Assembly: GCA_047495785.1 (NCBI GenBank)
Contig: JBLDXI010000004.1
Location: forward strand, 248,001-312,000
From: Lepidodermella squamata
Taxonomy: Eukaryota; Animalia; Gastrotricha
Direction: 5' to 3'
DNA length: 64,000 nucleotides
Positions 1 through 64,000 of this stretch are shown piece after piece (positions within the stretch are counted from its first letter, which is position 1; each line of letters opens with the position of its first letter). Under the pieces are notes generated by a model that was not told the origin of the DNA, ran no database searches, and saw only the letters and a list, made by a program, of their open reading frames with translations. The position numbers and the translations under genes were made by a program.

Positions 1-1282
1 TTCCTCGTGAAAAACTACCCTAAGGCGTTTCTAGGGGGGGTTTCGACATGAAAAGAAGCGGTTTTGCCGATTTCTTTGAGATTTTTATTTTTATAATCCA
101 ATTAATTGATCAATTCAATAGCCGGAAACCAAATTTTGATTGCGCGATTTCTTCACAACCATTCACCCTGTTTTGATGAAAATTGGGGCTCTAGGATAAC
201 TTTTTACGCTGAACAAGATGATGCGAACCGTTAATTGATAGAGACGATTGGATGAGCGCAAATCGATAATCGATAATCGATAATCAATCAGTTTCCTGTT
301 ATGCTTGCAATTTTCAAATAGCGAATAGATTTTTCTTAACAAAGCATCCTCCTCATCGAACAAAATGCTTAGAAAAAAGAATGCAGTAGAAGAAAAATAG
401 AAATAGGAATGAACGTAAGCAGATTCGCCTCTACACTGTCTTGTCAGAACATCTATCATAGCCGATTAATCGGGCGATTAATTGATGCCAGGAAAGACGA
501 TTTTTGGACGAGCGCCATGATTTAAATTCGATTCGACTTAATCGTGATTTAATCGCGATTAGCCAAAATCGGAGCGCATCACTACTTACCACCAAATTTA
601 GTCGAAATTAAATAAATCAGGCTGAAATCGAACAAATGTTTCGCCCTGTTAGGTTGACTTGTTAGGTTGACCGCCACAAAAAGCCAATATTACTATTTCA
701 TAACTCGGATACAAATTAAAAGTAATTTATTCAATTTATTTAACAGGCACCAAAGTCTGAGATTATTTTGCCTGAAGCGGAAAGGGCTGGTATTATTCTG
801 CTTTTATGTTGTTGTGATCATTCGGATTTTTGAGAACAAACTTTAAATTTAAATTTTTTAAATATTTTTTGCGAAAAATAAAACTTGAATGTTGACAAAG
901 GTCGTAGTGGCGAGTACGCCCATGATTTCGGACACTTAGGTACAATGGCGAATTTGCGCAAATTAAAGCGGCAGTCAACATTTGAGTAAATACCTTTCCG
1001 TTGAAACTAAATAACAACAATGCAGCAAATGATGGTCTAAATTAACGAGGGCCACCATCATATAAAAACGAAGAATTATAAAATTCGGAAAAATAGGATC
1101 TGACCCTGAAATGGACGCCAGGTCGGAAGTATACTCTTTGACACGCGACCATCTGTTGCACAGTTGTTTATCAGGGCTGGGCGCCAAAAAATGAAACCCT
1201 AGTTTTTCACTCGTTACGATTTTTTTCAAATTCACACTGATATTTTTGGATTTTTTCAGCATTATCTTTGCGTTTAAATGAT

Positions 1283-1372
1283 TGTTTATCTCATGGCAAT
1301 AACAACAGCGCGTGCTGTTTTCACATATTTTCAAATGCGTCAGATGGAAGTGAACGCGTGCTTTTGAAAACA
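1283..1372 (+). promoter_or_regulatory. Conserved upstream block of the lectin-family genes
   Basis: TGTTTATCTCATG..CGCGTG..TGTTTTCAC..AATGCGTCA..AACGCGTGCTTTTG recurs about 100-210 nt upstream of the ATG of copies 1, 2 (5805-5888) and 3 (19858-19940). Confidence 0.55.
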
Positions 1373-1491
1373 CTTGAACGCCTGGGCTTGAAATTGACAC
1401 AACGAAATTCACATTTCATACAGTTGTATTTTTCAAATTCAAATAAATTATGGTAAATTGATATATGCTATCATTTTTATTGATAATTAGA

Positions 1492-3084
1492 ATGACTTTA
1501 CCTCAATGCCTTGCTACTGGCGCTTCTGATGCTGGCTTCAATCGATGTTGCTTCAGGCAAGCAGTTGAACTGGGTTCGGTGCTTCTCGCAGCAAAGCAAC
1601 AGATTCACCGCCTGCGTGCCAGCTGCGGATGGATGTGATCCAGTCAAAGAATTTCAGGTTTACCTTTTTCTTTGATATGACATTGCCAGCTTGATATTTT
1701 CACCAACAGTGGGGCCAAATTTTCCGAACCACCGGCGTCTGCAATACTGGGGTCCGTTCATTCATTTTCTCGCATTGTATTGCACTAAGTTTGTTTTGAT
1801 TTCTCTACAGAATGGCCGAATGTGCTACAAATACGCGGCTCTTACTACGTTTTGCGTTCCTGGAAATGTCGGTTGCAACAATCCTGGTGATATGAATGTA
1901 TGCCATAATCCTAATTCATCCTAATGGAAATTTCAACAAATGTCTTAAATTCATGATGGTCAAAGAATTTTAATATAAATAATTTCTAGACGTTTTGGTT
2001 GACGATCAGACGCAGGCTTTGAGCTTGAAGTACAACCTTAACGAATGTGAGAAACTACGACCTGTTTTTGATGTGAGAAATTCGAAAAACGCCTCGGCGG
2101 ATTGTACCTGCTGTTTTTCCGTTTCAGAAATTGACATTCCTGCGGTGCACTTCTGGCGGCACCACGAAAACCTGTGTTCCGGACCCGTACACTTGCCCTG
2201 AAAACTGGGCAAGTTTCATTTTTTGTATTTTTTTCGTTTTTTTTTAAATTCGTTAAATTCCAAAATTCTAATTGATGAATATTTTAAATTCGAAATTTCA
2301 AGTTTTTTTAACTTTGAAATTTCATCTCTGAGAACGATAACTAATCAAAATATTTTTATAAAAAATGTATTTCTATACTCATCAGATTGTAATTTATTCT
2401 GTTCTATAATTTCTGTGCTTTACCCACGTAGGTCACTGAGCCAACGCTGTTCCCGAATTTAGCGTCTTGCATTAACAATTCCGTAATATCGACATCTGTG
2501 AGTAACTTTGGGAAATAGTTTTCTTCCTCTGTAATTTCAAATCACCTGCGAAATTTCTGTTTCTGTAGTCCAGCTTTTACCGCTGCGTCGACAACAGTGA
2601 TGGGGCCGTTCATTGCGTACCCCAGTCGACTGGCTGCAATGCGGCAACTCAGCTTCGAATTCCGGCTAATACCACCTACTTGGACGAGAACAGCTGCAAA
2701 AATGTGACAAAGAAATTCATTGCCTTGAACACGTTAGACACGTGGAAAATGGCCCCTTCGAGCTGCATCGAAGCCAATGCGACGCTGGCAACGATTAGGT
2801 CAGACGAGGAGCTTGCAAGAGCTAAACAAACGTTGAGTGCGGTCAATGCTCGTGATACGTGGATCGCTCTCAGCAAACAAAGCGGCGTGATCAAATGGGG
2901 CGATGGTTCCGATTTCAATTATGTCCAATCGCAATGGTTTCCTTCCGATAATGCTAACGATCGCATCTTCATATTAAAGTTTCTTACTACGCAAGATAGT
3001 GCTGTCACAGTCGACGGCTATTACTATACTGGAATCACTTCGGATTCTTTAACGGACCATACCTTATGCGAAACATTTGCGTAA
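1492..3084 (+). pseudogene. Cys-module/CTLD secreted protein, copy 1 (4 modules + CTLD), frameshifted
   Basis: Exons 1492-1657, 1710-1751, 1811-1897, 1990-2072, 2128-2208, 2432-2497, 2569-3084, collinear with copy 2. A 2-nt deletion just after the ATG and a 1-nt deletion in exon 4 (TGGTT-GAC, 83 vs 84 nt) break the frame. Confidence 0.8.
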
Positions 3085-3820
3085 CATGATTGAGCCTGTA
3101 ATCTGAGCTCGCAAGAAGAGATGGATGACGTAATTCGCCAGATTTGATGTGAGAAGATTTTATGAAGTAAAACAGCATTAGTGAAGACGGGGCTTTTTGA
3201 GCCAGGATGTCATGATATCCACGCTGATTCATGGCTCGAAATTTTGCCAGCATTCACATTCACCCTTATTTTCCTTTTTTCAGGTGCGAAAGTTGCGAAA
3301 ATACTGAAAGTCACGGAAATGCCTCCATTTTACTTTTCCGAAATCACGGCGTGAGGGATCAGCCTTGTTGAACATGACTCGGGCTTGGATCCCGTTGCTG
3401 TGCGGATTTTTCACTTTCACCCATCATCACACGTCTGCCTTGATTATTTATGTTTTGAAGTTTTCCCTGCCAGAAAATCGATTTAAATTTATCAGGATTA
3501 TTAGTCAAGTTATATATATATATATCGAGCCCTAGTTGTGGGAGTCGATTGGATTTCATTCTCTCATTCTCTCATTCTCTTCATTGGGACAGGAATAGCA
3601 AGAAACAGGCTACCACTCATTCACCGTTGTTCATTATACTTCGATACGAGATCTGACGTGGAAAAATTGGCGTGATGAGCCGATGCGGTGGTTCGACTGT
3701 GCGGCGGCCTATAGCCTGAGAATATCATAGCAGGAATTTTAAACGGCGCCCTTTCACATTCAAACCCTCACCCTCTCAAATCGTCGTATAGCATTTTCAA
3801 CAATCATGGCATAGCATCAA

Positions 3821-4388
3821 ATGACGTCGGGCAACAACATTGCCAGCCTTGACCCTACCCATATGAATGCCGTCGGCTACATGCACCCGGTCGACGAATC
3901 CAACGGCGATCTATACTATCCAGCTGTCGAGTACGACCCTCGTCATCTGCCAGCGTTTTTCGTCGTAACTCCCGAACACAACAAACTTCTTGCTAGGAAG
4001 TTGGTGCTGGTTTTCGAGTTCATCATGTTGACTTACTGCTGGGCTGACTATTTCGTCTATGACAAACCAGAGGACATTTTCAGGACATCAGGTGAGACGT
4101 GAGACATTATTTTTTTCCTTTTTTAGCCTAGCCTAGTAGTGCGCGCCAACTTCGTCTAAACTTGAATAATATGTTTTTACCAAATTAAAAAATTACTACT
4201 TTACCTGATATTTGCTATTCGCTGTGGCTCTGCCTACATTTCACAATTCCATTAAATTTATTTCTAGAAATGACGAAGACGAGACGCTGGCATCGATTGC
4301 CGCCAAACAGCTGCCTGAAAGTGCCACGACAACCGCCGATCCAGTCCAACCAGTCAACACCGCGAAAGCGGCTTGGGACTTAAAGTAG
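3821..4388 (+). other. Possible small two-exon ORF of unknown function
   Basis: GC-richer open frame 3821-4091 ending at G|GTGAGA, and a downstream TTTCTAG acceptor at 4267 followed by coding-like sequence. No recognisable domain. Confidence 0.25.
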
Positions 4389-5985
4389 ATGGGCCCGACA
4401 CTCCTCAAAATTGTTCGGATTGCAAACAATTACGCTACCAACGTGCTATTTTTTGCTCGCGAAAAAAATGAATGAATTTTCCTTACTTTTTCAGCACAAC
4501 ACAGCCATCGCCCATTATAAGGCAAAAAATAGCTGTGCTAATTGCATTTTTCCTAAATTACTTTCAAGATAATCTAAATGGTGAATTGGGAATTAGATAT
4601 TTGAAGTCCTAATGTGACGACGCGTGTATTGATCTAAAATTTTCAAGTTTTCCCGCTGATATTCGCTTTATTTTTGGATAATTAAGAAATGCAATGGCTA
4701 TTTTGGAAGAGATCTTTTTAACATTACTATCAATTTATTTCAATCAATTTCTTGGGCTTTTTCTTTAATAGGCCAGCTTTATGAGATGGTCATTGTGGCC
4801 TGTCAAGCAAAAACACAGACTAATATCAGACATACCTTAGTGGTATTTTGCAAATCGGGCTATACTCGGCAGTACCCTTAATGCTTTCAAGCGTACAGCT
4901 GCTACATTTCCGCGAATTTCTGCCGTATTTCAGCTTTATTCAGTGCGATTTGTGAAAATAACCAATAAGTACCTAAATTTACTGATAAATATCAAATCGA
5001 ATTTTAGTTGAAAATAATAATTTAGGCTAAATCCCGGTCGCCCTTACGGGATTTTCAGAATTCCAAGTGTTATTTCAAGTTAAAAATAATTTGACAATTG
5101 GCTTAAAACTTAAAAATTAAAAAATGCTTTGAAAAAATAATCTAGATAGCACTGAACATTAAATTTCATTTACATGGCTAAAATATAAATAAATGAATAG
5201 TAAAGACAGCGCGTGAAGCCTGAAAGCAGATGAATCATAAACCGGTGAATTATTTCATAAAGCAATTTGAGAAACTGATGAGCCGATTTGAATCAAACAT
5301 TTTATATGACTACAATCGTTATAACCTGAGCTTTCCAAATATGTTTGAAAAAGATCAGGCGCTCTAATCATTGAATAATAAAATGTTGTTATTCTTCCAG
5401 CATTTTTTAACAAATTAACATTTTTTAATTCATTTATTTCAGCGAATATTTGTGATACCGCCATTCATTTACTGCTTCAAAATCTCATGGCAAAACTGGC
5501 TTTGCGCAAAAAAGTCGGCTTATGGGAGTCAGAGCTGGCTGGCTGGTAAATTCGGCTTTCAAAAAAGCGTCAAAGACACACACGTTACGTGTTATATTAT
5601 TTTTATTTTTATTCAGGAAAAATTTGATGTGAACCTGAATTGGACGAGACGTCGGAAGTGGTCTCTCGGGCACGCGACCAGCTAGTTGTTGCGCAGTTTT
5701 TTATCAGGGCTAATCGCCAAAAAATGTTGCCCAGTTTTTTACTCATTCACATTCGATATTTGTTACAATTTTGTCAAATTGACACAATTTTGAAGTAAAA
5801 ATAGTTGTTTATCTCATGGATAAAACAGCGCGTGTTGTTTTCACACATTTTTAAATGCGTCAGGATTGAATAAAACGCGTGCTTTTGCAATCAGTCAATT
5901 GCCGGCGCGAATGAAATTCACATTTCATCCATTTTTATTCTACATGGCGTTGGAAATTTAGTATCTCAATGTTAGTTTTAATAAA

Positions 5986-7630
5986 ATGACTCCTCATCTC
6001 AAACCCATGCTAATGTCGCTTCTTATGCTGGCTTCGAGCGACATGGCTTGGGGCAAGCAGCAGTTGAACTGGGTTCGATGCTTCTCACAGCAAAGCAACA
6101 AATTCACCAGCTGCGTTCCAGCTTCGGATGGTTGCGATCCACTCAAAGAATTTCAGGTTCGCCTTTTTTAAAATGGTATTAAAGCTTGCCAACTGAATCT
6201 TTTTACTAACAGTGGGGCTCAGTTTTCCGAACCACCGGCGTCTGCAACACTGGGGTCTGTTTTATAAATGTTCTCAAAAGTCTTGTTTCAAGTGTGCTCC
6301 GTTTTGTCTGTAGAATGCTCGAATGTGCTACAAATTCGCGGCTCTGAGCCCGTTTTGCGTTCCTGGAAATGTCGGTTGCAACAATCCTGGTGATATGAAT
6401 GTATGCCATAATCCTAATTCAACTCAATGAAAATTCTGAAATTCGCGATAATCTCTCGAAATAATTTTAATATGAACAATTTTTCAGACATTCTGGTTCG
6501 ACGATCAGACGCAGGCTTTGAGCTTGAAATTCAACCTCAACGAATGTGAGAAGCAGCGAGCTGTTTTCGATGTGAGAAATTTTAAACTGCCTCAGAAATG
6601 TATAACAGTGTCTTGCTGTTTCAGAAATTGCAATTCCGGCGATGCACTTCTGGCGGCACCACGAAAACCTGTGTTCCAGACCCGTACACTTGCCCTGAAA
6701 ACTGGGCAAGTTGTTTTTTTACATATTTTGCCAATTGATTAACTTTTAACAGATAATTTCAAATTATTAAACTCAAAAAAGTGTGTATATTATTTTTTAT
6801 TCTGAGAATGTAAGATTCAGGCGAGGTTTCGGGAAATTTAGGAATTTCTAGAGTTCGAACTTCGTCCTAACGTTTCGTCGGATGCGTTCACCTCACGGAA
6901 CGATAATTAATTGGAAATTTTGTTAATAGCAATTTATTTTCCTTACTTATTGCATTCGTAACGTCTCTGTCACGTAGGTCACTGAGCCAACGCTGTACCC
7001 GAAGTTAGCATCTTGCATTAACAATTCCGTAATATCGACATCTGTGAGTAACTTTGGGAAATAGTTTTCTTCCTCTGTAATTTCAAATCACCTGCGAAAT
7101 TTCTGTTTCTGTAGTCCAGCTTTTACCGCTGCATCGACAACAGTGATGGGGCCGTTCATTGCGTACCCCAGTCGACTGGCTGCAATGCGGCAACTCAGCT
7201 TCGAATTCCGGCTAATACCACCTACTTGGACGAGAACAGCTGCAAAAATGTGACAAAGAAATTCATAGCCTTGGAGCTGTCAGTCACCAGGGCCACCGCC
7301 CCATCGAGCTGCATCGAAGCCAATGCGACGCTGGCAACGATTAGGTCAGACGAGGAGCTTGCAAGAGCTAAACAAACGTTGAGTGCGGTCAACGCTCTAG
7401 GTGTGTGGATTGCTCTCAACCAAAAAAGCGGCGCGATCAAATGGGACGATGGTTCTGATTTCAATTATGTCCAATCGCAATGGTCCCCCACCGATAATTT
7501 TGTAAATGGCTGCTTCATGTTAGAGTTTCTCACTACGCAAAATAGTGTAGTCACAGTCAACGGCTATTACTATATTACAGTCGGTTGTGATGGTTATTCG
7601 GACTATGTCTTATGCGAAAAGTTATCGTAA
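5986..7630 (+). CDS. Secreted Cys-module/CTLD protein, copy 2 (348 aa; 4 modules + CTLD)
   Basis: Exons 5986-6156, 6213-6254, 6314-6400, 6488-6571, 6625-6705, 6978-7043, 7115-7630 splice in frame, all introns phase 0 (intron 5 is GC-AG). Signal peptide; CTLD motifs C..ATLATI, WIAL, KWDDGS, terminal LCE. Confidence 0.88.
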
Positions 7631-7848
7631 CATCCTTGGGCCTCTAATCTGAGCTCGCAAGAAGAGATGGATGAAATAATTCTCAAGAGAAGGTTTGATG
7701 AAGTAAAAAAGCATTAGTATAGCGCTGAATGAGGCTTTTTTTTAGTCAGTACATCTTTGGTTCGTCAGTGCATCGCTGATTCAAACTCACGAACATATTG
7801 TTGCTGTATTATGTATTTGCCGAAATAACTAGTGATTCAAACCATGTA

Positions 7849-8200
7849 TATGCTCATTTCCGGGCCCATCCTAGTTTCATCCGGCGCGCGCGCGTCGGTC
7901 GCGCAATTGGAGGGTAGAAGTGGACTTGGCGCAAAACGAAAGTCGAAGAAAGTCGAAATATCGATAAATTTCAACGCCGCGGGCGCTGATTTCAGAGGGC
8001 TACTTTTGAATAGAGAATTGCCTCAACATTTTGGCCAAAAACCGCCCAACAAATATAAACTAGTATTCTGACATTAGCGCGCGCGGCTCAGTACTTGGTA
8101 ACAAATTCGACTTAGTGTTTTGAAACTGAGTCCACCTTTACCCTCCAATTAATTGACCCTCCGCGCCGGACGAAACTACGACAGACCCGAAATTGAGCAC
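7849..8200. mobile_element. Small inverted-repeat (MITE-like) element
   Basis: TGCTCATTTCCGGG..GTTTCATCCGGCGCG at left is the imperfect reverse complement of CGCGCCGGACGAAAC..CCCGAAATTGAGCA at right. Confidence 0.5.
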
Positions 8201-9160
8201 AACATATTAACAAATGCTAACTCATCCTAGCGGTGAATTTCACCGGCAAGGAAGCGTAATTTAGGGTATTTTCCGGTTTTGGGTGTAGCACAGGCGAGCA
8301 CATTAAAGCGTGGCGAGCAGTACCTCGGATTGAAGCCGCTACTCTGCGTCCACTTCCATTCCCATAGCACTACCAGTCTATGATTGATCCTAAAAACGAA
8401 CTTGAGTCACCCAGCACTACACACTTCACTTAGCTGCTTGTCTTGGCACACATTTTCAGATAGGGTTGAGTCATGGTGTCGAAAAAAACAGCACCTACTC
8501 CGTACCACGCCGTAGTGCGACCATAGCAACACCGTACTTTTTGAATAGCACTAATAGCAGCTAAGCGCAGATAGCATTTTCCGATAGCACATTCAGAATG
8601 CATTTTTAGGATGAATTTGACTAGTATAGCATGACAAATACTCCTTTAAACACAGCTTAGCTAAGGAGCGAGTATGGCTCTTGGAGAAAACCTCAAAATT
8701 AGCTCGATTGAGGTCTATGGGTGCCTAGTACCTTGCTTTTAGGTTGCTGTGAAAATTATTCAAATATGTTGATAATTTTCCCCGAGAAAAAGGAGTGAGA
8801 AAATGTTTGAAAAAATCAAATTTGAAATTTGAAAAGTATAAATTGCGGATGAGAATATAAGAAATTGTGTTTTTAGTGTCATATTTTAGGAAGAATTGTC
8901 TCACATTAACATTAGGCCATTAAGTTTAAAAATTGTGGATATTAGGACTACAACACCCTAATACTCGGAATCGCTCGAGAATCATGAAAAATACCTCGAG
9001 CCTATCGACATTTTCAGATTTTTGAATTTGCTGAAGAATTTTCCGTACTGCAATGTAGAAGATATGGTGGCTTGAAACTGCCGCAGTGACGCGATTCGTT
9101 GCAGAATTCAATTTAGAAGGATTTTGTAAACATTAAAGAATTTTTTTAATCACGAAATGG

Positions 9161-10550
9161 ATTTATTATTTATTTATTTATAAGCTTTAACGCCCAGAAG
9201 AGGGCAGCTTGACAAGAGGTAATTTGAAAGTGAAACATGTAATTGCAGGACAGTTTACAGATGAATAGGACATTGACAAATGATAACAAAAATTGCTTTT
9301 TACGAGTGCAGATAGTGTAGTAGTGATGTAACAACAATTTTTAGGCAACAGCAATTGTTGACAAGCTGGATAGCTTTATAAAAATATAAGATACATACAA
9401 GAAAAAATCAAGGCTAATTTATATTCAATTTCAATTTGCCGGCATTATTGGAATAACAATACTGATAAACAGCTTCACGACATTCCTGCGCTGATTCTGC
9501 TTGATGTGCTGCCGTCGGAAGCTGGTTCCCCCAATCAGGCCCGCGGTAGCCTAAACTGAGTGCACCGCGCTCTTTGCGTTCTGTTGGCTTCATCATTGGC
9601 TCAAAGTGACGAAAGCCGTACGCGCTGGCTTCGTTCAATTGGAATAGTGTTTGCAACATTGATGGCGCTTGTTGATGTAGACAGTTCCAGATGAATGTAG
9701 CAAGGTGGATCGCGTGTTTTTGATTCACGTCGACCCAACCTAGACGGCGTCTTAATGGTTCGGGATCAGCCAAGGGATGTGCACCGCAAATGACACGAAT
9801 GGCCCGATCTTGAGTTGATTGCAATTTGGCTAGCGAACTCGGCGCTGCCTGACCCAGCGTGATGTCACCGTAATTCAAATGACTAAACACAAGCCCGTTA
9901 GCCATCATAATCGCCGTCTTTCTATCGACAAACTTGACGGCCAAGCGAAGGGCGTAGAGCCCTCTTCTCGCCTTGCTCTTGGCACTCCTTATTTGTTTCT
10001 TGAAGGTGAGTTTGTCGTCGATGATAAACCCGAGAGTTATCATTTCATTTGACGGTTGGACAACCGCATCGCCGATAGTGATAGCGAAGTTTGGAGCCGA
10101 AGGAACGGCGCACTTGAGTATCATAAATTGAGACTTCTTACCATTGACAAGTAGAGAATTGTTTGCCAACCACTTGCAGACCCGGTTCATTTCATTTTGT
10201 AGGACGGAGCGTAATTCATTGATATTACGGCTTGCAAAGTAGATCGTGATGTCGTCGGCGTATTGTTTTATTTTGCAATGCGTAACAACCGACGGTAGCT
10301 CGTTTACGTAAACAGTGAACATCAATGGGCCGAGAACGGATCCCTGCGGCACTCCATGATGTATTGGTTCAAAGGATGAAAGTTCGCAATTGACCTTTGT
10401 AGCCTGTCTTCGATTGCCCAGATAACTCCGCAAAAGTCGAATCGCTGGTTCCGTCAGGCCTGCACTTCGGAACGATTCAAGAATACCCTCGTGATTGAGA
10501 GTATCGAAAGCTTTCGAAAGATCAATCGACATTGCTCCAACAATCTTACT
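9161..10550 (-). mobile_element. 5'-truncated non-LTR retrotransposon (CR1/L2-like RT)
   Basis: ORF 9414-10532 has IDLSKAFD, GVPQGSVLGP and YADD motifs; (TAAA)n-like tail near 9161-9181. Confidence 0.9.
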
Positions 10551-11411
10551 TTTCTATCATTCACCAGCAGGGGAATTGTTTAGATCACGTGCCAGCCGAC
10601 GATGTGATCGCGAAATTGTGATTACTTTACACCGCAAAATTTGAGTTTTAAACCGCCCTGAGTGGTTAACAGCGCCCGCAAAAACTTCTCACTAAAATAA
10701 AAACAGCGCTCGTTTGAGTTAAAGTAAAAATGATGACGCAACAACCGACGTAATTAACATCGATAATTACGAAGTAGCTCGTGTGAATGCGACGTACGAT
10801 ACACTACATCATACTGACCTCATTCAAAGCTGAGACAATCAATTATCGGCTATTCAGGCGTTTTGTTTTTTTTTTCTTCAAATCTGTTTCGCATATTCTT
10901 TGATTTTTCACGTTCAGCACGCTTTGAAGGCTTTGAAGGCTTTGAAATACTATTTCACATTGCTGAAGCGTTACGAAAAATCTACTTTTTTGTCGTAATT
11001 CTAAAAAAGATGTAACGAAAATACTAATTTTACTGTGTGTAATAGCAATTATTTTCCTTTGTATCAATTTTTACTCCCGAAATTTGGCTGCTGAGACAAG
11101 CCGGGGTTGAATTTAGAACTGAAATATGGCTGAAATTTTCAGCAAAATTCAGCTTTAACGTTTTTGAGGCCTTTTCGACTTTTTCAAGCCCATTTTGTGA
11201 CTTTTAGCGATTGAAAAAAAACTAATTTCTGGTAGGACATAGCGGTCCTGGTAGCGCAAGCGTCTAATTTTAGAAAATGTTCTACTCTAGACTCTAGACT
11301 CTAAAATCCCTAATATTGAATATTGATGTGAAATAATTCTAAAAACAAATTTTGAAATTAAATTCTTGCCAATTAATTCATCTGCCTAATAATTTAGTAA
11401 TTCCAAATAAT

Positions 11412-11985
11412 CGTACTCCGACAACTGAGATCACGACAACTGAGATCCGACAACTGAGACCGGACAACCGAGACCAAAATATAAATAAATAATTTTATTT
11501 TCGCTAACCGAGACACCGACAACCGAGACCAAATAATTCGATTTAATAATTAATTAAATCTCGGACAACCGAGACTCCGACAACCGAGACACCGACAACT
11601 GAGACCAATTAATTAAAATAAATTTTATTTACAAAGGAATGGCTGTTCTTACATATAATTTACATTTTGGGGTTAGGGTTAGGGTTAGGGTTAGGGTTGG
11701 GTTGGGTTGGGGGTCTCAATATGCTGAATATGCTGAATATTCGGCTTCAAGTTAGGCTTCAATTAAAAATTAAATTTATTTTAATTAATTGGTCTCAGTT
11801 GTCGGCGTCTCGGTTGTCGGAGTCTCGGTTGTCCGAGATTTAATTAATTATTAAATCGAATTATTTGGTCTCGGTTGTCAGTGTCTCGGTTAGCGAAAAT
11901 AAAATTATTTATTTATATTTTGGTCTCGGTTGTCCGGTCTCAGTTGTCGTTTTCTCGGTTGTCGGGTCTCAGTTGTCGTAGAACC
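11412..11985. mobile_element. Palindromic MITE with internal TTAGGG repeats
   Basis: ~220-nt near-perfect inverted arms built from GACAAC(T/C)GAGA units; (TTAGGG)4 near 11673-11697; 8-9 bp TSD (C)CAAATAAT on both sides. Confidence 0.85.
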
Positions 11986-12366
11986 CAAATAATAATTTTC
12001 AATTAATTTATAAAATTCTTCTGAACCATCAACTTTTGGGTTCCTTTATACCAATTTGTTGCCATTCATTGTTTAAATTTAATGGTTGGGAATCTTCATG
12101 ACTAAATCCATTTTGTTCAAGGTCTTTCACCCAGTTATAGTAGCTCAAAAAATGGGTCCAAAGGTCACTCGCAAAACATGCGTCAAGCTTGGGCCTGTTG
12201 TGTAGAATTTCTAGAAAATCAGGGTGAGCTCAAAAATTAAAGAAATAACACAGGTAGCAGTGGAATACACATATGAAGCCCTAGGATTTTTACCTGGAAT
12301 TTTCCGAGCTCACCTTGATTATCAACAAATTTTGGAATAATTGCCTGACAATCGAACGCGCCCTTA

Positions 12367-13121
12367 CATTATAGTCCGGATCTGTCGAGTAGATGAATCA
12401 TAACAAGTTTTTTTCTACGCAGCAAAAATTTATTGCTATTATTTTTTGTATTGCGTCGTTCGGTCGATCGGTCACTCCGTCAGTTGGTCATTTTTTGCAA
12501 CCCTGGGTTCGATCGTTCGTGATGGTTCAACAGCTGTTTTTTTACGATTACAAGCCCATACAGTAATAAAACACTATGACCTACCAAGCACTTAGGTGGT
12601 TAAAACTACTAATAAAACTTTTGCGATTTGGAAGTGTCATTTGAGCAGGAAAATTAAGATGAGGGAAATGCTCAAATTAGGAAGAAATATCCAATTGTTT
12701 TAGGTGGCATTCACGTTGGTATAAGTCGGACACGCTTCATTTCAACCGGCAATTGTAGATTCCACCGATTTCTGCTCTCAACGCATTACGGATTCATCAA
12801 TTATGCGAATCGCACAATTTTTCCTTACAGCAGTAAAAATGTATCCTCGATAACATCCTTTGATAAGTACTTGTGTGCAGTAATATTTGAACCACCTTAG
12901 TGCTTGGGGCCATAGTGTTTGCGTACTGTATAAGCATGTACTCGTAAAAATGCCAGCCGTTGAACCAACACGAACGATCGAACCGAGGGCTGCAAAAAAT
13001 GACCAACTGACGGAGTGACCGATCGACCGGACGACGCAATACAAAAAATAATAGCAATAAATTGTTGCTGCGTAGAAAAAACTTGTTATGATCATCTAGT
13101 CGACAGATCCGGACTATAATG
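12367..13121. mobile_element. MITE with TTA TSD (PIF/Harbinger-type)
   Basis: ~240-nt TIRs CATTATAGTCCGGATCTG / CAGATCCGGACTATAATG flanked by TTA on both sides. Confidence 0.8.
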
Positions 13122-13980
13122 TTATTTGTTCAATTAAAGAGCTCATTTCGAAACCATAAAAAAATCGGAACAAGTCATTATTAATGTTTAAATTTTAAAT
13201 TGATTTGGAAATTTAGAGAATCGGTACCCTTGAGTTCAAAATGACGAAGAATAAGCGATTTTAAGGAGATATTGGCCATCTTTTCAAATAGTAACATCTC
13301 GAAGGCAGGGGAAACGCGGGGGAGTTTGACAACGTGTGTGTGTTTTTTTTCTGGAATTAAGTAGATGATTACGCACAATTAGTGAATTGCGTATAACGCA
13401 CAATTATTACGCAATTCACTAAAAATGGTCATGGAATTGAATGCGTCAGCCTGAGGTGCGTTTTTCAAAAAAATTGACTTAATCACAGTTTAAGGATTAA
13501 ATATTCCCGTTGATCACAGAAATCATGTCCGAGCACAATCACCCAATTTACGTCGCATTTACACGAGCTACTACTTAATTATCGATGTTAATTACTTTGG
13601 CTGTTGCGTCATCATTTTTACTAAAACACAAACGAGCGCCGTGTTTATTTTTGATTACATTTTTAATGGGCCCTGTAACTTAGTCACTGCAACGCGGTTT
13701 AAAACTCAAATTAAGCGGCATCAGGTAATAGCAATTTCCTGATCACATGGTTGGCCGGCACGTGATCTATAAAATTCTCTGGTAAATAGAAATGGTAAAT
13801 GTAAAGGGTCCACATATTTCCACCATTAAAAATGAGGTTTCAGCACTAAATGTAAGCGTCCTGGCACTAAATTGTTCAGATTCTTTGCGATTTCGGCGTT
13901 CTCGGTTGATGATCGATACTGATGCCCTCCCTGATCCTATAGGATATTAATTTCAGCTACATGATGCCCTAAGCTACGTA

Positions 13981-14638
13981 CAGTGCATTCCATTTATAAC
14001 GAACCCCCTTTATAACGAACTTCGACTATAACGAACAAAATTTCGTGGCACGAACCAAATCGTGCACTTTTACATGTTACCAACTCCGTTCATAACGAAC
14101 TTTTTATAACGAACTTTCAGCTATAACGAACGGTTCCAAGTGGCACGGCGGTGGCTTGTGGCGTGTTATTTACATCTTTTATAACGAACACACCCCGGGC
14201 GCGTCCTCAGATCTGACTCAGTTTTTAAAATGTTGGGGTTTGGGTTATGTTTGTTTAAAAAAAACCTTGTGCGTGACCTATTCCCTAATCCGCTTAGGTG
14301 TTCTATCGCATGGGGGCTCGTAGCACCTTTGTTACAAGGGCAAGCGGTGCGCATGTGGTAGGATGCGGATGATAGTGTTTGCATTTTACACAGCCGATGC
14401 AGCGTTATCGCGGCCTTTGAGACGATTCGTAACTTTCTAATTAGTAAATTATCTGTGATGCATCGCTCAATGAACTTGAAACCGCTGTAATTTTGACCTG
14501 CCAAACACGGGAAACCACTTTACTTGATTATTTCCAAGTTAATGAATGAAAAATGTCCAACTCTGCCTGTAACGAACTTCGCTTATAACGAACTTTTTTC
14601 GTAGCACCATAGTGGTTCGTTATAACAAGAGTGCACTG
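13981..14638. mobile_element. Tc1/mariner-pogo-type MITE
   Basis: TA|CAGTGCA..TGCACTG|TA; multiple subterminal TATAACGAAC repeats. Confidence 0.85.
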
Positions 14639-15929
14639 TATTGGGTTTCAAGACGGCTGATATCGGGAAAATCACTGATTTTTAAAATCGATACTTAGAA
14701 TCCATATCGGCTCAATAGGTCGAAGAATAATTCTTAAACTGACCGCTCATAGCGCGAAATACATGTAACGTGAACGTCTATCGGTTAGGCATGATAAAAA
14801 AAATTTGAGATTCTAGTGAAGACTAGAAATTCAAAAAACCATATTTAAGGGAAATTTAGTGCTTGAGTCTCAAATTCAGGGTGCGCACCTGGCACACCCA
14901 AATATAAGAGATCGATTTCGCAATTATATAGAAATTCTTACATTTTGCCAAAATCCTCTTAAAGTGTGGTCTAATAATTCTGCCTAAAATATGACGCAAT
15001 CAATTTTTATGCGCAATCTAAAATTGTCAAATTAGGTACATACGATTTAAATGTAAAATTTTCGAATTATTTTCACTAATTTTCCTCAGGGAAAATTGTC
15101 AAAAATTGGAATAATTTTCACAGCAAATTTAATAGGTACTACTAGGTACTAGGTACGCATAGACCTCAATCGCGCTAATTTTGAGGCATTTCTTCTCGAG
15201 CAGACTCGCTTCTTTGGTAAATCTTTTAAATTTGAATTAAAATTGGCTAAAACCACGCATTCGGTCTTCTTGAAAAAATGATTGCGCAACAGTGAAAATA
15301 ATTAACTTGGATAATTATGGGTAGTCTAGTGTAAATGCGACGTTAGGCGGCTCTCGAGGTGCCTAAATTTGATTAGGGTCTCGAAGCGAACTCCGTGGCT
15401 CCAACAATGGTGCAATGTGACTACTGGTTCATTTTAATTAAACCCAAAAAGAGACGCATAAACGTAACAATAAAAGTAATAATAAATCATCAATATTGTT
15501 TCACAATTCGATTGCGTGTTCATCCACATTAAATAAACAGCGAAAATTGACGTAAAACAGCAGTTTATTTCGAGGCTTGAATTTTACGATTTCCATCTTC
15601 GATTTTTGAATGTCACGAAAATCTCTGTCGTCGGACCCATCGTTGTGGCGACCTTTTCGAGCCTAGCCAACCTGGCAAACCTAGCAATCCTGGCCAACCG
15701 AGCCAACCTAGCCAAGGCGCGGCAAATCAACCCAAACCCGTTGCGTTAGCTTCAGGCAAGCCCGGCCAGCAGCAACAGCAACAACGCCATCCTAGCACGT
15801 CATCGACACTGCCAACTAAATCGTCATCATCGCTGAGTCCAGCGGAGGAAGCCATGTTAGCCCAATACCATCCAATACAATTTCCCTCAACACCGACTGC
15901 TAAGCATGCGAAACCCACGACTAAGCTTC

Positions 15930-16789
15930 CGAGCTGGTAATATTTCATGGCAGGGCGACGTTGAAGATGCCTTTCTTGACGTGCTGGATGATCCGCGCCT
16001 TATGAATTCTTCGCAAAAGCGTACGAAGTGTACGAACTAATGTCGGCTAAACTGGACCAATCGCCGTTATTCTTACCTGGTCAATTGAACGCCCAAGTCG
16101 TCAAGTCACACTACGAGTCGCGCGTTGCCGAGATAAAACAGTTGGAAGCAAGCCTCAAAGTATCTGGCGCTGGTGCACCTGAGATGTAAGTAAGAGATGT
16201 AACGTCTTGATTCTGGGTGACTTTCCGGCATTCATAAACAAAAATGCAAATTTAAAATTTTGAATTTCGATTTTTTAAATTAAAAAATTTAATTAAAAAA
16301 TTTAAATTTAGATATATTATGTTTTAATAATCGGATTTATTAATAGAGTTAAGTGATGCTCATAAAAAAACGATTTAATTTGAAGAATTTCAAGCTATAT
16401 TTCTTTCCCTAATTTATTAATATTTTTCGATTTTTTAAATAATTAAAAAAAATTTCAAATTTTCATTGAATTTTTAATATCTAGCGATTCTGCATCGAAG
16501 AAAGCAGTTCGTCGCAGCGCGACATTGAAGAAGCTGAATTCAACGCGCTTTACGGTGCTGCGCTACCCGAAGATTTGAAATGGCCGCAAGCCAAGTCGAA
16601 AATCAAAGCCAAGTTGACCCGGTGTCCTCTGCCTCAAGTTCTGGCGCGAAGAAACCGCGAACATGGGCAACGGCCAAGAAGAAGAGCAAAGAAGACCCGC
16701 GTGTCGACTTGGTTGCGGTTTTTCGCGATGAGATGAGGCTCAACCGCGAGTTTATCGACAAAAAATGGCAAGAAAATAAGAAAAAATAA
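15930..16789 (+). pseudogene. Probable degraded accessory (Myb/SANT-like) ORF of the Harbinger element
   Basis: Coding-like spliced fragments directly upstream of the Harbinger transposase, ending in a basic/coiled-coil stretch (16580-16789). The assignment rests on position. Confidence 0.35.
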
Positions 16790-16929
16790 TCCGTTGCTGA
16801 ACATGCTCAATATACTGACAATTTTTTTCGTGATTATTCATATACCTAATGATCGATTTTGAAATAATAATTGAGGATAAGTTGTTGGCCATGAATGTCT
16901 CTTACTAATTATGAAGCTTAATTAATAAA

Positions 16930-18675
16930 ATGGATCCATTTGAATTAGCTGTTCTTGAGTTCATGCTCTTGGATATGAACTGGTTTCTGGTTTTTTGTTC
17001 TGGGTAGCCGATGAATTTGAAGAGAGGCGTACGCATGTGAAAGTCGGAAATTTGTACACGGATATAATTCCCAATATGCACCTTTCAAACGCACCTTCCG
17101 ATTGTCGAAACACATGGTTTACAACCTTACAGAATTTCTGCTTGCTCGAGGTGTTCTGCGAGACCCCGATGAAATGGAGCCGCTCAAAGGTCCTGCAATA
17201 TATCCACCTGACATGTGGGTCCTCGTTTGTCTCTATTTCATGGGAGGTCAAGAGCAGGGGTTCTCAAACTGGGGCACGCGTGCGACTTGGGGCATTTTGA
17301 AGGGCCGACGGGGAATGCGTGCGACTTGGGGCACGCCGGCCCACTTTTTTCTGTTTCCAGTTTTCTTATTTCTCATTCATAAAACGCTAAACGAACTCAT
17401 TGTGCGTGTGTGTAATGCGTTGTCTGCAATAAAATGAGGGCGCGTGATTCTGCTTCCGAGTCTGAAGTTGGAACTCCTGCCTCGAAAAAATCCAAGAAAG
17501 CCCCAAAGAAGAAGACCTATCACTTCAAAGTGGGAAGCCGATTACATGTTTTCCACAATGAGGAAACAGATTCATCGGAGTGCTCCAATTGCGAATTGGT
17601 CATGAGTGAAAACCGCGTTCACCTCGTCAGGAACCATTTCAACTCGACGCACGCAAATCTCTTCAAAAAGTTTGCGAGCGTGGACGACTGAAAGAAGCAC
17701 GTGGCCGCTGTCAACAGCAGAGATCCAAGTCACGTAATCTGATCGAGCAGTTCCTTACAGCTAATGAAGCAACTACTTATTCGAGCTACATCTTGAGTTG
17801 GAATACCGCGAAAGGTTAGTTTCCAGTTATGATGATAGAAGTCATTTTTCAGCTATTTTTGTAGCCAAGAAACCCTTATGGTTGAGGGTGAATTTCTCAA
17901 AGCTGCTCTTCTTGAGATTGCTCCTACTTTTATTTTTTTGTTGCGTTTTGTTCAAATGAGTGTGAAATACCTACTCGAACCGAATAAAATCAAGTTAACT
18001 GCAAAGAAAAAGAGATACCTCTCTGCGTTTTTAGATGGATTTAATAGTGGGGCACCCGACCAAGGCCGCGTGCCCCAAATGGGGGCACCGCCGCGAAAAA
18101 GTTTGAGAACCCCTGGTCAAGAGCCATACTTTCGTATTACTAATCTATTCGGCATTGCGCCTTTAACCGCATTTAAAATGGTAAGAACTGTAAGCAGAGG
18201 CATCGTTGAAAATCAGAGATATTTCATTCAATGGCCTAATGCGGTCAATGCGCTGAGAATGAGCTGCGTTTTCGTGATCGGCATGGATTTCCGGGAGTTA
18301 TCGGGGTAATTGATGGAACCCACATTCCGATATCCGCCCCAACTGAAAATCCTAATGCTTAATGCTTATATCAATTACAAAAGGTTCTTCAGCATTATTT
18401 TGCAAGCTGTAGTTGATGCCCATGGGAAATTTATCGACGTTGGCTGTGGCTGGGCCGGGGCAACAAACGACCGCGACGCTTTCAATACTCCTCATTTTCT
18501 CAAAATGTTACAGCGAGGAGAGCCGATTTTTTCCCGGCTGAAAATATGCATATTTTAGGGGGCCTATCCACTTCTCGACTGGCTACTCATACCCTTTCGA
18601 AGAATGGATCTCGTCAACCCATTGTTGGAAAATAAACAAAATTATAACCATCGCCATTCATCGACTAGAGTCGCC
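16930..18675 (+). mobile_element. Degraded PIF/Harbinger transposase, interrupted by a hAT element
   Basis: Across frameshifts reads [70 protein letters not shown] (DDE_Tnp_4-type motifs). Confidence 0.85.
17255..18115 (+). mobile_element. Internally deleted hAT element with BED zinc-finger remnant
   Basis: Perfect TIRs CAGGGGTTCTCAAACT / AGTTTGAGAACCCCTG, 8-bp TSD GTCAAGAG; ORF 17434-17691 with CSNC..H..H. Confidence 0.9.
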
Positions 18676-20068
18676 TAGAGTCGCTCATTTACCTATTTTT
18701 TTGCAAAAATGTCGTAAAATGTATTCAGGGTGAGTAAAAATAAAAATATGTTAATTACGTAATACCTATTACGCAATATGGCCCTCGTTTAAGAACATGT
18801 AATTAAGCGAAAAGAACATTGAAAAACGCGCCTCTGCGGGGTCATTCGATTGTATGGACTCTGGGCCCTAAAAATTCCATACAATTCTCATGCCATACAA
18901 TACAACGCTTAATCACTGGTTTCATCGAAGCGATAATGCATTGTCATGAAGGAAAGCTCAAAGGAAATGGCCCATCGCGGCGTGAGTATCACGTGCCATA
19001 GCAAGTTCGTAAAACTTACGACCAACGCCAGCGCTAATAATAACAATACTTTGTAACACACGCGGAAAGATTCACCTGTGGACCATGACTTTGCTAAACC
19101 ACTTTAACTACAACTCATCTTTGCAGGTGTGCGCAAATATAGTCTGGCAGTGTTGGTGAAAATAGGTGAAGCTGAAGACGAAGTGCTTGTCCCTGTATGT
19201 CTTCTGAAAAACGTCATTGCATATGATTTCAAGTTCTTCGGACGTCAAAGCCGATCCATTAGGTTTCAGAAGAATGCGTTCCTCGTATCGACATCGACAT
19301 CGATAACAACCGTTGAGGATGGCTTTGCAGCTATTTACAGATCTGCATCTGGTTCCAAGGAGATTATATCACCATCAAAATATGTTTAATGAATTAATTT
19401 TGCTAGAACTAGCTCATTGCGAAAGTTGGACACTCATCCCAAGTAAGCTTAAAAGAATCAATGCCGAAAGTAGTGCTCATGGCATTCTTTAGATGCTCAA
19501 ATGATGCGCTTTCAAGGGAGGTTATTTGTGTATTTCCATTGTGTTTCAGCTCTGTGTATATTAGTGCCGGCTGTGTATATGTTTTTCGAAATTTAGTGCC
19601 GGTTTTATCGACAAATTCGGCTTTGAAAAAACTGTCAATGAAACACGTTACGTTTTTTGTTTTGCTTTTACATTTGTATTCGCGAAAAATTTGACCTGAC
19701 CAGTAGTAAGTGTCCTCTCTGGCACCAGTTCTTGCGCAGTTGTTTATAAGGAGTTAATCGCCAAAAATGTTGCGTGGTTTTGTATCCCATTTACAACGTT
19801 ACAATTTTTCAAGTTAACTTGTTTTGATTAATTTGGCTTTTCAGCGTTAAAAATGGTTGTTTATCTCATGAAAATCACGTCGCGTGCTGTTTTCACGTAT
19901 TTTTTAATGCGTCACCATCGAAATGAACGCGTGCTTTTGCAACCACTCAAATGCCGGAGCGAACGAAATTCATTTTTATTTTCAATTCATTTCATTCATT
20001 CATTTTTATTTTACAAGGAAATTTGTTGGAAATTCAAATATTTCAATTTTAGTTTTAATAAATTGCAA

Positions 20069-23000
20069 ATGATACCCATGATACTTGCGCTTTTGATGAT
20101 GGCTTTATGCGACGCAGCTTGGAGCAAGCAACAGTTGAACTGGGTTCGGTGCTTCTCGCAGTTCAGCAACCGGTTCACCAGCTGCGTTCCAGCCGCGGAT
20201 GGCTGCGATCCACTCAAAGAATTTCAGGTTCGCCCTCGTGTAATTCGCATGACAGCTTTGCCTATTAAATCTTTTCACTGACAGTGGGGTTCCGTTTTCC
20301 GAACTACCGGCGTTTGCAACACTGGGGTCCGTTTATCCATAATCTTCTCACATGCCTTGCTCTATGTTTCCTTTGCTTTCTCTACAGAATGCTCGAATGT
20401 GTTACAGATACGAGGCTCTGACACCGTTTTGCGTTCCTGGAAACGTCGGTTGTAACAATCCTGGCGATATGAATGTACGCCTCAATTCATGTATCGAAAT
20501 TGGATATAGAAACAGTTGTTTTCAGACGTTTTGGTTCGACGATCAGACGGCGGCATTGAGCCTGAAGTTCAACCTCAACGAATGTGAGAAACAGAAAGCA
20601 ACATTTGAGGTGAAAATTCTCATTATGAAAAACATCTACTGTTCAATTTTGCGTCTTTGCAGACTTCGACATTCCGGCGTTGCACTTCGAACAACGCCAT
20701 CAAGACCTGCATTCCCGATCCGTACACCTGCCCCAATAGCTGGGTGAGCAATTTTCAATCAAAACTTTCTGCTTGTCGCTGAGGCTTATGTTGTCCTTCA
20801 CAGGTCACTGAATCAACTGCGTATTCAAGTCTTTCTTCTTGTATCAATGGATCAGGTTTGTAATTCGTTCAAAAGTTCCTTCAACAGTTACGACTGCCGT
20901 TCATCATCTCAGTAACAGTTCCAGTTACCGAGAAGCCGCACCTTCGGTGCTTTGATACTACGACGAAAAAGTTCACCGACTGCCGACCGCAAAGCTCCGG
21001 CTGTTTTGCTGGCAATGAAACTCAGCAATACTCGGCCAGTTTGTACATCAACAAAGAAAGATGCCTGCTTGGGGTGAGTCGCGATTTAACGCCTAGAACC
21101 ATTTCCTGGAAAAAAACAATATTTCTTCCAATAGAATGCTGTTTCTTGCAAGGATTCATCCGACAGGTTGTCATGCTACGCCGCATGTCCCCAAGATCAA
21201 TCTCAGGTACTAATGATAAGAAATATATACTTACTCAATCCTACCAATTTGTTGTCATCAGGTTAAACTGTTCTCAGACTTGCAAACGTTTCAACTGAAT
21301 CACGACAAATGCATCAAGGATATTGCACCGCCTGTGAGTTATCTCTTAATACTCTTTTTCTCATTAGAAACAAGATTTCCTGATGGAAATCCTTAGAGTG
21401 ATCCTATTCATACATACGTAAGCACTATCTGAAGTCTGGAGAGAATTTTTGAGGGAGGGGAGAATCTTGGGTTCTCAAACGAATGGATTTTATGTTACTA
21501 TTTGGATAAGTAATCATCGAAACAAGGATAACAGGTTGTTTACGCCATCAAGCCTACACGCGGTTTTTTACGATTTCTTTATCAACTTAAAAATGTCAAT
21601 ACAAACTCCATTTATGTCTTGACGAGCGCTTATTTGTCTTGTTTCTCAGTTTTTTAATTTTTGATTTCGCCCCAATTTCATTCTCTGTTTAAATTCTGCG
21701 GCGTATTTTCTCGTGGGATCTACTTTAGTTCTATTTCAGTAGACTCGTAGAGCGAAGTAGGAACTCAAATCTGGTCAGCCTGATCAGCCAGGGATGATCC
21801 TGGCGGTATTTCAATCTCTGAGTAGATTTCATTCACTCCGTTGATCCATCATGTTCGGGTCTGATTTATTGATTTAGTGGGACACAGGGTGCGAAATATA
21901 GAGGTGCTGGGGTGTCGCGACACCCCAGATCCTGGACTCCAACAAGAGGAAGGCTGAAAAAACACAGGTGGGACTCTTTGGATTCTTGGGCTGGGTCTGA
22001 GGAAACAAGTAGAAAACATCTCAGCTCCCGGATCCTACTTCGCACACTGGTGGGACATCTATTGATTTGGATTAATTGCAGGAGGTCCGTGATTTAAGCC
22101 GTGAATTAAATCAAATCAAATCAAATCAAATCCAAAGCTCTGTGTTACGACCCAAGTTCGAAAGCGACCCCGTCGGGATCTGGTCGACCAGACCCCGACG
22201 GGGCATTGCGAGTCAGGGCCCTGAATATACAGGGCGTTCGCGTATTAATACTCTGGGTACAAAATACAAATATAATACGAAAAATAGGCCACTAGGAAAA
22301 AAGTATATTTTATTAGCTAGCTAATAAACCCAAGGACCAAGAGTGCTAATAACCCCTCCTATGTCCCCCTAATTAGCTATTTCAGCTAAATTCAGGGAAG
22401 CTAATAACCCATGGCTAAATAGCTAGGCTCCGAGCGAGTGGTGGGTCGGCGTGGAATTCTTGTTTATCACAGCTGTTACACATTGCGCAACGTCCCTTTT
22501 TGGCCTAAAAAGCTGATTAGCTCATGGTTTATTAGCTAGAATCGCACCCAGCCCCCTATCCCTTTCCCCCATATTCTTATTTAATTTCGATTCATAAAAC
22601 ATGAAATTTCAGCACCTTAGTCATTTTTATTTCAAGACATTTTTTTATAAAAGCATTCAACAGGTAAAAAAACGAGAAAAGTCGAGATCACAAATAACAA
22701 AATATTTGCCATCACATTCCCGTGCCATGCCTTATTAATGTTATTATGCGGCTTTCAAATATGTTGTATTTCGTTGCTAGCCATTTTCCGAATTAACCGA
22801 ACGAGGGTGAACGAGAGTGAACGAGGTTAGTGATAATTGGTGAGTCAGTCGCTGCTTGGGTTGATGAGAACGGCCGTAGAATGTCAGCGTAGAATGTCCT
22901 CTCGAAGCCGCGTGTAATCTGAAGAATATAGAGAAATAGGACACCCTTCTTAAATTTCATGAAAAATTTTCCGACAAATTTCAAATTGATTTTCAGAAAT

Positions 23001-26000
23001 TTAAGACTTAATCGCTCAAAGAATTGAATTAACAGCTTCTTCAATTTTCGGATTTTATTTTGAAATTCTGAAATTTTTATTTTCATCATCATCATCATTT
23101 GGTTTTATTTATCGTCGTTTTGCGTTGGTGAGGCATACAATAAAGTTTTAACGACGGCGAGAGCGAGAAGTCAAGTAGATTCCGTTCCCCGCGACCCGAA
23201 GGCCAAAAGTTCCCGAATGAAGGCCCTCCAGTTAGACCGATCACAAGCTGTCTCCTCAATTTTGTCCCAATTTAGACATTTTTCATTATAGACGCTTACA
23301 AAATTTTTGTAATTTTCAAGATTTAATTGATCCAATTGCCAATTTTTATTTCGGCACTTGAATACAGGTGATACCAAGTGCCCACAATTTTATCACATCG
23401 CATTTTGTAATTTCAGTACCTTTCGGTTATTTTTTTCAACACCAGAATTTTTCAAATTTTTTCAAATTTTCAAATTTTCAAAAAAGAGTTTCAGGTTTAA
23501 TTTCGAGAAATTTCTATTTTATAAATTGCTTCACATTGGTTTATTTTAGCGTGATCCCAAAAAAATGTAGGATCATACCAATATTTCAAAGGCAAAAAAC
23601 ATTTAATCAAAAAATTGAAGAAAATTGTGAATTTAAAAAAAATACAATTTTAAATTAATTCAGTTCAATTCAATCAAGTTCAGTGAAACATTTTCAGCAT
23701 GAAAAAAAGATCTGATTTTCTAGAAAATGAAGGAGTGACTACCATATTTTCTCCAATAGTTGCCCAGTGTCTAATAGCTCAGGGTTGAGTTGTAGGAAAT
23801 ATGAACGAACCACTGAAAATTAATTTTACGATTTTTTCTAAATTTCGAGTTTGAAATTTTAGTATAACAAAAACTACAGTATCCTTACCCCTTACCCAGC
23901 AATGACGGATTGCACAACGATGGTCTTGATCATCAACTGAGGTAACCAGAATTCTTCTGAAAAAACAATAAATTAATTGCGTGAAAGGAAGCGAATCGAT
24001 TAAATTCAAAATTACTTCTTACCTGTAAATCTCAGCTCCAATACATTTTCAGAAGTGTTTACCGCTAAATGCATGACCTGCAATTTTGAAAAATTAATGA
24101 AATTTCAAATAAAAATTCTCAAAAAATTAGTGAATTACCAAATGAATAATGGACTAACGAATTGAATAATGAAACCTCTAAGTAACATGAGCCTCTTCAG
24201 GTTAGTCCATTAATTAAATTGTTATTTTTCGCGCTGCGTTGGTTAGTTAGGCAAGATCATGAAGCTCGTGCTAGCTGGAGGAAATTATTCTGATTTTTTC
24301 CCAAATTAATGAGAACATTTAGTTCTAATAAGGTCATTGTTAAAAGTTAATTACCAGGTGAGTCGATGGCATTTTCTTACCTGGCGCAAACTCGATTTGA
24401 AATTATTCCATTGAAAACCGCTTGTGACTTTTCTGCCGCTGTTGGAGTCGTAGCATTTTGAGAACTAAGTGGTGAAAATAACTAGTTTTTGCTTCTGTGT
24501 GTATGGATGAAAATCAGCTTCGAGTAGTAATCAGAAAGGGTCACAGCCATTGTTGTGTAACTTTATTACGCCGCAGTCTATCGATAGTTATTTAGCTAAA
24601 GCTTTTTAGCTGATAATAATCTGAGGCATAGCCTAGGTTTTTTAGCTAGCCTTGGCTAAATGGAAATAGCCATAGAGCTGATAGAGTGCTCACTCGCCAT
24701 CAAAAACACGGAACGCTATGGGGGCCATATGGCAGGGGATTAACTCATTGTCCTGGAGTAAGGAACTGAACTAATTACAAATCGATCGATCACATAAATC
24801 GCTGGCGCCAGCGCTTCGATTATCGGTTACAACGTTGGGCTTTGGGTCATCGAAAGAGTAAGAGACGGCCGATATTTTGACACTAAAATTGCCCGGTTAG
24901 CATATTTAGAAGTGGCCAATAGGCGACCGAGAAGTCAACGTCCACTTTCGACCATTTACCTCTGAGTTAGTCCACACCTGAAGCTAAGGTGAAATTGAAC
25001 GACCTTATGAAGCCAAGTTATTCATCAGTCCGAGGCGATCATTTTGGTACCTGATTTAGATCTGGAACCCCCATATTTTGATTGGTATATATTTTTTAGT
25101 TAATTCACCCTTAAAAACCACTTTGTTTGCTGTTTTCGCAGTTTTTACTGAGTGATTTAAAGGAAAAAAAGGTTGCGTAATTATTGAGATTTAGTTTTTT
25201 TGCGCTAAGCTTAATTTTAAACAAGCGATTTCGATGACTCATGCTCGTTCACTCGCCCAAAATAAAGATTTGTGACTCAAAACAGTGCTTTTAAAGGGCG
25301 AATTTACTTTGAAAATTTGTGCCCATCAAAGTATGGGGGTTCCAGATCTAAATCAGCAGTGTTTTTTTCAGCATGTTACACATGTTACAATGTAACAACC
25401 AATCGGACCAAATGTAACAACCAAAATCGAAGTAACGCCTTGAAAGGACTACTGTAACCTCATTTTTAGGAGGTTTCGGAGCCTTTTCTAGCGGAAAATC
25501 CTCAAACTTTCCTCGCTTCGCTCGTATTATTGGTAAAAATTACATTTAATTTTCACCAACGCAGCACAAAAAATTTCGCTTTCGAGCGAGGTAACCACCA
25601 AAAAATCTTTTGTAACCACCAATCGTTTGCTTAAAAAAAACCCTGAAATCAGGTACCAAAATGATCGCCTCGGACTGATGAATAACTTGGCTTCAAAAGG
25701 TCGTTCAATTTCACCTTAGCTTCAGGTGTGGACCACCTCAAATGGTCAAGGATGATAAGGAACGCCGACTTCTCGGCCGCCTTACGACCACTTCTATGAT
25801 AGCTACCTCTGTAAATTTGGTACAATAAAATCGGCCGTCTCTTACTCTTTCGATGGCCAAACGCTCGACCATGGAACCGATAATCGAAGCGCTGGCGCCA
25901 GCGATTTATGTGATCGATCGATTTGTAATTAGTTCAGTTCCTTACTCCAGGACAATGAGTTAATCCCCTGCCATATGGCCCCCATAGCGTTCCGTGTTTT

Positions 26001-26786
26001 TGATGGCGAGTGAGCACTCTATCAGCTCTATGGAAATAGCTAATTACCTAGTGGGTGTAGCTACAAAAAACTAAAATGAATGAAAAAAGTGCCAAAGCTA
26101 TGTTTTCAAGAGTATTATTACCACGCGAAAGCCCCGATGAACTGGCTGACTACTCTAGCCTCTAGCCAAACAGACTCGTGACACTTTTAGTTTCAATGAA
26201 TTTGACCTGTTCCATTTTCATAGGGACGGTCTCAGAATGCCGATACAAGATTAACGAAATATTATTAATATATTTTTATACGTTTTCATAGACTTACACT
26301 CGATGCGTTGAAACGACTGACGGTTCAGTAACGTGCCGTTTGAGCTCATTCGGTTGTAACCCTACCACAGAAATGACTTATTCTGTCGAGTTCAGCGGCT
26401 TATCTCAGTGCCAAAATGCTCGGAAGCAAGTATTTTTGGTATCTAACCCGGGCGGTGGTACTATGGAGCTATGGCCGGCTGCGGATAAGTGCTTGCAGCA
26501 ACATGGCGTCCTGGCAACGATCAAAACAGCTGCCGATGCAGCCTCACTTGAAGGCATCCTATCGCATACCGATATTGCATGGGTCGGTCTTGTACCAGTT
26601 TCTGGGGCCCTTAAATGGTCGGACGGTACGGCATTTATTTTTGATCAATCTCTGTTTAAACCAGGTTATACCATATCCACTGACGCGTGTACGATCATTT
26701 CTTACTCTAATGGTACCTTTTTGATGAATCCCGTGGATTGTGGATATGATTACCTGTACGCAGTTTGCGAAACTTATGTTGAATAA
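20069..26786 (+). CDS. Secreted Cys-module/CTLD protein, copy 3 (434 aa; 6 modules + CTLD)
   Basis: Exons 20069-20227, 20285-20326, 20388-20474, 20526-20609, 20663-20743, 20804-20855, 20913-21073, 21135-21206, 21262-21333, 26292-26786 splice in frame. The link across the ~5-kb TE-filled last intron is inferred from phase and from paralog structure. Confidence 0.78.
23083..23285 (-). mobile_element. 3' end of an RTE-type LINE
   Basis: Minus strand reads LNWDKIEETACDRSNWRAFI..stop, then a short UTR and an (ATG)n microsatellite tail. Confidence 0.65.
24671..26032. mobile_element. P-superfamily-like foldback element
   Basis: Termini CATAGAGCTGATAGAGTG / CACTCTATCAGCTCTATG, 8-bp TSD GAAATAGC, inverted arms of about 400 nt or more. 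Confidence 0.85.
25357..25645. mobile_element. Small hAT-like MITE nested in the right arm of the P-like element
   Basis: CAGTGTTTTTTT..AAAAAAAACCCTG flanked by duplicated AAATCAG; absent from the mirror arm. Confidence 0.75.
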
Positions 26787-26990
26787 CTGGCTTGAATAAT
26801 TAGTGAGCAGAGAAACTTCATTTATTCGTTATTTGATGACTTTTGATGCGGTGAGCTGATGTTGCGTGAGAAAAAAATCACTAATAAAGTATTTTCTCGG
26901 TATTAAATGGAACCGTTATGATGACTATCTTATCAGTTCTGATATGCTGCGTCACAATTTTGCAATATTCAATGTTTAGATATATACAAA

Positions 26991-28577
26991 ATGCCTTATC
27001 ATCTCGAAACTATGCTGATGGCGCTTCTTATGCTGGCTTCGAGCAACGTGGCTTGGGGCAAGCAGCAGTTGAGCTGGGTTCGGTGCTTCTCGCAGCAAAG
27101 CAACAGATTCACCAGCTGCGTTCCAGCTTCGGATGGCTGCGATCCACTCAAAGAATTTCAGGTATCAGCTACTCAATTATTAATGTGAAAGCACCAACTA
27201 GATTGTTTCGTTGACAGTGGGGCTCAGTTTTCCGAACCACCGGCGTCTGTAACACTGGGGTATGTTTATTGTTTTTTGATCATAAGCCTTGCTTCAAAAG
27301 CAACCTGTCTTCTTTACAGAATGCTCGAATGTGCTACAAATACAAAGCTATGACCACCTTTTGCGTTCCTGGAAACATCGGCTGTAACAATCCTGGTGAT
27401 ATGAATGTATGCCCTAATACTCGCCACCAATACTCACTACTTCATCATAATAAAAATTGTCAACAAATGTTCTAAAATTCAGGATGATCAGCGAATTTTG
27501 AAATAAATATATTTTAATATAAATAAGTTTTTCAGACTTTCTGGTTCGACGATCAGACGCCGACTTTGAGCCTAAAGTACAACCTCAACGAATGTGAGAA
27601 GAAACGAGCTGTTTTCGATGTGAGAAATCCGACAACGCCTGGGCAATTAATAATTGGTGTCTTTCTCTTTCAGAAATTTCAATTCCGGCGATGCACTTCT
27701 AGCGGCACTATTAGAACCTGTGTTCCGGACCCGTACACTTGCCCCGAAAACTGGGTAAGTTTCTTGTTCTGTATTCAACGTATTTCGCTAATTTCTGTGA
27801 TTTTTCTAACACAAATTGGAAATTCTCAAAAATCAAAAAGTTGTTCTTATCTATGATATAGCAGTATCAGAGCATTTCTCCTAGTCTGAACGTTTCATCG
27901 GTGCATTTTGTAATCTCTCTGCTTGACCCACGCGCAGGTCACTGAGGCAACGCTGTTCCCGAATTTGACGTCTTGCATTAACAATTCCGTAATATCGACG
28001 TCTGTGAGTAACTTTGGGAAATATAATTTGAAATCCCACTGTGAAATTTCTGTTTCTGCAGTCCAGCTTTTACCGATGCGTCGACAAAAGTGGCGGGGCA
28101 GTCCATTGCGTACCCCAGTCGACTGGCTGCAATGCGGCAACTCAGCTACGAATCCCAGCTAATGCTGCCTACTTGGACGAGCACAGCTGCAAAAATGTGA
28201 CTAAGAAGTACATAGTCTTAGAGCTGATCGCTAATAAGACCATGGCCGTCTCGGGCTGCATCGAAGCCAATGCGACGCTGGCCACGGTTAGGTCAGACGA
28301 GGAGCTGGCAATAGCTAAACAAACTATGAGCGCGGCAAATGCTACTTATACGTGGATCAGTCTCATTCGGATAAACGGCGTATTCAGATGGGACGATGGT
28401 TCCGATTTCAATTACGTGGAATCGCAGTGGTCTCCTTCCGAAATTCCTCTAAATGGCTGCTTCATTTTAGAGTATATTACTCCGCAAATTGATGTAGTCA
28501 CAGTCGACGGCTACTACTATATTACAGTGCCTTGTGAGTCTTTTATGGACCATGTTTTGTGCGAAATGTTTGCGTAA
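26991..28577 (+). CDS. Secreted Cys-module/CTLD protein, copy 4 (348 aa; 4 modules + CTLD)
   Basis: Exons 26991-27161, 27218-27259, 27320-27406, 27536-27619, 27674-27754, 27938-28003, 28062-28577; all GT-AG, all phase 0, in frame. Confidence 0.88.
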
Positions 28578-30340
28578 CGCGGATGGGCTTTAAATCTGAG
28601 TTCACCAGTAGAGATGAGTTGTGTGATGAAGTAAAACAGCATCAGTAGCGATGACATAAAACAAACACAGCAAACTGAAGAACTTTCTGTATCTTTTGAT
28701 GTTTACCGGAGCCGAACTCCGATGCCTTATTTTTTATAATAATTGAGTTTCATTCAAGTTTCGAACCGATAATTATCGCGGAATTTCAGCCATTCTTCGA
28801 AGAAACAAAATTTGCCGCGAAATATTTGCGTAGCTGGTTCGAAATTTCCTTGTTGTATGAGTTGAGTCATCAGGCAGTAATCAGAAATGCCGTTCGGACT
28901 TGGTCCCTGCGTCGAGGATTCCATGGCGAAGATTTGCAGCTGAGGAAACAGAGCGCGGGTTCAAATCCCTCTGGCAAAACACTCATAAGCCATGTTTCTT
29001 CGAAGCTGAATGACCATTAGCCTTAATAGGTAATAGGCGATTCGCCGAATTCGACAGATTTTCTTATCATAAATGAGTCATTATCAGATGAAACGTAGAG
29101 AACTGAGTGAAAACAATCGATATCCGTCTTAATTTTTAGTCAACCGAAGGAAGAAGAATTCTTCGGTTTTCGAGTCCAGTTTGTCCCCAAATCTATCGTA
29201 TAAAGGATAAAAAAAGATCGTGTCTTACCGGTCCGGCTCGTTGTCTTCATTTAGGACTCTTTGGATCACTCATCTTCCATTTTTGGCAATTATTGCAGTG
29301 CCCAAATATGGAGTTGAAATATAAAAAAATTTGACATGCCCAGAACTTTTGTTCAAATTGATTTAATCTTGTTTACGCTTTCGATTTTTGGAGATTTTCA
29401 AAATTGTGACTGATGCAACAAATTGGTCGGACCACTCACAATTAAAGCTAAAACCACAAATATAGATTCTCTGGCAAATCGTTTACTACTGTCTCTTGAC
29501 TTATGATTGCTGGTAACGCAATTTATTGACGGTTCATTAATGTATTTTGTATTTTGTTCTTCTTAAAAAAAAAGAATTATGAAGGTGGCATGACCAGGAG
29601 CAGGGGTTTTGCTTTATTTCGAGTTTCTGAGTTAGAAGATGTCTTACTCAGATAACACTTGCTCAGGTTGAGTGAAAGCTTTGACTTGAAAATGATCCTG
29701 GTGTTACTGCTGCTGATATCCGGATCGAATTAGCTGCATGAATGTTTCTGCTGAGTTAACATCATCAACTCTTTGAATGATACGGCAGAGGATTGAAGAA
29801 TTGAGCGATTGACTGCGGACATGAATGATGAAGAAAAGCAACAGGTTGCCACCATGTCATGAGTTGATGAGTATTTAAGTGAGTTGATTTTAATTGAAAT
29901 GTTTGTCTGTATCTAGTCCAGTTGCTATACTGTATTCGTTTCGAATTAATCAATCGGTATCATCAAATGAAGTGGGGTTAATCATGATGAGAATTTACCA
30001 TCGAAGTTCATCAGAAGACGAGTGATTCCGGTCTGCTTCAAGGTAATTTATTGTTTCAAGTGATATCAAATTATCACTATTCCCAAGTTTATATGCTTCA
30101 AAGTTGTGCTACAAGATTGATAGGTTTATATAAAGAGTATATCCACAATCAGACCGAGTTTCAATATTTCACGCCATCTTAGTAAGAAACGAAGTCACGG
30201 AGGCATTGTCAATTGAAATGCGACACGATTGACTAGATTAGTTTCTGAAATTCCGCCATAATTGATGAGAAGTAGTTGCAGAAAATATTAGATGAAAAAA
30301 ATGATATTAATCGAGCGCGTCATCTAACATTTGCTACATA

Positions 30341-31015
30341 CAGTAAAAGTCGTGTAAACCGGACTAGCAGCGCGCCAGGCAAAATCGTCCGGTTTAGAGC
30401 GAATCCGGTCTATACGACCACCGGGCTAAGTCCGGCTTAGGAAGTCGAAGTCTAAATCGAAGTCTAATCGACATAGTTCGGCCAGGATTCCTGGCCGAAC
30501 TATGTCGAACTAAATGTTTCGGCTAGGTTCGGCCTACGATTTAGCCGGCATTTTTTCATTTGGAATTCACGGAAGTTCCTGAAACTCCCAAAAATCCCAA
30601 TCCACTACCTTGATTTAGGTATTCACTGATCAATTATATCTTGTAACAAGGGATATCGTATTATTCACAAAAAAGTATATAAGCAGAGTTAATCGTCATT
30701 ATATTTCATAAGCAGAGGATCATCCAAACTTGGCTGTCATAAGCTTCATAAGCAACACCAAGGTTAACGCCTCGGAAGAGCCTGGTTCCAAGCGTTTTGA
30801 AAATGACGAAAAATAAGTAAAAAAGGGTCTAAACCGGACTTTTTAACCTTCCCACGTCTAAAATCGCTCCGAATTAGGAAAAGTCCGGTTTACAGAGTCC
30901 GGTTTAGACGACAAATTTATTATGTAAAGTCCACACTTTCTGCAAGAGCCTCTGAAATCCGTCCGGTTTAGAGAAATTCCGGTTTAGACGACTCCGGTTT
31001 ACACAAATTTTACTG
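30341..31015. mobile_element. Tc1/mariner-pogo-type MITE
   Basis: TA|CAGTAAAA..TTTTACTG|TA; repeated TCCGGTTTA motifs; internal hairpin near 30469-30507. Confidence 0.8.
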
Positions 31016-32259
31016 TAGTTCAATAACACAACTGTGTTCACATCGAATTTCAGCCGAAAATCATTTCAATCAATTTATTTACAACATTACACTTTCATTT
31101 ATGACTAGAGCTACGAATTCAGGACTAACTAGAAGATTAAATTGCCATTTTGAATTTTTTGATAGATTTTTCTGCCCTTGTGAAAATAATTCAGCACTCA
31201 TTTTAGCTAGCATGATCGTATTTCCGTGTTTTTTGTATCACTTACTTATGGGACACGATGTTAAACGATGGGAATTCAGGTTAGGATTTTATTTGTATTG
31301 TATGGAGGTTCTGTTTTATTGGTTTAATTTCATAGTGATGAGTGATGACGATGTGTATTTTATCCGGCGAGATGCTGCCGATATTGCCGTAATGCAGGAT
31401 GAGAGTAATTTGTTAATTTTCATTTTTTTTTATTTTCTTAGTTTTATTTATTCCGATTTTTCGTTCTATTAATTCATATTAATTTAAGGTTTTCCTAGTT
31501 TTTAAAAAATTCGCTAAATTCTTGATTTCATATAATTGAAAATATCGTTAGATGATACCATCCTCCCAGAAGGGTTTGGGCTAGTTGCTGATGAAGAAGC
31601 TATTATTTTACTATTTAATTTCAGAATTATTTGGTTATCCTAGGTTTGATTCCATATCAAATTTTTTTTCGCAAAATGAATGCAAAGTTTTCATGTTTAA
31701 ATTACAGGAAGAAGCACCCCTTGAATTGAAGGCCTTCATGTATAATATATGGTTTGCATATTTTAGGATTATTTTAAACAATCATAATGGAGAGTCGAAC
31801 CTGCGAGAACGCTTCCGAGAAATAATGTGTGCAATTGATGCGTAACAAAGCGCTTTCCGACTCGCCCGACTCACCCTCGATACCACAATCGCTGTTATCC
31901 TCTTCATCCTGAAATCAGAGAATTTGCTGAAAATGCAAGTCCACTAGTCGCTATGATTCAATGGTGGAAATTTGAGGATCTAGCCGTAGCTGAATTGGGC
32001 TGTGGAGTTCCTACCGCGTTTTTAACTTCACAAATTTTAGCCATTTAAAATTGATTCTTTTTCAGGAAAATGAGAAGAGATTGCCCAACCTTCTTGATTT
32101 ATCGCATTACCTTTTCTCAAGGGAAAATAAATTTATAGAATTAATTTCGGTATAGAATAATCTTTGGAATTATTTATTTCCGCAAAAATTCGCGCAAAAT
32201 CGTAGTGTCATTGATCGAAATTAATGTATTGAGTTAGTTATCCTATTTTCATAATTTAC

Positions 32260-35200
32260 CTCGGCAGTAAGTAGCGGTGATTTTTTCGTCGTTAAATCGA
32301 ACATGTTGCTTTGCCTTGATTTTTCTTCTCGCAACACTGCTCGGCGTACCACTTTATGGGCGCTTGCTGTTTTTTCTGTCGCCCTTCCACTCATGACCTG
32401 AGAGGTTGAAAGACGTATGAGCCTACAAGGATGGAGATAAAATATCGGAAATATAATTATTTGTCGAACTTTCTGGCTGCCTCCACGGGGTCTTTTTCCT
32501 CGTCAGCTGCGCCATAGCGCCTTGCCACCTCGCCGTAGGTTCCTTGGGGACCAGGAAACCACAATTCTACCGAGGCTCCTACTACCGGAGCTTTGTTGTG
32601 GTAACACATAACTCGGTTGGCAAAATCGTCTGTGGTGAACTGCAAACCATCTTCTACGCGACGCTTTCGCTTCATGCAGCGAGCAGACGGTTCGAGCTCC
32701 TCGTACTGCTTGGTAGCAGGTCGACCCAATTTTACCTGTTTTGGTAGCTAAAAAAGCAATGAGCTGTTTCACTTCAGGCGTATCAATTACAAGTTTGCTG
32801 GTCGGCAAGGCAATGTTCAGCTTTTCCGCGGTGTATACCTGAGAACAATAAAATTAAATAAAACAAGTTTCCAAATTTTCCAATTTTTGTTGCGAAAAAA
32901 AGCAATAGTCCGCAAGTTGTTTGCAGAATCTGCCTGTTCGACCCTGGGGGCAGGAACACAGCCAATCTTGTACGTTCACAACGTAGGTATCGTTAGCAAC
33001 AGTGGTAAGGTCGACAATAAGGCCATTCACTCGAGGTTCGAAAGACTTCTCTTTGACTGATTTATAACGAATAAAATTCGTCTTAATTTTCCTTCGGTCT
33101 CCGCAAAATTCAAGCAGCTTGCGCTCAAAAAACTTTTCGAAATCGACAACGATGTAATGTGCCAAGGTGACGGGATTGAATGCTCGAACTCGGCATAGTA
33201 TCACGTCCTTAAAAATTCCGACGACTCTGAAACTTCACAATTAAATCTTAATTAAATCGCATTTTTTTTTAATATTTTTTGGTCGTTTTTTTACTTTAAA
33301 AGGACATCCTTTTGGTCAATATTTGAAGTCATGGGAAATTTATTCAATTTTCAGGAATCCACAGGATTTACTAAATGTTTATTTTTTACTGAATGTTTTA
33401 TTTTAAATTACCTCTAAAAAATCTAAATTTTCCTTCGAAATAAAGAAAATACCTCTCAACCAAATTGTTCGTCATCGCTCCATGACATTCTGGCGGTCGA
33501 AAGGCCAAAACGAATTTCTTGGATCTCTTGAGATAGCCAGAAAGATAAACCCGCCAATTTTCGAAGCGGGCAGTCACAGGTGACTGCAGTACAGCCGATC
33601 TAGCCCTCTGATACGCTTCATCGTCAGATGCATAAACAAGGTCGTGAACCACTTAAAAGTTAAAATAATCAAGAAAGAGAGAAATAATTATTTTGCGGAA
33701 ATTGAGAAAATTTACGTTCAATTAAGGTGATGGCGTCATCAATTCCAATTTTATTCTTCGAGTTAATCAGCCACCGCCGAATAGCCTTGATTTTATAACC
33801 GGTTAAATTATATACCATCAACAACAAACAAAATTACCTGAAGGATGTGAAACGCGCAAAGAAGGCGACGGGCATTTGGAAAGACAGACCCTAGAGCAGC
33901 TTGCTCAGCATCACTATCATCAGTGATGACAACTTTCGGGTCGATGCCGCGTTTTTTGCCATCGAGAAAGCAAGCCTGAAAAATGTAAGAAAATTACTGA
34001 GAAAAAATAATTGGAATATCCTTAATATTTGAAAATGGATATTTATGCATTTTCAGAAAATTAAACAATCATTTTTTAATTTATTTCAAAATTGTAGTCG
34101 TTTTGCAGGAAGTTTGCATGGAAAAATGTGGAATACAACTTTTTCCAATTCGGTTGATAAAAAAATACTTTATTTAGTTTTCAGAATTTTTCCGAATTTT
34201 CAGAACTTTTGATAAAAAACGATTTCCAGATTTTTCGAATTAGACGAAAACAGGATAATAAATAAAAATGATTCGCGAGTTGTAGCAACCTACTTATAGC
34301 AGTCTTCGGTTTGAGAAGAATGAATAGCCGTCGCAATAGGCAGGGCCCCGAGTGAAGACCCGCTGACAAGTAAGGTCAAGGGTTTATTGAGTAGTTCGCA
34401 GCTCGCTGTTGAATCAACAAATAAAGTATCCTTAGCCTCCTCCACATTTTCCAGGACCCTTTTCATAAGTCCTGTTTGGATAATCAGGCACCAGATATCC
34501 TCTCCATAAGAAGTGCGACTTTTAGAAAAATCAGCAATATCAGGGTGCTGATCGGCGAATTCCTGCAATTTTTCCAACATTGATTCGCCGCCTCGACCGC
34601 CATGTTCAGCGACTTGAATGCTCGTAGCCAAATGATGCCAGTCAGTTTTGGTCGGACAAATCGATCGATTGCTGCTGATCTTCAGCCAATCCTCGCCGTT
34701 GTGCTTCTCTTCCAAGGCATTGAGAAACGCAGTTGAAGCCATGGCAACTGTCCCATATTGCTTCAGATATTCGGCCATCTCATCCTTCAAAGTCTGTGGT
34801 ACCCTCCTCCACCTTAAAGCTGACAAGGTCCCGATATTATGATTGTGATGTCAATCGATTTGAATCTCCGTAGGATGACTCAGAAGCAGCGGATCGTTGT
34901 GCAGGCGCTTTCTAGCCGCATCTCGAATCCGAGGGTCGTCGCCATTGACAAGAGGGGCTTTCTCGATAAAAGAAATGGAACACTCGCAATCGGTGACTTT
35001 ACTAGCAAATGGGGCGCCACTCTTAGTAGTGGTTTTCCGAACAGCTACCTCACCCTCAGTAGCATTTCAACGCTTAGACAAATCAGGACCGGAATTATGG
35101 TCTGCATGATCGCAAACTAAGTCTTCTCGAGCCCGTATCTTGACTTGTTTAAGTTTACGAGAAACTTGAGAAGCCGCCTCAAATTGCACGTCCAAAGTTT

Positions 35201-35297
35201 GCTCAAGATCCATCTTGAGACCAGCCCATTCACCTGAAACCATTGCTATTCGAAGTTTCATCGACCACTTGGCTTCAGATTCGAAATCTAGCTTCAT
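32260..35297 (-). mobile_element. Intron-containing MULE (Mutator) transposase with SWIM finger, probably degraded
   Basis: LFVDSTASC..GALPIA, VITDDSDAEQAAL..FPNARRLLCAFHILQ, TNNLVE and SWIM-like CSCPQGRTGRFCK; apparent frameshifts. Boundaries approximate. Confidence 0.85.
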
Positions 35298-37120
35298 CAG
35301 CTTTTTCTTGAAAATAATTCGGCAAATTATCTACGATGCAAGGTGGCAAAACAGACGAAATTTTCGTCCCCGTTTTGTCTGCCTCAAAATGAATTTCATT
35401 CATTCTAAAAATCCGATAAAAAAAATCTAAAATTCGTAGAATAATTTTTCATAATTCAAAATAAATTTATTAAAATTGCTGGAATATGAAATTCCTTCCG
35501 CATCTTCAGTGGCTTAAAATGGCTGTTTACCCGCAGTTGAGAAAATATTCGCTCATAAAATAATGAAAATCGACAGCAATTAACGTGCGATATGAAAAAA
35601 CTCAATGATAGTAAATAGTAGTACTTTTATTACTGCTAGTTTTTCGCTTCTTTGTAGTTTTCTTCACAGTCGGCAGAGCAAGCATTTTTGTTATAGAAGA
35701 GCATTTTAGCACAGCAAACCGCGATCACTGAAAAAAGACGGGAAAATGTTCAAAATTATAGCAATAATTTTTAGAAAACTAGAAAAACTCACTGAATAAT
35801 GCGATGTATAGATAATCTTCTGCTACGGTAATAGCTATTAAGTCTCAAATGCGGAGAATTTACTTTTATTATTTATTATCGTCATCAACCAAAAATGCGT
35901 TTCAAATTAAAATTATCAGACAATATTAAACCAGCATTTTCCTCTGCTAATCGAACGGGAAACGAATTCGAAGGTCTTCATTTTTATTTCAAATTTCGAT
36001 ATTTTTATTTTGCTTACAAAAATTCCTGTTACGAGAAAGCCGACAAGTCCCTGCGTGACTCCGCGAAAATACAAGTAAATAAATGAAAACAGCCAAGTTC
36101 TTGGACGTTTTATTGAAGGCTGGCATTAGTGGGCGGTTTTCTGTCGCTTGGCCAATTTTTGGGCCGACCAATGGCGTGAGTGCGCTACAATTTTCATCGT
36201 AAACGGCCAATTTCGAGGTTTTTAGCAGCCGGAGGAAACCACCGCGGATCCGTAAATGTGCGTTACCAGTTACCATCGGGGTTTTCCGGGTTTTCTTCGG
36301 TAAATTTTTCATTTCTTCGGTTAAATCGCGTAAGAAAAATTGAATATTCTCTCAGTTGGTTTAATTTAATAAAATTAGTTGAATTTTGTAGAAAAGATGC
36401 CAAGTAAAAAAATGCCTTAAGGAGGACGAATAGTCCATCTTCCCGCACAAGTGCGGGTCGATGACAACTGCGAGACAAGTGCCAAGGCAGTGCGGGATGA
36501 ATGCGGGATAAACTGATGCGGGGTGCGGAACAGACCCACAGCGTATATCCCGCAGGGATGCGGGAAGGCAACATGCGGGTAATGATGCGACATAACTTGA
36601 ACGTCATCACAAATAAACAAACACGTATTTCACGAAGCATGGCGTTTCCCGCCATTAATATAACAGTGCGTATTTCAGGGTTATTAAGCATTAAGCACAA
36701 TCGTTATTACTGTTTACGAATTTTCCTTTTCAATGCAGCAATAACTCATGTCACTGAAATGGGTTCAAATTCCGCTAATTTTATTAAGTTAGTTTCCATT
36801 CAACATAGAGAAAAATGATTAATATGTCTACGAGTAAGACTACTTCGAAGCCGTTCGAAGCTCGTCGTTGGCAGTCAACATCTGACAGCACGCGACCATA
36901 AAAACCGCTGCGCCTTCATCAAGTCATGAATGGTGCCACGTAGCAGTCGTGTGCCCATCGTGCTTGTCTGATTTTTTTCCATTGCAGCACGTTATTCTAT
37001 GTCGGTGTTAATAAACACATTTATTAATTCTCTTAAAATGTAGCAGTATCCGAAATCCGCTTTAAAAATCATCTATACTGAAAACGTGCATAGCTTTTTT
37101 TCTTTTCATCCAATAGAAAA

Positions 37121-37770
37121 ATGGTTACTATTGATCCGAGTAGAAGCTTTTCGAAGCCGTTGGATTTGTCGATGAGACGGTTAACAAAAGCAACTATTAT
37201 CTCGATTTCAACAATAGCTCCATGGGCGCTTTCAACATCGAATTTAAGCTATGGCGCAGTAATATCTACTCCAATTTCAGCTTCAAAAACAACTTCAACT
37301 ATCCCATTCGAGTCGTCAACTCATGATATTTCTCCAACGTCATCGGTAAATTTCATTTTGTTGATCAAACTCGTTTTTAATGAATATTTTTAAAGCGGGT
37401 CAAAACTACATCTCCCTCTTTTACTGCGTATTATGCTTGTGAAGAACCTCAAAAATTAAGAATCGTATGCGAGTTTTGTCCAAATCGGAGAATTTACACA
37501 ACACGTAGCGGCTTTCGTAATCACGTTAGAACCCGCCATTTCGAAAAATTCGCAGTGACGTGCTTCACGTGTTCGCAGCCATTCGAAAGTGCATCACAGC
37601 TCAGCCAGCACGCCCATCAGCACAGAAGCCTGGCCTCAATCGACCGGAAAATCAACCACGAGCGAAGCTCGGCGGCGTCGCAGGTCAACTTTTCAGCCAA
37701 TGGCTCTTTGGATTCGGATTTTTCTTCACATGGTGCAGTTTCGCCCAGCGAGCATATCGATGTGGAGTGA
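37121..37770 (+). CDS. Small two-C2H2 zinc-finger protein with a PLDLS motif (199 aa)
   Basis: Exons 37121-37345 and 37396-37770 (phase-0 GT-AG intron); CEFC..HVRTRH and CFTC..HAHQH fingers; N-terminal KPLDLS and S/T-rich linker. Confidence 0.7.
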
Positions 37771-38518
37771 GATTTATCGAGCGAGATGAACTAGGATGCA
37801 ATTTTGTTGGAAGTCTTGTCGTATTTACAATTTGAAATAAAATGAGAAGCGATAAACGTACGATCGCTCTGTTAGTATTTAGCTATAAATTTGATATTTT
37901 TTACTTTTATCCAAGCTAAAAATCATTTATTAAACATGAATCGGTCGTCCAGTGTCTACTTTCCGGCTTGGAGGATTAAGCCGGCCTGAATTCGAACATT
38001 CACTAAGAATCGAGAAACTCGAAACAAATTCCATTCGATTAGATTCCGTTCGATGTAACAGACTTCGACAACCCAAACCTGGATTCAATCTATAAATGGC
38101 TTCCTGCTAAATTTTCTGCCGGAAATTCTGCCATTGTGTCCTTCATTTTGCAGGTCCGCATACATTGTAGACTCTGGGTCGTGCAAATTCCATTCAAATT
38201 TAAACCATATGCAGGCAACTCGCTATACAATATTGCGTGACTGCTATGGACGGCTGTTTTATTTTACTATTTATTATACTAATTTTATGGATTATAAATA
38301 AAATAACGTATTGCCCTGCTTAATAACCAGGATTCTTGCACAGGTCATTGGGTTTTTGTTGTGCTGTTTTCATGTTGAAAAATTGAATGGGCACGTGCCG
38401 ATCGCCAGATGTTCACCGCCAGATGAAGATCGCGTGCCTAGCCTCCACTTTTTTTGAAAAGTAAAATGCCAGAACGAGCATTTCATTCATTCATATTTCT
38501 AATTCAAAATTTATTATT

Positions 38519-39643
38519 ATGGCTGTATTTATTCGTATTTTCCTCATCTTGAGCCTAACAACATCGGCCTATATCCACAAAAATTCGAAGCGATGCTTCT
38601 CCCGTTTCAATGACGCTTTCACTGGCTGTAAAGTCCTCGATGAAGTTCAAGCAAGCGTCTTATTCAACTTCCTATTTCGGACATTTGTAAATCCCACCTA
38701 GAAACGTCCAGGGTACAAATTCAAAAATTCCACGTTTTTCCCTAATTTCTTCAGCCAAGTTTAATAAAATAGATATTTAAATATTTAAATAAATAAAGCT
38801 TAAACAATTTGAAAATTTCTAAAATATTTTCTATGGCAACGCAATTATGGGCGGGGGGAGGGGGGCGGGATTTTGAATTTTCGTCCGGTAGCCGCGTCGC
38901 CTGACCTCCGCTTATGTTCTAGCGCAAAAACTATGATCGATAGATTGATTCTGTGAATTGCGCATGATCGAATTACTAAGAAACCGTTGAAAAAACAAGA
39001 GGTCAGAAAAATCGACTTTTTGGTCCTCCGGCGCCTTAGTACCCCTTAGGGGATATCTTGAGTCATCTCAGTGATCTCTCTGGATCTCTAACCGTGATAC
39101 CTGGAAGCTTAATATTGATTTTTGTGTTCACCGCACTTGATTTAGTAATGGAAAGATTTTCTCGAGAGAACATATCAACCCGGAATCATTTGAGAGGCAT
39201 GCAGGGCATGCAGGTGATCTCTAAGGACATCATGTCTTAGGATGAAGGAAGATCTTCTGAGACCAACAGAATACATTTGTTCTCTCTGAAAGATCTTTTG
39301 AATACTAAATCAAGTCCTGGGAGTCAGAAAATCAATAGTAGAAGCTCGGGCTCAAGTTTCCCTCGTTGGCGAGTTGCCGATGTGGCGTGAGTTGGCAAAG
39401 TTGTATTTTATTGTTTTCAATTAGATTTCGATTTCAGGCCGCTCGAAGCTGTTTCAACTACAAAAAAATCAACATGCGATGTATCCCTCGTAACCTCCGC
39501 TGTGATAAAAATGATGAAGTCATGGTTTGTGCTTGAGATTTCACATTAAAATAAAAAGCATATTATTCTTTAATAACAGACGGCAGGATTTCTTGGAGAC
39601 GTTTTCGGATCGCAGTATGAACTTTGCCGAACGACGATATTCG
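38519..39643 (+). pseudogene. Truncated Cys-module gene, copy 5 (first four exons; paralog of copy 6)
   Basis: Exons 38519-38650 (GC donor; third Cys deleted), 39345-39386, 39438-39524, 39580-~39643 match copy 6, then homology stops. Confidence 0.7.
39106..39346. mobile_element. Imperfect inverted-repeat element abutting the exon-2 acceptor of copy 5
   Basis: AGCTTAATATTGATTTT..ACTTGATTTAGTA..GAGAGAACA is mirrored at 39278-39346. Confidence 0.5.
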
Positions 39644-39709
39644 GTAATTACCCAAGTGGCGAGCTACGTTGTCGGCCTTGAATGCGCTGGGATAGGCCGC
39701 GTGATCTGA

Positions 39710-40624
39710 AACTGCTCGCTGGAGTATTCTCGCGGCCGATCGGATTCAGTCACGATCACGGATTCGAAGATGTGTTTCGCTGCCGATAACAGCGACGTTT
39801 GTTATGGCGATTCCGGGGGCCCTCTCACGTGCTTGCAATCGAGGAAGGCTTATCTTCTCGGCATTATTTCTAATGGCGATGATTCATGCAATGGATACAC
39901 TCCAGGCATCTACAGCAGAGTCTGCAAGGTTCTTAGTTGGATTTCAAACAATATGGATATTCCAAGCCAGACAAGAAGTACTCCAGCGGAGTCTTGTGCC
40001 GTACCGAATGTAACCGCTGGATTTGTGACCCGCGTTGACCCTGAAACTTCGCAAGACACCGGCGCAGTTCTTAAACCTGGAACTGCAGTGGACAAAGGCG
40101 GGGCTGTGAGCGTGAAATGCAACCCTGGCTACACATATTCGTCCTCTGTTTCGATTGCCTCGTGTTTTCCTCCATTTCGCCCGGTGATTAACGGGAGGTG
40201 TAACCCATTAAGTAAGTGTAATAGCAACTATTCTCAACCGATATTTCATACGTATGATGAAGACTGCGGCCCCGCTCCTGTATTTAGCAACGGCTATTGG
40301 ACAAACTCCAACAAATCCACATCTTACTTGTCCAAGATGACATTGGTGTGCAATGCAGGCTTCAAAATCGGCGGCAATGGTACAAGTCAATGCCTAGCAA
40401 ATGGCACTTGGTCCAAGGCTGGCAGCTGTGAAGCATTAGGTGGCTCATCTTCCAGAAATTCTGGCGTCCTAAAACAGCGAGGACCTGTAAGTCCTTCAGG
40501 AATATTACCACATAGACGAAATAGGTCCGCAGAACTGTTAGGGATCACGAAAATCGACAGAATTGTCCCCCTTAGGTCTTTGACTGAGCTGGCCGTGCGG
40601 ATCGATAGAATTTGTAGGGATTAG
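39710..40624 (+). pseudogene. C-terminal half of a trypsin-like serine protease + two CCP/sushi domains
   Basis: DVCYGDSGGPLTC, LLGIISNG, PGIYSRV..WI, then C..VKCNPGY..C and CGPAP..NG..CNAGFKIGG..CLANGTWS. Catalytic His/Asp half is absent; in-frame stop at 39707-39709. Confidence 0.8.
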
Positions 40625-41399
40625 GGATACTTCCACTTCCATAGACAACACTGAAACATATGAGATACTAACACTCTATCTGAGATACTACTATAATTTT
40701 AATTTATTTCAAAAAATTGAAGAGCATCAGGTACCTCTTTCAAAAAGTTTTATTTTCTGCCCATAAATACTAGAAGCGGCCGTCTATCTAACGATACCAG
40801 GCACACTTTGTGTTCCCTCATGGATAATTTTCTAAAATACGCCGAAAATGGCTATATCTGATGGTTTTGGATACAAATTGCCATTCTGCTGCCGCGACCA
40901 GGGTGGCTGTTTCTACTGTAGAAACCTTTTTGGGTCGATGTATAAACGTATAAACTGTACAAATATGCCGGGGGGAACCCCCATACTGTCACCGTTTGTG
41001 AGTTGACAAGTTGTTTGTTTGTTTGTATGTCGCCAGTGATGTCGCCAGTGTGCGCACAGTCTATGCACGCCTTTCGCGCACGCTTTAAATTACCTACGTT
41101 TGGTTTTTGGATCTAAAACTAGGCGATTGCTTATATTCTTGCGTGGTTGTATGACAATTGCGCAACGACAATTCGGCAATTTGGCAATATTTTGTTATTC
41201 GATCGAAAACGACAACTCGAAACTCGACAAACGCCTAATGGGCACTGGGGTGTCGCGACACCCCAGCACCTTGCTCCGCTCGCATAGCCTTTTTACTAAT
41301 ATTATTGCTCAATGCAGGACATAACATTTTGTCCCGTTCTCGGACTTAATCACTCTTTCTCAAACGTGAAATTATTCCTGCCGAGTTGTCTCTTTAACT

Positions 41400-42583
41400 C
41401 CCAGAACCGCCGAGTCCTCCGTTCTCCGGTGCGTGGTAGCCGATAATGTGCGTCGCCTTGAGACTCTAATAACTAACTGGTTTGATGCCATTTGTCCAAT
41501 TTTCTAGTAGGGAAATGGTGGCAAGTGGCAACTTTTCTTATACTCTCGTAATACAACAGTTGCCGCAGTTTTACGAGGTTTTCACGGCAAAACCTTGGCA
41601 AAAACTTGGCGATTGTTGATTATCGCGATCAACCACCCTATATATTACGGCCGTATCGTCGCCGTGTCGGGGATATTGTTGGCAGCGCGTCAGAAGGAAC
41701 CTCTAGGCTTGTTTACATGAGGCGGTAAAAGTCAATGCGGTCGAAAAAATTGTCTATATCCAAATGTACTGGTGGTAATCGACTAGTTGCTGAAATTCAT
41801 TACGCCGTTCGCCGAATCCGTTGCTCTCTCCGTCTCCGGCGCGTGGTTGCTGATACTGTGAATCGCCTTGAGACTTTTGTAACTCCCTGGTTGGAGGCCA
41901 TTATTCCTATTTTCTACAAGCGAGAAAACGGTGTCAAGTGGCACTTTCGTTGTACTCTTTGGGAGCAGTACCGCTATAGGGATGGTACAGATCATCAGTT
42001 CCATCGTTCCGCAGGGAGAGCTCAGTCTCAGCTCATTCACCAAAGGAGGGACCCTTATGTCGAAGTATGTTCTCCCTACCAGTTCTGCGGTCCTACTTCA
42101 CGCTATAGTTTTACTCTCCTGGAATCCACATGTGACCTCATCTGTACACCCAGCGCCTTTGGTATCCAAGCATGCTAATTTTGGCATCTAAAACTTGGAT
42201 CTTAAGCGACTGCTGATTTAGTTCGAAGCTTTCGGCCTGCCACATGACGCTTGAGGATGCGGCAGCGTCCCTGCGCGGTCGGTCGATATTGCTCATGGGT
42301 TGAGACTCTAATAACTAACTGGTTTGATGCCATTTGTCCAATTTTCTAGTAGGGAAATGGTGGCAAGTGGCAACTTTCCCTATACTCCCCTATACGTTTG
42401 CCGCAGTTTTACGAGGCTTTCACGGCAAAACTTCGTAAAACTTCGCAAACATTTGCGGCAGTTATACGAGGCTTAGTCGTGGGGAAAGGGAGTCAAGTAA
42501 CACCTTCGTTGTACTTTCTTGTAAGCTATACCAGTGATCTCATATGTTCACCCAGATCCCTTGGTACCGCTCAGGGCGCTTAA
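41400..42583 (+). repeat. Three diverged tandem units (~430-nt period), possibly a decayed small ORF family
   Basis: TGAGACTCTAATAACTAACTGG..CAAGTGGCA at ~41459, ~41869 (diverged) and ~42301. Confidence 0.55.
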
Positions 42584-44425
42584 GGCTAATGATGTCACCT
42601 CGTTTAGTACAAGAGGTACTTTTCCTGAGGCGCAGCCAAGGGCTCAAAACGGAATGGATCTGATCTCAGCCTAAGCAGCAGTTGTCTGTGACGGCAACAG
42701 TTGATGTTAATGTCGCCAATGTCAGTAGGTATGTGATTCCGCAAAGTTATTATCTCGAGTCGAGGGCTCAGACATTTTGTAACCAAGAGCTACCTTTCCG
42801 GAGGCACAATCAAGGTCTCAGAACGGAATCGATCAGGCTCGAGCAACGCTGTCGCTTGCCAAGCATGCATTCTTTGTTGGTGCGCGCTTAACGCCACTAT
42901 GAGGATAACGCCGTTTGCTAGGTAATGCCTTTGCCCGATGATTTGGAGAGGTTGCTACCAATCTTGATCGCAGTTAATTGCGGCATTAGAGCAGTTCGAG
43001 CCCGTCCCAGCAGTGTAAAGATTGAACACTAGTATGATTGTCATCAGTCTCAATGGTTCCCCCCGGCGCTACTGCAACAGCTAAGCTGTTGCTGTGGCCA
43101 ATGTTTATACATGATGTAGAAACTGGGTTCCAAGAAGGCTGGGTAGTATGGCTATGTACTCGAGTTTTAAGGGTCGCTCTCACAAATAAACTGATTGCAC
43201 CATTGAATTCCTCGTGAAAAGTTACTCTAGAACATGTGTAACAGGTCCGAGTATGATTTTTGGGTATACTTTTATGATAGGGCTATAAAGTAATTATGAC
43301 CGGAAGTAATCGTAGCTTCGGAACGGTGATAGTTACGGAAATTGTAAAAGAATAATCGTGTTCAGCGACATCGATTTCATTTTCTTTGTTAACTTTCTTT
43401 GTTAATGCGTACTCAGCTCCGTATCGTCAATGGTCTCATGTAAGATCACCCTGAAAGTCTACGTGATTTAACCGACGACTAGAAACTCCAGAGACGTATT
43501 CAGGCTTCATAGCAAATGGCGAGGCTGAGACCGTGCGAATATTCTTTTAGAACTTCCGATATTTTTTCAATTTGACATCTTTTATACATATATGTAGTCT
43601 CGAATAGAGAAAATGCTCAATATGAACAGCTCAAACAGCGATATTAGATTAAATCAGGGCAGCAATAAATACAAAGATCGCACCTACTTTTTAAGGTTTC
43701 CCGGTCTTAGGCGGAAAAATATCGATTTCAGTCGAGAATACTAAGGAATGAAGCCACAAATCATGCATTCCCTCCCGTACGCATCATATCTCGCGGTGTA
43801 GGAACATTGGACGTCTACGACATCGAATGACTTATTTTATGGAAATCATGAGGAATTATAAGTCTGAGCTATTCCATGCTTTCCAATTTCCAATGCTGGA
43901 TTTTCTCAATTAGAAATTTAGCGCTCCATCCTATGCGGCCCTAAAATCGGTTATTACTAAAGAGTGGTTCGTTTATGTATATTTGATTAAAAGCCTGCTT
44001 TGTGCTTTTGACTTGTGAGTAATCAATTCGAGTGAAACGAGAAAATATTGGGATTTTCCACTAAAAATAGCAGATTCGTAATAACAATGACTAAATACTA
44101 GGTATTATGATGCTTTGGCATTCTTTCATACATTTTGGTTTGGAATATTGTCACCTAACCCCGAGAAATTTCCAAGAATATCTCTGAAACGCCCTCTGCT
44201 AATGTTTCTATGTTTTTTACTAATGCATTTTTCATAAAATCAACAAAAATACGCGTATCCGACTGATTGGAGACGGTTTTAATTGCAAAGCTCAACGACC
44301 GAAGGGAAGATCAGAAGAAATTCTAAAATGTTTAGTAAAACCGACCCTTTCCCCTGGCGCGTGCCCCGGAATTGCGCATTGCGCATAGCTAATTTACTAA
44401 AAACTTCTACTTAACTTAGAACAAT

Positions 44426-45229
44426 GTGGCGTACGATCAGCTGTGGAATGTGGTAGTAAATACTGGCGACGTGGCGCAGGTGCGGCAACTCGTTGCTGAG
44501 ATCGACGAATCAACTGGCGGCAAGTTCGACCCGAACTGGCGCAACCCAAACCAGTATGACTGTGGAGGTTCCGTGATGAAAAATGGCAACCTGCTGCACA
44601 GTGTTATTTGCAAACAGACGCAGCCAGACCAGCGGTTGCAAATCGCTGAGCTGTTGGTGGATCGTGGAGCTGATGTCAATTCCAGGGAGGATTACAACGG
44701 CCAGACGGCGCTGATGTATGCGGCTGCGAAGGGTTACGTCGATGTAGTTGACCTGTTGTTGGCTCGCGATGCTGCCATTGAGGTTAAGGATAACGATGGC
44801 TTCTCAGCTTTGATGTATGCGGCTACGAATGGGAAAGACGATGTAGTTGATCTGTTGCTGGATAGTAACGCTGCCCTCGAGGCCAAGGATAACGATGGCT
44901 ATACGGCGTTGATGCATGCAGCTAGGAATGGGCGCGTCGAAGTAGTTCGTCTGTTGCTGGCTCGCAACGCTTCCATCGAGGCCAAGGCTAATTATGGCTG
45001 GACGGCATTGATGCTATCGGCTGCATATGGGTCAGCCGACACTGTTCGGCTGCTGCTGGACAGAGGTGCTAGTAAGAATGTCAGAAATTCAGAAGGCAAG
45101 ACAGCTCTCGATATCGCAACCTGTCGGGGCAAAACCGCCGAGGCCGATTTGCTGAGGTCGCGGGGAGCAACACGTGCAAAGTCGTCTTGCCAACTCAGTG
45201 AAATAGTGCCCGATGAAAACGCAGATTAA
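44426..45229 (+). CDS. Ankyrin-repeat protein (about 6 repeats; true start uncertain)
   Basis: Uninterrupted ORF with GxTALMxAAxxG..VVxLLL repeats. The nearest ATG (44424) is out of frame, so there is either an upstream exon or an indel. Confidence 0.75.
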   Translation: MAYDQLWNVVVNTGDVAQVRQLVAEIDESTGGKFDPNWRNPNQYDCGGSVMKNGNLLHSVICKQTQPDQRLQIAELLVDRGADVNSREDYNGQTALMYAAAKGYVDVVDLLLARDAAIEVKDNDGFSALMYAATNGKDDVVDLLLDSNAALEAKDNDGYTALMHAARNGRVEVVRLLLARNASIEAKANYGWTALMLSAAYGSADTVRLLLDRGASKNVRNSEGKTALDIATCRGKTAEADLLRSRGATRAKSSCQLSEIVPDENAD

Positions 45230-46436
45230 TCATATTCACATTGTTTACGCAAAAACAGATCTCAGTGGAAACGACAGCAATCCGCAATTTGTACGCATAA
45301 CGCATGTCCTAGCAAAAACCGTCAACACTTAGATTATTTCACTGGCTTCATCAGGAAGAAAAATGTTGACTTTTGACTATGCTGTTGACAGACATCTGCT
45401 GTTCATATTTTTTGTGGAATCCATGAAAATTATTACTTCATGTTGTATCTACACTTGGTTCGGTTGGGCTTGGTGAGTAATATTGGATGACGTAATAAAG
45501 TTTATATCAATAATTAATTTCATTTTCTCCACCATTAACCACATTTCACAAACCACATGTAACTTAATCGAGTTTTACGAATAAGCCTCACATAAGACGC
45601 TGGCTAGCCAAAGGTTACACTATGCTAAAATACCACACACCCTGGGCGTCTCTGATGTACAGATTAGTACAGCCCCATGTCACCGTCCCGTAAAACTGCG
45701 ATTCCATTGTGAAATTGGAGCCAATGTCACAAGTTTTATGCCCAAGTTGCATGCAGTAAAACCTACAGGTATACAGATAAATCGCTAGGCCCGCGAATTG
45801 GAAACTATTTTTTTTAACATTAATCTATTTTTTTCAACAGCAAACTTCAGAAATTGTTATTCGATAGGGAAGAATATATTTTCATGGTGAGTGGTGAGGT
45901 TGTGCATTTCAAGCTATTATGACCTCGGTGATGACAGCAGGGTCCAGACTCGTGCCAGACCAACCAGAGCTTTGGATTTGATTTACGGCTTAAATCACGG
46001 GCCTCCTTCAATCAATCAAAATCAATCATTGCCCCAATTTGCCAGGACTAAATCAATCAAATCAAATCATCGACAACCATTAATCACAATAAATCGCGAA
46101 ACATCGGGATTTTCAGGAAGCTGGGGACGTCGAAGTTCAATGAAATGAATAAAATAACGCGAATTTGAAATAACCGCCCCTTTCCATAGCAAATTTTGAT
46201 TAAAAATTAAAATTTAAAAAAAATGAGAGCATGAAAAAGTGTTTCCACTTAGAATAACCTTTGCCCTGTCAATAACTAGGCCGCTATCGGGTTCTTAATT
46301 TTTAAAAATAAAGTCCACGCGTTTTCGCCAGACGTTTTGTCTGAAAGCAACAAAAACAACGCGTGTTCGAATCTCCACTATACAACGAAGCGCCATTCAT
46401 TGATTTTTCATTTAATAAAAATCCACATTCTGATTC

Positions 46437-48731
46437 ATGGCTGAATTTATTCGCCTATTCATCATCTTGAGCCTAGCAGCATCGGCCTATCCACAAGAGT
46501 TCAAGCGATGCTTCTCACGTTTGAACGACGGCTTCACAGGTTGTAAGCAAAACTGCTCTTTTCTCGATGAAGTTCAGGTAAGCCAGTTTTCTACTTTGCA
46601 GATTTTATTTTGTAATTTCATTGAATTTAACAAAGCTCGGGCTGAAATTGAATTCATTGGCGAGTTGCAAATCTGGCGTGAGTTTTTACTCTATTTCAAA
46701 TTATTTGCAGTCAAATGCTGACAAGATGAATTTTAATTCAGTCTGCTCGAAGCTGTTTCAACTACAAAACGATCAGCATGCGATGCATCCCACGTAACCT
46801 TGGCTGTGATAAGAATGACGAAGTCATGGTCTGTGCCTGAGATTTCACATTGAATTTCATCACGTTATTCATCGTAACAGACGGCTGAATTTTTCGGGGG
46901 CGATTTTCGATCCGAGTACGACCTCTGCCGATCGAAAACTAGCAATTTCTTGGTTCGATTTATGAAGCATTTTCGTTACAATTGGATGCAGATGTATAAA
47001 CATATTTGTTCAGAATATTCAGGCGACGGTTTGTGACAAAAATGGCCAGCGAACGTGTATCCCGATCGATGGGCCCTGCCCAAACAGCGGGGTATGTTTC
47101 AAGAAGAGTATATCAAGGATTTTTTAATTTTTACCTTTTTCAACGCAGGCCGCAGTTGGGAGTTACAGATCAATGCAGCTCTGCATGTCGCAGGAGAAAA
47201 GTTGGTTTCAATCGTTCATCAGGGAATTTGGCAAATGTTTAAAAATGCTATGCTCGCATCCAAGTTTTTTTGAAATTTCTCGGTTTCGTAGAACAATCGT
47301 CATTTTGAACCTGAATTCTTCATTTCATAAAAAGTCGTTGATTTTACAGATGTCCGAAATTCTTCCGATTTCCTGCCCCACATCCGATGCTTTCTCCAAA
47401 GCGATCGGTCCTTCGTCGGCTGCCAATCAACGGCCTGCGATTCAGCCTCAATGACACAGGTAGATCCTCTTGCGATGATTGAAACACAGTGTTTTGTTCC
47501 CCATTTTCCTCCGTTAGTCCTACAGTAGCGGACCTCACATCGACAAATTCCACTGCAACGCAGGCGTTAGTTCTTTGCCATGTTAACTTACTGGCTATCA
47601 AAATTCGGAAATTTTACAGCCAGCTGCGTTATGCTCAGCCTCTGGTGCATTGGTTTGCCGAAACACATGCCCGCCCCCGATGACTCTGGTAGGCTGAGAT
47701 TTCATTTAATATCAATCAATGGGATTTTCGATATTGATACTTTTCTTATATTTAGAGAAAATCGAATTCCGAGATTTTTAATCAAATACTTATATTTGCG
47801 TTCAATTTGTTGAGATCCTTTCTCGAATTTTGGATTGCGCTCGTGATAATAAAATTGTCGTGACATTTTGGAGAAATTCGAAATTCCGAATATTTCCGAA
47901 TCTTCTAATTTAGCTTTAGTGAGATCATACTACTATGTTGATATAACTTTCGGGCCAAATAACTTGCGAGGTACATTTTTCAGGTAACAATTTTCAAGGC
48001 GAAATCAGACTTTGCTGGAAATTATGCTGACTGCTTGTTAACACAGGTATGTAATTTTTTCATCTGACTAGAGTTCAAGGAATTTGGATTCCTTGACCTC
48101 GTCCCTAGTTACAGCAGTCCCCACACCCAGGTTCTCTCAAATTGGTTGATTAATTCTGTACAGGAATTTCAAGATTTAAAATTTGAATTTGAATTAAAAT
48201 TAAAATTAAATTTTTTGTTTCCAGCAACCTGTCAACTATCACCGATGCGTTGCGAAGAGTGACAACTCTGTTCAATGCGTGGTCGAGTCGACTGGCTGCG
48301 ATGCGGCAACTCAACTTCGAATTCCGCCTAATGTGACATACGCGAACGAGAACGCCTGCAAAAATGTGACCAAGAAGTTCTTGTACATCAACAAGGCCCT
48401 CACTCGGAGCGAAGCAGCGGCCGAGTGCTTAGCTGCGAACGCCACTTTAGCAACGGCAAGGTCAAATGCCGAGTTTGACGATGTTAGGCAGTTTCTAAGA
48501 AGCTCGAATTTAGGCGACCCTTGGATGGGTCTCACCCGGCAAAACAGCAAACTGAAATGGGACGACGGCTCTTCATATACGTTCGAAACCAATCAGTGGT
48601 CAATATTTGAATCGTCGGAAGACAAGATCAAGTTTGATTGTATTGCGCTTGTGCTTTTCGCATTCGGTACACGTTACACTTCTGTTAATTGCGCTATTCC
48701 AAGTGCTGCTTTATGTGAGTTATTCGCGTGA
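46437..48731 (+). CDS. Secreted Cys-module/CTLD protein, copy 6 (422 aa; 6 modules + CTLD)
   Basis: Exons 46437-46577, 46636-46677, 46742-46828, 46881-46952, 47014-47091, 47149-47200, 47350-47459, 47518-47565, 47620-47688, 47984-48046, 48225-48731; all GT-AG and in frame. Confidence 0.85.
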
Positions 48732-48999
48732 TCCGTAGGTAGTTGCCTACTTTTTCTTCGAGATTTCATCGCTATTGCCTATTCGCGCTCGTTAACCCAA
48801 TAGTGTGTGACTGTGGGAAGATCAAGTAAAATGTTGATTGCTTTTTTGCCTGTGTGGATGAGAGGTCCAAGGCTGGCGGGTGTGAAGCTTTAAGGGACTT
48901 ATCTTCCAGAAATTGTGGTTTTTTCGGGGTTTCACCACTTTGGCCTGCCGAACTGTGGGTAAGATACCCATCATTCCCCCGTACTTTGTGCCAATCTGT

Positions 49000-49490
49000 G
49001 CAAATCGCTGAGCTGCGTGGATCGTGGAGCTGATGTTGATTCCAGGGAGGATTACAACGGCCAGACGGCGTTGATTTATGCGGCTGCGAAGGGTTACGTC
49101 GATGTAGTTGATCTGTTGCTGGATCATGACGCTGCCCACGAGGCCAAGGATAACGATGGCTATACAGCTTTGATGCATGCGGCTAGGAATTGGCGCGTCG
49201 AAGTGATTCGTCTGCTGCTGGATTGCAACGCTTCCATCGAGGCCAAGGCTAATTATGGCTGGACGGCATTGATGCTATCGGCTGCATATGGGTCAGTCGA
49301 CACTGTTCGGCTGTTGCTGGACAGAGGTGCTAGTAGGGATGTCAGAAATTCTGAAGGCAAGACAGCTCTCGATATTGCAACCTGTCGGGGAAAAACCGCC
49401 CAGGCCGATTTGCTGAGGTCGCGAGGAGCAACTCGAGCAAAGTCGTCTTGCCAACTCAGTGAATTAGTGCCCGATGAGAACGCAGATTAA
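49000..49490 (+). pseudogene. 5'-truncated duplicate of the ankyrin gene, lacking one repeat
   Basis: Closely similar to 44639-45229 including 3' flank; N-terminus missing. Confidence 0.8.
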
Positions 49491-50049
49491 TCAAATTCGC
49501 GATGCGCGATGTTTCCGCAAAAACCGATCTCAATGAAAAAGGCAGCAATCCGCAGGTACACCGCAAGTTGGACGCATTTCTTAAGCTCAGCCTAAAGGAA
49601 ATTTGTGTATTGCACACATTGAAAGCATTCCTAACTCATAACCCCACTCTCTTAAGGACAAACGCAGGCTGTTCAGATCTTGCTTGACACAGCTTTTCTC
49701 GACGTCGAAGACAGCTCACTAGGTTCAATCGGGTCGCGAAATAGGATCCTCAAGCTAGCAATTTTTTGTCTTATAACTTCCTAACTTCAACATCGTGGAA
49801 TTTTCACATAGACCATCCAGCAGCCTCGGGTCAGGTGTATGAATAAAGCTGTTCGGGTAACTAACCGTCTCAAACACAAATACCACCCATCCTCAAGTTT
49901 GCTTATCAGTGATTCAGTGCAGCAATTATAGTGCTAGGGTTAGGGTTAGGGTCGCAGTTAAGTGAGGGTTCAATCAATAAAAATTCTCATAATCGTTACA
50001 AGTAAGGGCGAGGTGAGCAGCCTCCCCGATGAGGTGAGCAGCAAGAGCG

Positions 50050-50400
50050 CGATTAAGAAATTCGTAATTTTGGCGGCCAATACCAACAAAGAAGACTGCA
50101 AGATTTGCGCTGCTATCACCGGAACAATTGCCACGATAAGGTCAACTGCAGAGCTGAATCAGGTGAGGCTCGAGCTCAACCAGACGAACCCGAGACCCAA
50201 CTCGGCTTGGACTGCTCTCACAATACAGAACAGCTCTTACAAGTGGGACGATGGTTCCGATTTCAGTTTCAATTTCGACGATTGAAATTTCAGCATAGCA
50301 GCTAACGGCTGTGTTACCCTTGCAGGAGGGCAAGATGGCCGAAATCCAAATGTCTTTTACTACCGTATTTGCTCGTACTTAAGGCAGTCTTATGTTCGTG
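50050..50400 (+). pseudogene. Orphan CTLD exon remnant
   Basis: KKFV..C..TIATIRS..WTAL..YKWDDGSDF; in-frame TGA at 50283-50285 where paralogs have Trp, and a later frameshift. Confidence 0.7.
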
Positions 50401-51045
50401 TACTTTTCGAAAAAATGACCCTCTTGAATCAAAATCTCCCGTCCGATCGGAGGGTTTCATAAAGTATTTCATAAATAGACAACTCGCGAGCGAACGCTGG
50501 CGGTTTTTCCGGTTTTTAGTTTGAAGATGGTCCAAAAATGCCTTGTTTCTTAGTGTGGATCTATGTTTGCCCTTTTGTCATTTTGAGGCCCATAGGACAC
50601 CAGTGTCCTACAGAACAATTGAAAGTTGGCTTAGTATTGGACACGGTTTGGGAAACGCTGGCCTGGTAACAACGTGCGAATCAGTTTATGCTGACGTTAG
50701 TGAGAAAATGAACGGATATATCTTGAAGTGTATAAAGCGGGCCAGTGTTTCAAGTTGAGTAACCAAAACTTTTGACGTATGAAAACAAAACAGTTTTTCG
50801 ACTATTTCTAGGTATGTTTGCGTATTTTCTGTTCCCGAATTTCGAAACCCCTGTGGTTTTCTGGCATGGACCTTCCGAGAAGGACCTAGAGGACCTAGAA
50901 TTCTTGGGGCATAAGAAAACTTGCAGAAGTTTCCTTTTCAAAAAAGCATGATGAAGAATACGATAACGTTGCTCATCTTTACTCCATATAACTCTTCTCT
51001 TGATTATTCACATTAATAGCTTCACGACAAATGATTGGCCAACTT

Positions 51046-54000
51046 TTAGCTTCCAGAAGAAAAGATTTCACACATAACCGTGTTAACGTTCATATCACAC
51101 GGCAGCGATACCAATTGCCATAGACCTGACGGGATGCCGTTATCAGTATCGATTCAACCCAACGCAATCGTAATTTGGTTGACAGGCTTCGGATGGCCGC
51201 TCACCCAAACGACATTAGAAGGCGAGTAAGCTGAACCGTCTGCCCACTTGTAGACGCCAGATCGCCGGTCGAGGCCCACCCAGCAGGCCTCTTCCGTGAT
51301 GAACTGAGAAACGCCGAATTCATTGTTTGTTGTGAACGACACAATGCGCAATCCAGCGGCTTCACATCTCGCTGCGGCAACTGTTATGTTTCTAACTGCG
51401 GAATCCAGCCGGATAAATACGAAGTACTTTTGAGCATTGAGGCAATTTTCTCTGTTGTCGTAGGTTATACGCGGAGGGTAAGGCGATTCGCCTTGGGCAC
51501 ATCCCGTCTTTTTCCCTCGGCAAGTCACGGCGCCATTCGAGGCTAAGCAGCGCAGGTGAGGAAGCTGTGAGAAAACAAGGCAAAAAATAAGAGCGCTTCT
51601 GTCTCTACAGCTGAATAATGCGCAATAAGAGCCGCCAAAGTGTACGAAGTAGAAACTTCAAGCTTGGAGATACACACAGTACCCCGTACCCCCTCCCTTT
51701 TTTCAAAAAGTTGATTTTCAATTTCGAATTTGTTCCATCAGTGCGATAAATATTAATATAATATCCGAAATAACTCACTAGTTCGATTGCACAGGAGTAG
51801 AAGTCATCGTAATTTCGGACAAAAGCTTGCCCGTCTCCCCCAACAGTTAATTGAGCTGCCTTGATTTCAAAGAAAATCATTCAGTTAGAGCATCTAGAAC
51901 ATCTAAAAAGAATCATCTTACGGCCTCCGGGCAGATTCTGCCTTTCGGCACGCAGAATAGCAATATCTCTCTCGAATCATATTCATATCCGCATTTATAG
52001 TATTGGCCCTGAGAATAAGATAAATAAATTGACACGGCTTCTCATAGGTATGTAGCAAACTTGGGTGGCGTTGATGCATGCCGCCATGCTATCGCTCAGG
52101 CTGGTCGTGGGTGATCCGACTGGTCCGAGCTGTTGTAAAACAGATATAAATCACAGCATTGAACTCAAGCGAATGACTCACATCGTACATCGCATCGGAT
52201 GAACATTGCTCCCGGCATCTTGCAGCTTCCGTGGGGCTCACGAAGCACATTTGAAGGGGCTATGAATTATCAGAATGGGAGCGCTATGATGACTTGTCGC
52301 TTGGTTTATTACTCACTCCTTTTTCACAATCGGACTTCGTCGGGTAAAGCGTCGCTCCAGTGGTCTAAATCGAGCATTTATTATTTCCATATTTGCAATA
52401 GGAATATCTTGCTCACCTCGCCTGAATTGCACTGAGTTGATGCCTTGACGCAGCCTGTAAACGAAGGCTTCGACCAGTCGAAACAGCGGCGATGCGGATA
52501 CATTTCAGGCGGAGCTGAAAAATTCATGAAAATTTTACGAAATTAAAAAAAATGATTAGCCCAAGCTTTACATTGTTGGATAGAGCAAAAATAAATTAAG
52601 ATCATAGTATTTTTCTCGGAATTTTTTGGCACAAAATGAAAACTTTTACCGTCTAGAAAGATCGGAAAAGTTACAATGGGCGGATAGGGAGATGAGTTAA
52701 TAAAATTGAGGATCGCGCGCTCACTTTTCAACGTTATGGTGTGAATTTATTTATTTTCGGAAGATCGCTAGTTTCCGATCTGTATAGAGTTGTCTATGGC
52801 TAAGCCTAACCACCATCTTACTCTTACTATGAATCTCTCGATTTTCAAGGTAAGGGGCGAGCTGAAAGAGCCGCATTTACCAGCTAAACAAATTTTTTTT
52901 AATTTTGCGAAAAGGGTCGCCCTAATGATTTGTGGGCTTAAACGCTCCAATCGTGTTACAAGCATTTAGAGCCAAAAGCTATCAAGACCTGAGAGCTGGA
53001 CCGATTCGGACAACTGGTATTGATATGTTTGGAAAATTCAAACCACCATAATTTTGATGTTGTTGGGAAAGATAACGCGTTTAATAACAACATCTGAAGG
53101 TACCTGGCCATCAGTCTTCAAGGTCGTTAACGTATGTCCAATTTTCAAGAAGAAGTCTAAATCGAACAAGGCCAACTATCGACCCGTGGGTATGGGTGAA
53201 CACGTAGGCAAAGTCCTGGAGAGAATACTTGCTGAACTAGTCGTAAAAACCGCGATAGCTAACGGAGTAATACCTCCAGAACAAGCCGCCTTCCTGTCAG
53301 GCTGCGGCACAACCGATACCCAACTGTCCGTGGTAATCGACATCATCTCCGCGATAAACGACAGAAAAGACTTCATCCTCCGCCAAACTGATGTTAGTGG
53401 GGCGTTCGACAGAGTGGACAGATCTCTTCTTCTCGACATTCTTTGGAAATCGGGCATACAGGGACAAGTTCACGCTATGATCCGATCATTCCTGACAGAC
53501 AGATACTTCCGTGTCTTGGTGGCCGGGGCGTCGTCGAGCCTTCGATCTGAAGATGCAGGTATCTGCCAAGGTAGTGCACTGGGGCCATCCCTCTGGCTCG
53601 TCTGGTATAGCGGAATCAGCCGATCGGTGTCCAAAATCGTCGACCAGCCCAATTACCACCCACCTGAGCCGTACACCTTCGCCGATGACTTTAACCTGGG
53701 AAGCACGAACCAATCAGATGTCGACATTGGAGAAGAGAAGGCTATGCAGTGGGCGAGAGCTCACAGAGTCTCGATGGACCCGAAGAAGAGGATAGATACA
53801 AAGTTCTCTTATCCACGTTTCAACTGTGGAAGAAGAAGACTGAATGAAGATAGCTCGCTTGAAAGCACCAACCCCTCGAAAGCGGAAACGGCCACTACAA
53901 CGCTACTGGGCCTAGTACTCGACACCGGTCTATCAATGGAGGAATGCATGACCAAGAAGATCGGTCAGGCCAACAGGGCAATCACGCAGCTCCTAAGACT

Positions 54001-55865
54001 GAGACCTTACTTATCGACACGCCAGCTCGAAAATGCTTACAAGACCTACGTTCTACCATACCTCGAATTCGCTATGGTACCATATACATTCGCGGCGTCG
54101 GCTAGCACCTTGGAGAAACTCGATGCAGTTCAAAACAGATTTGTTAAGATGACGGAAGCCAAATTGACACCGCTGGGCCATCGCAGATTCGTCGGGGTCA
54201 TGACGTATCTCTACAAAACTATGGTAGCAGGTCGGGGGACGAACCAAGTCCGCTCGAAATTTATAAAAATCCCGAAGCCGAATACAAGAACGAGGGCAGC
54301 GAGCGAGAAACACCACCATCAACTACAGCTTGCAAAATCGTCGAAGAACAGGGTCGACACGGCACCCTTTCGAAGGATGCAAGAGATCGTCAATCAATGG
54401 AACGACCTACCACGCGATACCTTTCCTGACACCGTCAACATCACAATATTTAAAGAAAAGATGAACGTCCTAGGGCGTCGGCTATAAGCCTACTAATGAT
54501 AACTGTGTGCGCCTGAATTTTTTCGTAAATAAAAAAAAAAAAAAAAACATCTAATATTAATAAAATAATTTCACAGCTCAGCTGGACAAACCAGTTAAAC
54601 ATTCGTTTAGAGTGCTGAATGTCATGCCAGCTACATTTCCATTTGAACACGACGCGTTACTCGAGGCCGGTTTACATTCGACAAGAGAAAACGTTGTAGA
54701 ATCGACGCATAAAATACGAGGTTGCTGGCAGAAATGATGGCTGGTTAGTTAGAGTAGATAAATTGTGAAGTCAACAAACCAGGCTGTCTAAGCAGTCTGC
54801 GTAGTTTGCGCCAAAGTCAGTCGAGGCTTTGAAGGTTGAAACCTAAAACACGAAAAAAATCAATTCAATCTAGAATGGATAATATCGAAAAAAATTGTTT
54901 GCAATTTTATCAAAATTTTAGCAGCACGCGATCGAAAAAAATTCATAAAAAAATCTACGGCAAATTCTATTACAAGGCTAATAAGAGAGTTATCGGAAAT
55001 TGAATACTCAAAAAATACCAACCAAAGTGAGAGGCGACGGGCAAGAATTTCGGCAAACGGGACCATTGGAAGAGGAACACAGCGCAGCTGGCTACGAATT
55101 TAAAAAAATCAGACATCTCGTTGGAAGTAATCTTTGAGTTTGCTCACGCCAGCAACACAGTAGGCCTTGTTCATGAATGAACCACTGTTATATTCCTATA
55201 AAATACAACAAAATCGAAATGCTGGGGGATTGAAGGGAACGAGGAACACACCTGTGTCAGGTTGGTGTCAGTGCAAGGCGTAGATCGACAGCCAACAAAA
55301 GCTCGATTGCTTTTGGCAAAGCACCGGTAATTAGTCACGAAATCGGCAGTGTTGCGAACGGCTAGAAAATGTCAATTAAATGTCAATACGTTCCAGATGC
55401 TATAGAGAACTAACCTCGGGTAGAATCCAAGCAAGCTTGCATCGTCGCAAAAGCATTGATCAAGGTCTGAAATTAGTGAAGCAGTTTTAGTAGCAATTTA
55501 ACGACTGGGCATGAATATTCGAGAATTTCAAGCAGGAATTAAAGAATTTTAAAATTCGACTAGCTCGATATCACAGAAAATTTCAAGAAAAAGAAACATT
55601 TGACATCAATAACAAAAAAAAACTTCGTATTCAAATCGGAAATTAAAAAAATTGAAATTTTTGAAAAATTTCAGAATTGATCAAAAATAATTCCGAAATT
55701 CTTCTATCATAAGTGGTTAAAAATTAAGAAAATTAAAAATTAAGAACGAAAAACTTACGCCGCCAGTTGGGCATGAGCCGCCTGGAATGCAGATTTGCTG
55801 GCCGTCGCTGCTAGTGAAATTGGCTCCAAATTGAGAAAAAAGATGACAGCCAGTAGAAACTTCAT
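51046..55865 (-). pseudogene. Cys-module/CTLD gene, copy 7 (~8 modules + CTLD), frameshifted, LINE in intron
   Basis: Exons 55865-55759, 55466-55415, 55361-55252, 55195-55148, 55091-55023, 54842-54780, 54724-54592, 52514-52417, 52364-52317, 52259-52182, 52129-52061, 52008-51922, 51859-51779, 51564-51046. Probable 1-nt loss in exon 1 and two deletions in the CTLD relative to copy 8. Confidence 0.8.
53096..54547 (+). mobile_element. 5'-truncated non-LTR retrotransposon (RT domain) with poly(A) tail
   Basis: NYRPVG, DVSGAFDRV, GICQGSALGP, FADD; poly(A) 54531-54547; TSD AACATCT at 53089-53095 and 54546-54552. Confidence 0.9.
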
Positions 55866-56807
55866 ATTATCGTATTTTAACTAGAACGAGTGCTTTTAGA
55901 AATAAATATTTTCCGTTGAAGAATTGTATTAAAATCTGGCCACGTTTATAGAGTCGATCGCGTGTCAAGTTCGCACATCAAAAAAACGTGTTTGCTTTTA
56001 AAATTTGTAAACATTGTGTTTGAGGTTTTTTGGCGCGAAAAAACGAAGATTTCCATTGGCTGATTCAAATAAAACCGCGATTTTCAAATTTCGAATTTTT
56101 TATTAAAAATAATCGTATTGGCTCGGCACGTGCGAAGACTCGGAAAAAAATATCTCAGTCATTCATGCAAAAAATATCAAATAAAAAATGCCTTTTTAGA
56201 GCAGAGAGATCAGTGAAAAAATTTGCAAGCAACTGGTAAGTATATGGTAAGTTAATCCAACAATATAGATTCACGTTATAAAACACATGTTTCAAAATAT
56301 CAACATCACGGAGGTATTTGCAATTATAACTGAAAGACAAGACGTAGTTTTTCCAGAATAATCCATAGTTACATGTAGATAGATAGAGGCAGCGATCAAA
56401 AGTTAAATACATGAACATCGCCTTCAGAAGTTTCAAGATCATAATTTCTCGAGAGATTTTATTGATATTTCACACAGCTATTATAAAATTCTCCATAAGC
56501 CAACTAAATGGTCGATTATATCCGTGGGGTGATAGATGATAAGTCCGTAGATTCGTTCAAGACTTGCGGCGAGATGCAAAAGAACGACAAGCGGCATTAA
56601 TTAATAATGGCAACGCTCATTTATTTATATTTAATTGATAACGAGAAAAGAGAGCAAAAAATTATAATATTTCCAATACATGAATCAACTGTTAATTTTA
56701 AGATAATAATAAGTTTGGCTTACTGTGAGAGATGTCTTCACGCATTCGCATATAATTTATAGCCAAAGTTATTTATCAGACGAAAATAAATCAGGCGAAA
56801 AAATTAA

Positions 56808-57692
56808 TCAATTTACGTATGTAAGAATCAGTTCTTTCAATTTTTTCGCTGCGCCAGTAAGCGGCCGTGTTCCAAACACGTCGGTCCAATTCTTGTGAGC
56901 TTCGATTATTATGTTGGCCAGCTCGGGCTCGGATGTATTTTTCGCGAGAAATCGATCGTAGTGTTCGTCAATGAGATCAGCGAAGGCTTCGAGTTCGCAC
57001 TTTAAATATTCATTAATGTAAATATTATTTTATGAAATATGTTAAATGTTAACGCCAACCTTCAAGTAGAGATGCCGACGTGGGCCAGTCTGGCGAGCAG
57101 GAGCAGCATTAATAAGCATAGCCATTTTCTCGCGAATCGGGATGCGACGCGGGGTATCGATCAGTACGCTTGTCCGTCGAAAGTTCCAGCCTGGCAGCAA
57201 AGTTTTATCGGGCGCCACAGTGGCATCAGGATTCACGTCGGGATCAGGACTCGCCGACCGCGAGTTGTTGGCTGAAGAATGAACAGATGAGCGAGCTGAA
57301 GAGTGTGCTGAAGAATTAACCGACGAACGCGCAGAGGAACGAGATGAACGATCGGACCGCGCACTTGCTAGGCTGCTGCGCCGCGATGAAGGCCTCGAGT
57401 TCAACGTTAGCCTTGCGACTACCTCGTTTAGGTCATTTTCTTCGGGTTCGGCGATGGTCAGTTTGAAATGAGGAGGCTCGTCAGGACTGAGCCGAAACGC
57501 CCGGGCCAACGCCTGTTCGTCCACGACCGAAACCCAGAAGCTTCCGTCAAAGTACTTAATCGCTAGTGGAAACGACCCTGTGAGTTTCCATTTCCATTGT
57601 CGAAGAATTTCTGCTTGCAAACTTGCCACGGTACGTTCTTCGATGGAGAAGACCCGAACGTCGTCTTTCCAGGACATCCTTATTTCCGACAT
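56808..57692 (-). CDS. PB1-domain-like protein with Ser/Arg-rich linker
   Basis: N-terminus IRMSWKDDVRVFSI..LAIKYFDGSFWVSVVDEQALARAF fits the PB1 pattern. Probable exons 57692-57060 and 56999-~56808; 3' end uncertain. Confidence 0.65.
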
Positions 57693-58283
57693 TTAAGAGT
57701 TAATATATCTAAAATATAAAAAATATGAAATAATGCAATAAATTAAAATAATTAGTTCCAAGATGGTTCAGCGATAAATGTATCTAAATTGAATGCGTAA
57801 AACACCGCGGGATGGCTTGGTATCGCGCCTAGAATAGGAATCTTAATGCATCCACAGAGGGTGAAAAAACGTCATCTCACGCTGGGAAAAATTTGGCGTA
57901 GAACGGATGGTCGTCAATTTTGAAAATAGTCGAGCATTTTTCAAAAGTGCCGATCAGATTAGTAATATCTTGAAAAGGGATCATAATTCGTTTGCCAAGT
58001 GAGCCGAATCTAAATAACTATTATCAAGCAAGCAAGATGAATTACGTAAAGCAAAATTACTTTTTAAAAACTGCCGCAGCGGTAGCTTTCAAACAAGGTA
58101 GGAAAATAGTACCCTTTCGAGGCAAACAATTTTTGTGACGACGATTTCCGCGCCTTGTCGACAGGTAGTGCGCTAGTAAAACGTGTAGATCGTCTTTCAT
58201 TTCAAGTTCAGTAAAAATTCTAGTTACTGACGTTCATATTTATAAAAATAGTGTTAAATTATCGAAATTCCAAGTATTGTATC

Positions 58284-60463
58284 ATGGGCGACATCCCAGC
58301 GGTAGGAGTATTGCTGGGAAACGATTTAGCTGGGAGACCCGCGATTATTAGAATAGCCCCAGTCAATAAAACTATTGCTAAACGAAAAGCTATCCGCAAG
58401 CCTTATCGAGAGCTGTCGAGGCAGCAAAAAGTTATTCGCGTTCAACAAGCGTTGGAGGAGCATATGGATAACTTCAAGAATTCTTCTGCATTCCGGCATT
58501 ATGTGGGGAATGAAAAAATAGAGAGATTGGAAATGAAAGCGAAAGTCGTAAATCTGCCCGAGGTCTCCTCGCGTAGACCAGATGGATGTGTGAAAGCATC
58601 GATAGAACGAGCAGAAACTTGCGAAAAGTAAAACTTTCATTAAAAGAAAAAGACGTTAATGTGTCAATTGACCATATTCTTTTCAATAGAGTAATGGAGC
58701 AACAAGCATCGAAGCTTGTACCTACGCGTTCGGCCTATCCGATTGCCAAGCTTTTAGGCCGAGCGAGAATATCTGGTCCTGGATTAATAAGAGCTCGCAG
58801 AGTCATGTCCGGTTATTTGGAAATCGATGGCATAGAAGGTTTGCTGATTGGTTAGTCAATAATTTTAAATATGCTTCATTCGCTTTTAAGACGAAAACGA
58901 GAAGGAAAGAGGCGTAAGAATCAAACTGGATCAGTTTTTGGAAAAATGGATAGCATCTGGTCACTTGAAATCTCGTATGCTGAACGAAGTACGCTTGCAA
59001 ATCGATGGGACACCTCGACGAACCTCCGTTGGGGATTGTCTGGTACAAGCGACGTTATGCTTTGTGACAAAGAAAAAGAAAACTGGTTTGAACGAAGAAT
59101 TTCAGCTCTTAATCTACGAAGGCAAGGAGTCTTACGAATCAGTCAGGAAATACTTGCAACCGGTGGTTGACGAATTGGTGAAATGGGCCACGGAAGGAGT
59201 GCGGGACAAAAATAATATTCGATACCGCATCAAAATTATTTTGATATGCGATTACCCTATGCTTGTTTACATTCAAGCGTGTGGGCATCACGGCTCGCAC
59301 CATGCATGCATTTTTTGTACCAAGGATTTTCGACATGAAGAAGCTGTTGGTGAGGAAAGGAAATTTGATGAAATAGAAGACCAGTGGCACCAGATGAACG
59401 AACGCGAACGCGAGGAAGCCGGCTGGCACAGATTATTTCTACCCATGTTCCTATTACCCAAAGAGGTATTTCAAGTTGCACCTTGCGTCTTGCATCTTGA
59501 ATGTTGCATCACGAATTCTGGGTTGGAAGCGGTAAGAAATGCTGCGGTTTTAGTAATGATTGAATACTTCCTTAACAGATTTTAACAAAATTGAAAGCTG
59601 AAAATCTCACTTCTGCATATGACAACATCAGTAGAATAATTCAATCAAGTTCTAAAAAACTGACATTGCAAGCTTCAACTACTTGCCAGCGAAAAGTGAA
59701 TATTACACGAGCAAATCACACCGCGACAACTAACGTAAGCTAACTTGATTTCTATTTAACGACATGATATAATGAAAAACAGTCACTCAAATGGCTGGCG
59801 ATGACAGGCTCGCTGTTTCAATATCTCGGACCTAATTGGCATCTCGAGTTTGTGAAAGGAAGATACGGTCGAGATATGGCTTTCTACAAGCAATGGCTAC
59901 TGGATAACCACGGCGTGAGGGTCAGGTCTCATTGGACGCTGGAGCAAATTCAGCTGAAAGCTATTGAAAGAGGCCTTGAGCGCGATGTAAGCAATAAGAA
60001 AAAATGCAGCAATTAAACTAAATATTTTCTTAACCAGAACATCGAAAAAATGCAGCAATATATACTGCAGTGCGACGATTTCTTGCAAACATCAAAAAGA
60101 ATTTTCGAAAGAATTGATTGCATGGATCTTGGCGGTGATCCCGAGGAAGACTTCGAGCGATTCGAAGAAGCATTCAAGGGAATTGTTGGAAGGCTGACTA
60201 CTTATGCGCACAGTAAGGACACTTGAGCTAAAACCTTAAAATAACTACAATTGTCGCTATTTCAAGTTACAGCGCGACACGTTCTACCGTTGCTAAGAAT
60301 GGGCATTAACCTGAGATTACTTTCAGCCGAGTCAATCGAAATCAGGCAAAAAATTATCAAGAAAATGCTAAGCATGACTTGCGCAGCTTTGCCTTCATCT
60401 ATTCCGCGGCAACTAATGAAAGTGTTCATGATAAGGTTGTCGCAGTACTGGCGTGCTATTTAA
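58284..60463 (+). CDS. RAG1-core/Transib-like DDE transposase (621 aa, 7 exons)
   Basis: Exons 58284-58627, 58690-58838, 58891-59531, 59579-59734, 59783-59986, 60038-60212, 60267-60463 total 1866 nt with no internal stop. Motifs RKPYRELSRQQK, QIDGT, GKESYE, D-x18-CIFC, PCVLH, YAH-x4-H-x19-E. Confidence 0.82.
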
Positions 60464-61097
60464 TCTCAAAACCGAAGATTCTAAACCAATGTGATCATTA
60501 ACAATTTGTGATTTGTGATGAGCTGTAAGCTGTGATGAAATGGTTCACGGGAAAGTGAACGAAGAGATTAAGAATAAAATGTGACCGATTTACAACTACT
60601 TGGCGACAACTATACGTCCGTTGGAAAAGTTACACATATTTGTGGTAATGAAAGACGACGAATAGACAAGTGACAATGACAAGAAAGTTGCTAGTAAGCC
60701 AAAATCTGGTATCAGCAGCAGAAAACACAGCGGGATTCTGAATAGACCGCCGGCGGGATATTTTGACCGAAAATAGTTGATAATCAACATTATTTATTTA
60801 TTTTGGATTTAAAACTTAAAGACATTTTTTGTGATTTACATATTATTTGAATTTGCCGCTGATTTTCTTTCGGCCAATCAGAAGAATGGAAAAATTTCTA
60901 CTTACAACCTAAAACATAATGAAGATTGTCGGTGGTAAATCACGTAAGTGTAACGTGAACTCTGCCGTGATGTCGTAAGTCGAAGGCGAGAGCACGTGCG
61001 CTCGTTGTCCCATCAAAAACAATTCTGGCATCATCAAAAAATGTTTCATTTCCAAAATCTTATTTTTCTGAAAAATAAATAATTCTTCGTGGCTAAT

Positions 61098-61440
61098 ATA
61101 AAACTATACGTATTTATTTTATTCTCCGCTCTGCTAACTCTGGCTCTTAGCCAAACCTTTTCTGTGTTTAACAATAAATTTCGGCGTTGCCGTCGCGAAT
61201 CAAGGGGCTGCATTGTAACCCAATTCCCGGTAACAACAAAGCTGTAATTCATCATAAAAAATTAGAAATTTAATTTGTTTAGACGGGGCCGAGTCTGAAC
61301 ACATCTGAACAGTGCATTCGAGAGGTGAGTGATCATTCAAATCATTTCGGTGATTTATTTACCAGCAAGCCTCGCTTTGCTGTAAACCCAAAACGCTCAA
61401 TGCACTTTGCCGGAATGCACTGGCACTAAAAAATTTTTAA
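61098..61440 (+). pseudogene. Remnant of a divergent Cys-module gene
   Basis: ATA in place of ATG, signal-peptide-like KLYVFILFSALLTLALSQ, RRC..GC exon (61098-61229), 42-nt one-Cys exon (61283-61324), decayed third exon from 61366. Confidence 0.55.
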
Positions 61441-61594
61441 TGTGGAGTTTATTTTATTTTATTTTATTTTATTAGTACTTCAGTTGTGCCTGTTTAAAAC
61501 GGCTCAAGAAAACTTTGCTCATCATCCGTCCACTTTACTCACAAACTCGTCTAGATCATTCATATTAGCTTCACCGTAAATGATTCACCAACTT

Positions 61595-63954
61595 TCAGTT
61601 TCCGAAATCAAAGCTTTCACACATAACCGGGAAAACGTTCATATCACACGGCAGCGATACCAAGGCAAATGGACCTGACGGGATGCCGTTATCATCGTAG
61701 TATCGATTCATCCCAGCACAATCGTAATTTGTGTTGACGGGCTTCGGATGGCCGCTCACCCAATCGACAGTAGAAGGCGAGTAAGCTGAACCGTCTGACC
61801 ACTTGTAGACGCCTGATCGCCGGTCGAGGCCCACCCAGCAGGCCTCTTGGGGTGTGTTCTGACCATCGACGAATTCTGCCCTTGTTGTGAACGAGGCCAG
61901 GCGAAATCCAGAGGCTGCACATCTCGCTGCGGCAACTGTTATGTTTCTAACTGTGGAATCCAGCCGGTTAATAACGAAGTACTTGCGAGCTCTGAGGCAT
62001 TTGGCTTTGTTGTCGTAGGTTATACGCGGAGGGAAAGGCGATTCGCCTTGGGCACATCCCACCTTTTTACCCCGGCAAGTCACGGCGCCATCCGAGGCGG
62101 TGCAACGCAGATGAGGAAGCTGCGGATAAAAAAAAACAAAAATTGATCGCTTCTTTTCATTCCGCTGATATAAATCACTTTTTTCAAAATGAAGCAGTAC
62201 AGCAAAATGAAGTAGGATCCCAGAAACTAACTGGGGCTTATATTAAAACCCGAATTGGTGTAGCAAAGCTACCCATTTCCCTTGGTACTTCATAAGTGAA
62301 ACGAAACGACAGGCAATCATTATTCCAAATTCGATTGTCAATTTTTGAATTTTGAATTCCATCAGTGCGATACACATTCAAAAATATCGAAAAATAACTC
62401 ACTATGTCAGCAGCACACGTGTAGAAGTCGTCGTAACTTTGGATAAAAGCTTTGCCGTCTTCCCCGAAAGAAAATGGACTTCTCTTGATTTCAAAGAAAC
62501 GCATTCAGTTAGGAGCAAACGTATGACGAGAATCCTCTTACGCCTTCTGGGCAGTAACTGTTTTTCGGCACGCAGAGTAGCAAGTTGCCGGCGTCATTTT
62601 CATCATCAACGCATTGATGGTATCGGCCCTAAGAAAAAAGGTTAAACATGACACGACAGCTTTTTCACTCATAATACAAACTTGAGTGGCGTTGAGGCAC
62701 AGCATCAAGCTATCGCTCAGGCTGGTCGTGCGTGTTCCGAACGGTTGGAGCTGTTTGGGAAACAGAAACGATTATTCGCATTGAAATTTGATGAATGACT
62801 CACGTCGTATTGGCCATCGCCGGTTGGACATTCCTCCCGGCATGATCCACCCTCAATAGTGTCCAAGCACATTCGAATAGGCTATGAATTATCAACGTAA
62901 AAGAAGTCTTGAAACTCGATTTGGTACTCACTCCTTTTCCGCAATCGTCTTTTGTCGGGTAAATCGTCGCCCCAGCGGTCTGAATCGAATTTTCATTATG
63001 GCAATCGGTAATAAAGATTGTGTACTAACCTCGCCTGAATTGCACTGCGTTGGTGCTTTCACGCAGCCTGTAAATGAAGGCTTGGACCAGTCGAAACACC
63101 GGATATGCGGATACATTTCGGGCGGGGCTAGAAATAATACATTTCGATATTTTAAAAAGTGAATTTAAATTTATTTAATTTTTTTCCGCTATCAATTCGA
63201 AATTCCGCTGGAATCATTGAGGAAATGCCGGATGACCAACGGCGTTCCGATAACTTCCGATAATAATTTCCAATGGAAAAATGACAATAGGTGAAGTGCC
63301 AACAGTGTGCAAAGTAGGATCCGGGTGCTGACGCGTTTTCCAATTTTTTCTAGGACCCAGCCAAAGGGTCCCCTGTGGTTTTGTCAACCTTCCTCTGATT
63401 GCAGTCCCCGTACTTCCCCGTACTTCGCAGTCTAGCCTTGAACCTGAACCCTAACCAAACCCAAACGCCGACCCTAAATCCGAACCCTTACTACTAACCT
63501 CAACCTCCAACCCGCGTTCCCAACGTTTTCAGCAATTATTTTGGGCAAGAAACTAGTTATGGTAATTTCGCTGCTAAAGACTGGGTTGAACATGGGTAAC
63601 GTTGTTCAAATCCAATAACTAAAAAATATCGGGGAATACAGGCCTTCAGGGGCCGAAGGCGGACCTATCCTCGCCAAGCTCAGCAAAGTTGGACATACCG
63701 TTTAAGCAATCGTTGAGAGTGCTGAATGTCGCTCCAGCTACATTTCCATTCGAACACGACGCGTTACTCGAAGCCGGTTTACATTCGACAAGAGAAAAAG
63801 TTGTGGAATCGACGCATAAAACGTGAGGTTGCTGATAGAAACGATGATTCAACTCGCAAGAATAGTAAAATCGTGGAGTTAATTAACAAACCAGGCTTGT
63901 TAAACAGTCGGCGTAGTTTCCGCCAAAATCAGTCGAAGCTCTGAAGGTTGAAAC
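61595..63954 (-). CDS. Cys-module/CTLD protein, copy 8 (5' part lies beyond the window)
   Basis: Exons 63954-63892, 63831-63699, 63127-63030, 62979-62932, 62881-62804, 62750-62682, 62628-62542, 62483-62403, 62119-61595; in frame, internal exon sizes identical to copy 7. Confidence 0.85.
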
Positions 63955-64000
63955 CTAGAAGATGAAAAACATGGATTCAATCTAGATTGGATGAGATAGA

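Follow-up and report, generated by a model that had tools for sequence, protein, structure and literature searches.

Does the RAG1-like transposase gene in this region of the Lepidodermella squamata genome belong to a transposon with two genes and, if so, what would the second gene contribute? The sequence-only reading of the window, as we call the whole stretch of 64,000 nucleotides that was analysed, had seen the transposase head to head with a partner gene encoding a PB1-like N-terminus, a Ser/Arg-rich linker and a probably helical C-terminal exon, both genes inside the same inverted termini, and had proposed a RAG-like unit in which the partner, as a cofactor other than RAG2, may scaffold or regulate the transposase. 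DNA transposons with two genes are rare, and every one of them has taught something about the import, targeting or restraint of a transposase (the Harbinger Myb-like protein, En/Spm TnpA and RAG2). The explanation that we favour, with a probability of about 0.6, is that of a two-gene transposon of the CACTA/Mirage/Chapaev (CMC)-Transib clade whose partner protein acts as an accessory transposition factor.

A young, multi-copy transposon with two genes

Spanning 4.9 kb, the element is a cut-and-paste DNA transposon with two genes, young and present in multiple copies (Table 1). Unitigs of X1, a run of the source organism, break at 56011/56012 and at 60921/60922, and in one X1 contig 56009 is followed by 60922, which leaves out 4912 nt, with 2 letters that fit either side of the joint. 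The shorter side of this empty-site contig measures only 28 nt and its right flank is ~9% different; the contig may represent a paralogous site instead of an allele. A piece of another copy, X3, begins at 56011 with a flank unlike that of the window. The read depth is 251-446 inside the element versus about 85-120 in the flanks (~3-5x), and it is roughly equal, at a multi-copy level, over the two genes. Since the X1 unitigs show 6 differences from the window copy in 4.9 kb, we call the element young. The search of the window by tblastn with all the exons returned zero paralogues.

The two 16-nt termini match at 14 of 16 positions, which was equalled by one of 2000 random position pairs. They were not reported by a generic inverted-repeat finder and surfaced only after the reads had set the boundaries. 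Their sequence is CATTRTGTTTKAGGTT; the ends are CA...TG, the terminal heptamers are CATTGTG and CATTATG, and a subterminal similarity, TTTCCATT..CTGATT, lies about 35-55 nt further inward from the left terminus. The placement of both genes inside the same inverted termini is thus borne out by termini that coincide with the unitig breaks and with the empty-site joint, and so is the two-gene architecture, through the single pair of termini, the near-equal multi-copy depth and the joint absence of the genes at the empty site. The last three observations argue that the partner is neither a single-copy host gene, which the depth and the empty site rule out, nor, on present evidence, a separate insertion.

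Table 1. Positions, within the window, of the transposon, its termini and the parts of its two genes
Feature	Positions	Strand	Details	Basis
Whole transposon, both genes inside	56012..60921	.	4910 bp	X1 unitig breaks, empty-site contig, depth
Left target-site duplication	56010..56011	.	AA, 2 bp	Sequence and empty-site joint
Right target-site duplication	60922..60923	.	AA, 2 bp	Sequence and empty-site joint
Left terminal inverted repeat	56012..56027	+	CATTGTGTTTGAGGTT, 16 nt	End-to-end alignment
Right terminal inverted repeat	60906..60921	-	Reverse complement CATTATGTTTTAGGTT, 16 nt	End-to-end alignment
Partner exon 1	57060..57692	-	211 codons: N-terminal domain, Ser/Arg-rich linker, basic stretch	ORF; X2 spliced contigs
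Partner residues 1-95	57408..57692	-	Putative beta-grasp/PB1-like domain	ESM-feature neighbours (0.84), low-confidence model
Partner residues 96-160	57213..57407	-	Ser/Arg-rich low-complexity linker	24 S and 9 R of 65
Partner intron	57000..57059	-	60 nt, GT..AG, in frame	Gene model; absent from X2 contigs
Partner exon 2	56808..56999	-	63 codons and stop, acidic tail	Gene model; covered by X2 and X3 contigs
Divergent intergenic region	57693..58283	.	591 nt, presumed bidirectional promoter	Between the two gene models
Transposase gene	58284..60463	+	623 codons; 7 exons: 58284-58627, 58690-58850, 58891-59531, 59579-59734, 59783-59986, 60038-60212, 60273-60463	All introns GT..AG, 40-62 nt
Candidate first catalytic Asp	59004..59006	+	In QIDGTP	Inferred, motif context
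Candidate second catalytic Asp	59250..59252	+	In ICDYP, 82 residues past the first	Within the Transposase_21-aligned stretch
CxxC (CIFC)	59307..59318	+	19 residues past the second Asp	Motif reading
SAESIE with candidate catalytic Glu	60323..60340	+	HxxH 17 residues earlier, spanning the exon 6/7 junction	Inferred

An expressed partner gene and its possible role

The minus-strand ORF found in the window (57692-57042, 216 aa) underlies a gene model of two exons, 57692-57060 and 56999-56808, with 274 codons and a stop. Contigs of a second run, X2, carry the exact splice junction (loose end 57002 for the end of exon 1, 57060 for the start of exon 2) and lack the 60-nt intron, from which it follows that the partner is transcribed and spliced. 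In 100 shuffles of the window, ATG-ORFs of at least 216 codons never occurred (the longest had 193), and the shuffles and the spliced RNA together rule out a chance ORF. The ORF first described as intact is therefore upheld as a spliced gene with a GT..AG intron. Its distance of 592 nt from the transposase start (ATGs at 57692 and 58284, on opposite strands) and its Ser/Arg-rich linker, in which Ser and Arg make up 51% of residues 96-160, also stand. The spacer between the two genes contains a 19-nt palindrome at 57908-57956; a bacterial-type promoter scan of this region was discarded as irrelevant to a eukaryote. In the X3 copy, an in-frame deletion of 9 nt at 57337 falls within the Ser/Arg-rich linker. 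The coding pieces of X3 are about 1.5-2.7% different from the window; the clearly non-coding pieces show 9 differences in 178 nt (56011-56188) and 9 in 108 nt (60507-60614), and two other short non-coding pieces are just about 1-4% different.

In the model that we favour, the partner would be an accessory transposition factor comparable to the Myb-like protein of PIF/Harbinger or to En/Spm TnpA. Its N-terminal domain would provide self-association or docking to the transposase, its RS-like and basic parts would serve for nuclear entry and perhaps for the binding of the conserved subterminal motifs, and the partner would help to bring the transposase to the paired ends. A role as scaffold or regulator of the transposase is plausible.

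The expression data bear on another view of the partner, as a regulator or inhibitor instead of a cofactor. Such a protein would act on the transposase by titration or sequestration, or on host RNA processing or silencing through its RS-like region, and would thereby limit damage or evade defence. RS-like linkers are typical of RNA-processing proteins, the partner shows no sign of DNA binding, and X2 contains its transcript and no transposase contig. The partner has, however, no homology to any known regulator, and the missing transposase transcript means little, since the depth of X2 is low (2-16) and the data are contigs; in X2, expression is seen for the partner alone and not for the pair. 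We consider a regulator or inhibitor unlikely.

The partner, as far as these searches reach, is an orphan modular protein. Protein, family and structure searches, including 5.8 billion clustered proteins and 1.84 billion representatives, returned no relatives, and word-index searches gave no match, whether the query was exon 1 or only its first 95 residues. An exhaustive HMMER search of the 1.84 billion representatives produced five matches, all of which were discarded as spurious because they are long proteins matched just in several short stretches; three of them (P0001, P0002 and P0005) are, by Pfam, repetitive Ig-like, SprB or POM152 proteins. Scans of the JGI metagenomes matched neither the partner nor exon 3 of the transposase, Pfam gave no match at E<=10 on the partner, Myb/SANT included, even on exon 2, which had been read as probably helical, and the PDB sequence search with the partner yielded no relevant chain.

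Such an orphan, for which homology implies no function, could also be passenger cargo, a host gene or gene fragment captured by transduplication and without any role in transposition, and DNA transposons are known to capture host domains, including PB1 in plant MULEs (PMC4948706). Against this stand the lack of a host parent or relative among the 5.8 billion clustered proteins or the 1.84 billion representatives, the intron, intact frame, expression and fixed head-to-head position of the gene, and the conservation of its frame across the indel of the diverged X3 copy; we regard cargo as distinctly improbable.

The accessory factor that we favour would act through its N-terminal domain, which had been described as PB1-like, a description that no family or fold search confirms. 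The PB1 fold is a ubiquitin-like beta-grasp with the order beta-beta-alpha-beta-beta-alpha-beta, in which type A domains carry the acidic OPCA motif (pattern YxDEDGDxVxIxSDEDL) and type B domains a basic residue in strand 1. The Pfam PB1 model (PF00564) did not match at E<=10, either with the whole of exon 1 or with residues 1-95 alone, and the PDB sequence searches with the partner returned no PB1 chains. By contrast, the ten best ESM-feature neighbours of the N-terminus are all PB1 domains, at a score (0.84) that lies under the level where such matches are reliable. Single-sequence AlphaFold models reached a pLDDT of 37 and 50 in two runs, with unreliable packing; one of these low-confidence models contains strands at 4-9, 12-17, 43-48 and 51-56 and helices at 22-33 and 59-65, in the order beta-beta-alpha-beta-beta-alpha, and the other adds a fifth strand at 75-81. 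With the better model, the fold searches were uninformative, and their best hits were not PB1, in Foldseek against the PDB (E 0.25), in the wide VIA-align search (Z 3.3) or in the Atlas shape search (TM 0.48). By eye only, residues 46-63 (KYFDGSFWVSVVDEQAL) resemble the OPCA pattern without its central acidic cluster, and Arg5 occupies the place of the PB1 strand-1 Lys. The element order, the neighbours and the partial motif thus speak for the PB1-like description, and the sequence models and structures do not; the first ~90 residues probably adopt a ubiquitin-like beta-grasp, which is possibly of PB1 type. The stronger proposal, in which a highly diverged PB1-type oligomerising adaptor would be required for the transposition of a RAG1-clade transposase, as a RAG2-independent solution to the assembly and regulation of the paired-end complex, seems doubtful to us. 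Were PB1 modules of this kind recruited repeatedly by unrelated transposon superfamilies in the genome, this would suggest a shared scaffold, of host or transposon origin, for the assembly of transpososomes.

A transposase probably of the CMC-Transib clade

The exons of the transposase can be read as D-82-D-19-CxxC ... HxxH-17-E, that is, as a DDE triad in which CxxC follows the second Asp and two His precede the Glu, as expected for Transib and RAG1. This arrangement does not discriminate, since it is common to CMC enzymes too. The best HMM match is that of Transposase_21 (PF02992) to exon 3, with an E-value of 8e-5 and 22.4 bits versus a cut-off of 28.6, over positions 76-161 of the 213 of the profile; DUF1280 follows with E 0.067. 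The ESM clusters near the transposase comprise DUF1280 (0.97), Transposase_21 (0.94) and RAG1 RNase H/ZnC2/ZnH2 (0.96). The RAG1 Pfam models gave no match at E<=1-10 with the exons searched one by one, a procedure that a weak full-length signal could escape; the PDB chains of RAG1, Transib and ProtoRAG gave none at E<=10, the Transib models none, and the Harbinger transposase model none on any exon of either gene. A word-index search with exon 3 was also without a match, its length window shutting out full-length relatives.

These observations bear on a further possibility, a true RAG-like system in which a PB1 protein would stand in functionally for RAG2 beside a recombinase of the Transib/RAG1 lineage. 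The D-19-CxxC spacing and the HxxH ahead of the candidate Glu are as in RAG1, the ESM neighbours include the RAG1 clusters, and the termini are CA...TG. On the other hand, the matches to RAG1, Transib and ProtoRAG are lacking, the leading profile is Transposase_21, the duplication is 2 bp and not 5 bp, the heptamers differ from CACAATG, and the same motifs occur across the entire CMC-Transib clade (bioRxiv 10.64898/2026.08.26.747230). The mismatch in duplication and heptamer is not decisive, since according to the same 2026 preprint both traits vary within Transib. We hold a true RAG-like system to be very unlikely.

As judged from its motifs and profile match, the transposase probably falls within the CACTA/Mirage/Chapaev-Transib clade, to which RAG1 also traces back, and is no nearer to RAG1 than an ordinary enzyme of this type. 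What remains of the RAG1-like label is therefore membership of the broad CMC/Transib/RAG1 clade. The picture of the origin of RAG is unchanged, since nothing links this transposase specifically to RAG1. The interest of the element lies elsewhere: it seems to be intact, it is polymorphic and very young, its transposase probably stems from the clade that produced RAG1, and no search turned up a relative of the expressed second gene. It thereby offers a tractable system for the role of an accessory protein in a CMC/Transib-type transposase.

Comparison with other transposons

Plant En/Spm also encodes a second protein, TnpA. In the present element, the second gene is separate, divergent and orphan; it is not an alternative splice product and it has no sequence kinship to TnpA. 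With CMC transposons in general the element shares a DDE transposase whose catalytic residues are flanked by zinc motifs, CxxC and HxxH, and its termini are CA...TG; its sole HMM match, Transposase_21, lies under the Pfam cut-off, and its termini begin with CAT and not, as in CACTA, with CACTA. The 2-bp AA duplication fits the 2-4 bp of CMC (bioRxiv 10.64898/2026.08.26.747230).

Transib, ProtoRAG and RAG1-RAG2 belong with it to a broad clade of zinc-stapled RNase H-fold DDE enzymes, and the ESM-feature neighbours of the transposase include RAG1 core domains, without sequence match to models or structures. ProtoRAG and RAG are two-gene units as well, but their genes are convergent and those described here are head to head; Transib and RAG have a 5-bp duplication and a CACAATG heptamer, whereas here the duplication is 2 bp and CACAATG is absent. 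The partner has none of the kelch or other features of RAG2.

Plant MULE transposases carry PB1 domains, in the PB1-MULEs and in MUSTANG-B (MUGB) (PMC4948706), and the likeness is that of a DNA transposon with a PB1 domain, putative in our case. In those plant elements a Mutator-like transposase and PB1 form one fusion protein, in which standard domain models find PB1; here, it would lie in a separate gene of an animal-type, small-intron genome, and the Pfam PB1 model misses it. PIF/Harbinger elements also carry two separate genes, and in Harbinger both nuclear import of the transposase and binding to the ends depend on the second protein (PMC9392472). That transposase is of a superfamily unrelated to the one described here, and Pfam found no Myb/SANT trihelix in the partner, so that the analogy is functional only. 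Beside these systems, the association of an orphan helper gene with a transposase is a variant of the two-gene DNA transposon.

Two divergent genes in a single mobile unit

The partner, a two-exon gene on the minus strand, and the transposase, a seven-exon gene on the plus strand, form with their shared ends one mobile unit, the element, which is multi-copy, young and polymorphic and holds nothing further that is recognisable. Its ends were set by the public sequencing run X1, in which 95% of the sampled words are present and which is probably from the source organism. Near-identical X1 unitigs span the whole stretch and break exactly at 56011/56012 and 60921/60922, and an X1 contig runs from 56009 straight into 60922, so that 4912 nt are missing and two letters fit either side, a joint that looks like the empty target site ...GTA-AA-GATTG.... 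AA stands on both flanks as a 2-bp duplication. The left terminus (CATTGTGTTTGAGGTT) and the reverse complement of the right one (CATTATGTTTTAGGTT) match at 14/16 positions, a score equalled by only 1/2000 random position pairs, and the similarity continues inward of both (TTTCCATT ... CTGATT). The read-set ends and the terminal match thus uphold the sequence-only reading, which had placed both genes inside one pair of inverted termini.

X1 depth is several-fold higher within the element (251-446) than in the flanks (85 on the left, 68 and 52 on the right), and is alike over the partner (327-446) and the transposase (325-431); no paralogue of the element was found elsewhere within the window. 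Over 4.9 kb, the window copy and the X1 unitigs differ at just six positions, which indicates that the copies are very young. In X3, a run whose organism label differs from that of X1, the left end, both partner exons and the transposase are represented by pieces of 90-99% identity; the left-end piece begins at 56011 and its flank is unrelated to that of the window, so the family occupies another site there. The X3 coding pieces diverge from the window copy by about 1.5-2.7% and the clearly non-coding ones by more (9/178 at 56011-56188, 9/108 at 60507-60614), two further short non-coding pieces showing only about 1-4%. The partner reading frame is kept in this diverged copy, whose sole partner indel removes 9 nt, in frame, from the Ser-rich linker.

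Two other X1 joints were seen: one, from 56080 to 59647, skips 3566 nt and may represent an internally deleted, non-autonomous derivative with neither the partner nor the first half of the transposase; the other, an odd one, runs from 59652 to 57333 through an intervening AATCA.

On either side of the element lies a diverged tandem unit of a C-type-lectin array. The reverse-transcriptase ORF falls within a ~1.5-kb segment that lectin unit A has in excess of unit B, the repeat spacing falling from ~10613 to ~9107, and so probably represents a piece of a retroelement that inserted into the array.

Features of the element and of the window
Feature	Position	Size	Remarks
Element	56012-60921	4910 bp	ends set by read breaks
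Partner ORF from ATG (-)	57692-57042	216 aa	
Partner, N-terminal part	residues 1-95		mixed-charge domain
Partner, linker	residues 96-160		51% Ser+Arg
Partner, end of exon 1	residues 161-211		basic, 11 K+R vs 3 D+E
Partner exon 2 (-)	56999-56808	63 residues	acidic
Transposase ORFs (+)	58251-60463	1872 nt coding	seven exons; 623 codons + stop
Inverted repeat, mid 591-nt spacer between the genes	57908-57956	19 nt	84% complementary, 11-nt loop; possible shared regulatory site
Reverse-transcriptase ORF (+)	53054-54487	477 aa	RVT_1, E 7.9e-17
C-type lectin exon (-)	61595-62083		Lectin_C, E 1.2e-6
Similar lectin segments	50977-51600 and 61533-62154		
Similar lectin segments	54574-54888 and 63681-64000		
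Lectin repeat families	~1500-3100, 6000-7700, 20000-20650, 27000-28600, 48200-51600		diverged tandem array, much of the window
Long inverted repeats	24657-26046; 11448-11949; 10573-13777	401 nt; 192 nt; nested 84-135 nt pairs	87% and 96% for the first two; suggest other foldback or MITE-like elements

Gene models and partner transcription

In the partner, codon 211 is followed at once by a GT donor (57059), and splicing to the AG acceptor at position 57000 carries the frame on into exon 2, giving 274 codons and a stop; an ATG-ORF of at least 216 codons arose in 0/100 window shuffles. The scattered plus-strand ORFs of the transposase link up through introns of 40-62 nt, all GT..AG. The two ATGs lie head to head, 592 nt apart, and both the coordinates and the intact frame agree with what had been read from the sequence, the span first reported (56808-58284) running from the partner stop codon to the transposase ATG.

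Contigs of X2, a run that is RNA by guess only, cover 56363-57470 at 99% identity and low depth, and two of them carry the predicted exon-exon junction exactly (the 17 letters after 57002 are the exon 1 end, the 10 before 57060 the exon 2 start). The partner is therefore transcribed and spliced, barring a processed DNA copy. X2 gave no contigs over 57564-61100, hence no transposase transcript was seen, which at this low contig depth proves little.

Beyond the partner stop codon the X2 contigs run on for ~445 nt (56363-56807), implying either an extended 3' UTR or another transcript within the element's left arm. Immediately outside the left end, at 55250-55890, they are far deeper (up to 94), with many variant letters and joints that look spliced (55360 to 55415, 55462 to 55760), and this looks like transcribed multi-copy sequence.

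Class of the transposase

Both proteins were searched exon by exon, which lowered the sensitivity for both. The only transposase family match is in exon 3, to Transposase_21 (CACTA tnp2; E 8e-5, 22.4 bits against a cut-off of 28.6 bits), beside a faint match to DUF1280; no exon matched RAG1 models or the structures of RAG1, Transib or ProtoRAG. The motifs read D(QIDGTP)-82-D(ICDYP)-19-CxxC and, across the exon 6/7 junction, HxxH-17-E(SAESIE). CMC (CACTA/Mirage/Chapaev), Transib and RAG1 all share this zinc-stapled DDE layout (bioRxiv 10.64898/2026.08.26.747230), which explains why the ESM-feature neighbours mix DUF1280, RAG1-core and Transposase_21 clusters. The 2-bp duplication is within the 2-4 bp range of CMC and unlike the canonical 5 bp of Transib; it is not decisive, since duplication length and termini both vary inside Transib (2026 preprint, bioRxiv 10.64898/2026.08.26.747230). 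We assign the transposase to the CMC-Transib clade, leaning towards CMC; the label "RAG1-like" holds only at the level of that clade, through the shared layout, and not as a match to RAG1 or Transib. That the two genes form a true RAG-like pair is very improbable.

The partner protein and its proposed role

The Ser/Arg-rich linker proposed for the partner is present. Its PB1-like N-terminus stands at roughly even odds as a PB1-type beta-grasp: the ten best ESM-feature neighbours are all PB1 clusters, though the score of 0.84 is, by the tool's own calibration, no more than a lead. Pfam gave no match at E<=10 with exon 1, the N-terminus or exon 2. The PDB sequence search returned no PB1 or other relevant match, and neither the word search of 5.8 billion clusters nor the JGI metagenome scan gave any; the only hits of an exhaustive HMMER search of 1.84 billion representatives were repetitive Ig-like proteins aligned over short stretches. 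Single-sequence AlphaFold models reached pLDDT 37 (exon 1) and 50 (residues 1-91), at which packing is untrustworthy; the predicted order (strands 4-9 and 12-17, helix 22-33, strands 43-48 and 51-56, helix 59-65, plus strand 75-81 in the longer exon 1 run) fits a beta-grasp. With the better model as query, no match rose above noise in Foldseek against the PDB, in VIA-align wide or in the Atlas shape search. Residues 46-63 (KYFDGSFWVSVVDEQAL), compared by eye, look like the PB1 OPCA region, without its acidic core.

We infer that the partner is probably an accessory transposition factor. The second protein of Harbinger brings its transposase into the nucleus and binds the transposon ends (PMC9392472), and by analogy transposition of the element may need both proteins. 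The N-terminal domain of the partner would serve self-association or docking, its RS-like and basic regions would direct nuclear targeting and perhaps nucleic-acid binding, and the conserved subterminal motifs would be candidate binding sites. A partner that instead regulates or inhibits is rather unlikely, and one that is mere cargo is less likely still.

Two-gene cut-and-paste elements are already known, among them Harbinger, En/Spm, MuDR and ProtoRAG. Our literature search found no separate, divergently transcribed orphan gene for an animal-type element of the CMC/Transib clade. Transposon PB1 domains have been described in plants, in MULEs and in the domesticated MUGB genes, where they are fused to the transposase and recognised by standard models (PMC4948706).

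Follow-up and report, generated by a model that had tools for sequence, protein, structure and literature searches.

The gene at 58284-60463 very probably encodes the transposase of an autonomous-looking, two-gene, 4.9-kb cut-and-paste transposon (56012-60921) of the CMCT clade. The family is new and rare but belongs to a known clade, and it has no special kinship with the antibody-gene recombinase. [quoted passage not shown] In the window, that is, the whole 64-kb stretch of Lepidodermella squamata DNA that was analysed, the transposase carried the motif set (D203, D285, C304-x2-C307, H556-x4-H561 and E578/E581), and the element had 5'-CA...TG-3' ends with an AA/AA duplication (CATTGTG...CATAATG). 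A predicted RAG1-type fold and profile-level homology to CMC-type members were also found in the window family. The element, assigned here to no named lineage of the clade, is set apart within it by a lineage-specific N-terminus and a PB1-like partner.

The gene structure was assembled from strong splice donors and acceptors. The original prediction that six GT-AG introns join fragmented reading frames into one stop-free ORF of 621 aa was reproduced, and the exons and introns were mapped (Table 1); the product is 625 aa long if intron 2 is taken as 40 nt. The predicted introns measured 62, 52 (alternatively 40), 47, 48, 51, and 54 nt in order, with a GC content of 0.29 versus 0.44 in the exons, and each of them, if read through, led to a stop within 1-17 codons. 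Single ORFs of relatives on metagenome contigs (23-33% identical) bridged the positions of introns 2, 3, 4, and 6. These relatives also kept the motif TxYxH-x3/4-H...LSAE[NS]IEI, which is split by intron 6 in the window. Because the relatives' ORFs are uninterrupted and the split motif is kept, the gene model is supported beyond chance. All six introns are presumably spliced, as judged from the DNA sequence. Homologue support among the relatives was looked for but not found for exon 1 and most of exon 5, and no conserved N-terminal domain was shared between the transposase and its relatives, near ones included. The spliced protein was searched exon by exon and taken whole only in local scripts. 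Two synonymous and two non-synonymous variants, too few to judge selection, distinguished the window from contigs of a public run.

Table 1. Coordinates of the transposon, its ends and its two genes in the 64-kb window.
Feature	Position	Strand	Remarks
Left target-site duplication copy (AA, 2 bp)	56010-56011	.	flanks and empty-site contig
Whole transposon	56012-60921	+	4,910 bp; empty-site contig, contig breaks, depth step
Left terminal inverted repeat, CATTGTGTTTGAGGTT	56012-56027	+	agrees with the right end at 14/16 positions
Partner gene, about 274 aa	56808-57692	-	inside the element boundaries
Partner exon 1	57692-57060	-	
Partner GT-AG intron	57059-57000	-	60 nt
Partner exon 2	56999-56808	-	
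Spacer between divergent start codons	57693-58283	.	591 bp, geometry only
Transposase exon 1 (aa 1-114)	58284-58627	+	basic, lineage-specific N-terminus
Transposase exon 2	58690-58838	+	alternative donor 58850 gives 40-nt intron 2
Transposase exon 3	58891-59531	+	predicted RNase H core; D203, E244, D285, C304/C307, H366
Transposase exon 4	59579-59734	+	ORF of relative L007 aligns unbroken over window residues 192-447
Transposase exon 5	59783-59986	+	weakly similar to relative L004
Transposase exon 6	60038-60212	+	last motif residue H556 (60209-60211)
Transposase exon 7	60267-60463	+	H561 (60278-60280), E578 and E581 (60329-60340), stop
Right terminal inverted repeat, outside-in, CATTATGTTTTAGGTT	60906-60921	-	16 nt
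Right target-site duplication copy (AA, 2 bp)	60922-60923	.	flanks and empty-site contig

The residues and spacings that had been read as those of RAG1 were all located as predicted. D203 (59004-59006) and D285 (59250-59252) lie 82 aa apart, and D285 is followed after 19 and 22 residues by C304 and C307 (C304-x2-C307; 59307/59316, span 59307-59318). H556-x4-H561 (60209/60278) is followed by E581 (60338), 20 residues after H561, and exon 3 also contains E244 (59127-59129) and H366 (59493-59495). The H..H..E block was kept in the relatives L004 and L005; in the relatives, the spacing was H-x3-H or ambiguous and the H-to-E distance ranged from 17 to 21. The 621-aa product would be a DDE enzyme with an RNase H-type core formed by D203, D285, and either E581 or E578. 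Its C304-x2-C307 and H556-x4-H561 motifs would constitute a module of the type that binds zinc in RAG1, implying a putative joint ZnC2/ZnH2 site.

The AF2 model of exon 3, which was only moderately confident (pLDDT 76.7, from an alignment of 16 sequences), adopted an RNase H topology (beta1-beta2-beta3-alpha1-beta4-alpha2), in which beta1 carries the first Asp and the second follows directly after beta4. These are the canonical places, suggesting that the RNase H-like core named in the original prediction is present. The best solved matches over all 213 residues were RAG1 (4wwx_E, residues 533-808, Z 7.8), BbRAGL (Z 7.2), and HzTransib (Z 6.5). A structural comparison had been proposed as a check of RAG/Transib ancestry, and these proteins did come out on top of the solved structures; the fold, however, was not diagnostic for lineage. 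An ordinary animal EnSpm-like CMC transposase core, used as a control, matched RAG1 at Z 20.5, indicating that the RAG1-fold match is clade-wide. The same control had Cys residues 19 and 22 positions after the Asp, a Glu 20 residues after the His, and a D-D distance of 78 aa (82 in the window, 108 in RAG1). Foldseek of the exon-3 model against the PDB returned only weak RNase H and RAG rows. The Foldseek TM was 0.32 for RAG1/RAGL/Transib and 0.6-0.66 for CMC-type models. The nearest predicted structures were Transposase_21, DUF1280, and unnamed transposase clusters (TM 0.59-0.66), and no RAG1 cluster was present among the nearest atlas shapes. Since RAG1 spacings and fold are common to ordinary CACTA-type transposases, genome scans cannot use them to recognise RAG ancestors, and a tempting over-reading of RAG1 likeness is hereby corrected.

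Sequence searches linked the transposase to CMC-type enzymes, with all of its Pfam matches falling under the gathering scores. Transposase_21 matched at E 7.9e-5 (22.4 bits, under the 28.6 cut-off), and DUF1280 reached 13.2 bits (cut-off 25), with a match of just 23 residues. These Pfam families correspond to CACTA and Chapaev, respectively, and DUF1258 to Mirage (PMC3985635). The far phmmer matches were transposases of 620-736 aa with weak Transposase_21, DUF1280 or DUF4218 signals. When the window's near family was aligned by hhalign with 64 animal EnSpm-like (DUF4218-tagged) cores, a probability of 97.7% (E 1.7e-12, 178 columns) was obtained with the D, D, CxxC, and xxLH motifs in register, and the C-terminal H..H..SAE.IE block also aligned in register with the CMC motif H-x3-H...SAFPFE. 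The family is sparsely represented: the highest identity to any of 1.84 billion representative proteins was 32%, and the near relatives numbered about seven, all metagenome fragments. In a word-indexed protein search, the near-family profile retrieved three fragments only and the phmmer match P0009 retrieved one relative; a scan of metagenome contigs for relatives found none. With E values allowed up to 10, no transposase exon matched the RAG1 Pfam families, and neither phmmer nor a 16-sequence profile matched a PDB chain of RAG1, RAGL or Transib; nothing relevant was matched among PDB sequences by either method. The HMMER check suggested earlier recovered CMC-type transposases and no RAG1/RAGL/Transib match. 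In summary of the original prediction, an intact-looking DDE transposase is borne out by the motifs and the exon-3 fold, whereas its assignment to the RAG/Transib lineage is not, because the features are clade-wide and the sequence links are CMC-type.

The element resembled the animal EnSpm-like/CACTA-related ('TRC') group, whose proteins combine Transposase_21 with DUF4218, in its D-to-Cys spacing (19/22), His-to-Glu spacing (20), D-D distance (82 versus 78 aa), and 2-bp duplication. The duplication fits the animal TRC type rather than the 3-bp duplication of plant CACTA, as animal CACTA-related elements have 2-bp duplications (PMC4298943). In contrast to EnSpm-like proteins, the window transposase has H-x4-H instead of H-x3-H and lacks the signature blocks WPIL, DAPARA, DYMHL, WKATEFR, and SAFPFEN, and its element's ends start with CAT, whereas EnSpm/CACTA ends start with CAC or CCC. 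Some features pointed to Chapaev. Weak DUF1280 signals occurred in both the window protein and P0009, DUF1280-containing clusters ranked first by ESM features (0.97) and were among the best by shape (TM 0.66), and the gaps around the second Asp and the xPDxLH motif resembled those of P0009 and P0007. However, Chapaev has an N-terminal Chapa zinc finger (PMC4411706), while the N-terminal 164 residues of the window protein hold two Cys and so contain no Chapa-type zinc finger or RING. In matched two-sequence profiles, a DUF1280-like pair was no nearer to the window family than EnSpm-like pairs were. The window element's duplication also fits Mirage, for which the target-site duplication is 2 bp; the window transposase had no Pfam DUF1258 match, and one atlas neighbour cluster contained DUF1258 in 10% of its members. 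As far as these alignments can place it, the transposase would lie about equally far from EnSpm-like and DUF1280 (Chapaev)-like transposases within the CMCT clade.

We consider it unlikely that the family branches off deeply and separately within the clade, in a position between the CMC side and Transib/RAG1. If it did, its H-x4-H motif, near-palindromic CA..TG heptamer ends, and obligatory non-RAG2 partner would inform the origin of the RAG-type recombinase and of its two-subunit organization, and the element, as a small and apparently active system of two genes, could serve for experimental tests of that origin.

The boundaries of the transposon were fixed by a contig that carried an empty site and came from the one public run containing this DNA. 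In this contig, position 56009 was joined to 60922, skipping 4,912 bp, with two letters fitting either side; it was a single contig, whose shorter side measured 28 nt and whose other flank was about 90% identical. Public-run contigs also broke at 56011/56012 and at 60921, and the contig word depth was 251-446 inside the element versus 68-86 in the flanks, a three- to sixfold difference that does not represent a calibrated copy number. The breaks at both ends and the deeper interior indicate a multi-copy family with recent movement. The 16-nt imperfect inverted ends (CATTGTG... / ...CATAATG) define a motif that occurred at two places in the window, both of them element ends, with 0.1 chance matches expected. 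A generic inverted-repeat scan found no long inverted repeats, and an ungapped scan with strict mismatch limits also missed these ends. Two other candidates for the ends, a 12-nt perfect inverted match (58190/60647) and an AT-rich 18-mer (56086/61254), were discarded because the empty-site contig fixed the boundaries elsewhere. No Rfam family was found within 55000-62000. Deleted or rearranged derivatives of the element were suggested by the public-run contigs.

An inactive relic, in which the ORF is intact in silico while the copy or the whole family is immobile and not every predicted intron is genuine, appears distinctly unlikely. The introns were deduced from sequence, exon 1 and most of exon 5 found no counterpart in homologues, the 16-nt ends show two mismatches to each other, and the derivatives just mentioned would suit a decaying family. 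On the other hand, no catalytic or zinc-type residue is missing, every intron is canonical at both ends and required for the frame, single ORFs of the relatives run across junctions 2, 3, 4, and 6, and the presence/absence polymorphism suggests that the family moved recently. We regard the element as a compact two-gene transposon, apparently intact and recently mobile, that belongs to a very rare family and has exact ends and a presence/absence polymorphism. It is a tractable candidate for a transposition assay.

It is improbable that the transposase belongs, as a true member or as the closest outgroup, with the Transib/RAG1 lineage and not with the CMC side. RAG1, RAGL, and Transib (PDB 4wwx, 6dbi, 6b40, 6pqn) share with it the residue order Asp, Asp, CxxC, HxxxxH, Glu and supplied its top solved matches, and its H-x4-H is that of RAG1 and not that of EnSpm-like proteins. 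The RAG1 RNase H/ZnC2 clusters scored 0.96 by ESM features, which was on par with transposase clusters. The RSS/Transib heptamer has the consensus CACAATG, in which the third base, C, is critical, and precedes a spacer and an A-rich nonamer-like block. The window heptamers CATTGTG and CATTATG matched it at 5/7 positions but have T as the third base, no nonamer-like block common to both element ends was seen at matching distance, and no RSS-like 12/23 arrangement of the ends was evident. The weak affinity to DUF1280 could also be counted in favour of this placement, since some authors group Chapaev with Transib/RAG1 (PMC4411706, PMC3985635). Against it, neither sequence nor profile similarity to RAG1/RAGL/Transib was detected up to E 10, the D-D distance is close to that of the CMC control and far from that of RAG1, the relatives' H-x3-H or ambiguous spacing and variable H-to-E distance do not follow RAG1, and the fold match is equally a property of CMC enzymes, with RAG1 clusters missing from the nearest atlas shapes. 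The duplication of the window element is 2 bp (AA), whereas that of Transib is reportedly 5 bp. There was no RAG2-like (kelch-repeat) partner inside the element, the only partner being PB1-like by ESM features. Exons 1-2 gave no Pfam match to a RING, an N-terminal zinc domain or a nonamer-binding domain and contain only two Cys. The absence of a RING N-terminus had been foreseen, but the resemblance to the nonamer-binding domain did not hold up, as there was no such match and the N-terminus is not conserved in the relatives.

Domestication of such a transposase into a single-copy host gene, which had also been proposed, would agree with the intact ORF and its short host-like introns, the single element copy in the window, and the generic scan without long inverted repeats, but it is highly improbable given the flanking inverted ends and 2-bp duplication, the empty-site allele showing the entire 4.9 kb to be absent from another haplotype or individual, and the contig breaks at the ends with a depth several times higher in between.

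As a CMCT transposase, the enzyme would bind the 16-nt inverted ends and excise the element. By analogy with RAG, Transib, and hAT, excision would probably proceed by nicking and formation of a hairpin on the flanking DNA, and insertion with a 2-bp stagger would leave the AA/AA duplication. Both the catalysis and the hairpin chemistry are predicted properties of the protein.

The PB1-like partner module, and whether the transposase needs the partner, is the point of greatest interest. The partner protein consists of a PB1-like N-terminus, a Ser/Arg-rich linker, and an orphan C-terminal exon. It had no Pfam match and no relative on the contigs of the transposase relatives, and ESM features related it to PB1 clusters at 0.92. 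It is probably an accessory or regulatory subunit. The partner gene lies upstream of the transposase gene, head-to-head and divergently transcribed, an arrangement that may reflect a bidirectional promoter common to both genes.

The plus strand of 57600–61200 was read directly and searched for ORFs, revealing a run of ORF fragments bounded by stops. The gene model was built by connecting these fragments at strong donors and acceptors, and the original prediction that six GT-AG introns join them into one 621-aa ORF was reproduced at 58284–60463. The introns of the seven-exon model were, in order, 62, 52, 47, 48, 51, and 54 nt long and had a GC content of 0.29, whereas that of the exons was 0.44. 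Use of the alternative donor of exon 2 shortens intron 2 to 40 nt and yields a 625-aa protein; both forms are possible. Each intron, if retained, introduced a frame shift or an in-frame stop within 1–17 codons. Relatives on metagenome contigs (23–33% identical) were single ORFs spanning the places of introns 2, 3, 4, and 6, and they kept intact the block TxYxH-x3/4-H...LSAE[NS]IEI, which intron 6 interrupts in the window. Homologue support for exon 1 was looked for among the relatives and was not found. Splicing of the six introns is predicted, with comparative support from the unbroken ORFs of the relatives at introns 2, 3, 4, and 6.

Coordinates of the predicted exons of the two genes of the element
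Feature	Position	Strand	Remarks
Transposase exon 1	58284–58627	+	strong donor
Transposase exon 2	58690–58838	+	strong splice sites; alternative donor 58851
Transposase exon 3	58891–59531	+	213 aa, contains both Asp and CxxC
Transposase exon 4	59579–59734	+	strong splice sites
Transposase exon 5	59783–59986	+	strong splice sites
Transposase exon 6	60038–60212	+	strong splice sites
Transposase exon 7	60267–60463	+	strong acceptor
Partner gene	57692–57060, 56999–56808	-	two exons, 60-nt intron, ~274 aa, inside element

Contigs of X1, the sole public sequencing run with this DNA, were mapped onto 55800–61700. One contig linked 56009 to 60922, with 4,912 bp missing and 2 letters assignable to either side, and contigs stopped exactly at 56011/56012 and at 60921. 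By direct reading, flank-AA is followed by CATTGTGTTTGAGGTT at the left junction, and AACCTAAAACATAATG is followed by AA-flank at the right one. The ends form a 16-nt inverted repeat (14/16 matching) bordered by an AA 2-bp duplication, and their motif occurred in the window at these two sites only (0.1 expected by chance). The contig joint, the breaks, and the directly read ends together define an element of 4,910 bp at 56012–60921, carried by the window but missing from another haplotype or individual; the right flank of the empty-site contig shared ~90% identity with the window sequence. There are probably several copies of the element, the word depth of X1 contigs being 251–446 within the interval versus 68–86 outside, although this depth is not a calibrated copy number. 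The inverted ends, the 2-bp duplication, the empty site, and the deeper contigs inside the element contradict the suggestion that the recombinase is domesticated.

A second, weaker X1 joint, from 56080 to 59647, may represent an internally deleted derivative without the partner gene and two thirds of the transposase. Over 59232–59321, X1 also contained a divergent piece of ~90 nt across the CD...CxxC block, flanked left and right by unrelated sequence, which suggests related families elsewhere in the genome. In the left non-coding arm, an X1 contig carried an extra 13 nt (ATTTTGACATAGG) relative to window position 56345. Both subterminal regions (56048–56066 and 60871–60890, ~35–55 nt from the ends) contained a CCAAT-box-like TTCCATT...CTGATT(GG) block, which may be a binding site for the transposase or a host factor.

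All the catalytic and zinc-type residues named in the original prediction were found at their coordinates and spacings: D203 (59004), D285 (59250), C304 and C307 (19 and 22 residues past D285), H556-x4-H561, and E581 (60338), 20 residues past H561. Within the near family (the window transposase and its near metagenome relatives), H-x4-H varied, being H-x3-H on metagenome contig L005 and ambiguous on L004, and the His-to-Glu distance among relatives ranged from 17 to 21. Judged from these sequences, H-x4-H is the one RAG1-like detail, and it is unstable across the near family.

Against Pfam, exon 3 matched Transposase_21 (the CACTA tnp2 family; E 7.9e-5, below the cut-off) and gave a DUF1280 trace over 23 residues but nothing besides, with no RAG1 family at E up to 10. 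Transposase_21, DUF1258, and DUF1280 correspond to CACTA, Mirage, and Chapaev, respectively (PMC3985635). An exhaustive HMMER search of 1.84 billion representative proteins returned 16 matches. Six were near relatives, all unnamed metagenome fragments with identities of at most 32–44%; the others were distant and included five full-length transposases (620–736 aa), three of which had weak Transposase_21, DUF1280, or DUF4218 signals. RAG1, RAG1-like (RAGL), and Transib chains in the PDB were matched neither by the single sequence nor by a 16-sequence profile. Thus, the sequence searches gave no RAG1/Transib affinity and matched CACTA-Mirage-Chapaev (CMC)-type transposases instead. The near-family profile matched that of 64 animal EnSpm-like cores, drawn from a family of >2,300 members, many with a DUF4218 tag (probability 97.7%, E 1.7e-12), with the first Asp, the G-x-E/K block, the second Asp, CxxC, and the xxLH motif in register. 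At the C-terminus, the H..H..E block and the CMC motif H-x3-H...SAFPFE likewise aligned in register.

Modeled with AlphaFold (pLDDT 76.7), exon 3 showed the RNase H topology (beta1-beta2-beta3-alpha1-beta4-alpha2), D203 lying on beta1 and D285 right after beta4. In a search against representatives, its best solved match was RAG1 4wwx_E (Z 7.8; 195 residues aligned, model 1–213 on RAG1 533–808), followed by more RAG1 entries, BbRAGL (Z 7.2), and HzTransib (Z 6.5), and then by retroviral integrases with only ~80 residues aligned. The Foldseek match to RAG1 was weak (TM 0.32). The nearest predicted structures were Transposase_21, DUF1280, and unnamed transposase clusters (TM 0.59–0.66), with no RAG1 cluster among them. 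By language-model features, DUF1280-type, RAG1-fragment, Transposase_21, and unnamed clusters scored between 0.94 and 0.97.

As a control, the core of an ordinary EnSpm-like transposase from an animal (P0095:147-544, catalytic region, a sea cucumber record) was modeled from a 64-sequence alignment (pLDDT 95.7). It matched RAG1 with Z 20.5 over 370/398 residues, BbRAGL with Z 19.3, the P element transposase with Z 15.3, and HzTransib with Z 14.2. Having RAG1, RAGL, and Transib as top solved matches, as the exon 3 model does, is therefore not diagnostic, since a plain CMC transposase matches RAG1 far better. D40, D118, C137, C140, H333, and E357 were invariant in the control and H337 nearly so, with 19 and 22 residues from Asp to Cys, 20 from His to Glu, and 78 between the Asps. 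Hence, the RAG1 spacings are real but not RAG1-specific, being present in plain CMC transposases; the D-D distance of 82 in the window is near that of CMC, not that of RAG1 (108).

The N-terminal 164 residues contained two Cys and no zinc finger; the window transposase thus lacks the Chapa/RING architecture that PMC4411706 describes for Chapaev and RAG1. In matched two-sequence profiles, the near family gave E 3e-12 with a Glomeromycota pair (P0007/P0016), 1e-9 with a DUF1280-like pair (P0009/P0140), and 4e-10 to 5e-7 with four EnSpm-like pairs, showing no clear preference among them. With 2 bp duplicated at the target, the element agrees with animal CACTA-related 'TRC' elements (PMC4298943). 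It agrees in this with Mirage too, but not with Transib, which duplicates 5 bp. The proposal of a RAG/Transib lineage in particular was not upheld, since kinship to RAG1 is clade-level only and the spacings and fold are common to CMC. The original interpretation thus holds in part: the element has a RAG1-type fold and is related to RAG1 at the clade level, but it is neither specifically RAG1/Transib nor domesticated. It represents a rare and new family of a known clade and is not assigned to any of the named lineages there.

The intact DDE/zinc-motif gene, the defined ends, the 2-bp duplication, and the presence/absence polymorphism were observed, and the following mechanism is proposed. The spliced transposase would bind the 16-nt ends, cut the element out, and insert it anew at a 2-bp staggered break; excision would probably involve a nick and a hairpin on the flank, as suggested by the analogous RAG, Transib, and hAT systems. 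The partner's probable role is that of an accessory subunit or a regulator, and its expression would be driven from the 591-bp spacer that the two genes share and that separates their head-to-head start codons. The first 95 residues of the partner were PB1-like by protein language model (ESM) features (score 0.92); a linker rich in Ser and Arg comes next, and the second exon (63 aa) is an orphan. The partner had no Pfam match, and no relative of it was found on the contigs carrying transposase relatives.

The element is inserted in intergenic DNA adjoining an ORF with C-type-lectin-like sequence (61595–62083, minus strand), just right of the insertion. A 477-aa ORF ~1.5 kb upstream (53054–54487, plus strand) resembles a non-LTR retrotransposon reverse transcriptase. 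L004, the contig with the closest long relative of the window transposase, also encodes a separate 644-aa EnSpm-like CMC transposase (1233–3167, minus strand; motif H-x3-H...SAFNAE), and its source organism is likewise rich in transposases of the clade comprising CMC and Transib.
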